The notes beneath the pieces were generated by a model. The model was not told the origin of the DNA. It ran no database searches and was given only the letters and a program-made list of their open reading frames with translations. The translations under genes and the position numbers were made by a program. 64,000 nt of DNA. It comes from Helicobacteraceae bacterium. GTDB lineage: Bacteria; Campylobacterota; Campylobacteria; Campylobacterales; Sulfurimonadaceae. Location of the stretch: NCBI GenBank assembly GCA_013138865.1, contig WTBY01000033.1, forward strand, positions 489-64,488. The letters are read 5' to 3'. Shown here piece by piece: positions 1-64,000 of the stretch; the first letter of the stretch is position 1; each line of letters begins with the position of its first letter.

Positions 1-417
1 TTTGATTATACAACTAACAATGATGAGCACAATGGGTATATAAAATTAAATTTACTTTTCGATTCTAATTCTAAAGATGAAATTATTCAAAAACTAATTT
101 TAACTTCTAAAAATAATGCAGTAAATGGTTCTCTTAAAAGAGTTAGTGAACGAATCTTTAAATTAACTAAATATCAAATAAGTAAAAAATTGATTGATTC
201 AATTCAATCTGAAATTTTTGATAAAAGGAATTCAATTGTTCATGAATCTGAAAACCATATGATAAAAAAAGAGAATATTGAAAGTTATTTTCAACTAACT
301 GAAAAATATTTATTTGAATTGGGTAAAGCATGTAAAAAAATTGGTGCTCCATACCTTGATCAAGCGAACTGGTTAGAAAAACCTAACAAAAACGAGGAGA
401 CCAATAGTTTACCCTAG
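1..417 (+). CDS. C-terminal part of a HEPN-like domain protein (5' end outside window)
   Basis: Frame 1 is open from base 1 to the stop at 415-417, so the listed 190..417 ORF is only the tail. The translation contains KRNSIVH, which matches the R-N-x3-H (Rx4-6H) HEPN motif, in a helical context. Confidence 0.45.
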   Translation, partial: FDYTTNNDEHNGYIKLNLLFDSNSKDEIIQKLILTSKNNAVNGSLKRVSERIFKLTKYQISKKLIDSIQSEIFDKRNSIVHESENHMIKKENIESYFQLTEKYLFELGKACKKIGAPYLDQANWLEKPNKNEETNSLP

Positions 418-802
418 CGGGAAAATTATTGCTTATGATAAACGTTAAGTTGCTAAAGCACTTACTTTTGGAACATAAAATACTCATATTAGTTTTACGT
501 GTTCCACAAAGTGTTCAAAAAGTAAAAACTACAAAGTTCCATAAACATTAAGGGATTATGGAACAAATAAAGTGTGCTTTTAAATTATATATTTAAAGCT
601 TTATCCAATCTTCCTTCAAAAAATATAGCCAGCTGTGAAAGTGTTATAGATTTTTATTTAATGAAATTAGGTAAAAAACTTAATTTCAAACCCCCGAAAG
701 TTTCATTAAGTCACAAATACCTATAAATATTTCAAGAGAAGAAAAGCTACTTTAAATAACTACTAGGGTAAAGTAATCTAAATTTATCTAAGAAGGTGTA
801 GT

Positions 803-1027
803 ATGATTGAGTTTATGAAAAAAGCTGTTGATTGGGTTTTACAAAAAGAGCAAGAGGCAGCTCAGGAGTGTCATATTAGCGTTGTTGATGTTGATAAGCA
901 GATAGAAACTATGCAGAATAAAAAAGATAGTATTACAGCTCAGTACAGTGAAAATATTGAAGAGATTGACCATGTTTTAGGTCGCTTAGAGAGTATTAAA
1001 AAAAGTGCAAATAAGTGTACTAAATAA
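803..1027 (+). CDS. small hypothetical coiled-coil protein
   Basis: 74-aa ORF with AAGGTG 5 nt upstream of the ATG. No recognisable motif. It ends just before the fumC start. Confidence 0.3.
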
Positions 1028-1028
1028 C

Positions 1029-2426
1029 ATGAGTTCTCAATATCGTATAGAAAAAGATACTATGGGCGAAATTAAAGTTCCAAAAGATCTCTATTGGGGA
1101 GCACAAACGCAACGTTCAATAGAGAATTTTGCGATCGGTGAAGAGAAAATGCCTTATGAGATCACTCGTGCATTTTCATACTTGAAAAAAGCTGTCGCAC
1201 TTGTAAACAAAGACCTTGGCAAGCTAGATAAGAAAAAAGCAAATGCAATCGCGTCAGCTGCTGATGATATGTTAGCTGGTAAGTTAGACGGAAACTACCC
1301 TTTAGTTGTATGGCAGACGGGTTCAGGTACTCAGTCAAATATGAACAACAACGAAGTTTTAGCATCTCGTGCGACAGAGATACTTGGAGGAGACTTTAAA
1401 AAAGAGAAGTTAGTTCACCCTAACGATCATGTAAATATGTCTCAAAGTTCTAATGACACCTACCCTACTGCACTGCATGTTGCTTCTGTGATCGCAGTTG
1501 AAGAGCAACTTCTTCCTGCAATTAAAAAGTTAAAAAAGACACTGAAAAAAAAGTCGAAAAAGTTTGAAAAAATTGTTAAAATAGGTCGTACTCACTTACA
1601 AGATGCAACACCTATAACACTAGGTCAAGAGATTAGCGGTTGGGTGGAGATGCTTAAAAAATGTGAAAAGATGGCTAAAACTTCACTTAAAGATGTACGA
1701 GAGTTAGCACTAGGTGGAACAGCCGTAGGAACTGGCCTAAATGCTCATCCAGAACTAGGTAAAAGAGTCGCAAAAAAATTGAGCTCTCTTACTGGACATA
1801 AGTTTATTACTGCACCAAATAAGTTTCACTCACTAACTTCACATGATGCACTTGTTTTTGCTCATGGGGCACTAAAAGCACTAGCCGCTGATATGATGAA
1901 AATAGCTAACGATGTTCGCTGGTTAGCTTCAGGTCCACGTTGTGGTATAGGCGAAATAGAGATCCCAGCTAATGAGCCTGGAAGCTCCATCATGCCAGGA
2001 AAAGTAAACCCTACTCAAGCCGAAGCTGTAACCATGGTTGCATGTCAAGTTATGGGAAATGATGCAACGATCGGCTTTGCGGCAAGTCAAGGTAACTTTG
2101 AGTTAAATGTTTTTAAACCTGTGATCGCGTACAACTTTTTACAATCAGTAAGACTTTTAAGTGACTCTATAATCTCTTTTAACGATCACTGTGCGGTTGG
2201 AATAGAACCAGTCAAAGAGAAGATAGACTATTATTTAAATGAGTCATTAATGCTAGTAACGGCACTTAACCCACACATAGGTTATGAAAATGCAGCCAAA
2301 ATAGCTAAGAGCGCACATAACAATAACTCTACTTTAAAAATTGAAGCTGTAAAGTTAGGTTTTCTAACAGAAGAAGAGTTTGATAAGTATGTAGTACCTA
2401 AAAATATGACAACACCAAAAGTATAA
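1029..2426 (+). CDS. fumC: class II fumarate hydratase
   Basis: [13 protein letters not shown] signature and the full-length fumarase/aspartase pattern ([21 protein letters not shown]). The start is moved to the in-frame ATG giving [18 protein letters not shown]. Confidence 0.95.
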
Positions 2427-2482
2427 GATCATAAATAACAGTGTACAATATAAAAATTTATTTATTAAAATAGGAAAATGTT

Positions 2483-3316
2483 ATGAATAAAAGTCTAGTT
2501 GGTGTAGCTGTAGCAGTTGTTGTAGTCAGTGGTTTTTTTGTGCTTAATAGTTCTAAAGAAGATGTTAAACAGAGCACAATAGTTAAAGAAAATAGTCCAC
2601 AAAAGAGTATAGTGCTTAAAGAAAAAGTCTCTAAAAAGAGTACTGAGCCTACACCAAAAGTAAAAGTAGCAAAGAAAAAAGAGTTAAAGTTAGCTCCTTC
2701 TATACTTTCAAAAGTAACAGACCTTGATGCTTCTATTTTAAAAGATCTGCGATCCGATAAAGATACTTTTAGTGAACTTTATAACAAAAATAGACTTGTA
2801 GTTTTTGTAGAAAATGAGCTTGATTATAGAAAATCGAAAGTAAACTCTACACTAAATAAAATAGTCTCTTCAAATCTTGAGGGAATAATTAAGATTAGAG
2901 AAGACTCTGAAGGAGAGATCTACTTAGAGATAGTAGACTATGGAAAAAATAGCAATAACAGTAGTGAAAGTAGTGAAAGTAATTATAAAAAAGTAAATAC
3001 ATCTTACAACTTCAAGTATGACGAAGCAACAATTCAAGATATACAGAGTGTTGAAGATTTCATATCTTTTTTAAACTCTATGCAAGGTGCTGTGAAAAGT
3101 GTAATTATAGTAGGTTATACGGACTCAAAAGGTTCTAAAAATTACAACATGGTTCTCTCAGCTAAACGTGCAAAAGTTTTAAACGATATGCTTAAAGAGT
3201 ATAACTTTAATGTTAAATATATAGCAAAAGGTGAGTCAAACCCTATAGCTTCAAATAAAAATGAAGAGACTAGAGCATTAAATAGACGTGTTGAAGTTTA
3301 CGTTGACGTTGAGTAA
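2483..3316 (+). CDS. OmpA/MotB-family peptidoglycan-binding protein with N-terminal membrane anchor
   Basis: N-terminal hydrophobic segment. C-terminal OmpA-like motif GYTDSKGSKNYNMVLSAKRA...NRRVEV. Confidence 0.8.
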   Translation: MNKSLVGVAVAVVVVSGFFVLNSSKEDVKQSTIVKENSPQKSIVLKEKVSKKSTEPTPKVKVAKKKELKLAPSILSKVTDLDASILKDLRSDKDTFSELYNKNRLVVFVENELDYRKSKVNSTLNKIVSSNLEGIIKIREDSEGEIYLEIVDYGKNSNNSSESSESNYKKVNTSYNFKYDEATIQDIQSVEDFISFLNSMQGAVKSVIIVGYTDSKGSKNYNMVLSAKRAKVLNDMLKEYNFNVKYIAKGESNPIASNKNEETRALNRRVEVYVDVE

Positions 3317-3352
3317 ATAATTTAAATATAACAGATATAGAAGTATTTACTT

Positions 3353-4546
3353 CTATATCTTCTTGCCACTATAAAGAACAGGTGTAAACTTCCAAGCCCA
3401 CAATATAAACATAACCAACCACAACGCTAAAGAGATATCAAATAAGAAAAATAACTTATGGTTAATGCTAACCCCTATAGAGAAAATAAAACGCGCTATT
3501 ACGACCACTTGAGTTAAGTAAAATACTTTTAGTATAAAGCTAGAAGCATGAGGTGGTTGACCTGAGTGACCAAGTGTAACACGCGTTCCAAAGCCTATAA
3601 GCATAGTAGTTATGAAACCAAGTGCAACAAGGTGAGTTTGTGCATAAACAAAACTACTACCACTAAGTAACTCTACAAGCCCAACAACAGCTCCAACTCC
3701 AAACGCGATCGGAAGCCACCACAGTGCTACATGAAGTATTTTCAGTATTTCAGGTGCTTGTTTATAATTTAGATCCCATCTTTTAAACTCTTTAAAAATT
3801 ATAAATGCAAGAGTTGCATCTACTGCTATGCTGAAATAACTCATAGCTAAAACAGTCCCAACTACCTTTAGAACTAAAAGTTTAAAAACTAATGGCAAAA
3901 ACTCTTCATTTTTCTCAGCAAATGAGTGTGAGAAAAAAGGAACCATTCTTTGTGCTACTGAAAGTGTTAAGAGTGTCAAATAGAGTGTAAAAGCTACAGA
4001 TGTAGCAAAGTGAGGTAAATCTAAAAAGATCTCTAAAATAGCCATAAAATTCAGTAAAACCCCTGCGCTAAGTGCTATTAAGATCCATTTTTGATCGTAC
4101 ATTTGAGGAGAGTTTGAGTTGTTGTAAATGCTAAAAAGCTTATACCAAAACATAGATATACCAGCAAGTAGAAACAGCATACCAACTACTAAAAGCTCGC
4201 TACTAACAAAAGCTCCACCAACATAAAGAAGCCCACCTATATTTAAAAGAGCGAATGTCTTTAAATAATAAGATTTTTCTATAACTTCACTTTGACAAAA
4301 ACGAGGAAATGTAGTATATAAAAAGCCTATAAATAGTTGAGTAAATAGAATGTAGATCATAGAGTATGAGTGAAAGTCTATCGGTGTGACAGTTAAAATT
4401 GCACTACCTTTAAAGAGTAGTTTGTAAGCCACTCCAAATACGATCATAAGAGCGATCGCCCATATAACTCCAAAAAGAAAAAATGGTTGGTGTACTTGAG
4501 AGAGAAAATAGTTCTCTTTTTTAGCTTTAGTCTGAAAATTTTGCAT
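3353..4546 (-). CDS. NnrS-family polytopic membrane protein
   Basis: About 12 predicted TM helices in 397 aa. The N-terminal FFLFGV pattern and overall layout are typical of NnrS. Confidence 0.7.
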   Translation of the reverse strand: MQNFQTKAKKENYFLSQVHQPFFLFGVIWAIALMIVFGVAYKLLFKGSAILTVTPIDFHSYSMIYILFTQLFIGFLYTTFPRFCQSEVIEKSYYLKTFALLNIGGLLYVGGAFVSSELLVVGMLFLLAGISMFWYKLFSIYNNSNSPQMYDQKWILIALSAGVLLNFMAILEIFLDLPHFATSVAFTLYLTLLTLSVAQRMVPFFSHSFAEKNEEFLPLVFKLLVLKVVGTVLAMSYFSIAVDATLAFIIFKEFKRWDLNYKQAPEILKILHVALWWLPIAFGVGAVVGLVELLSGSSFVYAQTHLVALGFITTMLIGFGTRVTLGHSGQPPHASSFILKVFYLTQVVVIARFIFSIGVSINHKLFFLFDISLALWLVMFILWAWKFTPVLYSGKKI

Positions 4547-4578
4547 CTACTGCCTTTTTTAAATATTTGCGATTATAT

Positions 4579-5040
4579 CTATAAGAGTTTTAAAATACTC
4601 TTCTTATTCATTTTACGTGCAAAATCTTTTGCAGTTAATCCTTTGTCTTCAACAGCCTCTTTATCTACCCCAGAGTCTAAAAGTTTTTTAACCATTTCGG
4701 CTCTGCCATAACAAGTAGCCGCCATAAGTGGAGTAAAACGACTTCGTCTATCTGTTTTACTTACGTCTATACCCTGCTCTAGTATATACTCAAAAAGCAC
4801 AATGTTGTTATATGTGATTGCATTGTCAAAGATAGATACACCCTGATCATCAAACTCGTAAATATTTGCACCACTCTCAACAAGAAGCATAATAAGTTCA
4901 CTATCACAGCGAAGACGTAGTGCGATCGCTAATACACTCTCTTCGCTCTCATTTGCTTCATTAAGATCTGCACCATCTTTTATATACTTTTTTGCACCTA
5001 AATAGTCATTATTTGTTAAAAGTTTGATCCATTCATTCAT
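4579..5040 (-). CDS. ankyrin-repeat protein
   Basis: Repeated ankyrin-like units (TPLMAATCYGRAEMVKKLLDSGVD, SVLAIALRLRCDSELIMLLVESGANI). Confidence 0.8.
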   Translation of the reverse strand: MNEWIKLLTNNDYLGAKKYIKDGADLNEANESEESVLAIALRLRCDSELIMLLVESGANIYEFDDQGVSIFDNAITYNNIVLFEYILEQGIDVSKTDRRSRFTPLMAATCYGRAEMVKKLLDSGVDKEAVEDKGLTAKDFARKMNKKSILKLL

Positions 5041-5101
5041 GATAAATACCTCATTAATTTTAATATGCTAAAATTGCGTAAATTTAATTTAGGAATTATA
5101 T

Positions 5102-6298
5102 ATGAAAATTATTGAAACTACGGACGAATTTAAGTCTTGTGTTGAAAACATCAAAAAAACTAAAGGTTACAAAGACCCAATAGGCTTTGGTATTTGTAGA
5201 GTAGACCTAGGTCAAAAGAACTTAGACAAAACTCTTCAAGCTACTTACCCACTTGTAAACTGGGGAGAGAACTTTGGTAGTGCTGCTGTTTTCATAAACG
5301 CTTTAGCAGAACAAGGTGTAAATGTAGACTGTTCAGCTAATGAAGTTGTTTGTGACATAAACTCAGAGTTTTTACTAACAGCTCTTAATACATTTGCTCC
5401 ATATGTAGACGAAGCTTTTGATGATGCTCATAAAAATATTCAAGTTGTTGCAACTCTTTACTCTCTAATAAAACAAAATGGTATGTTAGATGGCGAATTT
5501 AAAGTAGTATTTATTTTTGCAGACGAAGCAGTTGAGAGTGTTGAAGCAGCTTATTTAAAACTTTACGTACTTTCTCAAGCTAAAGTAGAGTTAAGAGGAA
5601 TTAACCTTAATGGTGCTTTTGGTGCTCTACCAAATGTTGCATGGTCTCAAGGAAGTCCGATCGAGCTTGACTACTTAAGAGAGAACGAAATAGAGCTTAA
5701 GCTTGCAAATGAATACCCACATATCGACTTTGTAGATAAATTTCCACGTTTTTTACAACACATAATTCCACAAGACAACACTCGTATTTTAGAGACTTCA
5801 AAAGTACGTTTTGGTGCACAACTTGCAGGTGGAACTACTGTTATGCCTGGTGCTAGTTACATTAACTTTAATGCTGGAACAACTGGTAGTGTTATGGTTG
5901 AAGGTCGTATCTCTTCATCTGCAATCGTAGGTGCAGGTAGTGACGTTGGTGGTGGTGCTTCTATACTTGGTGTTTTAAGTGGTACAGATGGTAACCCAAT
6001 CTCGATCGGTAAAAATACTCTTTTAGGTGCTAACTCTACTTGTGGTATTCCTCTAGGTGACGCTTGTATTATTGACGCAGGTTTAGCTATTTTAGAGGGA
6101 ACAAAAGTTGGAATTTACCCAGCAGAACTTACTAAGATCCAAGAAGCAAACACAGGCTGCACAATAGCTGGAGAAGTTTTTAAATGTAAAGACTTAGCAG
6201 GACTTAATGGTCTTCACTTTCGTGCTAACTCTATGACTGGAGAGATCACAGCATCTCGTTCAACTCGTGAAATTAAGCTTAATGCGGATCTTCACTAA
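5102..6298 (+). CDS. dapD: tetrahydrodipicolinate N-succinyltransferase, long epsilonproteobacterial form
   Basis: C-terminal left-handed beta-helix hexapeptide repeats (GAGSDVGGGASILGVLSG, IGKNTLLGANS). Size and layout match the roughly 390-aa Campylobacter-type DapD. Confidence 0.75.
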   Translation: MKIIETTDEFKSCVENIKKTKGYKDPIGFGICRVDLGQKNLDKTLQATYPLVNWGENFGSAAVFINALAEQGVNVDCSANEVVCDINSEFLLTALNTFAPYVDEAFDDAHKNIQVVATLYSLIKQNGMLDGEFKVVFIFADEAVESVEAAYLKLYVLSQAKVELRGINLNGAFGALPNVAWSQGSPIELDYLRENEIELKLANEYPHIDFVDKFPRFLQHIIPQDNTRILETSKVRFGAQLAGGTTVMPGASYINFNAGTTGSVMVEGRISSSAIVGAGSDVGGGASILGVLSGTDGNPISIGKNTLLGANSTCGIPLGDACIIDAGLAILEGTKVGIYPAELTKIQEANTGCTIAGEVFKCKDLAGLNGLHFRANSMTGEITASRSTREIKLNADLH

Positions 6299-6329
6299 AC
6301 TTAAACCTTTTAAGGTTTAAGGGCCCAAT

Positions 6330-7199
6330 ATGGCAAAATTTGTTCTATTAATACTATTTAATATAGCTCTTTTTGCTGAGCCTCTTGCACTAAAAGAGTC
6401 ATACTTTTTTAGCGATCATAAGATCAAAGTAAACGATATTTTCAATGATCTTAATAGCTCCTCACTTATCTACCAAATAAATAGACACAAAACAAAAGTT
6501 AGAGTAAAGTCAAAAGTTATTATAAAAGCGTTTAAGGCATTAGGAATTGATGTTAAAAAAAGTTCTAAAAACTATGTAACTTTTTACATGGAGTCTAAGC
6601 TTGATTTAGAGTTTTTAAAACTCTCATTAGCCAACTACTACAAACGTTTTTACAATACACTTCAAATTGACTCTATTCAGATAGCACCTCGATCCTTTAC
6701 TGCAGAGCTTCCAGAGGTTTATAAAATAGAGATTCCTAACAACAGTTTTAAAAGATCTACTTCAACCTTTTACATTGAAAGTGATAATAAAAAACGTATT
6801 TTTTTCAACTACACCATAAAAGCGACTATAGGAGTTTTTAGAGCAAGGGATGATATAAAACGAGGTACTAGACTTGAACTTACAAATATTAAAAAAGATC
6901 GTATTGCACTCTCTCAAGTTAAAGTAACACCCATTCAAAGCAGTAGCAGAGCAATGCTAGAGGCAAGACGACACATTAGAGCAGAACATGTAATAACCAA
7001 GAGTGATGTAAGAGCTGAAAACTTAGTTGTTAGAAACCAGTTCATAAGTGCAGTTTTACGTGAAGGTGGACTTAGTATCTCTTTTGATGCACGTTCAACT
7101 CAAGAGGGTGCATTAGGTGATAACATAATGATCATAAAACCAGATGGATCTAAAATAAGAGCAACCGTTATAGGTGAAGCTCAAGTAGAGGTAAAATAA
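6330..7199 (+). CDS. flgA: flagellar basal-body P-ring formation chaperone FlgA
   Basis: Signal peptide. C-terminal SAF/ChapFlgA-like segment (GALGDNIMIIKPDGSKIRATVIGEAQVEV). It abuts ubiX, as in other epsilonproteobacteria. Confidence 0.6.
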   Translation: MAKFVLLILFNIALFAEPLALKESYFFSDHKIKVNDIFNDLNSSSLIYQINRHKTKVRVKSKVIIKAFKALGIDVKKSSKNYVTFYMESKLDLEFLKLSLANYYKRFYNTLQIDSIQIAPRSFTAELPEVYKIEIPNNSFKRSTSTFYIESDNKKRIFFNYTIKATIGVFRARDDIKRGTRLELTNIKKDRIALSQVKVTPIQSSSRAMLEARRHIRAEHVITKSDVRAENLVVRNQFISAVLREGGLSISFDARSTQEGALGDNIMIIKPDGSKIRATVIGEAQVEVK

Positions 7200-7717
7200 T
7201 GAGAGTAGTAGTAGCTATAAGTGGTGCAAGTGGTGCAGAATTAGGTCTAAAAGCCTTAGAGTTACTTCCGAGTGTAGTTGATAAGCATCTTATTATGAGC
7301 GATAGTGCAAAAGTTGTTTTAAAAAAAGAGCAAAATATTACGATCCATGACAATAGTGATATATCAGCAAGTGTTGCTTCTGGATCATTTAAGTGTGACG
7401 CAATGCTCATAATACCTTGCTCAATGAATACACTAGCAAAGGTCTCTTGTGGCATAGCTGACAACTTAATCACAAGAGTAGCCTCTGTTATGATTAAAGA
7501 GAGACGTACCCTACTCCTAGCTCCAAGAGAGATGCCATTTTCAGCTATATCATTAGAAAATATGTTAAAACTATCTCGTCTAGGTGTGATCATAGCTCCA
7601 CCTGTTTTAGCCTACTACTCAGAACAACAAACACTAGAACAGATGGAAAACTTTATGATCGGTAAGTGGTTTGACCTTATAGGTATAGATAACGAGCTTT
7701 TTAAGAGGTGGTCTTAA
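7199..7717 (+). CDS. ubiX: flavin prenyltransferase UbiX
   Basis: The N-terminus MRVVVAISGASGAELG and the PCSMNTLAK motif are typical of the UbiX/Pad1 flavoprotein family. Confidence 0.85.
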   Translation: MRVVVAISGASGAELGLKALELLPSVVDKHLIMSDSAKVVLKKEQNITIHDNSDISASVASGSFKCDAMLIIPCSMNTLAKVSCGIADNLITRVASVMIKERRTLLLAPREMPFSAISLENMLKLSRLGVIIAPPVLAYYSEQQTLEQMENFMIGKWFDLIGIDNELFKRWS

Positions 7718-9450
7718 AAACTAACTATATTCCGCCCTGCATTTTTTGATGTATATAGAAGTTCGTCGACTCTTTTAAAAACTTGATCTATATCTTCAGC
7801 ATCTTTTAATTCCACAACACCCACACTTATAGTTAACTTATCAACTACTTTAAAAGAGTGTGATTCTACTTTTTCTTTAACTCTTTGTGCAAATATTTTA
7901 GAATTTTCCAATGTACTATGTGGAAGTACAATTATAAACTCCTCTCCACCATAACGACCTATTAAATCAACATCTCTAAGATTAATTTTAACTAACTCAG
8001 ATAGTTCTACTAAAATATCATCACCTACACTGTGCCCATAAGTATCATTTACTTTTTTGAAAAAATCTATATCATACATAATAAGTGAAAGTGGTGTCTC
8101 ATATCTACTTGAGCGACTTATCTCAGAAGTTACTATATTCATTAAAGAGTACCTATTATGCAACTTTGTAAGAGAATCAGTCGTAGCCAATAGCTCAAAA
8201 GAGTCTTTTAACTCTAGAAGCTCTGTTGTTCTTACTTTTACTCTCTGCTCTAATGTTTTGTTAAGCTCTTCTAACTCTTCACTTTTATTGTTTATCTTTT
8301 TTTCATACTCTTTGAAATAGAGTCCTATTCTCGTAGATATATAGAAGGAGAGTACAAGTGCTAAAAGTACGATCACTAAAGCTATATAAAATATCTGTTT
8401 TGATTCTTTGTTATAGATGTCATAAAGTGCTACTTTCTCTTTATTTACTTTAGTATTAATTTCTGAAAAGTAAAAACCACTACCTATAATCCAGTCAGAA
8501 TTTGGTATTCTTTGAATATAAGAGTATTTTTTTTCAACCTCTTTACTGTTTTTGTTATACCAATTATAAACGTGTGCATTATTTATTTTGCCTTTTAAAG
8601 AGTCAATAATTTTTTTTATAGTTTTTTGAACAAATGGATCATCTATATTTTCTATACTTTTATCAACAAACTGTGGTAAAAAGTCATGTAAAACAAGCTT
8701 ACCTTTAGTGTTTAAAATAAAAATGTAGTTATCGCCTATATTATCAACTTTTTGAATTATAGAAAATAGCTCTTCATCTGTTTTTTTTATTGCTGTATCT
8801 ATATATTCTGATGTTCCAAAGTACCAATTATAGTGTCCAAATTCTTTTACAAAAGCAACTTGCTTATACTGTTTTTTCGGATCACCATTATGCTTAGTAA
8901 AAGTATCCCATAAAAAACCACTACCTTTGCTCTTACAAATGGCAATTTCTTCTTGTATTATAAGGCTTCCTGTTGCATCTTTTAGCTCTATTATAGAGCT
9001 ACCTTCTAAATGTTTTAAATACTTAGGTGCTAATTGAAAAATGCCATCATAATCAACTATCCAGATAAAACTTTCACCATCATTCCATAAGAACGGCTCA
9101 AGTGCCGTTTTAATCATAAGTTTGATCTCTTCTGCTGTTTTTGTATTTTTATTTTTTGCGTAAATATTATGAGCTATATAGTATGCGTTATTTACACGTT
9201 CTTGTAACTCAACATAAAGTCTTTTTTTTATAACTGATTTTTTATAAACTATAAGGTCTAGCATATTCAAGACTTTATTTTTTACTTCTTCTTTCTTGCT
9301 CTCAAGTAAATTTGTTTCTAACCTATGCACTCTTAGCTCAAAACTATTAGAATATGCTTGATAAAAGAGCACACTCATCGTTACCATAAACAGTGGTATA
9401 ATTATGAGAGGTGCATAAGTGACAATATTCAAAAAATATTTTTCTTTCAT
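7714..9450 (-). CDS. Cache-type sensor diguanylate cyclase (GGDEF)
   Basis: Two TM segments flank a roughly 300-aa periplasmic Cache-like region. The C-terminal GGDEF domain has an intact GGEEF and an RxxD (RDVD) I-site 5 residues upstream. Confidence 0.85.
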   Translation of the reverse strand: MKEKYFLNIVTYAPLIIIPLFMVTMSVLFYQAYSNSFELRVHRLETNLLESKKEEVKNKVLNMLDLIVYKKSVIKKRLYVELQERVNNAYYIAHNIYAKNKNTKTAEEIKLMIKTALEPFLWNDGESFIWIVDYDGIFQLAPKYLKHLEGSSIIELKDATGSLIIQEEIAICKSKGSGFLWDTFTKHNGDPKKQYKQVAFVKEFGHYNWYFGTSEYIDTAIKKTDEELFSIIQKVDNIGDNYIFILNTKGKLVLHDFLPQFVDKSIENIDDPFVQKTIKKIIDSLKGKINNAHVYNWYNKNSKEVEKKYSYIQRIPNSDWIIGSGFYFSEINTKVNKEKVALYDIYNKESKQIFYIALVIVLLALVLSFYISTRIGLYFKEYEKKINNKSEELEELNKTLEQRVKVRTTELLELKDSFELLATTDSLTKLHNRYSLMNIVTSEISRSSRYETPLSLIMYDIDFFKKVNDTYGHSVGDDILVELSELVKINLRDVDLIGRYGGEEFIIVLPHSTLENSKIFAQRVKEKVESHSFKVVDKLTISVGVVELKDAEDIDQVFKRVDELLYTSKNAGRNIVSF

Positions 9451-9506
9451 GTCTCTACTCTATCATTTTTATAATTAAATTTTAATTATATCTTAATCAA
9501 TAGCTA

Positions 9507-11387
9507 CTAAAGAGTCTCTTTTTCAGATGTAATATGAAGAGTTTGAGTAGGAAATGCAAACTTCAAGTCATTAGTTTTTACAATATCCATAATTCTCAGT
9601 ATGACATCTTGTTTTAGATCTAACCAGTCATTTAGAGCAACACTTCTTGAAAATGCTAAAACTGCTATATTTATAGATGAATTAGTTAACTCATCAATAT
9701 GTACTCTTATAGCTGTTTTTATTCCTAGTTTGTCGTCTTTAGAGACTAATTTACTATCTTGCACCAAATCAGCATATAGTTCATCTTTATTGAAATTTTC
9801 TTCTGATGCTATATCTCGATGCGAGCCGAGCATATCTTTTATATCTTTAACAACATTTAGTAAATTTTGTGTAGATGAGTCATAAGTGAGTGCTATATTC
9901 ATCTTTAAAAGTCTCCCTACACTTCTTCTACTTGAATTTATAAGTGGAGCATTTGCGAGCATTGAGTTTGGTACTGTTATGAAAGAGTTATCTGTTGTTC
10001 TGATAGTTGTACTTATAAACTTGATCTCTACAACTGAGCCTTCAAACTCAGTTGTACTTATATAGTCACCTTGAGAAAATGAGTTATCGGCTAGAATTTT
10101 TATAAGCCCAAAGAAGTTACTTAATGTATCTTTTGCTGCGAGTGCAACTGCCACACCACCTATACCAAGTGAAGCTAGTACACTTGTAATATTTACTCCA
10201 AGTTTTACTAAAAATAGAAGTAACGCTACAAAGTAAACAGTTATTTTAATAATAGAGAGCACTAGGTTTAAAAGTTCTGATCGCATACTCTTTGAGCTTT
10301 TATTTGTCATAGAGTAGTAGAACATATTGTCTATTAAAGCTACGATCATATAACTTATAGTAGTAATAAATACAAAGTAAAATATAACTCCATTCTCTTG
10401 AAACTGTGCAGGGTATAAAAGGGCTTCAATAGAGAGCTCTAAACCAAAGAAGAAAGTAAGAATTAAAAATGGTTTTCTCAGTTTTTTTAAATTAAGAAGC
10501 AGTAACTCCTTGTTTACAGAGTTAGAGTTCAATATAAACTTTTTCATAATTGAGTAAACTTTTATATATATAAAAAAGCTTATAAGGAGTGTTAAAGTCA
10601 TAGTTACAAGGAAGAGACTCAAACGACCTAAATCAATATGTAAAAAGCGTAAGTAACTATTTATATAAGTTGCGCCTTTAGTTTCATTTGCATACTCAAT
10701 AAAGTTATTAAGATCTAAAATAGATATAAATGAGCGATAGCTTAAAGCTTTAGCATTAACTTGTATATAGTTTAAAAAGCCTGTATAAAAGGCATAGCTT
10801 TTATACAGCTCCTCCAAATTTCTTTTTATCATTTTAGCACGCTTGGAGTTTTTAGCACTATTATATAGCTGTTCAAAATCATCTGGAAAGATCTCTTCAA
10901 TAGCATCACGATCACTATCAACCATGTTATTAAACTCTTCCATAGTTATTTGTGTCCAAGTATGCGAAAGAGTGAGTAAAAAGATATATATCTTCTGCTC
11001 TATAAGAAGCTCTTTAATTTTAATTTCATCTCTTAAAACAGCATCCAAGTAACCATGCTTTTGATTCGATTTGATCTTATATTTTAGTCTATAGATCTCT
11101 TTTTGGGTATCTTCATAATCAAAATACCTATTTTCATCACTATCATCTATGGGAGCAATTTTCATAATTTCTACTAAAGCAATATATGCTTTCGCTTCAT
11201 CATCTATATTTTTAAATAGGTTCATCTCCAAATCTACATTTTCTGTATTATTGTCATCTTTTTTTAAATTGTTGGTTTCTAAATATGTAAAGTGTTCATT
11301 CTCAACTGCTATAAGAGTGTCCCAAATATTTTCACTTGCCATTAAACTCATATAGACACTTACTAATAGAACTAATTTTATAAACAT
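9507..11387 (-). CDS. MscS-family mechanosensitive channel with large N-terminal periplasmic domain
   Basis: Signal peptide, multiple TM helices, and an MscS core (GIGGVAVALAAKDTLSNFFG, GDYISTTEFEGSVVEI). Confidence 0.8.
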   Translation of the reverse strand: MFIKLVLLVSVYMSLMASENIWDTLIAVENEHFTYLETNNLKKDDNNTENVDLEMNLFKNIDDEAKAYIALVEIMKIAPIDDSDENRYFDYEDTQKEIYRLKYKIKSNQKHGYLDAVLRDEIKIKELLIEQKIYIFLLTLSHTWTQITMEEFNNMVDSDRDAIEEIFPDDFEQLYNSAKNSKRAKMIKRNLEELYKSYAFYTGFLNYIQVNAKALSYRSFISILDLNNFIEYANETKGATYINSYLRFLHIDLGRLSLFLVTMTLTLLISFFIYIKVYSIMKKFILNSNSVNKELLLLNLKKLRKPFLILTFFFGLELSIEALLYPAQFQENGVIFYFVFITTISYMIVALIDNMFYYSMTNKSSKSMRSELLNLVLSIIKITVYFVALLLFLVKLGVNITSVLASLGIGGVAVALAAKDTLSNFFGLIKILADNSFSQGDYISTTEFEGSVVEIKFISTTIRTTDNSFITVPNSMLANAPLINSSRRSVGRLLKMNIALTYDSSTQNLLNVVKDIKDMLGSHRDIASEENFNKDELYADLVQDSKLVSKDDKLGIKTAIRVHIDELTNSSINIAVLAFSRSVALNDWLDLKQDVILRIMDIVKTNDLKFAFPTQTLHITSEKETL

Positions 11388-11408
11388 ATAATCTCCTGTA
11401 ATCTTTTA

Positions 11409-11693
11409 TTATATTATCGAAAATAGATAAAATATAGCAAACTGTGCGATCACAATAGAAATAAACTTTAATAAAAACGATCTTTTTGAGATCTTATGTC
11501 TAAAGTAAAAAATAGCCAATAGTGAGCCGACACTTCCACCAAAAAAAGAGAAACTTAAAAGTGCAAATTCAGAAATACGTCTAACTTTTTTTTTACGAAA
11601 AGCTTTAAATTTATCAATACCAAAAAGTAAAAAAGTAAATATATTTATAAGTAAGAGGTAGATGAGAGAGTAGTAAAGAAGCAACTCTCTCAT
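11409..11693 (-). CDS. DUF1294-family small membrane protein
   Basis: GIDKFKA...RRISE...GGSVGSLLAIFYFRHK pattern characteristic of DUF1294. Confidence 0.65.
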   Translation of the reverse strand: MRELLLYYSLIYLLLINIFTFLLFGIDKFKAFRKKKVRRISEFALLSFSFFGGSVGSLLAIFYFRHKISKRSFLLKFISIVIAQFAIFYLFSII

Positions 11694-11698
11694 AAAAA

Positions 11699-12865
11699 TT
11701 ATTTGTAAGTTTGTACGAAAGTCTCTATTCGTTTAATACCCTCACGGATACTCTCTATATTTGTAGCAAAAGAGAATCTAAAGTAACCCTCACTACCAAA
11801 GCCAACACCAGGGACAACTGCAACACCAGTTTCACTTAAAAGTTTTTTACAAAATTCCATAGAGTCATTTGTAACCTCTTTAACGTTTACAAATAGATAA
11901 AATGCACCATCTGGTTTTAAAACGCTTAATTTATCTACTTTGTTGAATAGCTCGACTGCTTCATCACGACGAGCTTTAAAAGCTTTTCTCATCATCTCTA
12001 TATCAGCGTCAGCACTTCCATCAAGTCCTGGGATCGCACACTTTTGAGTGATAGAGTTTATGTTTGATGTACTTTGACTTTGAAGTTTTTTTGTAGCTTT
12101 TACAAGTTCTACGTTTGCAGATGCCATATAACCAAAACGCCAACCAGTCATAGCAACCGACTTACTAAGACCATTTATAGTGATCGTTCGCTTAAACATA
12201 TCTTCACTTATAGAAGCAACTGAGACAAACTCTCCATCATAAATTAACTTCTCATACATCTCATCAGAAGCTACAAAGATATCTGTACCTTTTAACACTT
12301 CAGCTAGAGATTCTAATTCAGCTTTAGAGTATACGGCACCTGTTGGGTTAGAAGGTGTTGTTAAGATAAGAAGTTTAGTCTTTGGTGTGATCGCACTTTT
12401 TAACTGCTGCTCAGTTATTTTAAAGTTACTAGTATCATGAGTTTCGATCTCAACTGGAGTTCCACCACAATACTTAACTAACTCAGGGTAAGTAACCCAA
12501 AAAGGTGCAGGAATAATAACCTCATCACCCTCTTCTATTAATGCAGAAAAAAGGTTAAAAAGTGAGTGTTTAGCACCATTGTTAACTATAATCTGATTCG
12601 GTGCATATGTTAAGTTGTTGTCTCTTTTTAACTTATTTGCGATCGCCGCTTTAAGTTCAGGGATACCATCAACCGCAGTATATTTAGTAAAACCGTCATT
12701 TATAGCTTTAATAGCTTCATCTTTTATAACTTGTGGTGTGTCAAAGTCGGGCTCACCTGCTGAGAAGCTAAGAATATCTTTACCTTCTGCTTTTAACTCA
12801 CCTGCTAAGGTAGTGATCGCTATTGTTATTGATTCTGATAGAGTGTTTATACGTTTAGTAAGCAA
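11699..12865 (-). CDS. aspC: class I PLP-dependent aspartate aminotransferase
   Basis: Full-length aminotransferase class I pattern, including the SKS lysine motif (NGLSKSVAMTGWRFGY) and PSNPTG. Confidence 0.85.
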   Translation of the reverse strand: MLTKRINTLSESITIAITTLAGELKAEGKDILSFSAGEPDFDTPQVIKDEAIKAINDGFTKYTAVDGIPELKAAIANKLKRDNNLTYAPNQIIVNNGAKHSLFNLFSALIEEGDEVIIPAPFWVTYPELVKYCGGTPVEIETHDTSNFKITEQQLKSAITPKTKLLILTTPSNPTGAVYSKAELESLAEVLKGTDIFVASDEMYEKLIYDGEFVSVASISEDMFKRTITINGLSKSVAMTGWRFGYMASANVELVKATKKLQSQSTSNINSITQKCAIPGLDGSADADIEMMRKAFKARRDEAVELFNKVDKLSVLKPDGAFYLFVNVKEVTNDSMEFCKKLLSETGVAVVPGVGFGSEGYFRFSFATNIESIREGIKRIETFVQTYK

Positions 12866-12912
12866 AGTACTTTCCTTTGTAAAAAAATTTAATGATTATA
12901 ACTTTTATTTGC

Positions 12913-13767
12913 TTAAGAAATATGTCTGAAAGAGTTTTTATTTGACATTATAAGATTTGTAATAGATATTTTATTTTCAATTTTTGGCTTTAAGAACTCT
13001 TCTTGTGCAGGTATAAAAACAGTCTGTTTTAAAGTTTCATAACCATAACCAATGTAGTTGAGCAGATCACAGTTATACTTCATAGTTTCAAAACCACTAT
13101 AACTCTCTTCGTAAACATGTCTATTTGAACTTATTAAAAGTTTTTTACTCATAGGCTTAAGTTTAGTAAACTCTGCACTCTCTAACAAGTCAAACTCTTT
13201 TAAAAAAACATACTTATCTGCAAAAGCATTCATCTCTGTCTCATAAATAGTGATCGCTGTACTTTCACTTTTAGAGGTGTTGATCATATCTTGAAAATGT
13301 CTTAGTTCATGTATTAATGTAGCTGCCATAGCTTTTACAGATTGATTAGTTTGAAGAAAAATTCTTGTTTTATAAATTGTATCAGGAGAGAACCTAGTTA
13401 AGCCAAAAGCGTGAGTATTTGCGACACCTATATCTATCTGTTTTCTATTTTTTAAGAATGTAAACTCACTTTTAAGTGAAAGCCCTACTTCGGTTGAGAA
13501 GATCATAGACTCAACCTGTTCTAAAAGCTCTTTTTCGTTAATTGCCAAATTTTGCGCAAACTCTTCTCTTGGCATATTAGGAGTTATAAATATATTATCG
13601 TGCTCTTCAACAAAATTTTTGAAAGCTTTACGAGTAACAGTCTCACGAGTTACTTTTTTTATTGGGTTAATTTTACCCATGTTTATTTTAGGAGTTAAAG
13701 GGTTAATAGATGAACGTGCTACTATCGCTGCTGCATTAGAATAAGCCATACTACTAGCACTAATCAT
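12913..13767 (-). CDS. hypothetical protein with HEXXH zinc-metallopeptidase motif
   Basis: 284 aa with a single HELRH motif (ATLIHELRHFQD). No signal peptide or TM segment is visible. Confidence 0.45.
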   Translation of the reverse strand: MISASSMAYSNAAAIVARSSINPLTPKINMGKINPIKKVTRETVTRKAFKNFVEEHDNIFITPNMPREEFAQNLAINEKELLEQVESMIFSTEVGLSLKSEFTFLKNRKQIDIGVANTHAFGLTRFSPDTIYKTRIFLQTNQSVKAMAATLIHELRHFQDMINTSKSESTAITIYETEMNAFADKYVFLKEFDLLESAEFTKLKPMSKKLLISSNRHVYEESYSGFETMKYNCDLLNYIGYGYETLKQTVFIPAQEEFLKPKIENKISITNLIMSNKNSFRHIS

Positions 13768-13828
13768 AATAATCTCCTAATCTTATACAACTATAATCGA
13801 CAGTATCTAAAAAATCATAAACTTCTTT

Positions 13829-13837
13829 TGCTATAAT
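13829..13837 (+). promoter_or_regulatory. extended -10 promoter element TGCTATAAT
   Basis: TGnTATAAT preceded by a T-run. The -10 ends 10 nt before the ATG at 13848 and there is no Shine-Dalgarno sequence in between. Confidence 0.5.
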
Positions 13838-13847
13838 TCAAACTATT

Positions 13848-15386
13848 ATGGAAAACAAAAAAGTAGCCATTTTTGGTGCAACTGGATACGTAGGTCTAAT
13901 TTTAGTAAATAGACTAATAGAACAAGAGATACATATAAAACTATTTCTTAGAAATAAACAGCGTGTTAAACATCTTCGTGCCTACCCTAACATTAAGATG
14001 TCAGATATTGAACTTACTTTAAATAACAGACGTTTAATTGCAGAAAAGCTTCATGGTATTGAGACTATTTACTATCTTATTCACTCTATGGATGCAGTTC
14101 ATAGTGATGACTTTGAAAAAACTGATCTTATACTGGCGCAAGTAGTTTCGCAAGCTGCTTATGTTGCTAATGTTAAAGAGATCATCTACCTTGGTGGTTT
14201 AGGTGTACAAACACCAACTCACCCACTCTCTGCACACTTAAGAAATAGGCATGAAGTTGGTGATAAGCTCCGAGAGAGTGGCATGAGTATAACAGAGATA
14301 CGCGCTGGTGTGATCATAGGTGCAGGCTCTGCTAGTTTTGAAATTATACGCTCACTTGGAAAGAGGTTACCTTTTATACCTAAACTTCCATACCAACAAG
14401 GAAGATGCAACCCTGTTGACATAGACGATATGATCGCTTATCTTTTGAATGCTTATCATAAAGAGTCATATCGTGGCAAAATTATTGAAGTCGGTACTAA
14501 GCGTAGTTATAGTTATGATGAGATGATCGCTATATTTGCAAAAGTAGTTACAAAAAGAGAGCTGAAAATTATAAATATTTACTTTTTGGGCTACTTGTTA
14601 AACAAAAAAATTCTCTCTTACTTAGTCTCTTACTTCTCTGCAATCCCTTACGCTCTGTCTAAACCACTAATCGAGGGTATTGACTCTATTGCAACTAAAG
14701 GTGAGTATGATGTTGAACTTATAGACAACAGCATAACTCCTTTAGAGCTAGAAGACTCAGTTGCAAAAGCTTCAGAGCATGAAGAGAATAAGCAAGTAGA
14801 GAGCTTTTGGGCAATACCGAGCTCTCTTCAAGTCCTCGCAAATAAGAATGAAGAGTTTCTCCACGTTAATAATAAAGAGAAAGAGTTTAGCATACTTGAC
14901 AACTATAAACAACGTGGAATTCTTTATGAAATTCGTGAACGAATAGTAGCTGAAGAAGATGTTGAAGCGATCTTTAATGAGATTCAAAAAATTGGTGGTG
15001 AACATGGCTACTGGTCACCTAGTTGGATGTGGAAAATAAGAGCTAAATTTGACAAAATTTTAGGTGGTCCAGGTATGAGCGTAGGACGACGTACCCATCA
15101 AGCTAACATGCGTATAGGTGAAAGACTAGACTTCTGGATTATCTCCGCTTACCAGAACGAAAAAGAGTCGAAAGTTCTAACATTAAAAGGAAGACTAAAG
15201 AGTCCTGGTGACTCATGGTTACAGTTCGTGATCATAAAAGTAGAAGATAAGTGGAAATTCACACTACGTGCCTACTTCAATCCAAAAGGCTACTTAGGTT
15301 ACGCCTACTGGTACTCACTATTTTTTGTACATAAATATATTTTTGACACTATGATAGATAATATAATGATTGAGGCTAAAAAATAG
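13848..15386 (+). CDS. NAD(P)-binding SDR/NmrA-like protein fused to a DUF2867-like C-terminal domain
   Basis: Rossmann motif VAIFGATGYVG at residues 6-16. The long C-terminal region resembles DUF2867. Confidence 0.65.
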   Translation: MENKKVAIFGATGYVGLILVNRLIEQEIHIKLFLRNKQRVKHLRAYPNIKMSDIELTLNNRRLIAEKLHGIETIYYLIHSMDAVHSDDFEKTDLILAQVVSQAAYVANVKEIIYLGGLGVQTPTHPLSAHLRNRHEVGDKLRESGMSITEIRAGVIIGAGSASFEIIRSLGKRLPFIPKLPYQQGRCNPVDIDDMIAYLLNAYHKESYRGKIIEVGTKRSYSYDEMIAIFAKVVTKRELKIINIYFLGYLLNKKILSYLVSYFSAIPYALSKPLIEGIDSIATKGEYDVELIDNSITPLELEDSVAKASEHEENKQVESFWAIPSSLQVLANKNEEFLHVNNKEKEFSILDNYKQRGILYEIRERIVAEEDVEAIFNEIQKIGGEHGYWSPSWMWKIRAKFDKILGGPGMSVGRRTHQANMRIGERLDFWIISAYQNEKESKVLTLKGRLKSPGDSWLQFVIIKVEDKWKFTLRAYFNPKGYLGYAYWYSLFFVHKYIFDTMIDNIMIEAKK

Positions 15387-15560
15387 GGAGTTTTTAATAA
15401 CCCTAAACTCTTTAAAAAAACCACTTCAGCTTTGTTGCAAAACAGTTCCGATCGCATACACTTGAAAACTATTTTAAAACTCATAACCTAGTTGTGCATC
15501 AAACCTATAGCTGTAGGAGTGGTAGTAGTTTTTTCATTTTGCTTGTTTCCATTTTTTGGT

Positions 15561-15566
15561 TATAAT
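15561..15566 (+). promoter_or_regulatory. candidate -10 box TATAAT for the small structured transcript
   Basis: TATAAT preceded by TTTTTTGG. It lies 5 nt upstream of the 5' arm of the long palindrome. Confidence 0.4.
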
Positions 15567-15570
15567 GCTC

Positions 15571-15697
15571 TTGCTGATATAAACTTATTACTTCGATGGA
15601 GTGGTAAACCTAGGCTTTGGGATTTTTTCTCTTAGCCTTTTTTTTTGCCCTCCAAAGAAGTAATAAGGGGGACTTATGGATAAGCTTATATCAGCAA
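15571..15697 (+). other. 127-nt imperfect palindrome / structured leader enclosing a ribosome-binding site
   Basis: Perfect helices read directly from the sequence: 15571-15582 pairs with 15686-15697 (12 bp), 15584-15594 with 15657-15667 (11 bp), and 15597-15601 with 15650-15654 (5 bp). Confidence 0.55.
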
Positions 15698-15735
15698 TAT
15701 TGCTTATGTGCATTTTTGCACCTATGTTAAATTAG
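15676..15735 (+). CDS. 19-aa hydrophobic peptide MDKLISAILLMCIFAPMLN (candidate type I toxin-like small ORF)
   Basis: ATG preceded by AAGGGGGA (15665-15672). The entire peptide is hydrophobic. It sits inside the structured element and upstream of a terminator. Not in the supplied ORF track because it is short. Confidence 0.3.
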   Translation: MDKLISAILLMCIFAPMLN

Positions 15736-15746
15736 TTTAACATAGT

Positions 15747-15778
15747 CAAGGGGTTTTGCCCCTTGCCCCTCTTTTTTA
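15747..15778 (+). terminator. rho-independent terminator
   Basis: CAAGGGG-TTTTG-CCCCTTG hairpin (15747-15765) followed by CCCCTCTTTTTT. Confidence 0.55.
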
Positions 15779-15835
15779 TTAATATATTAAAAATAACTAC
15801 TAGTACTTTTTCATTTAAAAGAGAATAAATTCTTT

Positions 15836-15844
15836 TGCTATAAT
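15836..15844 (+). promoter_or_regulatory. extended -10 promoter element TGCTATAAT
   Basis: It lies within a 19-nt stretch TTCTTTTGCTATAATTCAA (15830-15848) identical to 13823-13841. AGGAG and an ATG follow about 20 nt downstream. Confidence 0.5.
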
Positions 15845-15871
15845 TCAATCTATATTTGCAGGAGTTTGAAA

Positions 15872-17269
15872 ATGATAAACTTTAAAAACTACTCTCAAGA
15901 GACTTTTGAGAGTGCAAAAACACAAAACAGACCTATTTTTATTTTTGTTGGTTGTAGTGCAAGTGTGCACTCTTTAAACATTGAGAAAGAGCTTTTTACA
16001 AACGAGCAAATAGTCTCTTTTTTAAACGCACACTTTGTTTGTGTTAAAGTTGACAAAGATGAGCGGACAGAGCTTGATCTTTACTACCAAAAAGCCTACA
16101 AACTTTTAAACAATGCGAATGGAGGTTGGCCTCTTTTAGTATTTGCTACACCCTCAAACCAACCTTTTCACGCTAAAACTTATATGCCAACACACTCTCA
16201 AGATAAACTTTTAGGTTTTTACGAGTTTTGTGAAATTATAGTTGATAAAATAGAGAGTAAAGATAGTGACTTTTTTAAAAATGCAGATGAAGTAGCAGAG
16301 CATCTTACTCTTAGCGATCGCAACAAAGAGGCTACACGTTTAAGTTTGATACTTACTCAGAGTTACATAGCACAAGCAAAAGAGAATTTTGATGAGAATA
16401 GTGGTGGTTTCTTCGCAGATCCAAAGTTTCCAAACAGCTCAATCGTAAATACGCTTTTAGACTTTTATGAGAAAGAGAGTAACGCTGAAGTATTAAACAT
16501 GGTTACTAAAACTTTAAGCATGTTAAATAGAACTGCCTCTAAAAATGCTAAAGGCTTTTGGTACCGTCACGCTTACTCTGAAGAGTTTACACTCTACGAT
16601 CAAGCTCTTTTAGTTCAAACATTTGTAAAAGCTTACAAGATTTTAAAAAATGAAGAGTACAAAGATGTTGCTTTTAAGTGTTGTGAATTTATGCTAGAGA
16701 ACATGAGTGATGATGGACTATTTTACCTGTATGAAAACGACAAAAGAGTTATAACTTCACAAAACTCTATGATGATTAGTGCTCTTTTTAAAGTAAGTGA
16801 GTTAGACGAAAAGTATCTTCCGATCGCACTTAACTCACTTGAGAAGCTTAGTGCTAAAATGTATGTTAACTCAACTCTTTACCACTACGAAAATGTAAAG
16901 GGCTTTTTAGAGGACTTTGCATACTTTGGAGTGGCTCTTATAAATGCATATGAAAAAAGTGGTGATGAGATCTACTTTATTCAAGCACAACTAATAGCAA
17001 ACTCTGCTTTGAGTAATTTTTATGATAATGGTAGATGGTTTTACACAAAAACTAAATTTAGTATAGATGGTGACATTTATGATTCTCACATGCCAAGCTA
17101 CATAGGTGCTATTTGCGAGCTAATGGTAGCTTTAGCAGAAAAAGAGCCTAAATATATTAGCTTTACTAAGAAGAGTATTGAGTACTATTCTTACTCATTA
17201 GCAAGAGATATGATCTACTCTTCATACCTTTTTAAAGAAGCGATGAGTATAATCGCGAATAAATTATAA
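15872..17269 (+). CDS. thioredoxin-fold/DUF255 (YyaL-like) protein with alpha-toroid C-terminal domain
   Basis: The N-terminal pattern KPIFIFVG...FVCVKVDKDERTELD resembles the DUF255 thioredoxin-like domain, although the CxxC is not conserved. ATG at 15872 is preferred, 8 nt after AGGAG. Confidence 0.65.
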   Translation: MINFKNYSQETFESAKTQNRPIFIFVGCSASVHSLNIEKELFTNEQIVSFLNAHFVCVKVDKDERTELDLYYQKAYKLLNNANGGWPLLVFATPSNQPFHAKTYMPTHSQDKLLGFYEFCEIIVDKIESKDSDFFKNADEVAEHLTLSDRNKEATRLSLILTQSYIAQAKENFDENSGGFFADPKFPNSSIVNTLLDFYEKESNAEVLNMVTKTLSMLNRTASKNAKGFWYRHAYSEEFTLYDQALLVQTFVKAYKILKNEEYKDVAFKCCEFMLENMSDDGLFYLYENDKRVITSQNSMMISALFKVSELDEKYLPIALNSLEKLSAKMYVNSTLYHYENVKGFLEDFAYFGVALINAYEKSGDEIYFIQAQLIANSALSNFYDNGRWFYTKTKFSIDGDIYDSHMPSYIGAICELMVALAEKEPKYISFTKKSIEYYSYSLARDMIYSSYLFKEAMSIIANKL

Positions 17270-17293
17270 CTATTAGGAACAATTTTGGAAAAT

Positions 17294-18427
17294 ATGTGTT
17301 ATTACGAAGTACTAGAAGTTACAAAGAGTGCAGACAAAGCGACTATTAAAAAAGCTTACAGAAAAATGGCGAAGAAGTGGCATCCAGACAAAAACCCTGG
17401 TGATGAAGAAGCAGAAAAAAACTTTAAAGTGTGTAACGAAGCTTACCAAGCTTTAAGTGATGATCAACAACGCTCTATTTACGATCGTTATGGTAAAGAG
17501 GGTCTTCAAGGTGGAATGGGTGGCGGTGGTCGCTCAAGTGGAGGCTTTGGTGGTTTTGATGACCTTGGATCAATGTTTGAAGAGATGTTTGGTGGAGGCG
17601 GCGGCGGTGGTCGTGGACGTTCACGTCAGTCTCGTGCAGATATGGACAACTTCGATCTTGACGCAGAAGTTAGAATGAACATTAGTTTCAATGAAGCAAT
17701 TTTTGGTTGTGAAAAGAATATTGACTTTCGTTATAAATGTTCTTGTAAAAAGTGTAAAGGAACAGGTGCTAAAGATGGCAAAGAGTCAACTTGTTCTCAG
17801 TGTGATGGACATGGTCAAGTCTATATGCAACAAGGTTTCATGCGAATTCAACAAGCTTGTCCAGTTTGTCATGGTGCAGGTAAAATGGCAACTGATAAGT
17901 GTGGTGAGTGTCGTGGAAATGGTTACACTGAAGAGAAAGAGAGTGTAAGCGTTAAAGTTCCTGCTGGAGTTGATAGCGATAATAGACTTCGTGTTTCAGG
18001 TAAAGGTAACAAAGGTAAAAAAGGAAACCGTGGAGATCTTTACACTACATTTAATGTAGAGAGTGACTCACACTTTCAACGTCATGGAAATGATGTCTAC
18101 TTAGAAGTACCCGTTTTCTTTACACAAGCAGTTCTTGGTCATACGATCACAATCCCTTCACTTCGTGGTGAGTTGGAGTTAGAACTAGACAAAGGTACTA
18201 AAGACAAGGCACAGTTTACATTTTCAAACGAGGGTGTTCCAGATGTTCATGGACGTGGAACTGGTAACTTAGTTGCACAAGTTACACTTACTTACCCTAA
18301 AAAACTAACAGCTGAACAAGAGTCTCTTTTAGTTCAATTACAAGAGAGTTTTGGTGTTGATGCTAAGCCATATGAGAGTAGTTTTGAGAGTGCATTTGAC
18401 AAAGTTAAGAACTGGTTTACAAAGTAA
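17294..18427 (+). CDS. dnaJ: molecular chaperone DnaJ
   Basis: J-domain with HPD ([11 protein letters not shown]), a Gly-rich linker, four CxxCxGxG zinc-finger repeats and a C-terminal substrate-binding domain. Confidence 0.9.
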
Positions 18428-18433
18428 ACTTTT

Positions 18434-19099
18434 TTGTTAAATATAAACAACTCTTGGAGCCAAAAACTACAAGAGGAGTTTGCAAAACCTTACTTTCAAG
18501 AACTCCAGAGTTTTTTAAACTCTGAGTTTAAAACTCACACTATCTACCCTCCTAAAGATCATATTTTCAACGCTTTTAACTTAACACCTTTTGAGAATGT
18601 CAAAGTTGTTATTTTAGGTCAAGATCCATACCATGGTAAAAATCAAGCTCATGGTTTAGCTTTTTCAGTTTTGAACGGTATTAAAACTCCACCTTCATTA
18701 GTCAATATTTTTAAAGAGCTTAAAAGTGACATAGGTTGTAAAGAAGCCTCAACTACAGAGCTTACAAGCTGGGCTACACAAGGCGTTTTTTTAATAAATG
18801 CAGTTTTAAGCGTAAGAGAAGGCGAGCCAAATTCACATAAAGCAAAGGGCTGGGAAATATTTACTGACAGTGTTATAAAAAAACTTTCATATGAGAGTGA
18901 GAATTTAGTATTTATTTTATGGGGAAAACCTGCTCAAAACAAAGTCAAACTGATAGATGAATCAAAGCACCTAGTGCTAAAAGCTCCACACCCATCACCT
19001 CTAAGTTCATACAGAGGTTTTTTTGACTCTAAGCCATTCTCTAAAACAAATGAGTACTTACACACTCATAGTAAAAAAACTATAGAGTGGTGCTTATAA
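18434..19099 (+). CDS. ung: uracil-DNA glycosylase
   Basis: GQDPYH water-activating loop, HPSPLS motif, correct length. TTG start. Confidence 0.9.
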   Translation: MLNINNSWSQKLQEEFAKPYFQELQSFLNSEFKTHTIYPPKDHIFNAFNLTPFENVKVVILGQDPYHGKNQAHGLAFSVLNGIKTPPSLVNIFKELKSDIGCKEASTTELTSWATQGVFLINAVLSVREGEPNSHKAKGWEIFTDSVIKKLSYESENLVFILWGKPAQNKVKLIDESKHLVLKAPHPSPLSSYRGFFDSKPFSKTNEYLHTHSKKTIEWCL

Positions 19100-19462
19100 G
19101 AAAGCTAAAGGAAGAAGACCTATTAGACAACCAATAATTATACCTATAGTCTCAGCTGCTATAAACATATTATGATGACCTAAATCTTCTTCAGTTACTT
19201 TACCAAAAGAGTTATAAACCATACGAGCTACTAAACTACCAGAGAGTACTCCAACTGCATCGCTTAATGTGTTACCTAGACCTGCACTAAACATACTACT
19301 AAAACCAAAAGTCTCTTGGATCCATGTGTCGATCGCAGAGCCTGCAATAACCATAATCGCATTATCCATGAAACCAAAAACAATCATACCTATCATTACA
19401 GCAAAAAAGTTTTTACCAAACATCACTTTAAATAGATTAAAATCCTCTTTTTCTTCACTCAT
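19094..19462 (-). CDS. small integral membrane protein
   Basis: 122 aa with three predicted TM helices. No confident family call. Confidence 0.5.
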   Translation of the reverse strand: MSEEKEDFNLFKVMFGKNFFAVMIGMIVFGFMDNAIMVIAGSAIDTWIQETFGFSSMFSAGLGNTLSDAVGVLSGSLVARMVYNSFGKVTEEDLGHHNMFIAAETIGIIIGCLIGLLPLAFL

Positions 19463-19477
19463 TTTAAAACCCTCTTT

Positions 19478-20194
19478 TTATAAAAATATTTTTTTAGCAC
19501 GTGCAAGATCTTCTTTTGTGTCTATACCAAAACTTACACTTGAAACTTTTACCATACTTATTTTTTTATTATGATAGATCGCACGAAGTTGCTCTAACTT
19601 TTCTATATCCTCGATCGGTGCATCATCTAAGTTACAAAATTCTAACAAACTTCTTTTAGTAAACCCATAAATCCCAATATGACCGAAATAAGTTGCACTA
19701 TTTGAGCGATCGTAAGGAATTGGTGATCTTGAAAAGTAGATCGCATTATGCTCTGCGTCAAGAATTACTTTTACAAGATTAGGATCCTGTGCAGACTCTT
19801 TGTTGATCGCATTAAAACAACTACCCATAATAAATTCTGCTTTGTCATCTTTTAAACTTTGAAGCCTCTGTTTAAGTAACTCAACTACACCAACTTCTAT
19901 AAAAGGCTCATCTGCTTGAACATTTATAACAATCTCATCATCTTGAATGTCAAGAAGTTGAGCACACTCATTTATACGATCAGTTCCACTTTTATGAGTT
20001 GAAGATGTCATAACAGCTTCTATGTTATGCTCTTTACAAGTTTGTAAAATAAGCTCATCGTCACAAGCGACAACTACGCGATCGAGACTCTCAACAGCTT
20101 TAGCAGTTCTAACAACCATAGGTAAACCACCAACATCAGCTAAAACTTTTTGAGAAAAACGTGAAGATGCAAGACGAGCTGGAATAATTATCAT
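19478..20194 (-). CDS. kdsB: 3-deoxy-manno-octulosonate cytidylyltransferase
   Basis: N-terminus IIIPARLASSRFSQKVLADVGGLPMV and overall KdsB pattern. Confidence 0.9.
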   Translation of the reverse strand: MIIIPARLASSRFSQKVLADVGGLPMVVRTAKAVESLDRVVVACDDELILQTCKEHNIEAVMTSSTHKSGTDRINECAQLLDIQDDEIVINVQADEPFIEVGVVELLKQRLQSLKDDKAEFIMGSCFNAINKESAQDPNLVKVILDAEHNAIYFSRSPIPYDRSNSATYFGHIGIYGFTKRSLLEFCNLDDAPIEDIEKLEQLRAIYHNKKISMVKVSSVSFGIDTKEDLARAKKIFL

Positions 20195-20241
20195 TAGTTA
20201 CCTTAGTTTTAAATTTTGTAATTATACTCTATATTTTGTAT

Positions 20242-21390
20242 TTAAACACTCTTAATAGCTTCATTAACTCTTATGGCTTGATAGTGCTCTTTCACATCAT
20301 GAACTCTGATAATAGAAGCTCCATTATCAATAGCTTTTAGATGAATTGCTAATGTTCCACTTAGACGCTCTTCACTCTTTGAGGGTACTATTTTAGCTAT
20401 CATAGACTTTCTTGAAGCTCCTACTAAAAGCTCTTTGTGAAACATTTTAAAATGCTCTAAATTTGCGATCAACTCAAGGTTATGCTCTAGAGTCTTTCCA
20501 AAACCTATACCTACATCTAAAACAATATTCTCTACTCCAAAAGAGTTTAACTTCTCTATACGCTCTTGAAAAAAGTTACTTATATCAGTTAAAATTGAGT
20601 CATATTTAGGGTTGTCTTGCATATTTCTAGGCTCACCTTGCATATGCATTAGAATTGCTTGTGCATTAAACTCTGAAGCTACTTTACATAGTTCATCACT
20701 CTCAAAACCTTTAATATCATTTATAATACTAAAACCATTCTCACAAGCATAACGAGCAACTAAAGGAGTATAAGTATCTACACTAAATGCTACTTTTTCG
20801 TATAGCTTTTTTTGCTTTATGAGATCTACGATCGGCTTAATTCTCTCTAGCTCTTCTAACTCACTAACACCAACACTATTCGGCTTAGAGCTAACTGCAC
20901 CAACATCTATGATATCTGCGCCATCTTCGATCATCTGCTCTATTTTTACGATCGCACTTTCAGTATTAAAACGACTAGCTGAGTAAAAGCTGTCATCATT
21001 AGCATTTATAACACCCATAATTTTGGTGGCTTTGGTGGCTTTGGTGGCTTTATTTAGATGAAGTTTTAGTTGAGCTGAAAGATCTTTAAGCCCAAATGGT
21101 TGTGCTAACTCTTTTTGAACTAGTTTTTCTAATTGAGCCGTGGTAGCTATTAAAATAGCATCAACTCTTTTCTTTTCTGCGGTAACAACACCTTTAGGTA
21201 CAGCCAAGTCTGCACCAATACTAAGGGCATCTTGTTTTAAAATATTTGCAGCACCTACATGCATATCTTTTATGTAAAAGAGGTTTGAGGTTGCTTTTTT
21301 CTTTAATATAGCAACTCCACCACTATCAACACCTAACTCTTTTAAATATTTTTTAAAATCAAGTAAAGTAGATAGTCTTTGAACTAACAT
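20242..21390 (-). CDS. folP: dihydropteroate synthase with N-terminal extension
   Basis: Pterin-binding domain motifs (MGVINANDDSFY, GADIIDVGA, DVGIGFGK). The N-terminal extra domain resembles that of Helicobacter/Campylobacter FolP. Confidence 0.85.
   Translation of the reverse strand: MLVQRLSTLLDFKKYLKELGVDSGGVAILKKKATSNLFYIKDMHVGAANILKQDALSIGADLAVPKGVVTAEKKRVDAILIATTAQLEKLVQKELAQPFGLKDLSAQLKLHLNKATKATKATKIMGVINANDDSFYSASRFNTESAIVKIEQMIEDGADIIDVGAVSSKPNSVGVSELEELERIKPIVDLIKQKKLYEKVAFSVDTYTPLVARYACENGFSIINDIKGFESDELCKVASEFNAQAILMHMQGEPRNMQDNPKYDSILTDISNFFQERIEKLNSFGVENIVLDVGIGFGKTLEHNLELIANLEHFKMFHKELLVGASRKSMIAKIVPSKSEERLSGTLAIHLKAIDNGASIIRVHDVKEHYQAIRVNEAIKSV
21022..21048. repeat. perfect 3 x 9-bp tandem repeat (TTTGGTGGC) inside folP
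   Basis: Encodes KATKATKATK in the linker between the N-terminal extension and the pterin-binding domain. Confidence 0.9.
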
Positions 21391-22011
21391 CTACTTAGAT
21401 ACACTTTTAGGTAAAAAAGTCATTAGTAAATTTATGAGAATAGTTTGAAATCGTCCATTTAGGTTTACTAAATAGTACGCTAATTCAAACGCTTCGGCTT
21501 GAGTTTTACTAAGTGTTACACCATTAATATTTACAGCTAAATTCATTAAGGACTCTAATAACTCTTTTGCGTCATGAGCTTTTAGTCTGTCATATTTTTT
21601 AACAAATGCGAACAGTTGAGCTATATCAAACCTCTTAAGGTCTAGCTCTAAGTTTTCATAACTCTTCTCACTCTTAAAATGTTCTACTCTTAAACGCGAT
21701 CGCACTGTTGGAAGAAGAGCAGATTTTGAGCTAGTTATAATTATAAATTCTATATTTCGAGGAGGCTCTTCTAAAATTTTTAAAAGAGAGTTTTGAGAGA
21801 CTGCATTAAAACTTTTAGCACCTAAAATGATGTACTTAGTGTCAGCTTCACTTATGTAAGCTTCAGCGATCACACCACGAGAGTCATCAACTAAAAAGTC
21901 ATCTTTAACAAAAGAGACAACTCTGTAACCTCTTAGTATCTCTTTTAGTTCTTCATGTTTCTCTTCAATATTTTCACAAATAATTATATGAGAGTTGAGT
22001 TTTTCACTCAC
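21391..22011 (-). CDS. holB: DNA polymerase III delta-prime subunit-like protein
   Basis: KILEEPP motif and SRxxxx clamp-loader sensor motif (TVRSRLRV). Position between folP and hobA. Confidence 0.6.
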   Translation of the reverse strand: MSEKLNSHIIICENIEEKHEELKEILRGYRVVSFVKDDFLVDDSRGVIAEAYISEADTKYIILGAKSFNAVSQNSLLKILEEPPRNIEFIIITSSKSALLPTVRSRLRVEHFKSEKSYENLELDLKRFDIAQLFAFVKKYDRLKAHDAKELLESLMNLAVNINGVTLSKTQAEAFELAYYLVNLNGRFQTILINLLMTFLPKSVSK

Positions 22012-22552
22012 CTACATTAACCTCTGCAAATAGTGCGGCAGACAGTGTTATATCAAAAAGACGAAATAGTTGCATAAGTTTTATGTCTATTAGAGGATCG
22101 TAAGACTTTAAAATAAGAGCATTTGAAAAGTCGTCGTCCATCATCCATAAGTAACTTTTGTCATTACGTTTAGCTATGTCAGCTCTGCGATCATCGCCTT
22201 TACCTATATAAAAAAAGAAGTAGTTATCGTTAAAAGATGTAGAGAGCATATCTTCTAGCATATCGATCATAGCTCCACCCGTTATGTTGTCATAGTTTGG
22301 ATATAAACTTTTTAATGAAACTATAGGAATAATTGGACGCTCTCTTCCAGGTTTATTTATAGAGCTTAGTATGTAACTACTTAGCCATTCACGAGGTTCA
22401 TCTGTGATCAAAATTACAGTTTTAGCTTGGAGTATTTGAGAAAGTGCTTGGTAAGTTGTGGCACTCCATTCAAAACGTGACTCTTCAAGCCAGTTTAGTG
22501 AAGCACCCTCACCTCTTATAGTCTCTAGTGTCCAGCGTTCAAACTCTTGCAA
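22004..22552 (-). CDS. hobA: DnaA-interacting replication initiation factor HobA (call based on synteny)
   Basis: A 182-aa protein between lysC and holB-folP. As far as I recall, this is the conserved position and size of H. pylori HobA. No motif-level proof. Confidence 0.45.
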   Translation of the reverse strand: MQEFERWTLETIRGEGASLNWLEESRFEWSATTYQALSQILQAKTVILITDEPREWLSSYILSSINKPGRERPIIPIVSLKSLYPNYDNITGGAMIDMLEDMLSTSFNDNYFFFYIGKGDDRRADIAKRNDKSYLWMMDDDFSNALILKSYDPLIDIKLMQLFRLFDITLSAALFAEVNVGE

Positions 22553-22562
22553 CTATAAAGAC

Positions 22563-23774
22563 CTAGCTATCAAGTTTATAAGCGCTATGGAGACTTCTAA
22601 CAGATAACTCTGCATATTTCTCTTCTACAACCATAGATACTTTGATCTCTGAAGTTGAGATCATAACTATGTTTATATTTTCATTTGCCATAGTTGCAAA
22701 GGCAAGTGCTGCGACACCTGTATGTGATCGCATTCCAACACCAACAATAGAGACTTTACAGATAGTGTCATCATAATCAGCTAAGTCAACCTCATCAGCC
22801 TCTTGGAACTCGTTGATAACACTTTTAGCGTCTGCTAGTTCATTCATAGGAACTGTAAAAGAGAGGTTAGCATGACCATCACGACCAACATTTTGTATGA
22901 TCATGTCAACATTTACACTTTGAGTTGCTAAACGGTTAAATATGTCAGATGCAATTCCAGGACGGTCTGCTATACCTACTAACGATACACGAGCTTGGTT
23001 TCTGTCTAGTGCTATTCCACTTACTAATGGTTGTTCCATAATATTCTCTTCCTTTGTTATAAGCGTTCCCTCAGCATCGCTGAAACTTGAACGTGTTACT
23101 AAATTTACATCTAATTTTTTTGCTAACTCTACTGATCTATTTTGTAAAACCTTTGCACCAAGTGAAGCTAACTCTAACATCTCATCATAAGAGATCTTCT
23201 CTAACTTTCTTGCATGTGGTTCTATTCGTGGATCAGTTGTATAAATACCATCAACATCTGTATAGATCTCACATAAATCAGCTTCAAGTGAACCTGCGAT
23301 CGCAACTGCACTTAAGTCACTTCCACCACGTCCGAGTGTAGTTACAACACCCTCCTCACTTACACCTTGAAAACCTGCGATCACAATAACATTTCCATCG
23401 CTAAGTGCTTTTTTCATAATGCTTGGATCTATACTTTCAATTCTAGCTTTTGTATGTGAATTGTCAGTTACAACACCAGCATTTCTACCACTCATGCTCA
23501 TCGCTTTATGACCCATCTCATTCAGAGCTATTGAGAGAAGTGCAGAAGTTACTCTCTCACCTGAACTTAACAACATGTCCATATCTGCACGACGTGGGTT
23601 CTTACTAAAGTGTTCAGCAAAACCTACAAGCTTGTTAGTCTCACCACTCATAGCAGAGACAACTACTACAACTTGGTTGCCCTCTTTAAGTGAAGCTGAA
23701 ACACGATTTGCAACATTTTGTATGCGATCTAAATCACCTACGCTTGTACCACCAAATTTTTGTACTATTAGCAT
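22563..23774 (-). CDS. lysC: aspartate kinase
   Basis: N-terminus MLIVQKFGGTSVG, kinase core and two C-terminal ACT domains. Confidence 0.95.
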   Translation of the reverse strand: MLIVQKFGGTSVGDLDRIQNVANRVSASLKEGNQVVVVVSAMSGETNKLVGFAEHFSKNPRRADMDMLLSSGERVTSALLSIALNEMGHKAMSMSGRNAGVVTDNSHTKARIESIDPSIMKKALSDGNVIVIAGFQGVSEEGVVTTLGRGGSDLSAVAIAGSLEADLCEIYTDVDGIYTTDPRIEPHARKLEKISYDEMLELASLGAKVLQNRSVELAKKLDVNLVTRSSFSDAEGTLITKEENIMEQPLVSGIALDRNQARVSLVGIADRPGIASDIFNRLATQSVNVDMIIQNVGRDGHANLSFTVPMNELADAKSVINEFQEADEVDLADYDDTICKVSIVGVGMRSHTGVAALAFATMANENINIVMISTSEIKVSMVVEEKYAELSVRSLHSAYKLDS

Positions 23775-24245
23775 CTATAAAAATCCTTCACTTTTGAAAT
23801 ATTTTACTACTTTTTCATAAACAGGTTTTTTAAAGTGTGCAACATGATCAAAAAGCTCATCTACACTAACAAACTTATGTGAAATAAATTCAGGGTGCTT
23901 AGTCTCTAAATTTATAATAGCTTTCTTCTTTAGCTTTACAAGGTAGTAACGCTGTTTTTGTCCAGCATATGGTTTCATTCTTTTTGCTACACCTTGAGGA
24001 AAGTCATAACTGATCCACTCAGGAAACTCAGCTACAATTTTAACTTTATCGGTTCCGATCTCTTCTTCAAGCTCACGAAAAAGTGCTTCTTCAGCGCTTT
24101 CACCCTCGTCTATTCCACCTTGTGGAAATTGCCAAATATTTGACATATCAGATCTCTCAGCTAAAAAGATCTCTTTTTTTTGGGGGTACTCATTAGAGAG
24201 TATGATCGCAGCAACATTTGGACGGTATAATTTATCTTCTGACAT
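23775..24245 (-). CDS. rppH: Nudix RNA pyrophosphohydrolase
   Basis: Nudix box GGIDEGESAEEALFRELEEEIG. Size and position match the epsilonproteobacterial RppH/NudA. Confidence 0.8.
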   Translation of the reverse strand: MSEDKLYRPNVAAIILSNEYPQKKEIFLAERSDMSNIWQFPQGGIDEGESAEEALFRELEEEIGTDKVKIVAEFPEWISYDFPQGVAKRMKPYAGQKQRYYLVKLKKKAIINLETKHPEFISHKFVSVDELFDHVAHFKKPVYEKVVKYFKSEGFL

Positions 24246-24332
24246 ATGTTCTCATTTTTATAATATTAATCACTCATTCTACTAAAAGTGTGTTTAAAGT
24301 TGTATAATAAACTCAAAAAAAGGTTTATAACT

Positions 24333-25382
24333 TTGCTACTTTACATACACATACCTTTTTGTGATTCTAAGTGTCACTACTGTGCTTTTAACTCCTATGT
24401 TGATCACTTTGATCTTAAAGAGAGTTATATGAAAGCTGTTGTTGAGCAACTTCATTTTGAGCTTAAAAAATTTAACTATGAACCAATCGAGACTATTTTT
24501 ATAGGTGGTGGTACTCCATCTACGATCGCACCTGAACTCTATATTGAACTCTTTAATGTTATAAAAGAGTATTTAGAAAATGAGTGTGAAATCACAGTCG
24601 AGGCTAACCCAAATAGTGCAACACTAGAGTGGTTAGATGGCATGCAAAAGTTAGGGGTTAATAGAGTTAGTTTTGGCACTCAGAGCTTTAATGATGAGAA
24701 GCTAAAACTTTTAGGGCGATCGCATAGAGCTAGTGATGCGATCAACGCCATTAAAAATGCTTCTAAGGTTGGGTTTGAGCATATCTCTTTGGATCTTATT
24801 TATAACGTCGATGGTGACACTTTAGAGCTTATAAAAGAAGACCTTCAAACCTCTTTTTCACTACCTATTGATCACATAAGTGCTTACTCTTTAATTATAG
24901 AAGAACATACGGTTTTTGAGAAAAAAGAGCAGATGTCAAAAGAGAGTGAAGAGATAACAGAGTACCTTTTTAGGACTATTAAGGAACATGGGTTTGAGCA
25001 TTATGAGATCTCTAACTTTGGAAAATATCACTCAAAACACAACATAGGCTACTGGAAGTACAAAGATTATATGGGTGTTGGAGCTGGAGCTGTTGGTTTT
25101 TTAAAAGATGAAAGGTACTACCCTTTAGAAGATATACTGAGTTATATAAAAACTCCTCTGCAACAACGTATTGAGTGTTTAAGTGAAGAGGATATTTTAA
25201 TAGAGAAAATCTTTTTAGGTCTTCGATCGTATGTTGGTTTTAGTAAAGAGATCTTAACATCAGAACAACTTGATAGAGCCACTCTTTTGGTTAAAGAGAA
25301 AAAGCTACTTTTTAAAAATGATACTTTTTACAACACTAACTATCTTATAAGTGATGAAATCGCACTCTTTTTAACTGATTAG
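24333..25382 (+). CDS. hemW: radical SAM heme chaperone HemW (HemN-like)
   Basis: CDSKCHYCAF radical-SAM cluster motif. The in-frame TTG giving MLLYIHIPFC is preferred because a TATAAT (24302-24307) lies inside the longer GTG-started ORF. Confidence 0.8.
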   Translation: MLLYIHIPFCDSKCHYCAFNSYVDHFDLKESYMKAVVEQLHFELKKFNYEPIETIFIGGGTPSTIAPELYIELFNVIKEYLENECEITVEANPNSATLEWLDGMQKLGVNRVSFGTQSFNDEKLKLLGRSHRASDAINAIKNASKVGFEHISLDLIYNVDGDTLELIKEDLQTSFSLPIDHISAYSLIIEEHTVFEKKEQMSKESEEITEYLFRTIKEHGFEHYEISNFGKYHSKHNIGYWKYKDYMGVGAGAVGFLKDERYYPLEDILSYIKTPLQQRIECLSEEDILIEKIFLGLRSYVGFSKEILTSEQLDRATLLVKEKKLLFKNDTFYNTNYLISDEIALFLTD

Positions 25383-25419
25383 CACTAATTATATTATTTT
25401 AGGATAAACTTATAGCAAT

Positions 25420-27480
25420 ATGATAGAAAATGATATTTTAAGACTATTTGATCATGGAAAATTTATACTTTTTAAATGGACGAATAGAGATAATTGGCCG
25501 GTAGAGTTTGTTTCAAGTAATACTAAAGAAATTTTGGATTACGACAAAGAGTTATTTTTAAGTGGTAAAATTAAATACGCTTCAATAATACACAAAGATG
25601 ACATAGAAACTATTTTTGAAGAGGTAGCTATCAACTCTAAAAATGAGGAAATAGATAGTTTTATACATAAACCTTACAGAATTAAAAAAGCTAATGGTGA
25701 GTATATTTGGGTTTATGACTCAACTTCTATTGTTAGAGACTTGGATGGTGACATAACACACTACATAGGCTATATAGCTGACATTAGTGACACTATTGAT
25801 CTTCAAAAAAATCTTCAACTTTTTGAAAATATTTTTGAAAATGCTCATGATGGTATTTTAATAACTGATGAAAAAAATAAAATTTTATCTGTAAATAATG
25901 CTTTTAAACAGATAACAGGTTATTCGCAAGAAGATGTAGTTGGTATGAAACCTTCAATACTATCATCTGGTAAACATAATAAAATATTTTATAAATATAT
26001 GTGGGATTCTCTTTTAAATAAGGGCTACTACAAAGGTGAAATTCAAAATAGGCACAAAAATGGAGAGCTATTTTATGAGTCTATCTCCATAAGTGTTATT
26101 TTTGATCATAATAAAAATCCTCAAAAATTTGTAGCTTTTATTCAAGACGTTACAAAAGATAGACTTACTCAAAAAAAGCTAGAGTTTTTAGCTCACTATG
26201 ATCCACTTACCACGCTTCCAAACAAGCTTATGTTAGATACAAGTATAGGCAACCTAATACTTCAACATAAAATAAAGCCAATAAGGTTTGCTCTGCTCTA
26301 CCTTGACCTTGATAATTTTAAAATGGTTAATGACTCACTTGGACATAAAGTTGGAGATCAACTACTTGTTTGTATTGCTGAAGAGCTTAAACTAAATGTA
26401 AAACGTGCTGATACCATAGCTAGACAAGGTGGAGATGAGTTCTATATTTTAATTAATAACTATCATACAAAAGATGAGTTAACACTAATAGTTGAAAATA
26501 TTTACTTAAGTTTAAAGGGTGCTTTTAATGTCCAAGAAAACAGTATCCATACTACATTCAGTATGGGTATAGCGCTGTTTCCTGAAGATGCAACAACTCA
26601 AACAGGACTCTACAAAAGTGTAGATATGGCAATGTTTAAAGCAAAAGAGTTAGGTAAAAATAGTTACTCTTTTTGTACAAAAGATATGCACGATGACATT
26701 AAGGAGAAACAAATTCTCTCACATAACTTAAGAAGTGCTATTGTAAATAATGAAATATATTTAAACTTTCAACCACAGTATAATCTTAAAACATCATCCA
26801 TAAAAAGTGTAGAAGTTTTAGCAAGGTGGAAAAATAGTGAGCTTGGAATTGTACCACCGTATAAGTTTATTAGTGTTGCTGAAGAGAGTGGAATGATTCT
26901 TGAAATTGGTAACTATATTTTTGAGAAAGCTTGTTTTGAGTTAAAGACTTTAGAAGAGAAAGGTTTTGATGATCTTAGTTTTTCTATAAATATTTCAGCA
27001 ATAGAGTTTCAACAATCTAACTTTATACAAAGATGTAAAAATACAGTAACAAAACTAAAACTTAGCCCTCATAAGATAGTTTTAGAACTTACAGAGTCTG
27101 TTTTAATCAATGATGTAGAGTACTCACAAAGTATTATTAATGAGTTAAGAGAGTTTGGTTTTAGATTTTCAATAGACGACTTTGGAACTGGCTACTCTTC
27201 TCTTGCTTATCTGAAAAACTTCTCTACTGATGAGTTGAAAATTGATCTAAGTTTTATAAGAGAGTTAAAAGATAAAGGTAACGAAGCGATCGTAAAAGCT
27301 ATTTTAAGTCTTGGTGAGAGTTTTGATATGAAAGTTGTGGCAGAGGGAGTAGAAGAGGAGTATCAGTTAGAGTTTTTAAGAGAGCATAACTGTGACATTA
27401 TCCAAGGGTACTACTACTCTAAACCAATAACAATTCAAGAGTTAGAACCATTTATAAAAAAGATAAATAGTGAAAAATAA
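25420..27480 (+). CDS. PAS-PAS-GGDEF-EAL c-di-GMP signalling protein
   Basis: Two PAS modules, GGDEF (ARQGGDEF) and an EAL domain (EVLARW, DDFGTGYSSL). Confidence 0.9.
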   Translation: MIENDILRLFDHGKFILFKWTNRDNWPVEFVSSNTKEILDYDKELFLSGKIKYASIIHKDDIETIFEEVAINSKNEEIDSFIHKPYRIKKANGEYIWVYDSTSIVRDLDGDITHYIGYIADISDTIDLQKNLQLFENIFENAHDGILITDEKNKILSVNNAFKQITGYSQEDVVGMKPSILSSGKHNKIFYKYMWDSLLNKGYYKGEIQNRHKNGELFYESISISVIFDHNKNPQKFVAFIQDVTKDRLTQKKLEFLAHYDPLTTLPNKLMLDTSIGNLILQHKIKPIRFALLYLDLDNFKMVNDSLGHKVGDQLLVCIAEELKLNVKRADTIARQGGDEFYILINNYHTKDELTLIVENIYLSLKGAFNVQENSIHTTFSMGIALFPEDATTQTGLYKSVDMAMFKAKELGKNSYSFCTKDMHDDIKEKQILSHNLRSAIVNNEIYLNFQPQYNLKTSSIKSVEVLARWKNSELGIVPPYKFISVAEESGMILEIGNYIFEKACFELKTLEEKGFDDLSFSINISAIEFQQSNFIQRCKNTVTKLKLSPHKIVLELTESVLINDVEYSQSIINELREFGFRFSIDDFGTGYSSLAYLKNFSTDELKIDLSFIRELKDKGNEAIVKAILSLGESFDMKVVAEGVEEEYQLEFLREHNCDIIQGYYYSKPITIQELEPFIKKINSEK

Positions 27481-27811
27481 ACTTTTAATAGTTTGGTCAA
27501 GTGGTGAGATAGAAGTCGCTAAAAAGTTAGTTCTTCTTTACAGTTCGGTTATGTTAGAGAGAAAATATTGGGATGAGGCTACGATCATGGTCTGGGGTCC
27601 ATCAGCTAAGCTTTTAGCCCAAAATGAAGAGTTACAAGAGCAGATGTTAAAAGTTAAAAGTACAGGTGTAAAGTTTAACGCTTGTGTAGTCTGTACAGAT
27701 GAGTATGGTGTAAGTGATAAAATGAGAGAGTTAGATATTGATCTTATTCATACAGGGGAGATGCTAACACAAGCTCTTCAAAGTGAAGATATAAAAGTTA
27801 TTACTTTCTAA
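27470..27811 (+). CDS. DsrE/DsrF-like family small protein
   Basis: 113 aa. The pattern resembles DsrE_2-type proteins (LLIVWSSGE..., conserved Cys in NACVVC). It overlaps the preceding stop by 11 nt. Confidence 0.45.
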   Translation: MKNKLLIVWSSGEIEVAKKLVLLYSSVMLERKYWDEATIMVWGPSAKLLAQNEELQEQMLKVKSTGVKFNACVVCTDEYGVSDKMRELDIDLIHTGEMLTQALQSEDIKVITF

Positions 27812-27832
27812 CTCACCTTATTACTCTTCAGC

Positions 27833-29230
27833 TCAAAAGTTTTCATCATACTCAATAAACATAATAATTGTTTCAACATTTATGAAAAAAGATTTATCTA
27901 AAAAGTGAGCATCTTCAATATTATTTTCAAAGATCTCTTTTCTCCATACTATAAGATCATTTACAAAGCCTTCAACTAAAGCAGATATATTTACCAACTT
28001 CTCTTTATCATCAAAAAGTATCTGTGAATGTTCTATAAATTTAGCACCAAGTTTAACTATATAACTTCCAAGAGTAGAAAATAGTGGATAATTATTTAGT
28101 AGTTCACCGTACATTTTTATTTTACTACCTAAGTTTATAAAATTTTCTACACTTAAGTCACTTCCCATAATTATATTAACAGCTAAAGAGTCTATATCTT
28201 CTTCTAAGTCTTGAAGCTCGTCTATATCCTTTTTAGATATATACTCAAGATAGTTAATTTTTTCATCTATATCTTCATACTTTACAACCTCTTTTATAAC
28301 TCTTTTTGAAACTATATTCTCAGAATCTTTTAGTTTAATATACTGAACTATAACACCCTCAAAATTTTTATCTAAAATAAAAGATATATCTTCAAAAAGC
28401 TTACTGTTGAAACTATATTTATTAAAAATATAAGCACTGATCGTATTTTTAAACCCTACGCAGATCATAAAAACATCTTCAAGAGATAGGTTCTTATGTT
28501 TAAAAAAGTCAAGCATAACCATAATAACTGGACAGTTTCCAACTTTAGCTTCACCTTTTATAACACTTAAAAAATATTCTATTACTTTAATAGCATAGTG
28601 AGATCTAAAGTATTCTACATCAATACCATTAGTACCTAATTTTTCATGAATAACTTCACTAGCAACCCAAGTTTGTGATATAGTCACCTTGTTAACTTCT
28701 AGATCCTCAAGTAGATCTCTAGCTGAGTTAAAAGTACTTGAGTCTTTAAGCTCAATACTTAACATGTTATCTTCAATCTGCTGATAATGCTTTTGTACTA
28801 ATTTTCTATCATTTACATTTCGTGATGTATTATAGAGTACTTTTTTAAACTGCTCTACTTCAATAGGTTTTGATAAAACTCCATTAACTCCTAACTCTAT
28901 AGCACTATGCAGGTACTCACTATCACTAAAAGCAGTTATTAAAATAATAGCTTGATCAATATTTTGAGTTTTTATCTTTTTAGACATCTCCAAACCATCC
29001 ATGTTTGGCATATTAATATCAGAGATAAGAATGTCATAGTATGTAGTAGTTCTCTCGTAGTACTCCATATATTTATTATAAGCATCTAATCCATCAATAG
29101 CTATGTCAACTATATTAAAATATTTTTTCAGTAATTTAACAGTAAGCTCTCTTAAAATAGCATCATCTTCTACATATAAAACATTTAAGTTTTTTGAACT
29201 TTTTATAATTTTTCTGTTATCAATTTTCAT
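27833..29230 (-). CDS. response regulator: receiver domain plus about 330-aa uncharacterised C-terminal region
   Basis: N-terminal REC (VLYVEDD, DILISDINMPNMDG, SKP). No HTH, GGDEF or other known output motif is visible. Confidence 0.75.
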   Translation of the reverse strand: MKIDNRKIIKSSKNLNVLYVEDDAILRELTVKLLKKYFNIVDIAIDGLDAYNKYMEYYERTTTYYDILISDINMPNMDGLEMSKKIKTQNIDQAIILITAFSDSEYLHSAIELGVNGVLSKPIEVEQFKKVLYNTSRNVNDRKLVQKHYQQIEDNMLSIELKDSSTFNSARDLLEDLEVNKVTISQTWVASEVIHEKLGTNGIDVEYFRSHYAIKVIEYFLSVIKGEAKVGNCPVIMVMLDFFKHKNLSLEDVFMICVGFKNTISAYIFNKYSFNSKLFEDISFILDKNFEGVIVQYIKLKDSENIVSKRVIKEVVKYEDIDEKINYLEYISKKDIDELQDLEEDIDSLAVNIIMGSDLSVENFINLGSKIKMYGELLNNYPLFSTLGSYIVKLGAKFIEHSQILFDDKEKLVNISALVEGFVNDLIVWRKEIFENNIEDAHFLDKSFFINVETIIMFIEYDENF

Positions 29231-31109
29231 TTTTTTCCTTATTTAAGAGTACTACTTTAAAACATACTCCACTGTTTAAGCTATTCTTATCTTTTAAGTT
29301 TTCTACACTCAGAGCACCATTATGGTGCTCTTCGACGATCGTCTTTGACATGTATAAACCTAAACCTGTTCCATTTTTATCTTCCTTAGTTGAAAAATAT
29401 GGATCAAAAATTTTCTCAAGTAGTTCCTCTTCTATTCCTCCACCATTATCACAAACCTTAATCTCTACACCATCTGTTATATCTTTAGTATAAATTATAA
29501 TTTCAGCATTATTAAGATCTTTTTCTTGAAAATTATCTTGAGCATTTTTAAGTAGATTTAAATAGACTTGAACCAACTCATTTTTATGAAGTTTCATATC
29601 AATATGAGAGTCAAAATTTTCTACTACTTTTATATTGCTAGCTATTAATATAGGTTTAACAATATGCAATGCAGTTCTTATTGGGTCAGTAATACTGACT
29701 ACTTCCGCTACTTTATTAGGCTTATAAAAATTTCTAAAATCATCTATAGTTGTTGTTAAGTTAGATACAAAGCTATCTATGCCATTTAAACTATTTTGCA
29801 TATATTTTAAGAACTTGTCACGCTCATCTTCTTTTTCTAAGTTATAGCTTTTTAACTCTATCTGCATATTCATATCTATAGAAGTAGCAGAAATAGCAGA
29901 GAGTGGTTGTCTCCATTGATGTGCGATCATACTAATCATCTCTCCCATTTGTGCTAAACGTGAGTGCTGTAACATTTGCTGATCTTTTTTTCTGTTCTTC
30001 TCTACTTCTTCACTAACTTTTAATGTAAGAGTCTCATTAAATTTTAAAATCTCTTTACGAGATGCTTGAAGTTTTCTATTACTTTGTTCTATAAAATTCT
30101 TATAGTTATTTTCTTTATATAACAAAAAAAGTACAACTGCCATCAAAATATTTAAAATTGTAAACATATACTGAAAATGCTTATTCTGTTTATAGATAAA
30201 ATCAGCACTACTACTTACAACAAAAAGACCAACTAATTTTTTACTTATTGGATTTTGAACTTTTATAAAAGTTATAATCTGTTCTCTTTTTGTATCATAT
30301 AGTGAAATTGACTTAGAGTCTTTAGTTAAATTTTCTATAGTTTCAATAGTTGTTTGAGAAAAAGGTTGTGTAACCTTAATATTTTTCAACTCCATAATTT
30401 CTTTATACATCGCTTTTTCTAAGTAATATTTTTTTATAGGTGAGTGCATATAGTTACTTTTTTCTTCATCAAAAACTTTTTGCTCAACTACACTTTTAAG
30501 TATTAAAAAATTTGAGACAACATCATGACTTTTTATAAACTGAGAGTTCAAAGCAAGTGTATTAAAAGAGATCTCTACACTACCTATATGTTCTTTTTCA
30601 TAAAATAGTGGGTATACAAACCTATACCCATTATAAATTCTACCCTCTTCAAAACCATCAATTGGTTTTTTATTTTTATTAACATACTTAATAGTTGCAC
30701 GTATATCAGTTAAGTTATCACCAAACTTTTTTGGTCTGTGGAATCTTAAGAAGCTTTCATTATTTCGAAGGTGAAAGTGAAGTTGTTTAATATTAAATGT
30801 TTTTAGAAGTTTATATGTATTATGCAAATATTTATGTAGTTGAACTCTAGCTTCATTTTTAAGCTTTTCATTAGTATTTGTTGCATTTTTAAAAATTTCT
30901 AATATTTGAGGGGTATTTATTTTAGTTACATATACAACTTCTGCTAGTCTTTTGTGCTCTTTATAGAGTATATTATAGTCTAAAAGGTACTCTTCGGTTT
31001 TTGAATTTAAATAGCTCTTGATTTCTTCATTTTTTGAGTAGTATAATATAGAATAAGTAATCGTAGAGAAAAGAGCAAAAAGTACAACAAACAAAAATAT
31101 TTTTTTCAT
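29220..31109 (-). CDS. sensor histidine kinase with periplasmic Cache-like domain
   Basis: Two TM segments flank a roughly 300-aa extracytoplasmic region. H-box IAHQWRQPL. HATPase N and G boxes (LLKNAQDN, DNGGGI, GTGLGLYM). It overlaps the regulator gene by 11 nt. Confidence 0.85.
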   Translation of the reverse strand: MKKIFLFVVLFALFSTITYSILYYSKNEEIKSYLNSKTEEYLLDYNILYKEHKRLAEVVYVTKINTPQILEIFKNATNTNEKLKNEARVQLHKYLHNTYKLLKTFNIKQLHFHLRNNESFLRFHRPKKFGDNLTDIRATIKYVNKNKKPIDGFEEGRIYNGYRFVYPLFYEKEHIGSVEISFNTLALNSQFIKSHDVVSNFLILKSVVEQKVFDEEKSNYMHSPIKKYYLEKAMYKEIMELKNIKVTQPFSQTTIETIENLTKDSKSISLYDTKREQIITFIKVQNPISKKLVGLFVVSSSADFIYKQNKHFQYMFTILNILMAVVLFLLYKENNYKNFIEQSNRKLQASRKEILKFNETLTLKVSEEVEKNRKKDQQMLQHSRLAQMGEMISMIAHQWRQPLSAISATSIDMNMQIELKSYNLEKEDERDKFLKYMQNSLNGIDSFVSNLTTTIDDFRNFYKPNKVAEVVSITDPIRTALHIVKPILIASNIKVVENFDSHIDMKLHKNELVQVYLNLLKNAQDNFQEKDLNNAEIIIYTKDITDGVEIKVCDNGGGIEEELLEKIFDPYFSTKEDKNGTGLGLYMSKTIVEEHHNGALSVENLKDKNSLNSGVCFKVVLLNKEKNEN

Positions 31110-31166
31110 ATCTAACCTCTTTATAAACTAGTTTATTAAAAGATAGCATAAATTGAGGTTAAATAT

Positions 31167-31201
31167 AAATATTTATAATATAAAGATAATTATAAATATT
31201 T
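31167..31201. repeat. perfect 13-bp inverted repeat AAATATTTATAAT-N9-ATTATAAATATTT
   Basis: Read directly from the sequence. It overlaps the mutS2 stop codon and lies upstream of the histidine kinase gene. Confidence 0.8.
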
Positions 31202-33416
31202 ACAAAGTTACTACCTTGGCTCCAAAACCACCCATATGTGCAGGTGCATCTTCGTACTTTATAACTGATGGATGAACTTTTAAAAACTCTTTTACAGCGT
31301 AGGATAATTTACCTGTTCCTATGCCATGGTAAATGATCACTTCATCAAAACCATTGATAAGTGCATCAGATAAAAAAACATCTAATTTTTCTAAGGCTTC
31401 TTCTGCATATAACCCATGAAGATCAAGTTTTAGTCCACCACGTTTTTCAGTAGTTCTTTGAATTTGTGCTTTATGTGGTTTTTTAGGTTGGTTGCCACTT
31501 GGTTTAAGCTCATGCAACTTAACACGAAGACGCATGCCCTCCACTTCAACCGTTGCTTCTTTAGACTTTAAAGAGATAATAAGACCATTTTTAGATCTAT
31601 ATTTAACCTTATCACCAACTTTAAAGTTATAGTTCTTTTTAGCACTTGGCTCTACTTGTATATCTTGAGGGAGTTGTTTAGAAGCTTTATTCATCGCACG
31701 ATGAATATCTTCTTTAGTTCCACCTTTTACAGCTTTTTTAGCCTCATCAATCGCACCTTGGTAACTATGCTTTAGCCTTGCTTTTTTATTAAGTAGTTCA
31801 CTCTCAAGTAAAAGCATTTTTTCTTTAAGCTCTTGCTCTTTAGCTTGTAGTTCGGCAATACGTTCATCAACTTGAAAGTTTTTCTTTTTTAGTTCACGCT
31901 CTAGTTCAGATCCACGCTCTATTAACATGTTTAGTTTCTCATGGTTTTCACCAAAAAGAGTTCTTGCCTCATCTACTATATATGGTTTTATTCCATAACG
32001 TATAGCTGTCTCAAACGCGTAACTTTTTCCTATTATTCCATGTAAAAACTCATATGTGGGTAGACGTTTTTCTTCATCATAAATAGCCGCCATAAGATCA
32101 ACATCATCCCTATCAGCCATAAGTGCAGCAAGACGTTTATGGTGAGTGGTCACTACTATTTTAGAGCCTTTTTTTATAAGCTCATCTAAAATAACTTTAA
32201 ATAGTGCCGCGGCTTCATCACTATCAGTTCCTAGCTCAATCTCATCAACTCCAATCAGAGCTGAATGCTTAGAAAAAAGGTGTGTAAACTGTAACATTCG
32301 ACCAGCAAAAGTAGAAATATCATTTTTAACATTTTGAGGATCATCGATCACAGCTTCAACTTGCTTGAAACTTCCAATATGTGACTTATGTTTATCTATT
32401 TTCATAGGTATTAAGTACTTAGCCATAAAAGCAGCACTTAAAATTGACTTTAGAAGCATCGTTTTACCACCAGCATTTACACCAGTGATCATAAGAACAT
32501 TTTTATTAAAGTCAACATCTACACTTTTTGCATTACTAAGTGCTGGATGTTTAAAACCATTTAGACTTATACAATCGCTATTAGAAGTTGCTTGAATAAT
32601 CTGCATATTATATGCTCTAGCATATAGTACACGAGCTTGATAGTGATCTAGTTTATCAAACTCTTTATCTACAAACTTTATAAATGGAGTTAGTGAGTAC
32701 ATGGTTGTTGAAAAAGTTTTTGCATACTCATAAAACAGAGCTTCTCTCTCTTGGTTTATATGACGAATCTGCTCTTTAGTTTTAGTGATCGAGTCTGGTG
32801 AAACATAAAAAAAACCTCCACTACTACGCCCTACTACACTACCTTTTAAAACATGGTTAAAACCACCACGTACAAGTAATGTCTCCTCTTCATTTATGTA
32901 GTGAATCTGAGTGTCCACCAAGTAAGAGGCTAACTTTGAAGAGTAGACAAGTCGCTTCATAGAGCTACTTATGTCACCTTTTAAAGTTGAGATACGCTGG
33001 TTTAGTCCATATAGTTGCTCATCTTTTGACTCTTCAAACTTTCCATCTTCATTAAAGTAACTCTCTATTTCACTAAACTCACGCGGTATCTCAATTTTAG
33101 AAAACCATTCACCTAAAAGTCCATCTAAAGATCTGTTTTTAAAGTAACGAAAATAACGAAGAATTTTTATTATAGAAAATATCTGTTCAAAACGAAGAAC
33201 ACCCTTCTTATTTAAAAAAGCTAAAATATTATGAAAGTATTCTACTTTTGGAGCTGCTTTAAACTCTAGCTTCTCTAAAGCAGTTATAAATTTATAATGA
33301 CGTTCTTGATCGCCCTCTATAAAAAGTTCTTTCTCACGAGATAGAAATGTGTTAAAAGAGTCTATATGAGAAGTTAAGTCTAACTTCTCAATTGTAGGTA
33401 TATTTTTAGAATTCAT
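31200..33416 (-). CDS. mutS2: endonuclease MutS2 (MutS ATPase plus C-terminal Smr domain)
   Basis: Walker A GVNAGGKT, MutS domain V pattern, and a C-terminal Smr (LDLHGL...HGIGTGKL). Confidence 0.9.
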   Translation of the reverse strand: MNSKNIPTIEKLDLTSHIDSFNTFLSREKELFIEGDQERHYKFITALEKLEFKAAPKVEYFHNILAFLNKKGVLRFEQIFSIIKILRYFRYFKNRSLDGLLGEWFSKIEIPREFSEIESYFNEDGKFEESKDEQLYGLNQRISTLKGDISSSMKRLVYSSKLASYLVDTQIHYINEEETLLVRGGFNHVLKGSVVGRSSGGFFYVSPDSITKTKEQIRHINQEREALFYEYAKTFSTTMYSLTPFIKFVDKEFDKLDHYQARVLYARAYNMQIIQATSNSDCISLNGFKHPALSNAKSVDVDFNKNVLMITGVNAGGKTMLLKSILSAAFMAKYLIPMKIDKHKSHIGSFKQVEAVIDDPQNVKNDISTFAGRMLQFTHLFSKHSALIGVDEIELGTDSDEAAALFKVILDELIKKGSKIVVTTHHKRLAALMADRDDVDLMAAIYDEEKRLPTYEFLHGIIGKSYAFETAIRYGIKPYIVDEARTLFGENHEKLNMLIERGSELERELKKKNFQVDERIAELQAKEQELKEKMLLLESELLNKKARLKHSYQGAIDEAKKAVKGGTKEDIHRAMNKASKQLPQDIQVEPSAKKNYNFKVGDKVKYRSKNGLIISLKSKEATVEVEGMRLRVKLHELKPSGNQPKKPHKAQIQRTTEKRGGLKLDLHGLYAEEALEKLDVFLSDALINGFDEVIIYHGIGTGKLSYAVKEFLKVHPSVIKYEDAPAHMGGFGAKVVTL

Positions 33417-33428
33417 TAAATATATTGA

Positions 33429-34970
33429 CTAGTGTAAAAAGTGTCTTTTACCACTGAAGTAAAGACTCATTCCATACTCATTTGCTGCATCTATAACCTC
33501 ATCGTCTCTTACACTTCCACCAGGCTCAATTACAGTTTTAACACCAGCCTCTGCTGCTGCGTCTATTGAGTCACGAAATGGAAAGAAAGCCTCACTAGCT
33601 AGTGCAGATCCACTAACATCTAGTCCCATCTCTTTTGCTTTTGAGAGTGCACATTTAGAAGCATCAACACGACTAGTCATACCCATACCTACAGCCACCA
33701 TTGCTGAGTTTTTAACGTAAACTACACAGTTTGACTTAACTAAAGAAGCAAGTTTATAAGCTATTTCTGCATCTTTTAACTCTTGAGCTGTTGCTTCTCT
33801 TGACGTTTTAAGTTCAGAATTTTTAACTTCATCAGCTTCAACTATATCTGCATCTTGGTAAACAAAACCACCATCAACATGTTTGAAATCTTTCTCATCA
33901 TAATTTAGTACTATACGATCGTGCCCATACTCAAAAAGTTTAAGTCTCTTTTTCTTAGCAAAAACTTCTTGTGCTTCGGCAGTTATACGTCCAGCGATCA
34001 CAACCTCTAAAAACATCTCATTCATTTTTTCAGCAAGGTCAGCTTCAACTACACCATTAACTGCAACAACACCACCAAAGGCAGAAATACTATCACACTT
34101 AAGTGCATCTTCATATGCGTCCATTAGGTTATCACGAATTGCAAAACCACACGGATTACCATGTTTTACGATCGCGATCGCATTCTCATCTTTAAAAGCT
34201 GCTGCAATTTTTACAGCACCATTAAGATCGTTAAGGTTATTAAAGCTAGCTTCACCTTTTAGTGTTTTAAAGTTTTTAGAAAAGTAGTTATCAAACTCGT
34301 AAAGTGAACCATTTTGATGAGGGTTTTCACCATAACGAGTATCCATAACTTTGTTACCAACTATGAACTGTTTAGCACCCATACCGTTGTTAAAACGCTT
34401 GTTCATATAGTTAGCGATCATTGAGTCATATGCAGCAGTATGCTCATACGCTTTGATCATAAGATCTCTTCTAAACTCTATAGTATTAGCGTCATTTTCA
34501 AGTGCATTAAGAACAGAGTCATAATCAACTACATCAGTTACAATCATAACGTCATTAAAGTTTTTAGCAGCACTTCTAACCATAGCAGGTCCACCAATAT
34601 CAATGTTTTCTATAATATCATCAAAGTTATCAGTAGACTCGATCGTAGCTTTAAATGGGTAGAGGTTTACACACACTAGGTCTATCGCTTCTACTCCTAA
34701 CTCTTTAGCTTGGTCAATGTGAGAAATTTTATCACGTCTATGTAAAATTCCACCATGAACGAAAGGGTTAAGAGTTTTAACACGCCCTTCAAAACACTCT
34801 GGAAACTTTGTAACTTCATCGATCTCGATCGCATCTATACCTGAGCTTTTTAACATTTTATATGTTCCGCCCGTAGATATAATCTCAAAGTCACATTTAA
34901 CTAAACGAGTTGCAAACTCAACAACACCACTTTTATCACTAACACTAATTAACGCTCTTTTCATATACAT
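33429..34970 (-). CDS. purH: bifunctional AICAR transformylase / IMP cyclohydrolase
   Basis: MGS-like N-terminus ([15 protein letters not shown]) and a full-length AICARFT domain ending in RHFLH. Confidence 0.95.
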
Positions 34971-34989
34971 TCCTATTTTAATTTATTTT

Positions 34990-35736
34990 TTAAAGAAGAA
35001 CTTGTTGTTCATCTAACACTTCAATATTTAAACCATACTCTTCAATCTCTTTTTTAATAACATCCATATATACAAACTTTATATGATTTACATAAACTTT
35101 CAGATCATCACGGTTAAGTTTACTTAACTCGTCTTTTAATATTTTTGGTGTTAAGTGTTTACTATCAATAGCTAACTGATGTAAAAATGAAGGAAATGAT
35201 AGTTCTGTTACAAGAACCTTTATATCTTTGTTCTCATTTAATATATCATATATATTATTACATATATGTGTATCAGATGTGATCATTAAATAGTTATTTA
35301 TAATAAAACCACAACTACCTTTAGTATGATTATTTTCAAAAGGCATAATAGAATTTTCACCTATTTTATAGACCTTGTTATACTCAATTTCATGATATTT
35401 TATAACAGGTTTATCTGAGTTAATAAGGTTAATTTTAGAAAAATCTGGCCAGACTGAGTTGTTAAAAATACACTCCTTTATAACCTTTAAAACTTCATGT
35501 ATTCCAAAAATATTTATCTGATGTTTTAACTTTTCAAACTTTGCGTCAATTATAAGAGGAAGATCAACTATATGATCTAAATGTGGGTGTGTTATAAATA
35601 TGTTTTCTACTTCTAAAAACCTATCATCAAGTCCAATTATTAAGTTTCCTGCATCAATAATATTTTTTTCATCTATTAAAAAAGTTGTTAAAGAGGAGTC
35701 TTTACCTTTTGTTCCGTGAGCACCAATAATTTCCAT
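34990..35736 (-). CDS. metallo-beta-lactamase-fold hydrolase resembling class II cyclic-nucleotide phosphodiesterase
   Basis: HPHLDH motif (ITHPHLDHIVDLP), close to the class II cNMP phosphodiesterase signature HxHLDH. Confidence 0.55.
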   Translation of the reverse strand: MEIIGAHGTKGKDSSLTTFLIDEKNIIDAGNLIIGLDDRFLEVENIFITHPHLDHIVDLPLIIDAKFEKLKHQINIFGIHEVLKVIKECIFNNSVWPDFSKINLINSDKPVIKYHEIEYNKVYKIGENSIMPFENNHTKGSCGFIINNYLMITSDTHICNNIYDILNENKDIKVLVTELSFPSFLHQLAIDSKHLTPKILKDELSKLNRDDLKVYVNHIKFVYMDVIKKEIEEYGLNIEVLDEQQVLL

Positions 35737-35740
35737 ATAA

Positions 35741-36421
35741 CTACCTACTATCTGCTAAATTAAAGCGGTGATATTTTATTGCTTCATTAATCATCTCAGA
35801 ATATTTATCGCCCAAAGCTGAGTAACGAAATAGCCCTGTTGATATTTTAAAAGGATTTTGTCTACTTTTCATTTTAAGTTTTCTAAACTCTTTGAAAGCT
35901 CGTTTTGTAGCTAAAAAGTAGTAATAACCAGCTATAGAGCCATCAAGTGTTGCGTACTTTCTAACCCAAACAGTATGACCATGGTTAGTATCTTCTGCTT
36001 TCATACGTGGTACACTTGAGTCAAATGCATGTACACCAAAAATATTGTTTCCTTCTCTAAAAAAGCGCGAGCTCCCCCAACCACTTTCGATAGAAGCTTG
36101 CGCCAAAGTTATACTTTGAGGAAATGGCTTAAGTGCTTGAAGTAGCGCTTCGTTAGTGTTAGCATCATACTTACATAGTTGCTTAGATAACCATTGGCTT
36201 TGAGCTTCACTAGGCTTTGACATATCTATAATAACTTCTGCTTTTTCATACGTTTTTTGATATTTTTCATGAATATCATTGATAGCAGGGAGTAATTTTT
36301 CTATAAAAACTTTTTGATCGCTATTTAGTTTCATCTTATCTACTACTGAAATTACACTTTGTGCCAAAACTGTTGTAGTTAAAAATACGCTACAAACTAA
36401 TAATTTTAAACTATTTTTCAT
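35741..36421 (-). CDS. secreted N-acetylglucosaminidase-domain protein (Bax/FlgJ-like)
   Basis: Signal peptide. Motif LAQASIESGWGSSRFFREGNNIFG typical of the glucosaminidase (GH73-like) domain. Confidence 0.7.
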   Translation of the reverse strand: MKNSLKLLVCSVFLTTTVLAQSVISVVDKMKLNSDQKVFIEKLLPAINDIHEKYQKTYEKAEVIIDMSKPSEAQSQWLSKQLCKYDANTNEALLQALKPFPQSITLAQASIESGWGSSRFFREGNNIFGVHAFDSSVPRMKAEDTNHGHTVWVRKYATLDGSIAGYYYFLATKRAFKEFRKLKMKSRQNPFKISTGLFRYSALGDKYSEMINEAIKYHRFNLADSR

Positions 36422-37105
36422 CTATTTATTTCCCATGTTGTCTAATGGACAATTTGCTTTAACTAATCTATCACTTAGAATATTTGCAAAATTTTTAAAT
36501 ATTTGTGTATATATATCTTCTTCGCCTACTTCTGCTTTAGCTTTAATGTTAAAACGAAGAAGTGCTGTTGCGTTGTCATTTGAAATAACTGAAGCACTAC
36601 GAGGCTGTTTTGTGATGTATGCCATCTCACCAAAAACATCTTTAATATGAAGTGTTACTATTATTTTTTTATTCATAACAACGTTTACACTACCTTTAAT
36701 AATAAAATAGATCTCTTCACCATCATCATTAATATCAAAAACGGTCTCACCTTTTTTTACTTTTAGAATACGCACATTAGCACATATAGAGGCTAATGCT
36801 TCATCATTAATACTATCAAAAAACTGTAATCTATTTTTAACTTTTATAAGTGTTAGTTGCGCTTCATTTAAAACTGACTTTGTTTTTGGTGGCGTTGCTA
36901 ATTCATCAATTTTTGATTTTAATTCACTGATTTCTTTATTTTTAGAGTTAATAATGTTATTTATTATAGACGCTTTTATCATATAAAATAGTGACATTTT
37001 GTCTTTTGTTACTAAAATTTTACGTCCATTTCTTGCATGATTACTATAGCGTTCTAAGTTTTGACTCAACTCATCATACGTAATTTTATCTTCTGGTTCA
37101 CTCAT
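36422..37105 (-). CDS. cyclic-nucleotide-binding domain protein with N-terminal coiled coil
   Basis: C-terminal CNB fold signature (FGEMAYI...RSASV). Confidence 0.7.
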   Translation of the reverse strand: MSEPEDKITYDELSQNLERYSNHARNGRKILVTKDKMSLFYMIKASIINNIINSKNKEISELKSKIDELATPPKTKSVLNEAQLTLIKVKNRLQFFDSINDEALASICANVRILKVKKGETVFDINDDGEEIYFIIKGSVNVVMNKKIIVTLHIKDVFGEMAYITKQPRSASVISNDNATALLRFNIKAKAEVGEEDIYTQIFKNFANILSDRLVKANCPLDNMGNK

Positions 37106-37192
37106 TTTCGCTCCATAACTATTATAAGGTTTTTATTTTAACATATATATAATGAAAAACTTTATAAGATTGTAGTATTAAAGGTTTATATT

Positions 37193-38155
37193 ATGAAAAG
37201 AATAGCAATTTTATGTTCAGGTGGTGAAGCATCAGGAATGAATCCAGCACTTAAACGATTTGTTGAGTACTCTTATGAGTTAAATTTAACTCCTTTTTTT
37301 ATATATGATGGTTTAAATGGTCTTATAGATAACAATATAAAAGAAGCATCTTTTAAATTAGTAAGCGGAATTATTAGTCGTGGTGGAACTATTATAAGGA
37401 CATCAAGATCACCACGATTTAAAGAGCTTGAATTTAGAGAAATTGCATTTGAAAATTTAAAACAACATAATATAACTATGCTTGTTATTCTTGGTGGTGA
37501 TGGTACGATTAGAGCATTAGATATTTTCTATAAAGAGTTCAATATACCATTCTGTGCTATTCCTGCTACTATTGATAATGATATATTTGCTTCATCATAT
37601 AGCTTAGGTGTTGATACTGCTTTAAACTCCATTAAGAACTCTATCGACTCTATTCGCGATAGTGCCTCATCATTTAATAGAGCGTTTGTTATTGAGACTA
37701 TGGGAAGAGAGTGTGGTTATTTAGCACTTATTTCAGCTATGACATCTGGTGCAGAAATTTGTCTAATTCCTGAGGTTGAGTATGATCTTGAAAAAATAAG
37801 AACAAAAGCACTACAGCAAATTAAAAATGGTAGAACATATTTTATAGCGGTTGTATCTGAGGGAATTAAACAGAGTTCTGAAGAGATTGCTTTATGGTTT
37901 GAAAAGGAGTTAAATATAGAAGCTAGAGTTACAAAACTAGGACATACTCAAAGAGGTGGAAACCCAACTGTTTACGATCGCGTTATGGCTTACAAGTTTG
38001 TAACACTTGCTATTGATACGCTCAATAGTAACCACTCAAGTAGTGTTATCTGTTTTAACGACTCACACTTTGAGTATAAGAGTATAAGTGAAGTAAGTAA
38101 TCAGAAAAATATTTTAGACCAAGAACTTATAGAAGAGGCAAAAAAGTTTAACTAA
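37193..38155 (+). CDS. pfkA: ATP-dependent 6-phosphofructokinase
   Basis: Motifs GGDGT, PATIDNDI, METMGRECGYLA, LGHTQRGG. Confidence 0.9.
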   Translation: MKRIAILCSGGEASGMNPALKRFVEYSYELNLTPFFIYDGLNGLIDNNIKEASFKLVSGIISRGGTIIRTSRSPRFKELEFREIAFENLKQHNITMLVILGGDGTIRALDIFYKEFNIPFCAIPATIDNDIFASSYSLGVDTALNSIKNSIDSIRDSASSFNRAFVIETMGRECGYLALISAMTSGAEICLIPEVEYDLEKIRTKALQQIKNGRTYFIAVVSEGIKQSSEEIALWFEKELNIEARVTKLGHTQRGGNPTVYDRVMAYKFVTLAIDTLNSNHSSSVICFNDSHFEYKSISEVSNQKNILDQELIEEAKKFN

Positions 38156-38676
38156 TAACCTAGCTTTTGTATAACATTTGAGAGACTTGGTACACTTTCT
38201 AGTTTACTTTGAACTCTATATTTTTCTAGAGCAACAACAACTTTTTGCTCCAAAGAGTTAGGTTCTTGAAAAAGAATATTCAAAATAAACTCTCTACCGC
38301 CTATCTCATTAAAAACATAAATTTGCTCTTGGCTAAGTTTAAAACTCTCTCTTAGGTTCAACTTTTTAATAACATCTTTTTCACTTTTATTTAAACTTAT
38401 ACTCTCTTTTGAGACTACGCTTTTAATATCGTGCATTAAAGTCACAATAGCTTTGGCTTTAAGTATTAACTCTTCACTACTTTTTTCACTCTTTTCAAGT
38501 AGTGTAAAAAGTATTTGTGTTCCACTTTTAAACTCTATTTTAGTAGCCTCTTTTAGTGCATCTTTATAGCTACCATATATATTTACAACATCTAACGCTT
38601 CATCAATTAGATCACTATTTTTTATATTTAAACCTTCAAGCAGGTATTCTGCTTGTTTATGTTTAGAGAGTTCCAT
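38152..38676 (-). CDS. hypothetical protein, last gene of the chemosensory block
   Basis: 174-aa ORF, helical, no recognisable motif. It overlaps the upstream gene by 14 nt and the convergent pfkA stop by 4 nt. Confidence 0.5.
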   Translation of the reverse strand: MELSKHKQAEYLLEGLNIKNSDLIDEALDVVNIYGSYKDALKEATKIEFKSGTQILFTLLEKSEKSSEELILKAKAIVTLMHDIKSVVSKESISLNKSEKDVIKKLNLRESFKLSQEQIYVFNEIGGREFILNILFQEPNSLEQKVVVALEKYRVQSKLESVPSLSNVIQKLGY

Positions 38677-39514
38677 CTTTTAAGCCTTTCGCTATAGCTT
38701 CATCACTATAACCTTTTTTTCTATAATATTCAACTGCTCGTTTAGTATCATCAACTACTTTTGCTTCACTACTTTTAGCAATATATAGCATCTCTATTTT
38801 ATTATAGTTTTGTACTAATGAGCTTATATTCATAATGTTATTTCGTAAAAAACGTGCCTCTTTATCATCACTAAAGAGCCACCTGATCGCACCATTAAAC
38901 ATTTCAGGTGTTCTTCCAGTTTCTGCTATATGCAATCTTAAAATATACTGACCATCTTGATTTTTAAACTCTTGGCGTACAAAACTTGGTTGCAATTTTT
39001 TTCTAAATGTATCAAAATTATTTACAACTCTTTTTATATCTAAGTGAAGTGAATCACTCTGATCTTTGAGTGAATGAGGCTTATGAAAGTCAACACTAAC
39101 TTCTTCTTTAATAATAACAGATGAATTGACTACGTTAACAATAGGGTTATTACTCTCTTTAGGCTCATCTTCTGTCTCAACTAAGGAGTTCTGAGTAAAG
39201 AGTTTATTAAGAGCCTTATATTCGATCCTATACATACTTACTTCATTCCAATTACCGGAGTTAAAAACTTTTATCTCTATTAGTTTATCATTATAAAGTT
39301 TCTTTGTTAAGTCATCTAGTTGTTCAAGTCTGAAAAATGGAAAAAACTCTTGAAGTTCTTTTAGAGTAGTTTTATACCATGCAACACTATTTATAAACTC
39401 TGCAGAATTTTGAAGCCATAAATGAAGTTGTTGTATAAAAATAGCCTCATTTAAACCTAAAAGAGTAGCCATTTCGACTTGAATAACAATAGGGGCTTTA
39501 TTTGTCATAAACAT
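38663..39514 (-). CDS. hypothetical protein, possible N-terminal winged-helix (DnaD/replication-organiser-like) region
   Basis: 283-aa ORF. The N-terminal pattern LLGLNEAIFIQQLHLWLQNS...WYKTTLKELQEFFPF weakly resembles wHTH domains of replication-organiser proteins. The rest is unassigned. Confidence 0.45.
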   Translation of the reverse strand: MFMTNKAPIVIQVEMATLLGLNEAIFIQQLHLWLQNSAEFINSVAWYKTTLKELQEFFPFFRLEQLDDLTKKLYNDKLIEIKVFNSGNWNEVSMYRIEYKALNKLFTQNSLVETEDEPKESNNPIVNVVNSSVIIKEEVSVDFHKPHSLKDQSDSLHLDIKRVVNNFDTFRKKLQPSFVRQEFKNQDGQYILRLHIAETGRTPEMFNGAIRWLFSDDKEARFLRNNIMNISSLVQNYNKIEMLYIAKSSEAKVVDDTKRAVEYYRKKGYSDEAIAKGLKDGTL

Positions 39515-39525
39515 CTAACTAATAT

Positions 39526-39732
39526 TTATGATGGTTTAATCATTATCTTAAAATTTTCACCAAGAGATTGAATAATAAAGTCATGCTTTTTACAAAAATC
39601 TTTTTTCATAGTAGCTACCATACGTTCTGCTTCTTCCTTAGCCTCTAAACTGCTATCAAAGTTTTGAGTCTCAACCATACCACTTCTCAAAAAACATCTA
39701 CATGCATTTTGTACTTCTACTTTTGCCATCAT
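39526..39732 (-). CDS. small hypothetical protein (68 aa, three Cys)
   Basis: ORF packed 6 nt after the receiver gene and 11 nt before the next gene. No motif recognised. Confidence 0.4.
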   Translation of the reverse strand: MMAKVEVQNACRCFLRSGMVETQNFDSSLEAKEEAERMVATMKKDFCKKHDFIIQSLGENFKIMIKPS

Positions 39733-39738
39733 AAACTC

Positions 39739-40626
39739 CTAAAAATCAAAAATATCATCTTCTTCATCAGTTTTTACATCTACATTTTTTTGAAACTCTG
39801 CATTTTGAGGTTTCTTTTCAATAATATTTTCACTAACAGTCATATCAGACTCTACACTCGCTACTTTAGAAAGTTTAAAGCTTATGTTAGAATTATCTAT
39901 TTTATAATCTTTTGTAATAGAGTTTCTAGATAGAACAAGATTTATTAACTTTTCACTAACCTGCTCTACATTTACTATTGTAAAATATATATCTTCTTGA
40001 GACTCTTCAACTATAACTCTAACACTCTCTTTAAGTTTTTTTATAAAAACCTCACCAATAGAGAAAATAGTACGTATAATATCACTAAGTCCATCATACT
40101 TCTCTTCTGAGTCTAGTAGATAATACTCCCAAAACTCTGAAAGAGAGTCCTCTGAAGTTATATTAAATGTCATATGACGTGAGAAAATAGCATTTGTATA
40201 ACTGTTAATATTGTCACTACTTAAACGCTTGTGACTTCTTGAGTCTAAAAGTAGCAAATAGTTTGCTAAACGACTTTGAAAAATATTTACATTTATTGGT
40301 TTTGATATATAATCTTCAGCACCATTTGCAAGTATAGTTTTTTGACGTTGTATATCATCAACAGCAGAAACAGCAATAATTATCGAAGTAGAGTTTTTAC
40401 TTCTAATTATTTTAGTAGCTTCAATACCATCAACATTAGGCATCATAATATCCATGAAAATCAGATTGTATTGTTTTTCATTTGTTTTATCAATAGCGAT
40501 CTGACCATCTTCAGCTTCATCTATATCAAAAGAGACATCATCATTCTCTTCCATATAGTCTTCTAAAAGAAGATGTAAAATCATACGGTTATTTTTGTTA
40601 TCATCAACTATTAAAATATTAATCAT
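39739..40626 (-). CDS. response regulator receiver fused to an uncharacterised roughly 165-aa C-terminal domain
   Basis: REC motifs (ILIVDDN, LIFMDIMMPNVDG, SKP). The C-terminal half has no known output motif and an acidic tail. Confidence 0.75.
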   Translation of the reverse strand: MINILIVDDNKNNRMILHLLLEDYMEENDDVSFDIDEAEDGQIAIDKTNEKQYNLIFMDIMMPNVDGIEATKIIRSKNSTSIIIAVSAVDDIQRQKTILANGAEDYISKPINVNIFQSRLANYLLLLDSRSHKRLSSDNINSYTNAIFSRHMTFNITSEDSLSEFWEYYLLDSEEKYDGLSDIIRTIFSIGEVFIKKLKESVRVIVEESQEDIYFTIVNVEQVSEKLINLVLSRNSITKDYKIDNSNISFKLSKVASVESDMTVSENIIEKKPQNAEFQKNVDVKTDEEDDIFDF

Positions 40627-40672
40627 ACCAATACCTACTTTTTTTGAATTATTTATATTTTATCAAAAGTTT

Positions 40673-41413
40673 TTAAATTCTCTCTAAAAGTTCACTTGTA
40701 AATTTTTGATAATCACGTAAACCTTTTGAGCGCTTAGGGTTAAGAACAACAGGAGAAGCCGACTCAAACATTTTAGCTAGTTTTATATCTACCCCTATTG
40801 GTGAAAATAGTTTATTTTCACCAAAAGATTTTTTCACTTTCTCTAACATTAATTTATGTTCATTTATATGTGGGTTATACATAACAGGTAAAATACCAAT
40901 TTCTGCTATATCACGACCTATTTGTGTTGCTGATTGATATATTGCTCTCATCATCTGACCAACTGCTACTACACCTAAATGATGCGGTTGAAATGGGATC
41001 ACAACTGCGTCACATACTTCTAATGAATTTTTTAACAGTGCATCAAATGTAGGAGGAGTATCAATAATACAGTAGTCAAAAAACTCAGCTATTTTTTCAT
41101 GTTTAAAGCGACTTTTTAAGACACCTCTTAAGTCTGCGTATTCATAAACATCAAAAAATTCTAATGCCGAAGAGACAGTTAATCCATCATGAATAGTTGG
41201 TTTGAAAGTTTCACTTAGAGTTTTACCTAGAAATATAGAGTGAGCGCCACACTCTTCAGATAGTTGGCATCCTACTCCCATAGAAGCATGACCTTGTGTA
41301 TCAAAGTCTATAAGTAAAACAGAACCTTTTTTAGCTAACTCAGAAGCTAAGTTTACCGCTGTTGTTGTTTTAGCTGAACCACCTTTACGGTTACTAATTA
41401 CAATGGTCTTCAC
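40673..41413 (-). CDS. ParA/MinD-family ATPase (chemosensory-array partitioning type)
   Basis: Deviant Walker A ISNRKGGSAKTTT and ParA-like Walker A'/B regions. Embedded in the che block. Confidence 0.8.
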   Translation of the reverse strand: MKTIVISNRKGGSAKTTTAVNLASELAKKGSVLLIDFDTQGHASMGVGCQLSEECGAHSIFLGKTLSETFKPTIHDGLTVSSALEFFDVYEYADLRGVLKSRFKHEKIAEFFDYCIIDTPPTFDALLKNSLEVCDAVVIPFQPHHLGVVAVGQMMRAIYQSATQIGRDIAEIGILPVMYNPHINEHKLMLEKVKKSFGENKLFSPIGVDIKLAKMFESASPVVLNPKRSKGLRDYQKFTSELLERI

Positions 41414-41663
41414 TTAAACTAAATCCTTCTAAAACTTTTTGATAAATAAGTATCTTATCAGAAAACTTATAGTTACAAACACATAACTTTTTATATGCCA
41501 TAATTTGTTGTAAAAGTGCTAAGTGAACATCTTCACATGCAGTAAAATCAAATGTGATTTCAGTAGGTGCAACTTCTAGAAGGTGATCACGAAGTGCTGG
41601 AACTTCATCTTCGTACATAACTCCATCAAAAATTACTTCATTTTCTTTAATATTCATTCCCAT
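41394..41663 (-). CDS. small acidic hypothetical protein (weakly STAS-like)
   Basis: 89-aa ORF overlapping the parA-like start by 20 nt. The segment ITFDFTACEDVHLALLQQIM faintly resembles an anti-sigma-antagonist/STAS core. Confidence 0.35.
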   Translation of the reverse strand: MGMNIKENEVIFDGVMYEDEVPALRDHLLEVAPTEITFDFTACEDVHLALLQQIMAYKKLCVCNYKFSDKILIYQKVLEGFSLSEDHCN

Positions 41664-41678
41664 TTTTAATCCTTTATG

Positions 41679-42452
41679 TTAACTATTTTCTGGTAATTCA
41701 ACTGATTTAATTATATTTACTAAATAGTTGTCAAGGTCTATAATACCTTCAAGTTCTAAAAATTTACTCACTTTATTACTCTCTTTTCTCTCTTTTATAC
41801 TTGAAGGATCAATATGAGCGATATCTACAATAGAGTCAACTTTAATTGCGAAAGTTCCTTTTTCACTACCTTGATAGATAAGTAGTTTTTGTAAAGACGC
41901 GGCAACTATGTCAAATTCTGCTATAAAAGTATCGATAGCACCCATTGTATGGTTATAAATTTCATATACTTCAGTCTCAACTTTTTTTATTGCTGCTTCT
42001 TGATCTACTTCTAAAAGTTCTAATATTTCAACAGCAGACGTATGAAGTGTTTTATGATAAGTATTAAGCTCTTTTAATATTTCACTTACATGCTCATCAT
42101 ACGATGTAAAACCATCTAACCATTTACCAAGTTCACATATATGAGGATTTGTAGTTTTATTAAAAGTGACTTTTTTAGTAACACTCATTTTTAGTGCTTC
42201 TACCCACTCTGTATGTTGAATTTTAAGTTTATCAAATAGAACTTTCAACTCACTCCCATAAGTAGGTAAGTTTATCATTTCACGAAAACCAACAACTTTT
42301 ATTACATTATCTTCATATGACATCATACCCTCTACAAGAGGGTGTGAATTAGGTATATCTGTAAGAATAGGTGCTTGTATAATTCTTTGGATATTTTCTA
42401 TACTAACAGCATACCTATTATTTTGTACTGCAAAAATCATTAAATCTTTCAT
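41679..42452 (-). CDS. CheW-like coupling protein with an internal CZB (chemoreceptor zinc-binding) domain
   Basis: CheW N-half (residues 1-70) and C-half (about 189-257) flank a CZB motif set: H80-x2-W, H104-x-C106-x-LGKW, H133-x3-H137. Confidence 0.8.
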   Translation of the reverse strand: MKDLMIFAVQNNRYAVSIENIQRIIQAPILTDIPNSHPLVEGMMSYEDNVIKVVGFREMINLPTYGSELKVLFDKLKIQHTEWVEALKMSVTKKVTFNKTTNPHICELGKWLDGFTSYDEHVSEILKELNTYHKTLHTSAVEILELLEVDQEAAIKKVETEVYEIYNHTMGAIDTFIAEFDIVAASLQKLLIYQGSEKGTFAIKVDSIVDIAHIDPSSIKERKESNKVSKFLELEGIIDLDNYLVNIIKSVELPENS

Positions 42453-42453
42453 A

Positions 42454-43221
42454 CTATTCTCCTATATTAATTTTATCTATTACACTACGAAGAACTTTTT
42501 GATGTTCTAAAACACCAACAATATTCATCTGTTTATTAGTTCTTCTTAAACGATCATCTGACTGAATAATAGAGCTATCAGTGTGTAATATATCATCTAT
42601 TTTATCAACAATTAAACCAAAAAGTTTATCTCCATTTCTCAATACTAAAAGTTTTTGCATTTCCTTAGATATATTTAAAGTCAAATTAGAAAGCTCATCT
42701 ATATATGAACATGTAGTTTTAAAAAGGGGTTTAACATTTAGCTCAAGTTCCTCAAGTGCTTTTTCTAAACTCTCTTTTCTAGCCTTAACAACTTCAATAC
42801 CACTCTCATGAAAATGGTTATGTGCTTGAACTAATTTTCTTAGTGTAGGTGCAACTTCTGAGTCAAAAGTGTGAAAAGAATCTAACCATTTCCCTAGTTG
42901 ACACATATGAGGATCAAAAGATTTAGTAAATTTTGTGTTATTTTCAACACTTAATTTAAGCTCGTTAAGCCATATAACATGTTGCTCTTTTAGAGAAAGG
43001 AATAGATCTTTTAAGTCATCAGAGTAAGCCGTTAAGTTAACCATTTTTCTAAAAGAGGCTACATTTATAACATTATCTTCAAAGCTCATCATACCTTCTA
43101 CTACAGAGTTAGGTTTGTTATTCTGTTCAAATTTTTCTAACATTATAATTCTATGCACTTGGTCTAGAGGAAGTGCATAATTTAACTTACCTACTGTAAA
43201 AAGTATATAACTTGTTTGCAT
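42454..43221 (-). CDS. CheW-like coupling protein with an internal CZB domain (paralog)
   Basis: Same split architecture: H81-x2-W, H105-x-C107-x-LGKW, H134/H136/H138. CheW-like sequence lies on both sides. Confidence 0.8.
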   Translation of the reverse strand: MQTSYILFTVGKLNYALPLDQVHRIIMLEKFEQNNKPNSVVEGMMSFEDNVINVASFRKMVNLTAYSDDLKDLFLSLKEQHVIWLNELKLSVENNTKFTKSFDPHMCQLGKWLDSFHTFDSEVAPTLRKLVQAHNHFHESGIEVVKARKESLEKALEELELNVKPLFKTTCSYIDELSNLTLNISKEMQKLLVLRNGDKLFGLIVDKIDDILHTDSSIIQSDDRLRRTNKQMNIVGVLEHQKVLRSVIDKINIGE

Positions 43222-43226
43222 ATATA

Positions 43227-46025
43227 TTAACCTACTTTAGCTTCCATCTCATCTTTTAGTTGATGAGCAATACCTAAAATACCTAAAGGATCAATTGCTA
43301 AAATAATTTGTCCATTACCAAGAAGTGCAGTACCACTAAAGATCTGATGACCTTCCATAACACCCTCAAGTGGTTTTTGAACAACGTCTAGTTGACCTAA
43401 GAACTCATTAACTACGATCGCAATTAAGTTACCTTTTACTTCAAGAACAACTACAGATAGAGCTTCATCATCTAAAGCATCTTCGTTAAGCATAGACTTA
43501 ATAAATAGTAGAGGAATAACTTCTCCACGAAGATATACAAAAGCTTCATTATGTAAATACTCTATTTCACTTCTTGCGATTTTTACAGTCTCATTTACGT
43601 TATCCATAGGAATACCATAGTGAATATCATTCATAAAAATATGTAAAAGTGAAGTAACAGCAAGTGAAACAGGAATAGCTAACGTAATTGTAGTACCTTG
43701 GTTTGGAACTGTAACAATATTAATAGTTCCACCAAAACCTTCAATTGACTTTTTAACAACATCCATACCAACACCACGACCACTAAACTCACTAATTTCA
43801 TCAGCAGTTGAGAGACCAGGAAGAAGAACTAACTCAGCTTTTTCATTGTCACTAAGAGCGTCAATTTGCTCCATAGTCATAAGTCCAGCATCAATAACTT
43901 TAGAAATCACTTTAGTTGTATTAATACCAGCACCATCATCTTTGATCTCGATAATAATTTTATCAGACTGCGCAAATGCTCTTAAATCAACATTACCTTC
44001 TGCTGTTTTGCCTTTATCTGTTCTTGTTTCAGGATCTTCTATACCATGATCAAGAGAGTTTCTCATAATATGAATCATTGGATCAGCTAACATTTCGATC
44101 ATATTTTTATCTAATTTAGTCTCTCCACCATCCATACTTAGGTTTACTTTTTTACCAAGTTTTTTAGAGATGTCACGAACAAGTTTAGGATAGCGATCGA
44201 AAACATAAGAGATCGGAAGCATACGCATAGACATAATAAGGTCTTGTAGTTGTTCTGATAGACGGTTTATAAAAGTATATTTTTCCATAATTCCGCGTGA
44301 GATCATCTCTTTAGACATATCATCAACACCCTCAGCTAAATAAGGTAGTGAGTTTTTAGCAACAAGTAGTTCTCCAACGATATTCATTAAGTTGTCAATT
44401 GACTCTTGATCAATTTTAACTGTTTTTCCAACAACAGCTTTAGCTTTAGCTGGTGCAGTTTTTTTAGCATCATCTTTTGGCTCAGGAGTAGGTGTTGCTT
44501 TAACAGTTTTCACAACTGGTTCAGGTGTAACTTCTTTTACAACTTCTGGTGCTTTTACTGCAGGTATAGGTGTAGTTTTAACAACTTTAACAACTGGTGT
44601 AGCTACAACTTCTTTAACAGCTTCTACTACTGGAGCAGATTCACTTTCAAGGCCAAGTTGAGATTTAATCCAAGAGATAGTCTCTTCTGTTGAGTTAAAA
44701 GTTGCAGGCATATTAGCGTAGTACTTACGAGTAAGTTCAAGTATAGCTACAACACGAGGTAATAAAGTATCATCACCTTGCATAGTCTCTAATGCTAATA
44801 GTTGTTGCTCTAAAATAATTTGTAAATTAGTTTCAATATGCTCATCTACAACTACTATTTCAGTAGCAGGTACTTCTTCTTTAACTATTTCAACTGGAGT
44901 AGGTGTATCTTTGCTAACTTCAGTTGTAGCAGGTGAAGTAGCTACAATGCCATCAGCACTATAAGCAGTTCCTAAATCTAGTGTACTAAAGAATGCATTT
45001 AATTCAGCAAAGTCTTCATCTTTTATAGAGTCCATAATCATTAAGAATCTATTTAATTGTGCATATTGAATAGTCTCTTGACCTATTAAAGGTAAAGTTT
45101 TTTCAATTTCTGCTTTCAAAGAAGCTTTATCGCTGGAAGCTAAAAAGCCAGATACGGTTGCATTTAACTCTTTTAAAACATCAAGTTGTAAGTCATGTTC
45201 ACCACTATCAATTTCAAGAAGTGCAGTAGACGAAAGAGGTGAAATTTTAATCTCATCTAAGAAGTTAAATAATGATTCTTCTATTTCATCATAAGTACCA
45301 TACACAACAGCAGTAATTTGACAACGAAGTAAAAGCCCTTCTTCATCTTCACCACTTAAAAGACCTTTAGCACAAGTTTCACTCATACATACGTGAATAT
45401 CTATAACAGCATCACCTAAAAGCGAAAGTGTATATATTGGATCATTACCATAAACCATACTAGACTCATCAATATCAAAAATAATACCATAAAGTCTAGG
45501 TTGAGCAAATGCTGTCTCATCCATTTCAGGTGTAGTTAGTTCTAGTTTATTACTGTTGCGATTAAGTGCAGTAAATGGTAAGTTAACAATTTCAGCAGGT
45601 GACTCTAACATTGCAAATGGTGCTTCCCATGCATCAGCTTCATTACTTTTTCCCATAGATGCACGAAGTTCAGATACGATCTGTTCAACTGTCTCAGGAT
45701 CAGAATCAACGATATCTTCAGTCTCTTCAGCTGCCTCAACAAGGTTTAAAACTTCATCAAAAGCATTAAATAGTGACTCTGTCATAGACTCTTGAAACTC
45801 TATTTGACCTGATCTTAAAAGATCAAGAAGATCTTCAGCATGGTGAGTGATCTCTTTTACAGATTCAAAACCAACAATACCACTACCACCTTTAAGTGTA
45901 TGAGCCGCACGAAAGACCGAGTTTAGAAGTTCTGGATCATCTCCACCAATTGCTTCTATATTTTGATCAATAAAAGCTAAGTTTTCTCTGGCTTCTTGTA
46001 AAAACTGTTCTAATAATGGATTCAT
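43227..46025 (-). CDS. cheA: chemotaxis histidine kinase CheA (long form, no receiver)
   Basis: Hpt AAHTLKGGSG, dimerisation/HATPase boxes (HIMRNSLDHGIE, DDGAGI, GRGVGMD) and a C-terminal CheW-like P5. About 430 aa between Hpt and the kinase core are unassigned, including a Pro/Val/Lys-rich stretch. Confidence 0.95.
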   Translation of the reverse strand: MNPLLEQFLQEARENLAFIDQNIEAIGGDDPELLNSVFRAAHTLKGGSGIVGFESVKEITHHAEDLLDLLRSGQIEFQESMTESLFNAFDEVLNLVEAAEETEDIVDSDPETVEQIVSELRASMGKSNEADAWEAPFAMLESPAEIVNLPFTALNRNSNKLELTTPEMDETAFAQPRLYGIIFDIDESSMVYGNDPIYTLSLLGDAVIDIHVCMSETCAKGLLSGEDEEGLLLRCQITAVVYGTYDEIEESLFNFLDEIKISPLSSTALLEIDSGEHDLQLDVLKELNATVSGFLASSDKASLKAEIEKTLPLIGQETIQYAQLNRFLMIMDSIKDEDFAELNAFFSTLDLGTAYSADGIVATSPATTEVSKDTPTPVEIVKEEVPATEIVVVDEHIETNLQIILEQQLLALETMQGDDTLLPRVVAILELTRKYYANMPATFNSTEETISWIKSQLGLESESAPVVEAVKEVVATPVVKVVKTTPIPAVKAPEVVKEVTPEPVVKTVKATPTPEPKDDAKKTAPAKAKAVVGKTVKIDQESIDNLMNIVGELLVAKNSLPYLAEGVDDMSKEMISRGIMEKYTFINRLSEQLQDLIMSMRMLPISYVFDRYPKLVRDISKKLGKKVNLSMDGGETKLDKNMIEMLADPMIHIMRNSLDHGIEDPETRTDKGKTAEGNVDLRAFAQSDKIIIEIKDDGAGINTTKVISKVIDAGLMTMEQIDALSDNEKAELVLLPGLSTADEISEFSGRGVGMDVVKKSIEGFGGTINIVTVPNQGTTITLAIPVSLAVTSLLHIFMNDIHYGIPMDNVNETVKIARSEIEYLHNEAFVYLRGEVIPLLFIKSMLNEDALDDEALSVVVLEVKGNLIAIVVNEFLGQLDVVQKPLEGVMEGHQIFSGTALLGNGQIILAIDPLGILGIAHQLKDEMEAKVG

Positions 46026-46034
46026 TTAAACTCC

Positions 46035-46403
46035 CTATCGTTTCAATAAAATTTCTATATAAGCTTTAAGTTGATCAGGCTTAATAGGTTTTGTTTCAAA
46101 TAAGTTTGCACCTACTCTATACGCTTCTAATTTATCACTCTCTTTAGCTTGAGTTGTAATCATAATAACCGGAGTTAATTTATATTTAGGTTGTTTACGT
46201 AACTCTAAGACAAAAGAGTAACCATCCATTACAGGCATATTAACATCAACCAAATATAAAGATACATCGTTATCTAAACTACGTTCTAACGCTTCCATTC
46301 CATTTTCAGCTTCAACGATATCAATACCAATTTCACCTAAAATTGCACCATGATAACTTCTTACAGTTTTTGAATCATCTACTACCATAATTTTTGACAT
46401 CAT
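46035..46403 (-). CDS. cheY: CheY-like single-domain response regulator
   Basis: 122-aa REC (VVDDS, LVDVNMPVMDG, TKP). Confidence 0.85.
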   Translation of the reverse strand: MMSKIMVVDDSKTVRSYHGAILGEIGIDIVEAENGMEALERSLDNDVSLYLVDVNMPVMDGYSFVLELRKQPKYKLTPVIMITTQAKESDKLEAYRVGANLFETKPIKPDQLKAYIEILLKR

Positions 46404-46408
46404 ATCTC

Positions 46409-46780
46409 CTAACGTAAACGCAATACTCTAGTTATTGCTTGTTCTAATTGCTCTGGATTAAATGGTTTAACAATCCAACCAGTAAGACCTAACTCTTTTC
46501 CTTGCTTTTTCAACTCATCTTTTGTTTCAGTTGTAAGCATTAATACAGGAGTCCTCGAAGTAACTTCTAACTTACGAAGCTCAATCATAAACTCAAAACC
46601 ATTCATAACTGGCATATTTAAGTCAGTTATAATAAGGTCTGGTTTTACACCTGCATTAAGATCAGCAAGTGCTGCTTGTGCTTCACTATACTGTTTTACA
46701 TCTATTGGCATTGAATTTGTGATCATACGTGTTGAAGCTAATGCTGTTTCACTATCATCTACAAAAATTACTAATGGCAT
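46409..46780 (-). CDS. cheY: CheY-like single-domain response regulator (second copy)
   Basis: 123-aa REC (FVDDS, IITDLNMPVMNG, VKP). Confidence 0.85.
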   Translation of the reverse strand: MPLVIFVDDSETALASTRMITNSMPIDVKQYSEAQAALADLNAGVKPDLIITDLNMPVMNGFEFMIELRKLEVTSRTPVLMLTTETKDELKKQGKELGLTGWIVKPFNPEQLEQAITRVLRLR

Positions 46781-46792
46781 AAAATTCTCCTA

Positions 46793-47623
46793 TTATTTCT
46801 GGTACACTAAAGTGTCACCAATTTTTTTAGCTTTATAAACTGAAACAATTCTACTCATATACTCAGCATGTCCTAAAAGTACATATCCATCTGGATTTAA
46901 CAGATCGTAAAATGTCATTGCAACCTCTTTACGTGAAGCATCATCAAAATAGATAAGCATATTTCTAGAGAAAATAACATCAAACTTACCAAGTTTTCTA
47001 ACATCTGTCTTATCAAAAATATTACATACTTTAAAGTCAACAGTACCTATTAGATCATCTATAAGTTTGTACCCAAACTGTTTTTTATCAAAGTAAGCTG
47101 ATAGAACTTTTTTTGGTATTGCATGAACAGCGCGATCAGAATAGTTTGCTTTTTTTGCTTTTTCAATTACAGTAGAATCAATATCTATACCAACTATTTC
47201 TATATCTCTCTCTTCTATAAGTTTAGCTTCTTCAAGAAGATGTAAGATCATAGAATATGGCTCTTCACCCGTAGAGCTTGGTGCAGAAAGAATTCTTAAA
47301 ATTTCTCCAGCTGGTTTTGAAGCATGAATTTCAGGTAAAATATGGTTAACTAAAACTTCAAACTGATTAACTTCACGATAAAAATATGTTTCATTTACAG
47401 TTACCGCATTCATTAACTCTTGAAATTCTAGCCCATCAGCATCATCAAAACGAAGTTTATAAAAATATTTTCTAAAACTATCAAACTCTAATTCAGTACA
47501 ACGAGATGACATATATTTTACTAACTTATCAAAATGCTTATCTACTTCTAGGTAGATTCCACTTTTTCTATATATATATTCACTAAGTTTATTAAAATTC
47601 TCTTCTGATAACACGACTGACAT
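46793..47623 (-). CDS. cheR: chemotaxis protein methyltransferase CheR
   Basis: N-terminal helical domain plus SAM-binding motif ILSAPSSTGEEPYS and FSRNMLIYFD. Confidence 0.9.
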   Translation of the reverse strand: MSVVLSEENFNKLSEYIYRKSGIYLEVDKHFDKLVKYMSSRCTELEFDSFRKYFYKLRFDDADGLEFQELMNAVTVNETYFYREVNQFEVLVNHILPEIHASKPAGEILRILSAPSSTGEEPYSMILHLLEEAKLIEERDIEIVGIDIDSTVIEKAKKANYSDRAVHAIPKKVLSAYFDKKQFGYKLIDDLIGTVDFKVCNIFDKTDVRKLGKFDVIFSRNMLIYFDDASRKEVAMTFYDLLNPDGYVLLGHAEYMSRIVSVYKAKKIGDTLVYQK

Positions 47624-47624
47624 A

Positions 47625-48251
47625 TTAGTTATCCTTAATAGCTTTGATAGCTTTATCTACACCAAAAGAGACATAAGCATCATCATGGAACCTAGTTTTA
47701 AGATCTTCTAATAATGGAATATCTTCTTCTTCACCTATTTCACCTAAATAATCAACGGCCGTCATTGCAACATTTATATCTTCTTCACTGTCTAAAAGCT
47801 CCACTAGCATATCACGTGACTCTGCAAAGTTAACATCACCAAGAACATTAATAGCAAAAATTCTAAGATCACGATCATCACCTATTAAAAACTTAACTAT
47901 ATAGTATTTAATTGAGTCACCAAAATCTTGTAACATACAAATACCTAAATTTCTAACATAAGCGTCATCTAGTTTCAAAAGGTCCATAATAGACTCTATC
48001 GGAGCAGTTTTACCATCCATTTTAGAGATAGCAGCAGCTATATGAGCCTCAACATTTTTTTCAGTCTCTTCTTCAACTAGTTTAGAAATTAAAAGTTTTG
48101 GACCCTCATTAAATGTCATCATTTGATCAACAGCATGAACACTATGATCAAAATTTATGGAGTTTTCAAAATATTCATCAGCTTCTTCTAAAGAGTCAAA
48201 TGTTGGTAACTCTTCTATAACTTGAGCTGTATGTTTTTTAACTAATGCCAT
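47625..48251 (-). CDS. HEAT-repeat (PBS-lyase-like) protein
   Basis: At least three HEAT-like units (DAYVRNLGICMLQDFGD, DRDLRIFAINVLGDV, DINVAMTAVDYLGEIG). Confidence 0.65.
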   Translation of the reverse strand: MALVKKHTAQVIEELPTFDSLEEADEYFENSINFDHSVHAVDQMMTFNEGPKLLISKLVEEETEKNVEAHIAAAISKMDGKTAPIESIMDLLKLDDAYVRNLGICMLQDFGDSIKYYIVKFLIGDDRDLRIFAINVLGDVNFAESRDMLVELLDSEEDINVAMTAVDYLGEIGEEEDIPLLEDLKTRFHDDAYVSFGVDKAIKAIKDN

Positions 48252-48264
48252 AATATCTCCTTAC

Positions 48265-49374
48265 TTATCTTATAGTAACAATTTTTTTAACAATTTGTGT
48301 AAAAGATAGCTGTTCCATTACTCCACCATTTTCAAAAGCAACACGTGGCATACCATAAACAGTACAACTATCTTCGCTTTCACCCATAGTAAAACCACCA
48401 GCTTCTCTGATCGCTACCATACCTTCTGCACCATCATCACCAATACCAGTTAAAAGGACAGAAGTTATTTTTGCTCCACCAAATACTTTTAAACCACTTA
48501 AAAACGTCTCATCTACACTTGGTTTAAAAAAGCGCCCTTTATCGTTGTCATTTTCACTTACAACTATAGTTCCTGAAACTTTTTTGGTAAATTCCATATG
48601 CGATCCACCACGTGCTAAATAGATATTTCCAGGGCAAATTTCCATACCGTGTTTAGTATGGTGTACATTTAGCTTAGATGATTTATTTAGTCTACCAGCA
48701 AATGCTTCAGTAAACTGTGCAGGCATATGTTGAACAATACAAACCGCGTGAGGAAAATCAGCAGGCAAGGATGAACATATTTGCTCAATTAGCCCAGGTC
48801 CACCAGTAGACGCACCTACAAAAATAATTTTTTTTATATCTTTTGAAGATGTAGTTGGTTTTACTATTTCATTACTTTTAGATACTCTTTCAGTACGATT
48901 AGGTCGTTCAGATATTTCATTTTCAGGTTCATTTCTTCTTATTGGTCTACGAGCTCTATTTGCTTTTATTCTACGTTTTGATATACGACTTAATGCCTGA
49001 AGTTTTTCTATAATATCTTCAGAGTTTTCATGTTTACCGATATTCATAGTACCAGGTTTTGTAACGTAATCAATTGCACCTAAGTCTAATGCTTCCATCG
49101 TTGAAGTAGCATTGTCAGAAGTTAAAGAGCTTACCATAAGAATAGCAGATGGGTTTTTTTTCATAATTTCACCAACAGCAGTAAGACCATCCATCACTGG
49201 CATATTAATATCCATAGTAATTACATCATAATCAGTAGCACATGCTTTATCAACACCCTCTTGACCATTTTTTGCAGTCTCTATTTCAAAATCTAGTCCA
49301 CTACCTTTAATAAGTTCAGACAACTGTTTTCTAACTAGTGCTGAATCGTCGACTATTAGTACCTTTTTACTCAC
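48265..49374 (-). CDS. cheB: chemotaxis methylesterase CheB (REC plus esterase)
   Basis: REC N-terminus, linker, GASTGGP and the CheB esterase pattern. Confidence 0.9.
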   Translation of the reverse strand: MSKKVLIVDDSALVRKQLSELIKGSGLDFEIETAKNGQEGVDKACATDYDVITMDINMPVMDGLTAVGEIMKKNPSAILMVSSLTSDNATSTMEALDLGAIDYVTKPGTMNIGKHENSEDIIEKLQALSRISKRRIKANRARRPIRRNEPENEISERPNRTERVSKSNEIVKPTTSSKDIKKIIFVGASTGGPGLIEQICSSLPADFPHAVCIVQHMPAQFTEAFAGRLNKSSKLNVHHTKHGMEICPGNIYLARGGSHMEFTKKVSGTIVVSENDNDKGRFFKPSVDETFLSGLKVFGGAKITSVLLTGIGDDGAEGMVAIREAGGFTMGESEDSCTVYGMPRVAFENGGVMEQLSFTQIVKKIVTIR

Positions 49375-49387
49375 ATTAAACCTTTAT

Positions 49388-50752
49388 TTAATTAAATATA
49401 TCATTAATTTTAAATAATAATACAAGTCTATTGCCACCATCTAAATGTAGTACATTTGAAAAAAGAGCTGCGTTATCTTTTGCTTCACGAATATCACTAT
49501 CTAAAATATTATAAATTCCACTTACACTATCAACTCTAAAACCCATTTGAGTACCATTAATATTACAAATAATTATTTTTTCTTGGACACTTTTTACTTC
49601 TTGCACACCTAATCGCCTATGAAGAGAAACAAGAGTTACAATCTGACCACGTATGTTTATAATTCCATCAACTCTAGAGTCACTAAGAGCAACATTTGTA
49701 GAGTCTATAACATCCATAATCTCTGCAACATACTCTATATCAAATGCATATTCTACGCTGTCAAGTTTAAAAACAACAACTTCTAACTCGCCCCTAACTT
49801 GAAGAGCTACTTCAGTTTCTGAAGAGTTTGAAAATTTGTCATTTTCAGCAATTAATGGGATCAAGGCTTGAGAAGAGATAATAGATATTAACTGTTCACC
49901 AGAATGTATTACACCAGATATTTTTGTATCTTGAAAATTAATAGGCATACGCTCTAATTCTGATTGTTCATACTCTGCAATATCTAAAATCTGATCAACT
50001 ATAAGTCCAATTTTTTTGTCATTTACATAAACTATAAGTACTCTATTTTTATCACTACTAGTAGCTTCTAAATTATAGTACATTCTAAGATCAGCTATAA
50101 TCATTAACTCTTCTCGAAGTGAAACAAGACCTAAAATTTCAGCAGATGAACCAGCAATATCACTATAATCAGTAGGAACTGTAATAATCTCTCTTAAATC
50201 ATCAATATGCACGGCAAACTGTTCATTCGCCATCTTAAAGACTAAGTATCTCTCTTTATTAGATATTTTTTCAACTACTATTCCAGACTTTGTTCCATCT
50301 TTGATCTCAATAGGATCATATTTTTTTAACTTAACCCCTGAGCTTAAAGTTTTAATATCTAAGACTTGTATTATTTTATTATTATTATTATTATGGTAAA
50401 TTGCACAAATAGCACTTTCATCACTTGAATCAACTGATTCAAGAGACTCTTCATCTACACTCAATGTAATTGTGATAGATGATACTAGCATAGCCATCTT
50501 TTTATCATCATCATTTAATAATAAAAGTCTACTATCTTCATTTTCAACATCAACTTGTCCAATATCTAACAAAATATTCAGATCAAGTGCCGGTGTAATA
50601 TCACCAGCAACAGCACAAAGTCCACGGACTTCTCTTGGCGAGAGTGGTAAAACTGTTAGGTTTGGAACTCTAAGAATTTGGTCTATTTTGTTAGTATCAA
50701 TAGCATAGCTGATATCATCATGCTCTATGACTAATATCTCTTTAATTTGCAT
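49388..50752 (-). CDS. triple CheW-domain coupling protein
   Basis: Three successive CheW-like modules in 454 aa, each with the ...YAI/FAV...V.EI... and ...G.IVD.I... patterns. Confidence 0.8.
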   Translation of the reverse strand: MQIKEILVIEHDDISYAIDTNKIDQILRVPNLTVLPLSPREVRGLCAVAGDITPALDLNILLDIGQVDVENEDSRLLLLNDDDKKMAMLVSSITITLSVDEESLESVDSSDESAICAIYHNNNNNKIIQVLDIKTLSSGVKLKKYDPIEIKDGTKSGIVVEKISNKERYLVFKMANEQFAVHIDDLREIITVPTDYSDIAGSSAEILGLVSLREELMIIADLRMYYNLEATSSDKNRVLIVYVNDKKIGLIVDQILDIAEYEQSELERMPINFQDTKISGVIHSGEQLISIISSQALIPLIAENDKFSNSSETEVALQVRGELEVVVFKLDSVEYAFDIEYVAEIMDVIDSTNVALSDSRVDGIINIRGQIVTLVSLHRRLGVQEVKSVQEKIIICNINGTQMGFRVDSVSGIYNILDSDIREAKDNAALFSNVLHLDGGNRLVLLFKINDIFN

Positions 50753-50755
50753 AAA

Positions 50756-52636
50756 TTAACCTTGTTGTAGCTCATCTGCCATAACAGCTAACTCTTCAAC
50801 ACCATCACCAATATGTGAAATTGTCTCTATAATTAACTCACTAGCTTTTCTTGATTCCATAGCATTTCTTGCCGAAAGCTCAACTGCTTTTTGGATCTCT
50901 GTAACACCAACCATACCTTGGTTTAATCCTTCAAGATTTTGATCATTTACAGATTTAAGTCCCGCGTAACGATCTATTAAATCTACTAACATATCTGAAA
51001 TTTTATCTATATCAGTAAGAAGAGAGTCTATTCTTGTATGCTCTTTTCCTTGATCACTTAAAAGTTGACCCCAGTCATTTCTAACTGTATCAATTTCAGC
51101 ATTCATAGACTCAATAGTATCATTAATTTTTTCAGTATTTGACTCAGAATCTTTTGCTAAGTTACGAATATCAGCTGAAACAACTGCAAAACCTTTTCCA
51201 AACTCACCAGCACGTGCAGCCTCAATAGAGCCACTGATTGCAAGCATATTTAACTGAATAATAGAGTTAGAAATATTTCCAACTGTTTTGTCAACATTTC
51301 TAGTCTCTTTAACAATAACTTCTATCTCATTATTAGCAGAGTTACCCTCATTTATAGAATTTTGAAATGCCTCTTTAATTTTTACGATTGTAGATTTTAC
51401 TGAAAGGAATGAAGTTTTAACTAAATCGAAGTTACGACGAGCAATATTAATAAGTTCATCAATATCTTTAGCCGCAGATAGACCTATCTCTAAGTTATCT
51501 TTATTTTTAAGTGCGCTTTGGTTTGTCGTAGTAGAACTAGCTTCAATTTGGTTAAGAGCACTAGTTACATCTACAAGAGCAGATTGGATCTCTTCCATAC
51601 TACCACCAATAGCGTCAGCACTACTAGCAATCTCTTCAGCAGATTTCATAGAGTCTGTTGAGTATTTAAGCTCTTCTGCTAAGTTTGAAAGCTCTTTAAT
51701 ATCGTCTTCTGTTTGAACCAATGCAGATGACTGAACATCTATTCCATTTAAAGTTTTTTCAACTGAAAGTGCAATTGAGTGAGAAGAGTCAGCAATATCT
51801 TGACTTCCATCATTTACACTTTGAGCAGCTTCACCTAAAGTAGTAGTATAAGAGTGAATACTTCTAGCCGCTTCAACTGAATAGATTGCTATTTTAGTTA
51901 GTTCTTCCATTTTAAGACTTAACTCTGTACCAGTTTCACCAGTTGTAGAGATTATGTCAGTAGTACCAACGATACTTTTTATAATATCATCTATACTACT
52001 TTGAATTTTATTTACTAACTCAGAGATAAATTCTGCATTTTTCTCACTCTCACCTGCAAGTGCACGAGTTTCATCAGCAACAACTGCAAAACCTTTACCA
52101 TGCTCTTTAGCACGACTTGCTTCGATCGCAGCATTAAGTGCAAGAAGATTAGTCTGATCAGCAATTTTAGCAATAAAACCAACAGCTTCACCAATATTTT
52201 CAGAAGATAGTTTTAACTCTTCTGATTTTTTAGAAGATGCTTTTGCAACTTCTACTGCACTGTTCATACGACCTACACTAGAATTAATTGTACTAACAGC
52301 ACCTATAATACTATCACCAGTAGCAGATGTTGAACTAATAACAGTATCAATTGTAGAGTTCATACGATTTATGTTCGCGTTAATAGCTTTTACGTTTTTA
52401 AGAGCTTGTTCACTTGCTCCACTATTCTCTTCAGCTGCAGTTGCAATTTGCTCCATTGAAGACTTAAGTTCTTCGATCGCACTTACACTCTCTTGAGCGT
52501 TGTTTAATATATTAGATGCAACACCTGCAATACCTTCACTAATTTGCTGTTGTTTAGCAAGCGTTCTTTGGCGACGCTTATTATCACTTGCTCCACTTGA
52601 AACTACCGCTGAGTTAGATTTTTTAACTAATGCCAT
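50756..52636 (-). CDS. soluble methyl-accepting chemotaxis protein with two signalling hairpin tips (DosM-like)
   Basis: No TM segment. Tip 1 is QTNLLALNAAIEASRAKEHGKGFAVVADETRALA (aa 161-194). Tip 2 is QLNMLAISGSIEAARAGEFGKGFAVVSADIRNLA (aa 461-494). Confidence 0.9.
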   Translation of the reverse strand: MALVKKSNSAVVSSGASDNKRRQRTLAKQQQISEGIAGVASNILNNAQESVSAIEELKSSMEQIATAAEENSGASEQALKNVKAINANINRMNSTIDTVISSTSATGDSIIGAVSTINSSVGRMNSAVEVAKASSKKSEELKLSSENIGEAVGFIAKIADQTNLLALNAAIEASRAKEHGKGFAVVADETRALAGESEKNAEFISELVNKIQSSIDDIIKSIVGTTDIISTTGETGTELSLKMEELTKIAIYSVEAARSIHSYTTTLGEAAQSVNDGSQDIADSSHSIALSVEKTLNGIDVQSSALVQTEDDIKELSNLAEELKYSTDSMKSAEEIASSADAIGGSMEEIQSALVDVTSALNQIEASSTTTNQSALKNKDNLEIGLSAAKDIDELINIARRNFDLVKTSFLSVKSTIVKIKEAFQNSINEGNSANNEIEVIVKETRNVDKTVGNISNSIIQLNMLAISGSIEAARAGEFGKGFAVVSADIRNLAKDSESNTEKINDTIESMNAEIDTVRNDWGQLLSDQGKEHTRIDSLLTDIDKISDMLVDLIDRYAGLKSVNDQNLEGLNQGMVGVTEIQKAVELSARNAMESRKASELIIETISHIGDGVEELAVMADELQQG

Positions 52637-52652
52637 AATATTTACCTTTTTC

Positions 52653-53075
52653 CTAGTCTAATGTAGCGTAAAGCTCAATTGATTTCTTAATATCTTCACG
52701 AGTTGGTTTCACACGAATTGATACATATTTAGTATTTCCACTTTTGTCAATTGAACGAAGAACTGTTGCATATACCCAGTAATGTCCTCCACCTTTACGT
52801 GCATTTTTAACAAAACCAGTCCAAAATCCTTTTTCTTGGACATCGTCCCATAAGCTTTTAAATGCAGCACGAGGCATATCTGGATGGCGAACAACATTAT
52901 GTGGCTGACCAATAAGATCACTCGGGCACATATTTGCTATTTTAAAAAAAGAGTCACTTGCATAAGTCACTATACCCTTTTCATCTGTTTCTGATAACAA
53001 GTATAAGTCATCATATAATACTTCACCATCATCTAAAAATGTTAGACCTTCTGTGCTTACTGTACAATCTGCCAT
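52653..53075 (-). CDS. standalone Aer/CetB-like PAS (FAD-type) sensor protein
   Basis: GQPHNVVRHPDMPRAAFKSLW...KNARKGGGHYWV closely follows the E. coli Aer PAS core (GQPHNMVRHPDMPKAAF...KNRRKNGDHYWV). Confidence 0.85.
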   Translation of the reverse strand: MADCTVSTEGLTFLDDGEVLYDDLYLLSETDEKGIVTYASDSFFKIANMCPSDLIGQPHNVVRHPDMPRAAFKSLWDDVQEKGFWTGFVKNARKGGGHYWVYATVLRSIDKSGNTKYVSIRVKPTREDIKKSIELYATLD

Positions 53076-53216
53076 TGTTGCTCCTCTTGAAATTAAACTA
53101 AAAAAATAGTTTTTAGAATATAAATTATTAAGTAGAGTATCGTTAAGTTTCTAAAAAAGAATTGAAAAAGAAATTAAAATTGAAAAGTTATTTGATTGGG
53201 GGGAGTTAAAGAGGTT

Positions 53217-53243
53217 AATAGGGTATTAAAGTAACACCCTATT
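53217..53243 (-). terminator. hairpin just downstream of rpsO (possible terminator)
   Basis: AATAGGGT-N11-ACCCTATT, 8 nt after the rpsO stop. There is no clear U-tract, so confidence is low. Confidence 0.3.
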
Positions 53244-53251
53244 GGTTAAAA

Positions 53252-53527
53252 TTAGATATTATCTCTAATAGCTAAATCTGAGACTAATTTGTTGTATGAA
53301 GTTTTGTTTGTACGTTTGAAATAACGCATTAAACGACGACGTTGACCAACTAATTTTAAAAGACCTAAACGTGATGCATGATCTTTTTTATGAGTTTTAA
53401 GATGATCTGTAAGTTCAGCAATACGGCTACTTAAAAGTGCTATTTGTACTTCACTTGATCCTGTGTCACTACCGTTACGTCCATATTTTGAAACAATCTC
53501 TTGTTTTTTCGCCTGATCTAGAGCCAT
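53252..53527 (-). CDS. rpsO: 30S ribosomal protein S15
   Basis: [12 protein letters not shown]...[41 protein letters not shown] is the S15 pattern. The internal ATG start gives 91 aa. Confidence 0.9.
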
Positions 53528-53640
53528 AATGGCCTCCTGATTGGTATAAATTCTAAACATTTTTTAACTAGAAAAAATATAAAGTTCGAAATAATATCTA
53601 AATTAAATAAAAATTTCAACATCAAGTAAAACTTCTTAGC

Positions 53641-53646
53641 TATAAT
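53641..53646 (+). promoter_or_regulatory. candidate -10 box TATAAT for the Rrf2-flhA operon
   Basis: TATAAT lies 32 nt upstream of the ATG, with AGAGG between them. Confidence 0.4.
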
Positions 53647-53677
53647 CACAATAAATATTAATTTATATAGAGGTTTA

Positions 53678-54088
53678 ATGTTACTAACTCGTGCAAGTGA
53701 ATACGCTCTTTTATCATTATTACTTTTAGCTAAGAGTGACAAACCACTTGACACAGAGACTCTTTCGAGTGAACTTAAAATTTCAAAAAGTTTTTTAGCA
53801 AAAATACTTCAAGCTTTAGCACGTCGTAAGATTTTAAACTCATACAAAGGTGTTAATGGAGGCTTTAGTCTAGCTAGAAAAATGGAAGAGATTAGCATTT
53901 TTGACATTATGGAGTCTGCTGAAAAAAAAGCACCGGCTGTGTTTGACTGTTCTGACTCTATTGAAAGTTGTCCATCTCAACAAGCTTCTACTTGTGCAAT
54001 ATGGCCAATGATCAATAACCTTCAAGGACGAATAGATATTTTTTTAAAAAATATCTCTTTAAAAGATATTTTAGAGCAAGAGAGCTAA
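53678..54088 (+). CDS. Rrf2-family transcriptional regulator with three-Cys cluster
   Basis: N-terminal wHTH MLLTRASEYALLSLLLLA typical of Rrf2. Three C-terminal cysteines (C..C......C) suggest Fe-S ligation. Confidence 0.85.
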   Translation: MLLTRASEYALLSLLLLAKSDKPLDTETLSSELKISKSFLAKILQALARRKILNSYKGVNGGFSLARKMEEISIFDIMESAEKKAPAVFDCSDSIESCPSQQASTCAIWPMINNLQGRIDIFLKNISLKDILEQES

Positions 54089-54092
54089 GTCC

Positions 54093-56321
54093 TTGGCAAC
54101 TTTAAAAAATAATTTTCTTCACTATGGAGCTGTAGCTTCTGAATTTTTAGGTAAGACTAAAGACCTTGGTGTTGTCGGCTTTGTTATGGCCGTACTTGCG
54201 ATTATTATCGTTCCACTTCCAAGTATTGTCCTTGACTTTTTATTAGCTATTTCACTCTCTGTTGCTGTTTTAATTCTGCTTATGGCACTCTATGTTCCTA
54301 AGCCAACCGATCTCTCTACATTCCCCTCACTACTTCTAATCATTACGCTATTTAGGCTCTCTTTAAATGTGGCTACTACAAGAATGATCCTAAGTGATGG
54401 TGCTAAAGGTCCTGAAGCAGTGAGTGAGATCATTATTAGTTTTGGTAACTTTGTTGTTGGTGGTAACTTCGTTATAGGTATCATAGTTTTTTCGATCTTA
54501 GTGATTATTAACTTTATGGTAATTACTAAAGGTTCGACAAGGGTTGCAGAGGTTGCAGCTAGATTTACACTAGATGCAATGCCAGGTCACCAAATGGCTA
54601 TTGATGCGGATCTTAATGCTGGTATTATTACTGATGAAGAAGCAAAAGCCAGTCGTGCTGAACTTTTAGAAAATGCTAACTTTTATGGGGCAATGGACGG
54701 TTCGAGTAAGTTTGTTCAAGGTGATGCTACTGCTGGTATTATCATTACTTTTATTAACATTATTGGTGGTTTTTTGATAGGAATGTTTCAGTTTGATATG
54801 AGTGCAGGTGACGCTGCTTCTACATTTACACTTCTTACGATCGGTGATGGACTTTTAAGTCAAATTCCTGCACTTATAATCTCTACTGCTGTGGGTATTA
54901 TGATGACTCGTGCTTCAACAAGTAAAGATGGAGATAACTTTGCAACGGGCGCTGTTGATCAGCTAATGAGTCAGGCTAGAGTTATTATGATCGTTGGTGC
55001 GATTATGCTTATGTTTGCATCTGTTCCTGGACTTCCTACATTATCACTTGGCTTTTTAGGTCTTCTATTTTCAGGTTTAGGTTTTGTTCTTTATAAACAA
55101 GACAAAGGGGAACCTTTCTTTAAAAGACTAGAAGAACAAGATATTACACCCGGCAAACCTGGTGAAAAACCAAAAGCTGGTGCTAAAAGTAAAGGCAAAA
55201 GTAAAGGCAAAGATGCTGAAGAAGAGAAAAAACCTGAAAAAACAGCTGCAGAGATCCAAAAAGAGGAAGAGAGTGCACTAAACGATATTTTAAAGATAGA
55301 GATGTTAGAGCTTACACTTGGTTACCAACTAATACGCTTAGCTGACAAATCACAAGGTGGGGATCTTCTTGAGAGAATCCGTTCTATGAGAAGAAAAATA
55401 GCTACCGACTTTGGCTTTTTAATGCCTCAAGTACGTATACGTGATGACCTTCACTTAGGACCTGATCAGTATGAAGTTAAACTAAAAGGTGTTGGGATTG
55501 GTGATGGAACTATAAAAGTTGAAAAACTACTAGCAATGGATAGTGGTATGGCAACTGGTGATGTTTTTGGGGAGCCAACAAAAGAGCCTGCTTTTAATCT
55601 TGACGCTTTATGGATTGAGCCTGATCTAAAAGAAGATGCTATTATGAATGGCTATACAGTTGTTGATCCATCAACTGTAATCTCTACACATATGAGTGAG
55701 CTAATTAAGCGTAATGCTGAAGATATGTTAACTAGGCAAGAGACTCAAAATCTTATAGATAAAATTAAAGAAGACTACCCTGTTGTTATTGATGATGTTT
55801 TAAGTGTTGCAAAAATTGGTTTAGTTCAACGTGTATTTAAATCACTTCTTCATGAACAAATTCCTCTTAAAGATATGCTTACTATTTTAGAAACTATTGC
55901 CGATATTGCTGAATATACGAAGAGTGTTGAGTTTATTACAGAGCAAGTGCGTACACGTCTTTCACGTATTATTACTAATATGTACGCAAATCATGAGGGT
56001 GTTATTAAACTTTTAACGTTTGATACTCCTAGTGAACAGAGAATTTTGGAGACTATAACTGAGCAAAATGATGTTGTTCACCTAGGTCTAAATGTTGGGG
56101 AAATTAATAATATAATTCAAGCAACATCACAAAAAGCTACAGAGGCTCTTCAACTAGGAATATCACCTGTAATAATTATAGTTGATCCTAAACTACGTCG
56201 TCCATTGGCGGAAATTTATGAACGCTTCTCTTTAGATGTTATAGTTCTCTCTCACGCAGAGATCAACTCTACAGCTAAGTTTGAAGTTGTTGGCTCTATT
56301 AGTGTAGAAAATAATATATAG
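54093..56321 (+). CDS. flhA: flagellar type III export protein FlhA
   Basis: Eight-TM N-domain with the FHIPEP motif region (ARFTLDAMPGHQMAIDADL), a Lys-rich linker and a cytoplasmic C-domain. TTG start 4 nt after the Rrf2 stop. Confidence 0.95.
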   Translation: MATLKNNFLHYGAVASEFLGKTKDLGVVGFVMAVLAIIIVPLPSIVLDFLLAISLSVAVLILLMALYVPKPTDLSTFPSLLLIITLFRLSLNVATTRMILSDGAKGPEAVSEIIISFGNFVVGGNFVIGIIVFSILVIINFMVITKGSTRVAEVAARFTLDAMPGHQMAIDADLNAGIITDEEAKASRAELLENANFYGAMDGSSKFVQGDATAGIIITFINIIGGFLIGMFQFDMSAGDAASTFTLLTIGDGLLSQIPALIISTAVGIMMTRASTSKDGDNFATGAVDQLMSQARVIMIVGAIMLMFASVPGLPTLSLGFLGLLFSGLGFVLYKQDKGEPFFKRLEEQDITPGKPGEKPKAGAKSKGKSKGKDAEEEKKPEKTAAEIQKEEESALNDILKIEMLELTLGYQLIRLADKSQGGDLLERIRSMRRKIATDFGFLMPQVRIRDDLHLGPDQYEVKLKGVGIGDGTIKVEKLLAMDSGMATGDVFGEPTKEPAFNLDALWIEPDLKEDAIMNGYTVVDPSTVISTHMSELIKRNAEDMLTRQETQNLIDKIKEDYPVVIDDVLSVAKIGLVQRVFKSLLHEQIPLKDMLTILETIADIAEYTKSVEFITEQVRTRLSRIITNMYANHEGVIKLLTFDTPSEQRILETITEQNDVVHLGLNVGEINNIIQATSQKATEALQLGISPVIIIVDPKLRRPLAEIYERFSLDVIVLSHAEINSTAKFEVVGSISVENNI

Positions 56322-56338
56322 TAAAAAAGGTAAAAATT

Positions 56339-57424
56339 ATGTCAAAAACTGTTCATCATCTATCTCACACTGACCTTGATGGTTATTCGGCTCAACTTAT
56401 CATGAAATATACACCCTACTCTATGAGTTACTACAACGCTAACTATGGTGCTGAAGTTGGTGAGAGAATATCTCAAATATTAGAAGCGATCAAAGAGCAA
56501 AAAAATGATGCTACTATATTAATAAGCGATCTTAACCTTACAATGGATGAAGCAAAATCACTAAATAAAGAAGTTGATCGCATAAATGAGACTTCTAAAA
56601 TGAGTGTTACTATACTTCTTCTTGATCATCATGGTAGTGGTGAGGACTGCGCTAAAAAGTTTGAGTGGTACTATCTTGACACTCACAGATGTGCAACGAA
56701 AATAGTTTACGACTATGTAAAAGTAAACTTTGAGTTTGATGAACCAACATGGATGTGTGAATATGTAAATGCGGTAAATGCAGTTGATCTATGGAAACAA
56801 GAAGAGGTAGAAAACTTTGAGTATGGAAAAGTTTGTATGCGTCTTATTTATGAAACACGTGAACTTAACCGAGTTATGTTTGCATCTTCTGATCATGAGT
56901 ACAAAACTCAACTACTAATAAATGCTGCGCAAATGATTAATCATGATAATGCGAATATAGCTCTTGATGAGTCTATACACAGAATGAAAAAAGAGTTCTT
57001 TAAAGTAGATAAAGATGACACACTTGACAATTTAGCTACTAATAAAATAGTTAAACTATTAAGTGAGCAAAAAGCTAATAACACAATTTACTACAAAAAT
57101 TACAAAGGCTATATGAGCTATGGTGTTGGTAATACTTCGATCGTTGGTAATGGTTTTTTAGTTGCTAATGATGATTATGACTTTATAGTTGATGTAAGTA
57201 GTCGTGGAACTATGGGTTTTAGAGCAAACAACAAAGTTGACGTATCTCTGATCGCAAAAGAGTTAGGAAATGGTGGTGGACATCCAAATGCAAGTGGTGG
57301 TAGAATGCAAGGCTTTAAAGAGCAATTTCGCTACGACAAAGCAAAAGCACAAGTTCTTAATGCGATAGACAAAGCAGAAGCAACTGCTGGTAAATTAGAG
57401 TTTAAAAAAGAAACGTTATCTTAA
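56339..57424 (+). CDS. DHH/DHHA1-family phosphoesterase (NrnA-like)
   Basis: DLDG, LLDHHG (DHH) and GGGHPNASGG (DHHA1) motifs. Confidence 0.8.
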   Translation: MSKTVHHLSHTDLDGYSAQLIMKYTPYSMSYYNANYGAEVGERISQILEAIKEQKNDATILISDLNLTMDEAKSLNKEVDRINETSKMSVTILLLDHHGSGEDCAKKFEWYYLDTHRCATKIVYDYVKVNFEFDEPTWMCEYVNAVNAVDLWKQEEVENFEYGKVCMRLIYETRELNRVMFASSDHEYKTQLLINAAQMINHDNANIALDESIHRMKKEFFKVDKDDTLDNLATNKIVKLLSEQKANNTIYYKNYKGYMSYGVGNTSIVGNGFLVANDDYDFIVDVSSRGTMGFRANNKVDVSLIAKELGNGGGHPNASGGRMQGFKEQFRYDKAKAQVLNAIDKAEATAGKLEFKKETLS

Positions 57425-57609
57425 AGACTCTCTTTTTCAACTGCAACTAGTGCCTCTTGCATAGCTTTTAAAATTAACTCTCTTGCATAAGTTTCATCAC
57501 ATTCTGGAACAGAGTAACCTATAAACTTCATATTCGCTTTATAAATAGCACTCATTTCACTTATAATTTCATCGTGTTGTGTCTGCATTGCTTGATCTTC
57601 AGCTCTCAT
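57421..57609 (-). CDS. small hypothetical protein (62 aa)
   Basis: Internal ATG preceded by AAGGGA. No motif. Divergent from the next gene. Confidence 0.3.
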   Translation of the reverse strand: MRAEDQAMQTQHDEIISEMSAIYKANMKFIGYSVPECDETYARELILKAMQEALVAVEKESL

Positions 57610-57631
57610 AATATCCCTTTTTGAGTATTTT

Positions 57632-59308
57632 ATGTATAATACTATAAATAACAAAAATTCAAGGTATATTTTGAACTCAGCAATTTTAAAATTTTTTATT
57701 CTCCTTTACTTATTTATGCAAACTGCAACTGCAGTAGACTTTATTGGTAAATATACAGTTGTTCTATGCTCTACTCAAAACTTAGAAAATACAAAAGCCT
57801 TTATAAAGAGTAAAATAGACAAAGCAAATACTGACATATACATATTCAAAAATAAAAATAGATTTTTAACAACCTTTGGATCATTTGACTCACAAGAGCA
57901 TGCAAAAGAGTTTAAAAAGTCACTACCACCAACTCTTCAAGAGCTTAACCCTTATGTTTTTACATTCGATAAAATTTTACTTCCTGCTCAAAACCCATCT
58001 ACTGATGCACCAAAATATTCACTAGCAATCTCTAATTTGCAAAATTTAAAAAATGCTGATGATTTTCTTCAACAAAACCTTCCAAGTCCAATAGCAAACA
58101 TATATGTATTTAAAACTAGAGAGAATAGGTTTATTACTACTTATGGTTCATTTAATAGTGCTGATGAGGCTAGCGCTTTTAGAAGTAAACTACCACCAGC
58201 TCTTTTAGCTAAAAATCCTTATGCAAAACAGATCATTGGTTCAAAACAGATTACTGCACTTGTACAAGTATTTCCATTTATACAGCCAAATGATAATAAA
58301 CTAGTTAAAATTTTACGTTTTAAATATAAAAAAGAACGTAACCTTAGAAAAAAACCAATTAGAAGATCACAACCTACAAGAGCAATGCAACCAAAGCCCA
58401 CTCCTACAACACTAAAGAGAACAGTAATACCAATAATTGCTAATACAACTCCCCAAGCACCTGTTGTAAATAGAGTACAACAAGTTACAAAAAAAGAACA
58501 GATTATACTTGCAAAGCCCGTTCAACAAAGTGAAGTTATTACCATAACTAAAGTAAAACCTCAAGTTGATAATCAACTTTTTACTATTAAAATTAAACGT
58601 AAGAACAAAGCAATAGAGACAAAGTTAGCAAAAAAAGATAGCAAAATCAAATTTAAACTAGCTCTTGCCTATACACCTATGTCACTTGATTCTTCGTTCT
58701 CATATGGAACTAATAATCCTGTAATATCAACCAAAAATACATTAGGACTTAATAGTGAATCAGGAGTACTTATTCCAACATTTGCTATTTCAAAAGCTGA
58801 TCATAGCATTTATCTAACTTACATAGGCAATAACTATAGTGCTACTAAAACTAATACGACTGCTTTTACACTTATGAATCAATCATATGCAGTTGGCGAT
58901 CAGATTTCTAGCCTTGTAGATACTAAGTGGTTTAACTTAGGCTATAAGTACACTATAGGAAACTTTAAAGTTGGTGCTGGTTATCATATGTACTCTCAAA
59001 GTTTTAAAATAACCTCTGCTACTGCAAATACTGATATTAATGCAAACTATAACTTTTTATCTACAAGTGTAGACTATAACTATGACGTTAAGTATGTTAT
59101 GTTAAATATTGGACTTAAGTATGGAACAGATATGTCTGATCTTGGTTATTATGACTACTACTTAAGTGTTAGTAAATATTTAGAAGAGCTTTATGGATCA
59201 ACTATTTCGTTTGGCTTTGCACAACAGCACTTTAATCTAGTAGATACAAACTATAAAGGTGACATAGACTATGCTGGTTTTTACCTAAAAATTAGTAAAG
59301 AGTTTTAA
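57632..59308 (+). CDS. secreted protein with two SPOR-like repeats and a C-terminal beta-barrel-like domain
   Basis: Signal peptide. Internal duplication (YIFKNKNRFLTTFGSFDSQEHAKEFKKSLPP / YVFKTRENRFITTYGSFNSADEASAFRSKLPP). Basic linker. Alternating-hydrophobic C-terminal region ending in Phe. The true start may be the TTG at 57671. Confidence 0.55.
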   Translation: MYNTINNKNSRYILNSAILKFFILLYLFMQTATAVDFIGKYTVVLCSTQNLENTKAFIKSKIDKANTDIYIFKNKNRFLTTFGSFDSQEHAKEFKKSLPPTLQELNPYVFTFDKILLPAQNPSTDAPKYSLAISNLQNLKNADDFLQQNLPSPIANIYVFKTRENRFITTYGSFNSADEASAFRSKLPPALLAKNPYAKQIIGSKQITALVQVFPFIQPNDNKLVKILRFKYKKERNLRKKPIRRSQPTRAMQPKPTPTTLKRTVIPIIANTTPQAPVVNRVQQVTKKEQIILAKPVQQSEVITITKVKPQVDNQLFTIKIKRKNKAIETKLAKKDSKIKFKLALAYTPMSLDSSFSYGTNNPVISTKNTLGLNSESGVLIPTFAISKADHSIYLTYIGNNYSATKTNTTAFTLMNQSYAVGDQISSLVDTKWFNLGYKYTIGNFKVGAGYHMYSQSFKITSATANTDINANYNFLSTSVDYNYDVKYVMLNIGLKYGTDMSDLGYYDYYLSVSKYLEELYGSTISFGFAQQHFNLVDTNYKGDIDYAGFYLKISKEF

Positions 59309-59314
59309 GACTAT

Positions 59315-60106
59315 ATGAAATTAAACAAGCAAGTAAACCTTTTAACAATTAGTCTTAAAGATTTTACTAATCCTAAAATTATACGTATTGCTATATTGCC
59401 TTTCATTGTTACTTCTATAGTAATGTATTTACTATTTTTCACAGTTGCAAACAAGACTATAGAAGCACTTGGGAACTCAACTATTCAAACAACCTCTAGT
59501 TCAAGTTATGTAGATCAAAATGGCTATACTCATACTGAAAAAGTAGATGAGACATATAGTGGTAGCTCTATTATTGACTTTTTAATGAAACATGCAATTA
59601 CATCTTATTTGATAAGTTTTTTTGTATACACAGTTGGTAGTTTTTTAATACTACTACTCTCAATTTTTATCTCGATCATTGTCATAGGCTTTTTAACACC
59701 GCATATATTAGGTATTATTCAAAAAGAGCATTATCCTCAGATAGAGTTTAAAGGGTTTGGTAATATTTTCATATCACTCCTTTACTTACTGAAAACTTTT
59801 ATAGTTATGATACTACTATTTTTACTCCTTACTCCACTTTACTTTATACCGCTAATAAATATGGTTGTTATAAACTTACCATTTTGGTACTTCTTTCATA
59901 AGTTACTAATTTTTGATGTAGGTTCAACTCTAAACACTAAAGAAGAGTATGACCAAATAGTTTATTTTAATTCTAGTTCATTAAAGCTAAAAACACTCTC
60001 ACTATACTTACTCTCTTTAGTACCTTTTGTAATTTTATTTACATCTGTCTTTTATATAGTTTACATAGGACATAGCTTTTTTAATGAGAGCAAAAAACTA
60101 AGATAA
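59315..60106 (+). CDS. polytopic membrane protein, family uncertain
   Basis: 263 aa with about five TM helices. Confidence 0.5.
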   Translation: MKLNKQVNLLTISLKDFTNPKIIRIAILPFIVTSIVMYLLFFTVANKTIEALGNSTIQTTSSSSYVDQNGYTHTEKVDETYSGSSIIDFLMKHAITSYLISFFVYTVGSFLILLLSIFISIIVIGFLTPHILGIIQKEHYPQIEFKGFGNIFISLLYLLKTFIVMILLFLLLTPLYFIPLINMVVINLPFWYFFHKLLIFDVGSTLNTKEEYDQIVYFNSSSLKLKTLSLYLLSLVPFVILFTSVFYIVYIGHSFFNESKKLR

Positions 60107-60166
60107 AAAGTATTTTATAAAGTTATAAATGCTAAAGTGTTTTATAAAATAAAAAAGGTTATATAA

Positions 60167-60439
60167 ATGAATAAAATTTTAACAGCTTCACTAATAGCTT
60201 CAAGCCTATTTGTAATAACTGCTCAAGCACATGAAAATGCTTCTAAAAGATGTACTGAATCAAAAGAGTATGCTAAAAGATATAAAAAAGATATCTTAAA
60301 TAGTACTAAGCGCTTTGTTGAGTGTATTAATTCTAAAGAGCAAGGTAAAGACTGCTTTTACGAGTTTAATAGAATTCAAGCACCTCTGAATGAGCTAGGA
60401 AAGACTATTCCAAGCATTAAAGCTCACTGTCCAAGATAA
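60167..60439 (+). CDS. small secreted Cys-containing protein
   Basis: 90 aa with a signal peptide (cleavage after AQA) and four Cys. Confidence 0.45.
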   Translation: MNKILTASLIASSLFVITAQAHENASKRCTESKEYAKRYKKDILNSTKRFVECINSKEQGKDCFYEFNRIQAPLNELGKTIPSIKAHCPR

Positions 60440-60451
60440 ACTAAATAGTTT

Positions 60452-60468
60452 ATGCCCATAAAGGGCAT
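60452..60468 (+). terminator. hairpin ATGCCC-ATAAA-GGGCAT followed by TTT
   Basis: It begins 13 nt after the preceding stop. The T-tract is short, so the call is weak. Confidence 0.35.
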
Positions 60469-60579
60469 TTTAGCTAAGAGTGTTCAATAGTCTGTGTCAG
60501 TGTCAAGTAATCCATAAACCACGGTAGAATTTAACAACGTCTTTCATGCCACCTTTAAAAAAACTTCTGAAATTGGAAA

Positions 60580-60993
60580 ATGTATAAAATGAAAAAAAAT
60601 GTATTAATTTTATGTACTGGTAATAGTTGTCGCTCTATTATGGCTGAAGCATTAATAAACGCTAAGTTAGGTGATTGTATTCAAGCACAAAGCTCTGGTG
60701 TTAAAGCGAACGGAACTGTAAATCCAAATGCACAAGCTCTTTTGCAAAAGAGAGGTTACTGGAAAGATGAGTATCACTCTAAAGTAATTGAAAGCGTTAT
60801 AAACAGACCATTTGACTTAATAGTTACAGTTTGCGATCATGCAAAAGAGACCTGCCCTATATTTGCTAAGGCTACAAAAACTATACATATAAGTTTTGAT
60901 GATCCATCTAACAAAGCAGTAGAAGAGTATGAAAAAACATTAAATTTAATTGAAAAAGAACTACTGCCAATGCTCAAAGAGGAACTTTGCTAA
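60580..60993 (+). CDS. arsC: thioredoxin-coupled arsenate reductase (LMW-PTP family)
   Basis: CTGNSCRS P-loop (CX5R) and a second Cys pair VCDHAKETC, spaced as in pI258-type ArsC. The start could instead be the ATG at 60589. Confidence 0.8.
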   Translation: MYKMKKNVLILCTGNSCRSIMAEALINAKLGDCIQAQSSGVKANGTVNPNAQALLQKRGYWKDEYHSKVIESVINRPFDLIVTVCDHAKETCPIFAKATKTIHISFDDPSNKAVEEYEKTLNLIEKELLPMLKEELC

Positions 60994-61938
60994 ATGTGGT
61001 ATGAATACTCAAAAGAATTTATCTATAATATAGTAGAACTTGATGGTAAGTTAGCCGATGCTACTCACTTTTTTATATACGACACTATAAAGATTTGGTT
61101 TTTACTTATTACAATTATTTTTATAGTCTCATTTTTAAGGACTTGGGTAAATACAGAATATGTTCGTGCTCATCTTCAAGGTAAGTCATCACTTTATGGA
61201 CATGTAGGTGCTTCACTATTTGGAATTATCACACCATTTTGTTCATGTAGTGCTATTCCACTTTTTTTAGGGTTTATACAAGCCCGTATTCCCGTTGGCG
61301 TTACTTTTAGTTATCTTATCTCAGCTCCCATGAATAATGAGATCGCAATTGCAATGCTCTTTGGACTCTTTGGGTTCAAAGTGACCGCTATTTATATTGG
61401 TTTTGGTCTTTTAGTAGCAATACTTGGTGGTTACTTCATAGGTAAGATGGGAATGGAAAAAGAGATTTTAATGGACATAAAGCCAATTGATACTGATCTT
61501 GAAGCTAGCCTTACAAAGCTTTCTATTAAAGAGAGATCTAAAGAAGCTTGGGATTATACATATGATATTTTCAAAAAGATTTATCTTTATGTGCTTGTAG
61601 GAGTTGGTGTTGGTGCATGGATACATGGGTATATTCCAACAGACTTTATAGCTCGCTATACTGGTGAAGGAAATCCATTTGCAGTTATAATAGCTGTTCT
61701 GATGGGTATTCCAATGTATTCTAATGCGGCAGGAGTTATGCCTTTAGTAGAGGTGTTAACATCTAAAGGAATGCTACTAGGAACTGCACTTAGCTTTATG
61801 ATGGCAGTTACAGCTTTGAGTCTACCAGAAGCATTAATACTTAAAAAAATAATTTCTCTTAAACTCATAGGTATATTTTTCACAATTGTTGGAAGCGGAA
61901 TTATTGCAATCGGATATTTATTTAATTTAATACTATAA
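60994..61938 (+). CDS. arsP: ArsP-like permease (DUF318 family)
   Basis: About 8 TM helices with the conserved vicinal-Cys motif TPFCSCSAIPLF. Immediately follows arsC. Confidence 0.65.
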   Translation: MWYEYSKEFIYNIVELDGKLADATHFFIYDTIKIWFLLITIIFIVSFLRTWVNTEYVRAHLQGKSSLYGHVGASLFGIITPFCSCSAIPLFLGFIQARIPVGVTFSYLISAPMNNEIAIAMLFGLFGFKVTAIYIGFGLLVAILGGYFIGKMGMEKEILMDIKPIDTDLEASLTKLSIKERSKEAWDYTYDIFKKIYLYVLVGVGVGAWIHGYIPTDFIARYTGEGNPFAVIIAVLMGIPMYSNAAGVMPLVEVLTSKGMLLGTALSFMMAVTALSLPEALILKKIISLKLIGIFFTIVGSGIIAIGYLFNLIL

Positions 61939-61947
61939 GGAATAAAA

Positions 61948-62181
61948 ATGAAAATAGAAGTTTTAGGAACAGGTTGTCCAAAATGCATCACTTTAGAGAG
62001 AGTTGTCAAAGAGGCAGTTGCAAAGAGTGGTAAGTTTGCTCAGGTTGAAAAAGTAGACGATATTATGAAAATAATGGAGTACCAAGTAGTAAGTACTCCT
62101 GGACTTGTTATAAATGGGAAAGTAGTTAGTACTGGTAAAGTTTTGAGTGTAAATGAAGTAGTAGCACTTATAAATGAGTAA
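61948..62181 (+). CDS. thioredoxin-fold redox-active disulfide protein 2 family
   Basis: 77 aa starting MKIEVLGTGCPKC. This is a typical partner of DUF318 permeases. Confidence 0.75.
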   Translation: MKIEVLGTGCPKCITLERVVKEAVAKSGKFAQVEKVDDIMKIMEYQVVSTPGLVINGKVVSTGKVLSVNEVVALINE

Positions 62182-62454
62182 ATTTGTAAGAAACTGTTTT
62201 AGCACTTCTTGAATCAAACTCACTGTTCGCTCTTGGTGTTATGATAAGCTTCTCAATTTTAGGTTTCATTGTAGCAAAGTTTGGTGGCTTTTTCTCAATA
62301 GCACCTATCTGGGCATATATTTTGGCTGCAATCTTTAGTATAATAATTGGTCTATATGCTTGGGGTATCTTTGGTTCAATAGATAAATCATCAATAATGA
62401 TAAGGCTTATAATTTTAAGAGTTGTACCCACTTAGTTGTGGGTCACAATAGATA

Positions 62455-62913
62455 TTACGCAACTGGTATGTAAGCATATCCTCTATTTTGCCACTTTATA
62501 AGTCCATAGTACTTATTTACAATAGGTGTAACTTCTTTAAATAGTGACTTTGCAGTTATATTTCTAGCAGCCATACCTTTAGAACATATTTCAAAAACTA
62601 CATCGTAATTTTCTATTAACTCTTTTATAGCAGTATGAGTTTTATGCTGTTGTTCACCATAAAGAGACTTTTCATTTTTAAAAGGTGAGTTCTCTAGATC
62701 TTCTATAAAATATTTATATGCACTTCCAGAGATCACAACTGTAACTTTTAATTGCTCGTTCTCTTTTTTAAATGTTGTATGCAAAAATTTAATGTTCTTA
62801 AACACTCTTTTTTCTATTGTTTTTATTTTACCACTTGTTAAGTCAAAGACAACTTTTTGCACTCCTGCAAAAAGAGTTAAGTTTAGTAAAATTATTAAAA
62901 GTAAAATTTTCAT
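62455..62913 (-). CDS. secreted DsrE-like family protein
   Basis: Signal peptide. Layout (VVFDLTSG..., VVISGSA..., FEICSKGM) resembles the DsrE/COG1416 fold. Confidence 0.45.
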   Translation of the reverse strand: MKILLLIILLNLTLFAGVQKVVFDLTSGKIKTIEKRVFKNIKFLHTTFKKENEQLKVTVVISGSAYKYFIEDLENSPFKNEKSLYGEQQHKTHTAIKELIENYDVVFEICSKGMAARNITAKSLFKEVTPIVNKYYGLIKWQNRGYAYIPVA

Positions 62914-62921
62914 CTATTATC

Positions 62922-64000
62922 CTAATAATTCACAGCTACTTTGTAAGTAGGATCATCCTCTTCGTAAGAACAATATGGTGCAGCTTTTTTCAAAATAGCT
63001 TTACAGTCTGCACTTAAGTGACGAAGTAAAATTTGTCTCCCACTATCTTCATACTTACCTATTAGGTTGTCAATAGCTTCAACTCCACTACTGTCCATTA
63101 CACGAGTATTTTTAAAGTCTATAACAATTTTTGGAGGATCATTTCTTAGATCAAAATTATCATGAAACGTTGTTGCACTTGCAAAAAATAGTGGGCCATC
63201 AAGTTCATAAACTTTAGTTCCATCATTTTCAGTATGATCTCTAGCTATAATTTTTGCATGTTCCCAAGCAAAAACAAGAGCAGAAATAATAACACCTGAA
63301 ATAACCGCGATCGCAAGGTCAAACACTACAGTAATAATAGTTACTACAACCATAACAAATGCATCACTCTTAGGCATAGTTTTTAAATGAGAAAAACTTG
63401 ACCACTCAAAAGTTCCAATACTTACCATAAACATAATACCAACAAGAACAGCAACAGGAATAACATTTAAAACATCAGTAAGAGAGACTACAAGAATCAT
63501 AAGACCAACAGCTGCAACAAATGAACTTAAACGTCCAAGACCACCTGAGCTAAAGTTAATGATTGATTGACCAATCATTGCACAACCTGCCATTCCACCG
63601 AAAAAACCACAAGTAACATTACCAGTTCCTTGAGCTATACACTCTTTGTTACCACTACCACGAATTCCACTCATCTCATCTAAAACAGTTAGAGTTAAAA
63701 GTGACTCTATTAGTCCTACAAGAGCAACAAGAACAGCGTAAGGTAATACAACAAAAAATGCATCCATAGAAAATAGTGTTGTAGGGATACCAAAAGATGG
63801 TAGTTGTCCTTGAAACTGAGAAAGATCCGTTAGTGAACCTACAAGAAGAGTATTAAAATCTAAAAGATATACAGCTAACGTTAAGCCAACGATCGCAACT
63901 AAACCAGAAGGAATAGCTTTAGTAACTTTAGGTAAAGAGTACATAATAGCCATAGTAACTAATACAAGTACATACATCATAGCACCCTGCCCCTCAAAAA
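62922..64000 (-). CDS. SulP-family anion permease, C-terminal part with STAS domain (5' end outside window)
   Basis: TM core plus C-terminal STAS (LDGPLFFASATTF, VIDFKNTRVMDSSGVEAI). The frame stays open upstream of the listed Met to the window edge. Confidence 0.85.
   Translation of the reverse strand, partial: FEGQGAMMYVLVLVTMAIMYSLPKVTKAIPSGLVAIVGLTLAVYLLDFNTLLVGSLTDLSQFQGQLPSFGIPTTLFSMDAFFVVLPYAVLVALVGLIESLLTLTVLDEMSGIRGSGNKECIAQGTGNVTCGFFGGMAGCAMIGQSIINFSSGGLGRLSSFVAAVGLMILVVSLTDVLNVIPVAVLVGIMFMVSIGTFEWSSFSHLKTMPKSDAFVMVVVTIITVVFDLAIAVISGVIISALVFAWEHAKIIARDHTENDGTKVYELDGPLFFASATTFHDNFDLRNDPPKIVIDFKNTRVMDSSGVEAIDNLIGKYEDSGRQILLRHLSADCKAILKKAAPYCSYEEDDPTYKVAVNY

Follow-up and report, generated by a model that had tools for sequence, protein, structure and literature searches.

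CZB domains inserted into the CheW fold of two adjacent coupling proteins in an F9-class chemotaxis operon of a Helicobacteraceae bacterium

Two CheW-CZB genes and their operon

The window, i.e., the whole stretch of 64,000 nucleotides that was analyzed (Helicobacteraceae bacterium, GCA_013138865.1 WTBY01000033.1:489-64488), carries at positions 41679-43221 two adjacent genes, designated W1 and W2, each coding for a CheW protein with a CZB domain nested in it. The first-pass annotation, made from the sequence alone, had described this interval as a pair of tandem CheW paralogs, and both open reading frames were indeed found there, on the minus strand, with 1 bp between them and with products 34% identical over 251 residues (E-value 1e-48). 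The motifs of these two proteins were the only CZB motifs in the 64-kb window. The two genes and their parts are as follows.

42454..43221, minus strand: W1, CheW with nested CZB, the upstream paralog (255 aa; open reading frame, Pfam, AlphaFold2, and Foldseek)
43027..43221, minus strand: W1 CheW N-terminal half, residues 1-65 (strands beta1-beta5 and one short helix; Pfam CheW profile 2-66; model strands at 2-56)
42658..43026, minus strand: W1 CZB four-helix insert, residues 66-188 (CZB match 81-145; helices 66-94, 108-115, 124-148, 152-178, and 181-188)
H81 42979-42981, C107 42901-42903, H134 42820-42822, H138 42808-42810, minus strand: W1 ligand codons (ligand columns invariant)
42454..42657, minus strand: W1 CheW C-terminal half, residues 189-255 and the stop codon (tail alone matches CheW profile 68-107; model strands at 190-251)
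41679..42452, minus strand: W2, CheW with nested CZB, the downstream paralog (257 aa; ortholog of the single copy of most relatives)
42261..42452, minus strand: W2 CheW N-terminal half, residues 1-64 (Pfam CheW profile 2-63; aligns with T. maritima CheW 13-79; strands 2-55)
41892..42260, minus strand: W2 CZB insert, residues 65-187 (CZB match 80-144; helices 65-93, 107-114, 120-147, 151-177, and 180-187; DgcZ 3t9o_B TM 0.66)
H80 42213-42215, C106 42135-42137, H133 42054-42056, H137 42042-42044, minus strand: W2 ligand codons (ligands invariant)
41679..41891, minus strand: W2 CheW C-terminal half, residues 188-257 and the stop codon (tail alone matches CheW profile 70-128; strands at 189-251)

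Both genes are situated in an operon with the order PAS, two-MCP receptor, CheW3, CheB, HEAT, CheR, CheY, CheY, CheA, W1, W2, 89-aa, ParA-like, response regulator, where the intergenic gaps vary from -20 to 46 bp. The other genes of the operon, from its first gene on, are listed below.

52653..53075, minus strand: stand-alone PAS protein that opens the operon (Pfam)
50756..52636, minus strand: DosM-like receptor with two tandem MCP signaling domains (the halves match MCPsignal separately, 105 and 72 bits; F9 hallmark)
49388..50752, minus strand: CheW3, a triple CheW-domain protein of 454 aa (Pfam CheW in three stretches, 235 bits; F9 hallmark)
46035..49374, minus strand: CheB, HEAT-repeat protein, CheR, and two CheY-like receivers (order kept in about 80 related loci)
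43227..46025, minus strand: CheA with Hpt, dimerization, HATPase, and P5/CheW domains (W1 follows 5 bp downstream)
41394..41663, minus strand: conserved 89-aa protein between W2 and the ParA-like gene (weak STAS-like match, E-value 0.012)
40673..41413, minus strand: ParA/MinD-family ATPase (profile match)
39739..40626, minus strand: terminal response regulator of 295 aa (orthologs mostly 430-462 aa; receiver domain only in Pfam)

The F9 class of chemosensory systems is recognized by its double-domain receptor DosM and by CheW3; in V. cholerae this class forms two-layered cytoplasmic arrays whose function is not known (PMC9321776, PMC7534058). For Sulfurimonas gotlandica GD1 and a Sulfuricurvum, the published F9 order is [DosM W3 B. 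R Y. Y A W1], with "W1" of that table standing for "single CheW domain" (PMC9321776 Table S6). The order in the window agrees with the published one and is kept in about 80 loci. The cluster of W1 and W2 is an F9-class accessory system, not the main flagellar chemotaxis pathway, and the sensor-bearing CheW appears, by its position and the gene order, to correspond to the published Campylobacterota F9 "W1" gene.

Sensor domains are missing from 98% of DosM homologs, which means that some other input to the arrays is required (PMC9321776); the sole two homologs with a sensory domain carry CZB (PMC9321776 Table S6). In the DosM-like receptor of the window, Pfam gave, besides MCPsignal, only weak coiled-coil-type matches under the cutoff. 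NCBIfam had no model specific for W1 or W2 (merely weak DgcZ and ZntR matches) and none for the 89-aa protein, while no tRNA or Rfam match was detected in the 64-kb window.

Two ideas about the downstream end of the operon were considered and dropped. The short terminal response regulator could have been cut by a mobile element; in fact, the deletion in it is internal, clean, and in frame, and DDIFDF at the C-terminus is kept. An output by partner switching, with the STAS-like protein and a PP2C-type response regulator, was set aside because Pfam finds nothing but a receiver domain in the regulator and the STAS match is weak.

The CZB domain nested within the CheW fold

The Pfam CheW profile (PF01584) matched each protein in two stretches, with scores of 59 and 52 bits (cutoff 23.5), and the CZB profile (PF13682) was matched between them over its full length, at residues 80-144 of W2 and 81-145 of W1, with 39.6 and 47.4 bits (cutoff 29.4). 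The flanks are, therefore, CheW halves around a CZB domain, as the first reading had them, with split matches above the gathering scores; the nucleotide ranges it gave for the CZB parts were right to about seven codons. When residues 68-186 of W2 were excised in silico, the remaining sequence produced one contiguous CheW match (profile 2-128 of 138), and the CheW score rose from the 59 bits of intact W2 to 69.5 bits. Taken by themselves, the C-terminal tails also match the CheW profile, as listed above.

The AlphaFold2 models had pLDDT of 92.3 (W2) and 90.9 (W1) and pTM of 0.82 and 0.81, respectively. In both models the fold runs through five strands, a short helix, the helical module (residues 65-187 in W2 and 66-188 in W1), and then more strands, six in W2 and five in W1. 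The two CheW halves are reassembled in the models, which had been proposed as a check on the architecture. In Foldseek searches, the complete CheW structures 2CH4, 2QDL, 6S1K, and 8C5V spanned about 250 query columns with CheW-normalized TM of 0.72-0.78, and the crystal structure of the DgcZ CZB domain (3T9O) matched the middle region over about 122 columns with TM of 0.66 for W2 and 0.77-0.80 for W1 (rmsd 2.7-3.9). The split match mended by excision, together with the structural alignment to whole CheW proteins, indicates that the two halves form one CheW fold and that a whole CZB bundle makes up the insert. In the W2 model the junctions are tight: on the N-terminal side helix 65-93 begins 5 residues past helix 56-59, and on the C-terminal side helix 180-187 stops one residue short of strand 189-194.

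In an ungapped register with the E. coli CheW sequence, the CZB insert replaces the short loop 76-85 between strands 5 and 6. We take its N-terminal flank to be in register with E. coli CheW residues I65, P67, and F75, and its C-terminal flank with T86, V87, and V88. The numbering of the E. coli sequence used agrees with E38, G57, R62, and G63 of PMC3828127. In E. coli CheW, I65, P67, and F75 belong to CheA interface 1 and the CheW-ring contacts, while T86, V87, and V88 are known from receptor-interface genetics (PMC13098124).

With regard to the zinc site, we found that H80, C106, G109, W111, H133, and H137 (W2 numbering) were invariant in an alignment of 36 homologs; the C-x-[LF]-G-x-W motif is present, as C-E-L-G-K-W in these proteins. 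The residues that had been named as the ligand set and its motif are all there (H80, H104, C106, LGKW, H133, and H137 in W2; H81, H105, C107, H134, and H138 in W1). However, H104, although conserved, is probably not one of the four ligands, judging by the spacing in DgcZ. The spacing of 27 residues from C to H and the H-x3-H that follows correspond to C52, H79, and H83 of DgcZ. The CZB domains studied so far are homodimers in which helix 1 makes up much of the interface and zinc binding favors rigidity; their zinc affinity is low- to sub-femtomolar, and they sense oxidants by formation of Cys-sulfenic acid at the zinc thiolate, followed by a conformational change (PMC8262984).

The CheW surfaces carry a change of their own. 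In the register given by the E. coli sequence, the Glu38-Arg62 positions are R23/E47 in W2 and R24/E48 in W1, i.e., the polarity of the pair is reversed. The Glu38-Arg62 bridge is conserved in CheW, where it maintains the alignment of the receptor site with the kinase site (PMC3828127). CheW3 domains 2 and 3 and the CheA P5 domain of the window keep E/R. Of 110 representatives of the family, 34 had the pair (E,R) and 20 had (R,E), while (E,E) or (R,R) never occurred; the swap is a mark of the Campylobacterota-type subfamily, and R/E was kept in 6/6 W1 and 6/6 W2 proteins. Since the charges covary, the R/E swap may be seen as a compensatory change, which argues for a retained geometry of the scaffold. 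E47 was also considered as a sign of lost receptor binding, with R62 taken as the key receptor residue. This idea was rejected, as R62 is paired with E38 and does not set affinity (PMC3828127), and the covariation points to a charge swap.

The two paralogs differ at another surface. The segment T-x-I-P-N-x-H, in register with E. coli T46-P52 of CheA interface 1 by sequence only, is present in W2 and in the single-copy orthologs and is lost in the W1 clade; the confidence of the W1 model was lowest at the segment aligned with this interface. In the same six genomes the mean identity was 45% within the W1 clade compared to 61% for W2, i.e., W1 evolves faster. The sequences thus suggest that W1 and W2 may occupy different positions or have different partners.

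Distribution of the nested architecture

An exhaustive search for relatives produced 1350 clusters at 50% identity, 462 of them with E-values at or below 1e-10. Among the best 150 of the 1350 clusters, the proteins were mostly 250-290 aa long, and the CZB motif was situated centrally. The same excision restored a contiguous CheW match in all ten of ten distant representatives, near full-length in nine. The nested topology is thus common to the whole CheW-CZB family and not special to the locus in the window. Phylogenetic profiling, which had been suggested for this architecture, showed besides the nesting in these distant members that the operon is kept in 80 related loci, mostly from Sulfurimonas and Sulfuricurvum metagenome-assembled genomes, and mostly with one copy.

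In most of the related loci the single CheW-CZB protein is an ortholog of W2. The adjacent W1-W2 pair was found in six genomes only (the window and five relatives). In a neighbor-joining tree, which carries no support values, W1 proteins made a long-branched clade of their own, apart from W2, and the Sulfuricurvum pair that flanks the 89-aa gene arose independently. The tandem duplication noted earlier therefore stands as a pair of adjacent paralogs, but it is not recent.

The ligands H80/C106/H133/H137 were complete in 12/12 proteins of tandem pairs and in 51/62 single-copy orthologs, while some of the Sulfuricurvum second copies were degenerate (C106S, H80Y or H80C). Copies without CZB were observed as well, in one related locus (L081) and among copies located after the STAS-like gene in three others (L049, L053, and L072). 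Of the Sulfuricurvum second copies, some have no CZB at all and are 142-168 aa long. Insert-free proteins of 140-149 aa had up to 50% identity to the CheW halves of W2, to which they are nearer than W1 is, and had a linker of 8-14 residues at the insertion point. In L081, the same slot of the operon is taken by one of these proteins, P0158, and neither CheW gene of that locus carries CZB. The existence of CZB-less orthologs in the same slot implies that CZB is a discrete optional module, dispensable for the core role of the protein.

In other lineages, CZB was found nested in domain 2 of CheW3 (P0160 and P0182), in clusters of the type CheW3-CheB-HEAT-CheR-CheY-CheA. CZB occurs, then, at three positions in F9-type clusters: on two DosM homologs, inside domain 2 of CheW3, and inside a single-domain CheW. 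A Firmicutes-type member of the CheW-CZB family was an orphan gene amid sporulation genes.

Possible roles and comparison with known systems

The explanation we consider the most fitting, and a probable one, is that W1 and W2 are coupling proteins with a zinc-thiolate sensor through which the F9 baseplate would receive a signal of redox state or zinc. We infer that they bind zinc, are incorporated into the array, sense such a stimulus, and affect CheA. The CheW part would dock into the CheA/CheW baseplate, and the CZB part would bind zinc via a reactive thiolate. As in TlpD and DgcZ, oxidation of the cysteine or loss of zinc would reshape the CZB bundle. Its first and last helices are predicted to continue into CheW elements beside ring- and receptor-contact residues, and a change in CZB could thereby alter the geometry of CheW and control CheA. 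The stimulus would enter by the coupling protein rather than by the receptor, with DosM, which has no sensor domain, as the scaffold receptor.

Several observations favor such a sensor: the nested topology in confident models, the completeness of the ligands in the pair proteins and in most single-copy orthologs, the tight helix-to-CheW junctions beside contact residues, the F9 context with its largely sensor-less DosM homologs (PMC9321776), the recurrence of CZB on three F9 components, a scaffold that looks functional with its R23-E47 bridge kept in reversed polarity, and the sensing mechanism of CZB (PMC8262984). On the other hand, orthologs without CZB in the same slot and the degenerate ligands of some paralogs speak against it, as does the absence from W1 of the T-x-I-P-N-x-H segment aligned with the CheA-binding surface. 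The stand-alone PAS protein heading the operon could be the real sensor, and with the sub-femtomolar affinity of studied CZB domains the zinc may be purely structural (PMC8262984).

A further-reaching version of the sensor explanation holds that the F9 stimulus enters via the baseplate, with a W1-W2 heterodimer, formed via the CZB bundles, as the main redox or zinc sensor and DosM as a scaffold only, CZB having been repeatedly selected onto DosM, CheW3, and the single CheW. We regard this version as tentative and somewhat doubtful. If it were true, it would give the first defined F9 input and make nested-sensor coupling proteins a signaling principle.

The strict conservation of the reactive cysteine and the C-x-L-G-x-W motif, which is as tight as in proven sensors, is harder to reconcile with a purely architectural role. 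In that case CZB would be a zinc-stabilized dimerizer that ties CheW units to one another, W1 to W2 in this operon and as homodimers elsewhere, and shapes or stabilizes the F9 baseplate, or bridges rings, without sensing. All studied CZB domains are homodimeric, with helix 1 as much of the interface and rigidity gained from zinc (PMC8262984); a two-paralog state arose twice independently, as the adjacent pair and as the Sulfuricurvum pair around the STAS-like gene; and the difference between W1 and W2 in the stretch that aligns to the CheA-binding surface would fit distinct positions in the lattice. Yet a single copy is the rule among the genomes, and a CZB-less protein takes the same slot in some of them. 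We consider this role unlikely. The ParA-like gene, located downstream of W2 beyond the 89-aa gene, brings up another role, suggested by analogy with ParP/ParC and TlpT/PpfA: W1 and W2, perhaps together with the 89-aa protein, might join the cytoplasmic array to the ATPase, which would serve to position or segregate it. The block of the W, 89-aa, and ParA-like genes is kept in nearly all the related loci that reach that far, a ParA-like gene also adjoins a CheW3(CZB) cluster (L083), and ParP does enter arrays by its CheW-like domain. Nevertheless, W1 and W2 have neither the N-terminal extension nor the proline-rich linker of the ParC-binding region of ParP; in their AlphaFold2 models no ParP-type extension was found, as strand 1 starts at residue 2. 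Besides, parC is immediately upstream of parP, whereas here the ParA-like gene is downstream with one gene between, and tethering would give a zinc-thiolate sensor domain no obvious role. Such a positioning adaptor is, in our view, improbable. Least convincing is the notion of redundant or decaying duplicates, in which one or both copies drift with no distinct role. The faster evolution of W1 (45% compared to 61% mean identity) and the losses of ligands and of CZB among the Sulfuricurvum paralogs after the STAS-like gene could be read this way; still, both reading frames are intact with confident models, 6/6 W1 and 6/6 W2 proteins have all the ligands as well as the R/E bridge, and the pair persists in six divergent genomes. 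We consider decay very improbable.

The systems of the F9 class (V. cholerae cluster I and its relatives) were imaged in detail, while their input and output have long been open, and reviews describe DosM as lacking a sensor. A CheW protein with a proven type of zinc-thiolate sensor, present in about 80 Sulfurimonadaceae F9 clusters, is a plausible, concrete, and testable candidate for the F9 input. Natural CZB-less orthologs in the same slot could serve as controls, and cultured relatives make experiments feasible, for example, Sulfurimonas gotlandica GD1, where CZB in the "W1" gene is presumed from the gene order.

Compared with H. pylori TlpD and E. coli DgcZ, the proteins W1 and W2 share the 3His/1Cys site, the Cys motif, and the four-helix bundle (3t9o TM 0.66-0.80). 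In TlpD and DgcZ, however, CZB is terminal and controls a receptor coiled coil or GGDEF, while in W1 and W2 it is located in a loop of a coupling protein. CheV and CheWS of Treponema denticola (CheW-CheR-like; PMC10653840) also combine a CheW domain with a regulatory or sensor domain and place the input at the level of the baseplate. These are end-to-end fusions, whereas in W1 and W2 CZB is nested between CheW profile positions ~66 and 68, with both ends of the sensor entering the CheW fold. ParP is likewise a protein with a CheW-like domain whose gene lies close to that of a ParA-family ATPase within a che operon; unlike it, W1 and W2 lack a ParC-interaction domain or linker, have another gene order, and carry a sensor domain.

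With the F9 systems of V. cholerae cluster I and S. gotlandica (PMC9321776) the cluster in the window shares the two-domain DosM, CheW3, and the order DosM-W3-B-x-R-Y-Y-A-W. It differs in that the tail of the 89-aa, ParA-like, and response-regulator genes is an add-on. Moreover, baseplates of V. cholerae F9 consist of CheA and CheW3 only (PMC7534058), while the window cluster has W1 and W2 besides, and the table of Campylobacterota F9 systems (PMC9321776) has the extra gene entered as a plain single-domain CheW.

Finally, the CheW-CZB class itself is known from domain censuses. It accounts for 1.4% of CZB proteins and is most abundant in Clostridia (Perkins et al. 2021, PMC8262984), and it was later treated as a previously identified architecture (Muok et al. 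2023, PMC10653840). In the literature searched, these two papers alone had the CheW-CZB term, and their text describes neither the insertion nor an experiment, in agreement with the earlier remark that CheW-associated CZB has been noted only in domain censuses. W1 and W2 are members of this catalogued family and not a new kind of system. They share with the census class the combination of CheW and CZB in one polypeptide, the CZB of the variable cluster III, and a residue other than Arg at position 2 of the Cys motif. While the text of the papers counts the class, its searchable part has no mention of nesting, F9 association, or paired paralogs. CheW-CZB is a domain insertion, not an end-to-end fusion; the end-to-end notation of the census was probably used because the C-terminal half-domain of CheW scores too weakly alone. 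What is new here is the family-wide nesting, the finding that Campylobacterota members are integral to F9 clusters, the presence of CZB on three F9 components, and the natural orthologs without CZB.

Charge reversal and domain variants among the coupling proteins

In the two adjacent CheW paralogues with a CZB domain nested in the CheW fold (W1 and W2), the conserved Glu38-Arg62 salt bridge of CheW appears, judging from the aligned residues, to be present with its charges swapped. The pairs concerned lie as follows.

window about 43078-43152: R24/E48 pair in W1
window about 42312-42386: R23/E47 pair in W2

The swap covaries cleanly throughout the CheW-CZB family, and the R/E arrangement is confined to the Campylobacterota-type subfamily.

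We observed a nested CZB in triple-CheW proteins as well, where it lies in the second CheW domain. It occurs in two compared loci from other genomes (L082 and L083), with the gene order CheW3-CheB-HEAT-CheR-CheY-CheA around it, and about 12 sequence clusters (50% identity) of such proteins were found among the best 150 representatives. In the related F9 operon of another genome (L081), both CheW slots are occupied by proteins lacking CZB, and an additional 129-aa gene separates the two CheY genes.

L082 9001-11055: triple-CheW protein with nested CZB, 684 aa
L083 9001-11307: triple-CheW protein with nested CZB, 768 aa
L081 8001-9156: CZB-less CheW pair, 148 and 142 aa

Accessory genes of the F9 operon

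52653-53075, minus: stand-alone PAS protein, 140 aa, first gene of the operon
41394-41663, minus: 89-aa protein (A2), weak STAS_2 match
39739-40626, minus: terminal response regulator, 295 aa

The stand-alone PAS protein is an alternative candidate for the sensor of the F9 array. ORFs that match it adjoin DosM, the receptor with two MCP signalling domains, in many related loci, with some of them full-length (L044, L056, L058).

Nearly all related loci that reach that far have the 89-aa gene between the CheW-CZB gene or genes and the ParA-like gene; in some loci it precedes the CheW gene or separates two of them. Residues H47 and C88 of its product are invariant. The sole match was STAS_2 (E 0.012), and no NCBIfam model was found for this protein.

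Orthologues of the terminal response regulator are mostly 430-462 aa long, compared to 295 aa in the window. In the L011 orthologue, the stretches that align with the window protein are residues 1-265 and 431-440; the window protein thus lacks about 165 internal residues through a clean in-frame deletion. The conserved C-terminal DDIFDF is retained. Neither the absent internal region nor the surviving C-terminal region had a Pfam match.

Surroundings of the operon

53252-56321: ribosomal protein S15 and FlhA (flagellar export gate; divergent), directly upstream of the operon
38152-39732, minus: three ORFs immediately 3' of the operon, 68, 283 and 174 aa
27833-31109, minus: dCache_3 histidine kinase and paired 465-aa receiver protein

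The three downstream ORFs, none of which matched Pfam, are spaced by 6, 11 and -14 bp, packed tightly as if co-transcribed. Across the whole 64-kb window there were no tRNA genes and zero Rfam matches. In its C-terminal part, the 465-aa receiver protein shows distant similarity (23% identity, E 2e-13) to the terminal response regulator of the L011 F9 operon, which is full-length.

Follow-up and report, generated by a model that had tools for sequence, protein, structure and literature searches.

A probable DosM orthologue with two signalling tips in the class-F9 chemosensory operon of a Sulfurimonadaceae genome

[quoted passage not shown] 2016, as summarised in PMC7534058). These baseplates are reported to lie 35 nm apart. 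The V. cholerae receptor VC1403 has been assigned to heptad class 44H, and F9 systems are known from the literature to pair with 44H receptors. The distribution of such systems was explored by Mo et al. 2022 (PMC9321776), who screened 2,781 genomes for the combination of DosM and CheW3. In their data 98% of the DosM homologues have no transmembrane segment or sensory domain, and the V. cholerae cluster order is given as DosM-W3-B-.-R-Y-A-.-Y-M. Among 82 Campylobacterota they counted two full and three partial F9 sets. Full clusters with DosM and CheW3 are listed in their Table S6 for Sulfurimonas gotlandica GD1 and Sulfuricurvum sp. 17-40-25, and the order in those two Campylobacterota is DosMW3B.RY.YAW1 (PMC9321776).

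The window examined in this study (the whole 64,000-nt stretch of DNA, to which all coordinates refer unless a contig or locus is named) encodes a double-tipped receptor of this kind. We consider it very probably a typical orthologue of DosM, the known scaffold receptor, here in a Sulfurimonadaceae genome, and its gene the first structural gene in a class-F9 chemosensory operon that is complete; this confidence extends to the reading as a whole, including the rod and array arrangement discussed below. An initial reading made from the sequence alone had seen in this architecture a possible extension of the array type to another phylum. That extension had already been published in silico by Mo et al. 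2022 (PMC9321776), and the presence of DosM and CheW3 in Campylobacterota, including Sulfurimonas and Sulfuricurvum, has thus been known since 2022. We found no imaging of a two-layered F9 array in Campylobacterota in the literature searched. As a finding the locus matters little, given that a receptor with two tips has been described before, as have its partnership with CheW3 and its presence in Sulfurimonas and Sulfuricurvum. Our additions are minor and consist of a statistic on the tip spacing, a conserved junction box, a shared N-terminal motif and several lineage-specific accessory genes.

Two signalling domains in a single soluble protein

The features of the receptor gene are as follows.

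50756..52636, minus strand: dosM-like gene for a soluble MCP of 626 aa that has two signalling domains (ORF, Pfam MCPsignal, AlphaFold model)
52619..52636, minus strand: MALVKK motif at the N-terminus, also present in the operon's HEAT protein
52415..52444, minus strand: putative methylation-consensus site ATAAEENSGA, aa 65-74, in the N-arm of domain 1 (conservation peak)
52055..52147, minus strand: hairpin tip 1, aa 164-194, LLALNAAIEASRAKEHGKGFAVVADETRALA, more strongly conserved than tip 2 (helix interrupted at aa 180 according to DSSP)
51653..51673, minus strand: junction box E-L-K-x-S-T-D, aa 322-328, halfway from one tip to the other (model, family conservation)
51578..51607, minus strand: putative methylation-consensus site GGSMEEIQSA, aa 344-353, in the N-arm of domain 2 (conservation)
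51155..51247, minus strand: hairpin tip 2, aa 464-494, MLAISGSIEAARAGEFGKGFAVVSADIRNLA (turn at aa 477-479 when the C-terminal half is modelled by itself)

The 626-residue protein was described in the sequence-only reading as having no hydrophobic segment. This is well borne out by a highest Kyte-Doolittle mean over 19 residues of 1.03, far under the value of 1.6 used as the threshold for a transmembrane segment, and the chain does not contain a single proline. Searched as a whole against Pfam, the protein gives two MCPsignal stretches (E 2.7e-48), this being the sole family above the cut-off. The two matches hold up when the halves are searched separately, each of them lying above the cut-off of 34.6 bits (105.4 and 72.1 bits), and when aligned with each other the halves are 25% identical (E 5e-15). 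The 3.03-Mb genome contains about 20 MCP genes, and two signalling domains in one frame occur only in the dosM-like gene. A chance origin of the two-domain architecture is excluded. The claim that the MCP tip sequence is present twice at a distance of 300 residues proved exact, with tip 1 at aa 164-194 and tip 2 at aa 464-494. The nucleotide ranges given along with it (about 52049-52165 and 51149-51265) locate the tips correctly, the precise bounds being off by up to 18 nt.

The F9 operon and its relatives

The remaining genes of the cluster, all on the same strand, are listed in the order of transcription with the exception of the dosM-like gene itself, which lies between the first two.

52653..53075, minus strand: stand-alone Aer-type PAS protein of 140 aa, with which the operon opens (Aer PAS domain match)
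49388..50752, minus strand: CheW3, 454 aa, three CheW domains in one protein (three CheW stretches)
48265..49374, minus strand: CheB methylesterase (domain match)
47625..48251, minus strand: HEAT-repeat protein, 208 aa, conserved F9 gene between cheB and cheR (domain match and order in named clusters)
46793..47623, minus strand: CheR methyltransferase (domain match)
46035..46780, minus strand: two single-domain CheY-like response regulators, at 46409-46780 and 46035-46403 (domain match)
43227..46025, minus strand: F9 CheA, 932 aa (domain match)
41679..43221, minus strand: two CheW::CZB genes, 255 and 257 aa (domain match)
40673..41663, minus strand: 89-aa protein and ParA-like ATPase, 246 aa (similarity)

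The cluster is thus read PAS, DosM, CheW3, CheB, HEAT, CheR, two CheY, CheA, two CheW::CZB, the 89-aa protein and the ParA-like ATPase. It forms a tight minus-strand operon in which CheW3 begins only 3 nt past the dosM stop codon; the pairing with a triple-CheW scaffold, anticipated in the initial reading, is confirmed by the three CheW domains of this neighbour (49388-50752). The dosM-like gene is the sole MCP gene of the cluster. A scan for a promoter or terminator upstream of the PAS gene gave a result not above shuffled expectation.

The identification as DosM, already proposed from the sequence, draws on the two signalling domains, the lack of a membrane or sensor part, the adjacency of the triple CheW, the F9 gene order and homology over the full length. 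The order DosM-W3-B-(HEAT)-R-Y-A, with a CheA of its own, is that of the named F9 clusters. The likeness to VC1403, assessed by description rather than by sequence, concerns a soluble, sensor-less two-domain MCP with signalling domains probably of the 44H type. Its gene adjoins that of a triple CheW, and CheB, a conserved small gene, CheR, CheY and CheA come next. Compared with the V. cholerae cluster the window operon adds the PAS gene, a second CheY, two CheW::CZB genes and the ParA-like ATPase. Relatives from the same bacterial family are the proteins of S. gotlandica GD1 (WP_008339912.1; 76% identity) and Sulfuricurvum sp. 17-40-25 (OZA02490.1; contig L050), with 75-76% identity over the full length for the pair and the same operon order.

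Two catalogued DosMs were confirmed by accession, those of Azospirillum oryzae KACC 14407 (WP_149198667.1) and Sphaerotilus D-507 (WP_149505510.1), the latter being 33% identical to the window protein over aa 1-624 (E 5e-85). The MCP and CheW accessions of these two clusters appear as DosM and CheW3 in Table S6 of Mo et al. 2022. Both clusters are ordered DosM-CheW3-CheB-HEAT-CheR-CheY-CheA; they differ from the window operon in having one CheY before CheA and neither PAS, CheW::CZB nor ParA genes. Their DosMs have a tip spacing of 300, a C-arm of 146-147 residues and a MAL[VI].K N-terminus. Sphaerotilus DosM in addition shares an RTLAKQQQ box and the junction, as ELK-x-S-S-D, while the junction of Azospirillum DosM reads DLEGTAD.

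On a larger scale, a HMMER scan of 1.84 billion representatives returned 137 clusters at E <= 1e-30, most of them 620-660 aa long and colinear. The 80 loci kept from a scan of reference genomes all belong to Sulfurimonas, Sulfuricurvum or other Campylobacterota bins, and they encode a DosM-like protein of 74-78% identity in an uninterrupted frame of 626-633 aa. The accompanying genes are found in most of them: CheW3 in 78, the PAS gene in 77, CheB and HEAT in 72 and CheR in 71. In an even sample of Campylobacterota the DosM-like gene is present in only 11 of 401 genomes, and its distribution in the phylum is therefore sporadic. Conservation in at least 80 genomes makes the F9 system of the Sulfurimonadaceae a good experimental entry point, which moreover offers plausible dedicated inputs in the form of a redox PAS and zinc/oxidant CZB domains. 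It also encodes a ParA-type positioning ATPase, for which there is no counterpart in the V. cholerae model.

Some details of the cluster vary between relatives. In 66 of the 80 related loci a gene for a 129-aa protein lies between the two cheY genes (e.g. L050:16195-16584). The window genome differs in this respect, as the gene is absent between its cheY genes (46403-46409) and has no match anywhere in the source genome. The D-I-I-A-Q sequence of the 129-aa protein resembles the D-x-x-x-Q signature of CheZ. The CheW encoded after CheA carries a CZB domain in the window, while in Sulfuricurvum sp. 17-40-25 it is a plain protein of 142-152 aa; the CheW-CZB architecture as such has been catalogued previously, and the window has two such genes after cheA. 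The ParA-like ATPase gene overlaps the end of the 89-aa ORF, whose product shows weak similarity to that of a post-cheA gene of 78-79 aa in the F9 clusters of Azospirillum and Sphaerotilus (E 1e-4 and 4e-3). Within CheA (932 aa) no Pfam domain is found at aa 96-533, which leaves some 430 residues without assignment between its Hpt and dimerisation domains. For CheA-F9, a 2026 preprint on Vibrionales describes an additional region that separates P2 from P3. Two further CheA loci are present in the genome, on contigs C76 and C77, and FlhA is encoded within the window; the three CheA loci fit the published F3+F7+F9 pattern.

Predicted rod, tip spacing and alternative arrangements

A full-length AlphaFold monomer model built on 42 homologues (mean pLDDT 88.2) shows helix throughout aa 18-625, interrupted only at aa 180, in tip 1, and at aa 324-328. 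Since DSSP gave no helix break at tip 2 in the full-length model, residues 329-626 were modelled alone. This second model (pLDDT 89.9) has helices at 5-148 and 152-297 of the fragment, and the turn between them corresponds to residues 477-479 of the full-length protein. It superimposes on the 44H receptor Tm1143 (2ch7_B) with TM scores of 0.72/0.70 over 293 columns and on the model of a B. subtilis receptor with a TM score of 0.91 (rmsd 2.1 Å). Tip 2 is thus predicted to lie where a complete hairpin of helices, matching Tm1143, turns back on itself, and the concern that it might fall outside a coiled-coil hairpin does not hold in the model. The arms measure 160, 143, 149 and 145-148 residues in the AlphaFold model, or about 21-23 heptads, which would fit the 44H class. 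The best matches in both sequence and fold are 44H receptors, namely Tm1143 and B. subtilis MCPs, with small gaps required in the Tm1143 alignment.

These features suggest an all-helical rod in which two MCP hairpins of the 44H type would be joined head to tail through four arms of some 145-160 residues, roughly 21 heptads each. By analogy with V. cholerae VC1403, the homodimer would be a bundle of four helices that carries a kinase- and CheW-binding tip at either end. One tip could then insert into each of two baseplates made of CheA and CheW3, holding together a membrane-free array of two layers. This arrangement is transferred from V. cholerae to the window organism, where the distance of 300 residues between the tips would act as a ruler and determine how thick the array is.

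The spacing itself was surveyed between the two tip glycines in 106 full-length representatives with pairwise identities of at most 50%. It amounts to exactly 300 residues in 76 of these distant sequences; five others have 402-404, and the remainder fall between 252 and 332, mostly at 288-305. The C-arm past tip 2 is similarly constant, with 145-149 residues in nearly all of the 106. Because 76 of the 106 and both named proteobacterial DosMs have a spacing of 300, we take the ruler to be a feature of the whole family rather than a peculiarity of the window gene. The five proteins with 402-404 residues between the tips (P0175, P0182, P0186, P0190 and P0229) have about 100 residues extra, which would correspond to a longer rod or to an inserted element. 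The family-wide spacing leads to a simple, testable prediction of array thickness. On a straight rod 300 residues span about 44 nm (300 x 0.148 nm), a distance that exceeds the 35 nm separating the V. cholerae baseplates.

This excess is one of the points in favour of an alternative in which the chain makes a U-turn at aa 324-328, so that the two hairpins lie side by side in an intramolecular bundle of four helices, with both tips at the same end. Such a protein would mimic an ordinary MCP homodimer within a single chain and would not bridge two baseplates. The region of the junction box is, apart from the tips, the only non-helical stretch of the AlphaFold model; these five residues lie exactly midway between the tips, and the E-L-K-x-S-T-D sequence is conserved across the family. 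The four arms are also nearly equal in length, as a fold-back requires. A weak hint in the same direction comes from Foldseek, where the monomer model matched compact membrane proteins of about 700 aa with an rmsd of about 57-60 Å, as if the model measured some 22 nm rather than 44 nm. However, a prediction made for a monomer is expected to bury the dimer interface by folding back and says little about the native state. Moreover, folding back demands only that the arms be equal, whereas a near-invariant distance of 300 residues is more easily understood as a ruler for a fixed distance between plates. We therefore regard the folded-back, non-bridging protein as quite unlikely and retain the two-ended rod.

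The two tips of the protein are not equivalent. Within the DosM family conservation is highest at the tips, and higher in tip 1 (0.85-0.96) than in tip 2 (0.73-0.80). The residue of tip 2 that aligns with N381 of Tsr is an invariant serine in the Sulfurimonadaceae and an asparagine in Sphaerotilus; N381 is a trimer contact in Tsr, and its equivalent in tip 2 of the window protein is serine. One could imagine from the lower conservation, and from the lower Pfam score of the second half (72 against 105 bits), that the protein is a tandem-duplicated soluble receptor working through tip 1 only, with domain 2 decaying or repurposed, e.g. as a spacer. Yet the columns of tip 2 (461-494) are almost all invariant among 42 Sulfurimonadaceae sequences, and nearly all distant representatives retain its core E-x-x-R-x-G-E-x-G-K-G-F-A-V-V. 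The second half also passes the Pfam cut-off twofold and forms a full-length hairpin in the model, and a receptor with one working tip is accordingly very improbable. That two adjacent MCP genes were fused by an assembly or frame error is next to inconceivable, the same frame being found in 80 independent genomes or MAGs, in more than 120 database clusters and in about 100 colinear distant representatives.

Candidate inputs, adaptation and a shared N-terminal motif

Signals must enter the presumed two-ended array through other parts because DosM has no sensor domain. The gene content of the operon points to the Aer-type FAD-PAS protein and the two CheW::CZB proteins as candidate inputs. The 140-aa PAS protein matches the Aer PAS domain with an E value of 9e-30 and is encoded 16 nt upstream of dosM. 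At 77-89% identity in the related loci it is better conserved than DosM, and we found no PAS gene in the two proteobacterial F9 clusters examined (Azospirillum and Sphaerotilus). CetA and CetB form a bipartite energy-taxis system in Campylobacter, in which the HAMP domain of the membrane-bound CetA receives the signal of the PAS protein. The window operon resembles CetA/CetB, and Aer, in that a stand-alone Aer-type PAS gene adjoins the gene of the presumed transducer. Unlike CetA, however, the DosM of the window has neither a membrane anchor nor a HAMP domain.

Further inputs could come from elsewhere in the genome, where three MCPs without transmembrane segments carry a C-terminal CZB domain (TlpD-like; 441, 355 and 360 aa). 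Their genes, in the source genome G000, are the following; ranges on the minus strand are counted on that strand.

C12:23798-25120, minus strand: soluble MCP-CZB gene
C53:75870-76934, plus strand: soluble MCP-CZB gene
C54:8960-10039, minus strand: soluble MCP-CZB gene

These three soluble receptors are candidate inputs and candidate co-receptors for the cytoplasmic array.

Besides its role as a scaffold, the rod may be a substrate for adaptation, as suggested by the putative methylation-consensus sites together with the cheR and cheB genes of the operon. Apart from the tips, four segments close to the middle of the rod (aa 61-70, 281-290, 331-350 and 611-626) show secondary peaks of conservation, and two of these segments contain the methylation-consensus sites.

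The sequence MALVKK opens both the DosM-like protein (52619-52636) and the HEAT protein (48234-48251). In the form M-[AG]-L-x-K-K it recurs in DosM and the HEAT protein across the 80 related loci, and it is likewise present in the F9 clusters of Azospirillum and Sphaerotilus as well as in numerous distant DosM representatives. It looks like a docking peptide common to the two proteins. ParA was considered as the partner of MALVKK but is not supported, as both DosM and the HEAT protein retain the motif in the two proteobacterial clusters, which have no annotated ParA gene.

Combining these elements, one might picture the F9 system of the Sulfurimonadaceae as a sensor-less ruler lattice that receives its inputs not through receptors but through accessory proteins, namely the stand-alone Aer-type FAD-PAS protein and the CZB domains borne by baseplate CheW proteins, and in which MALVKK, as a docking peptide conserved across phyla, recruits DosM and the HEAT protein. 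We regard this extended scheme as rather doubtful. If it were true, either the array should be thicker than the 35 nm of V. cholerae or the rod should not be straight. At the DNA level, 23 nucleotides around the start codon are identical between the dosM and HEAT genes.
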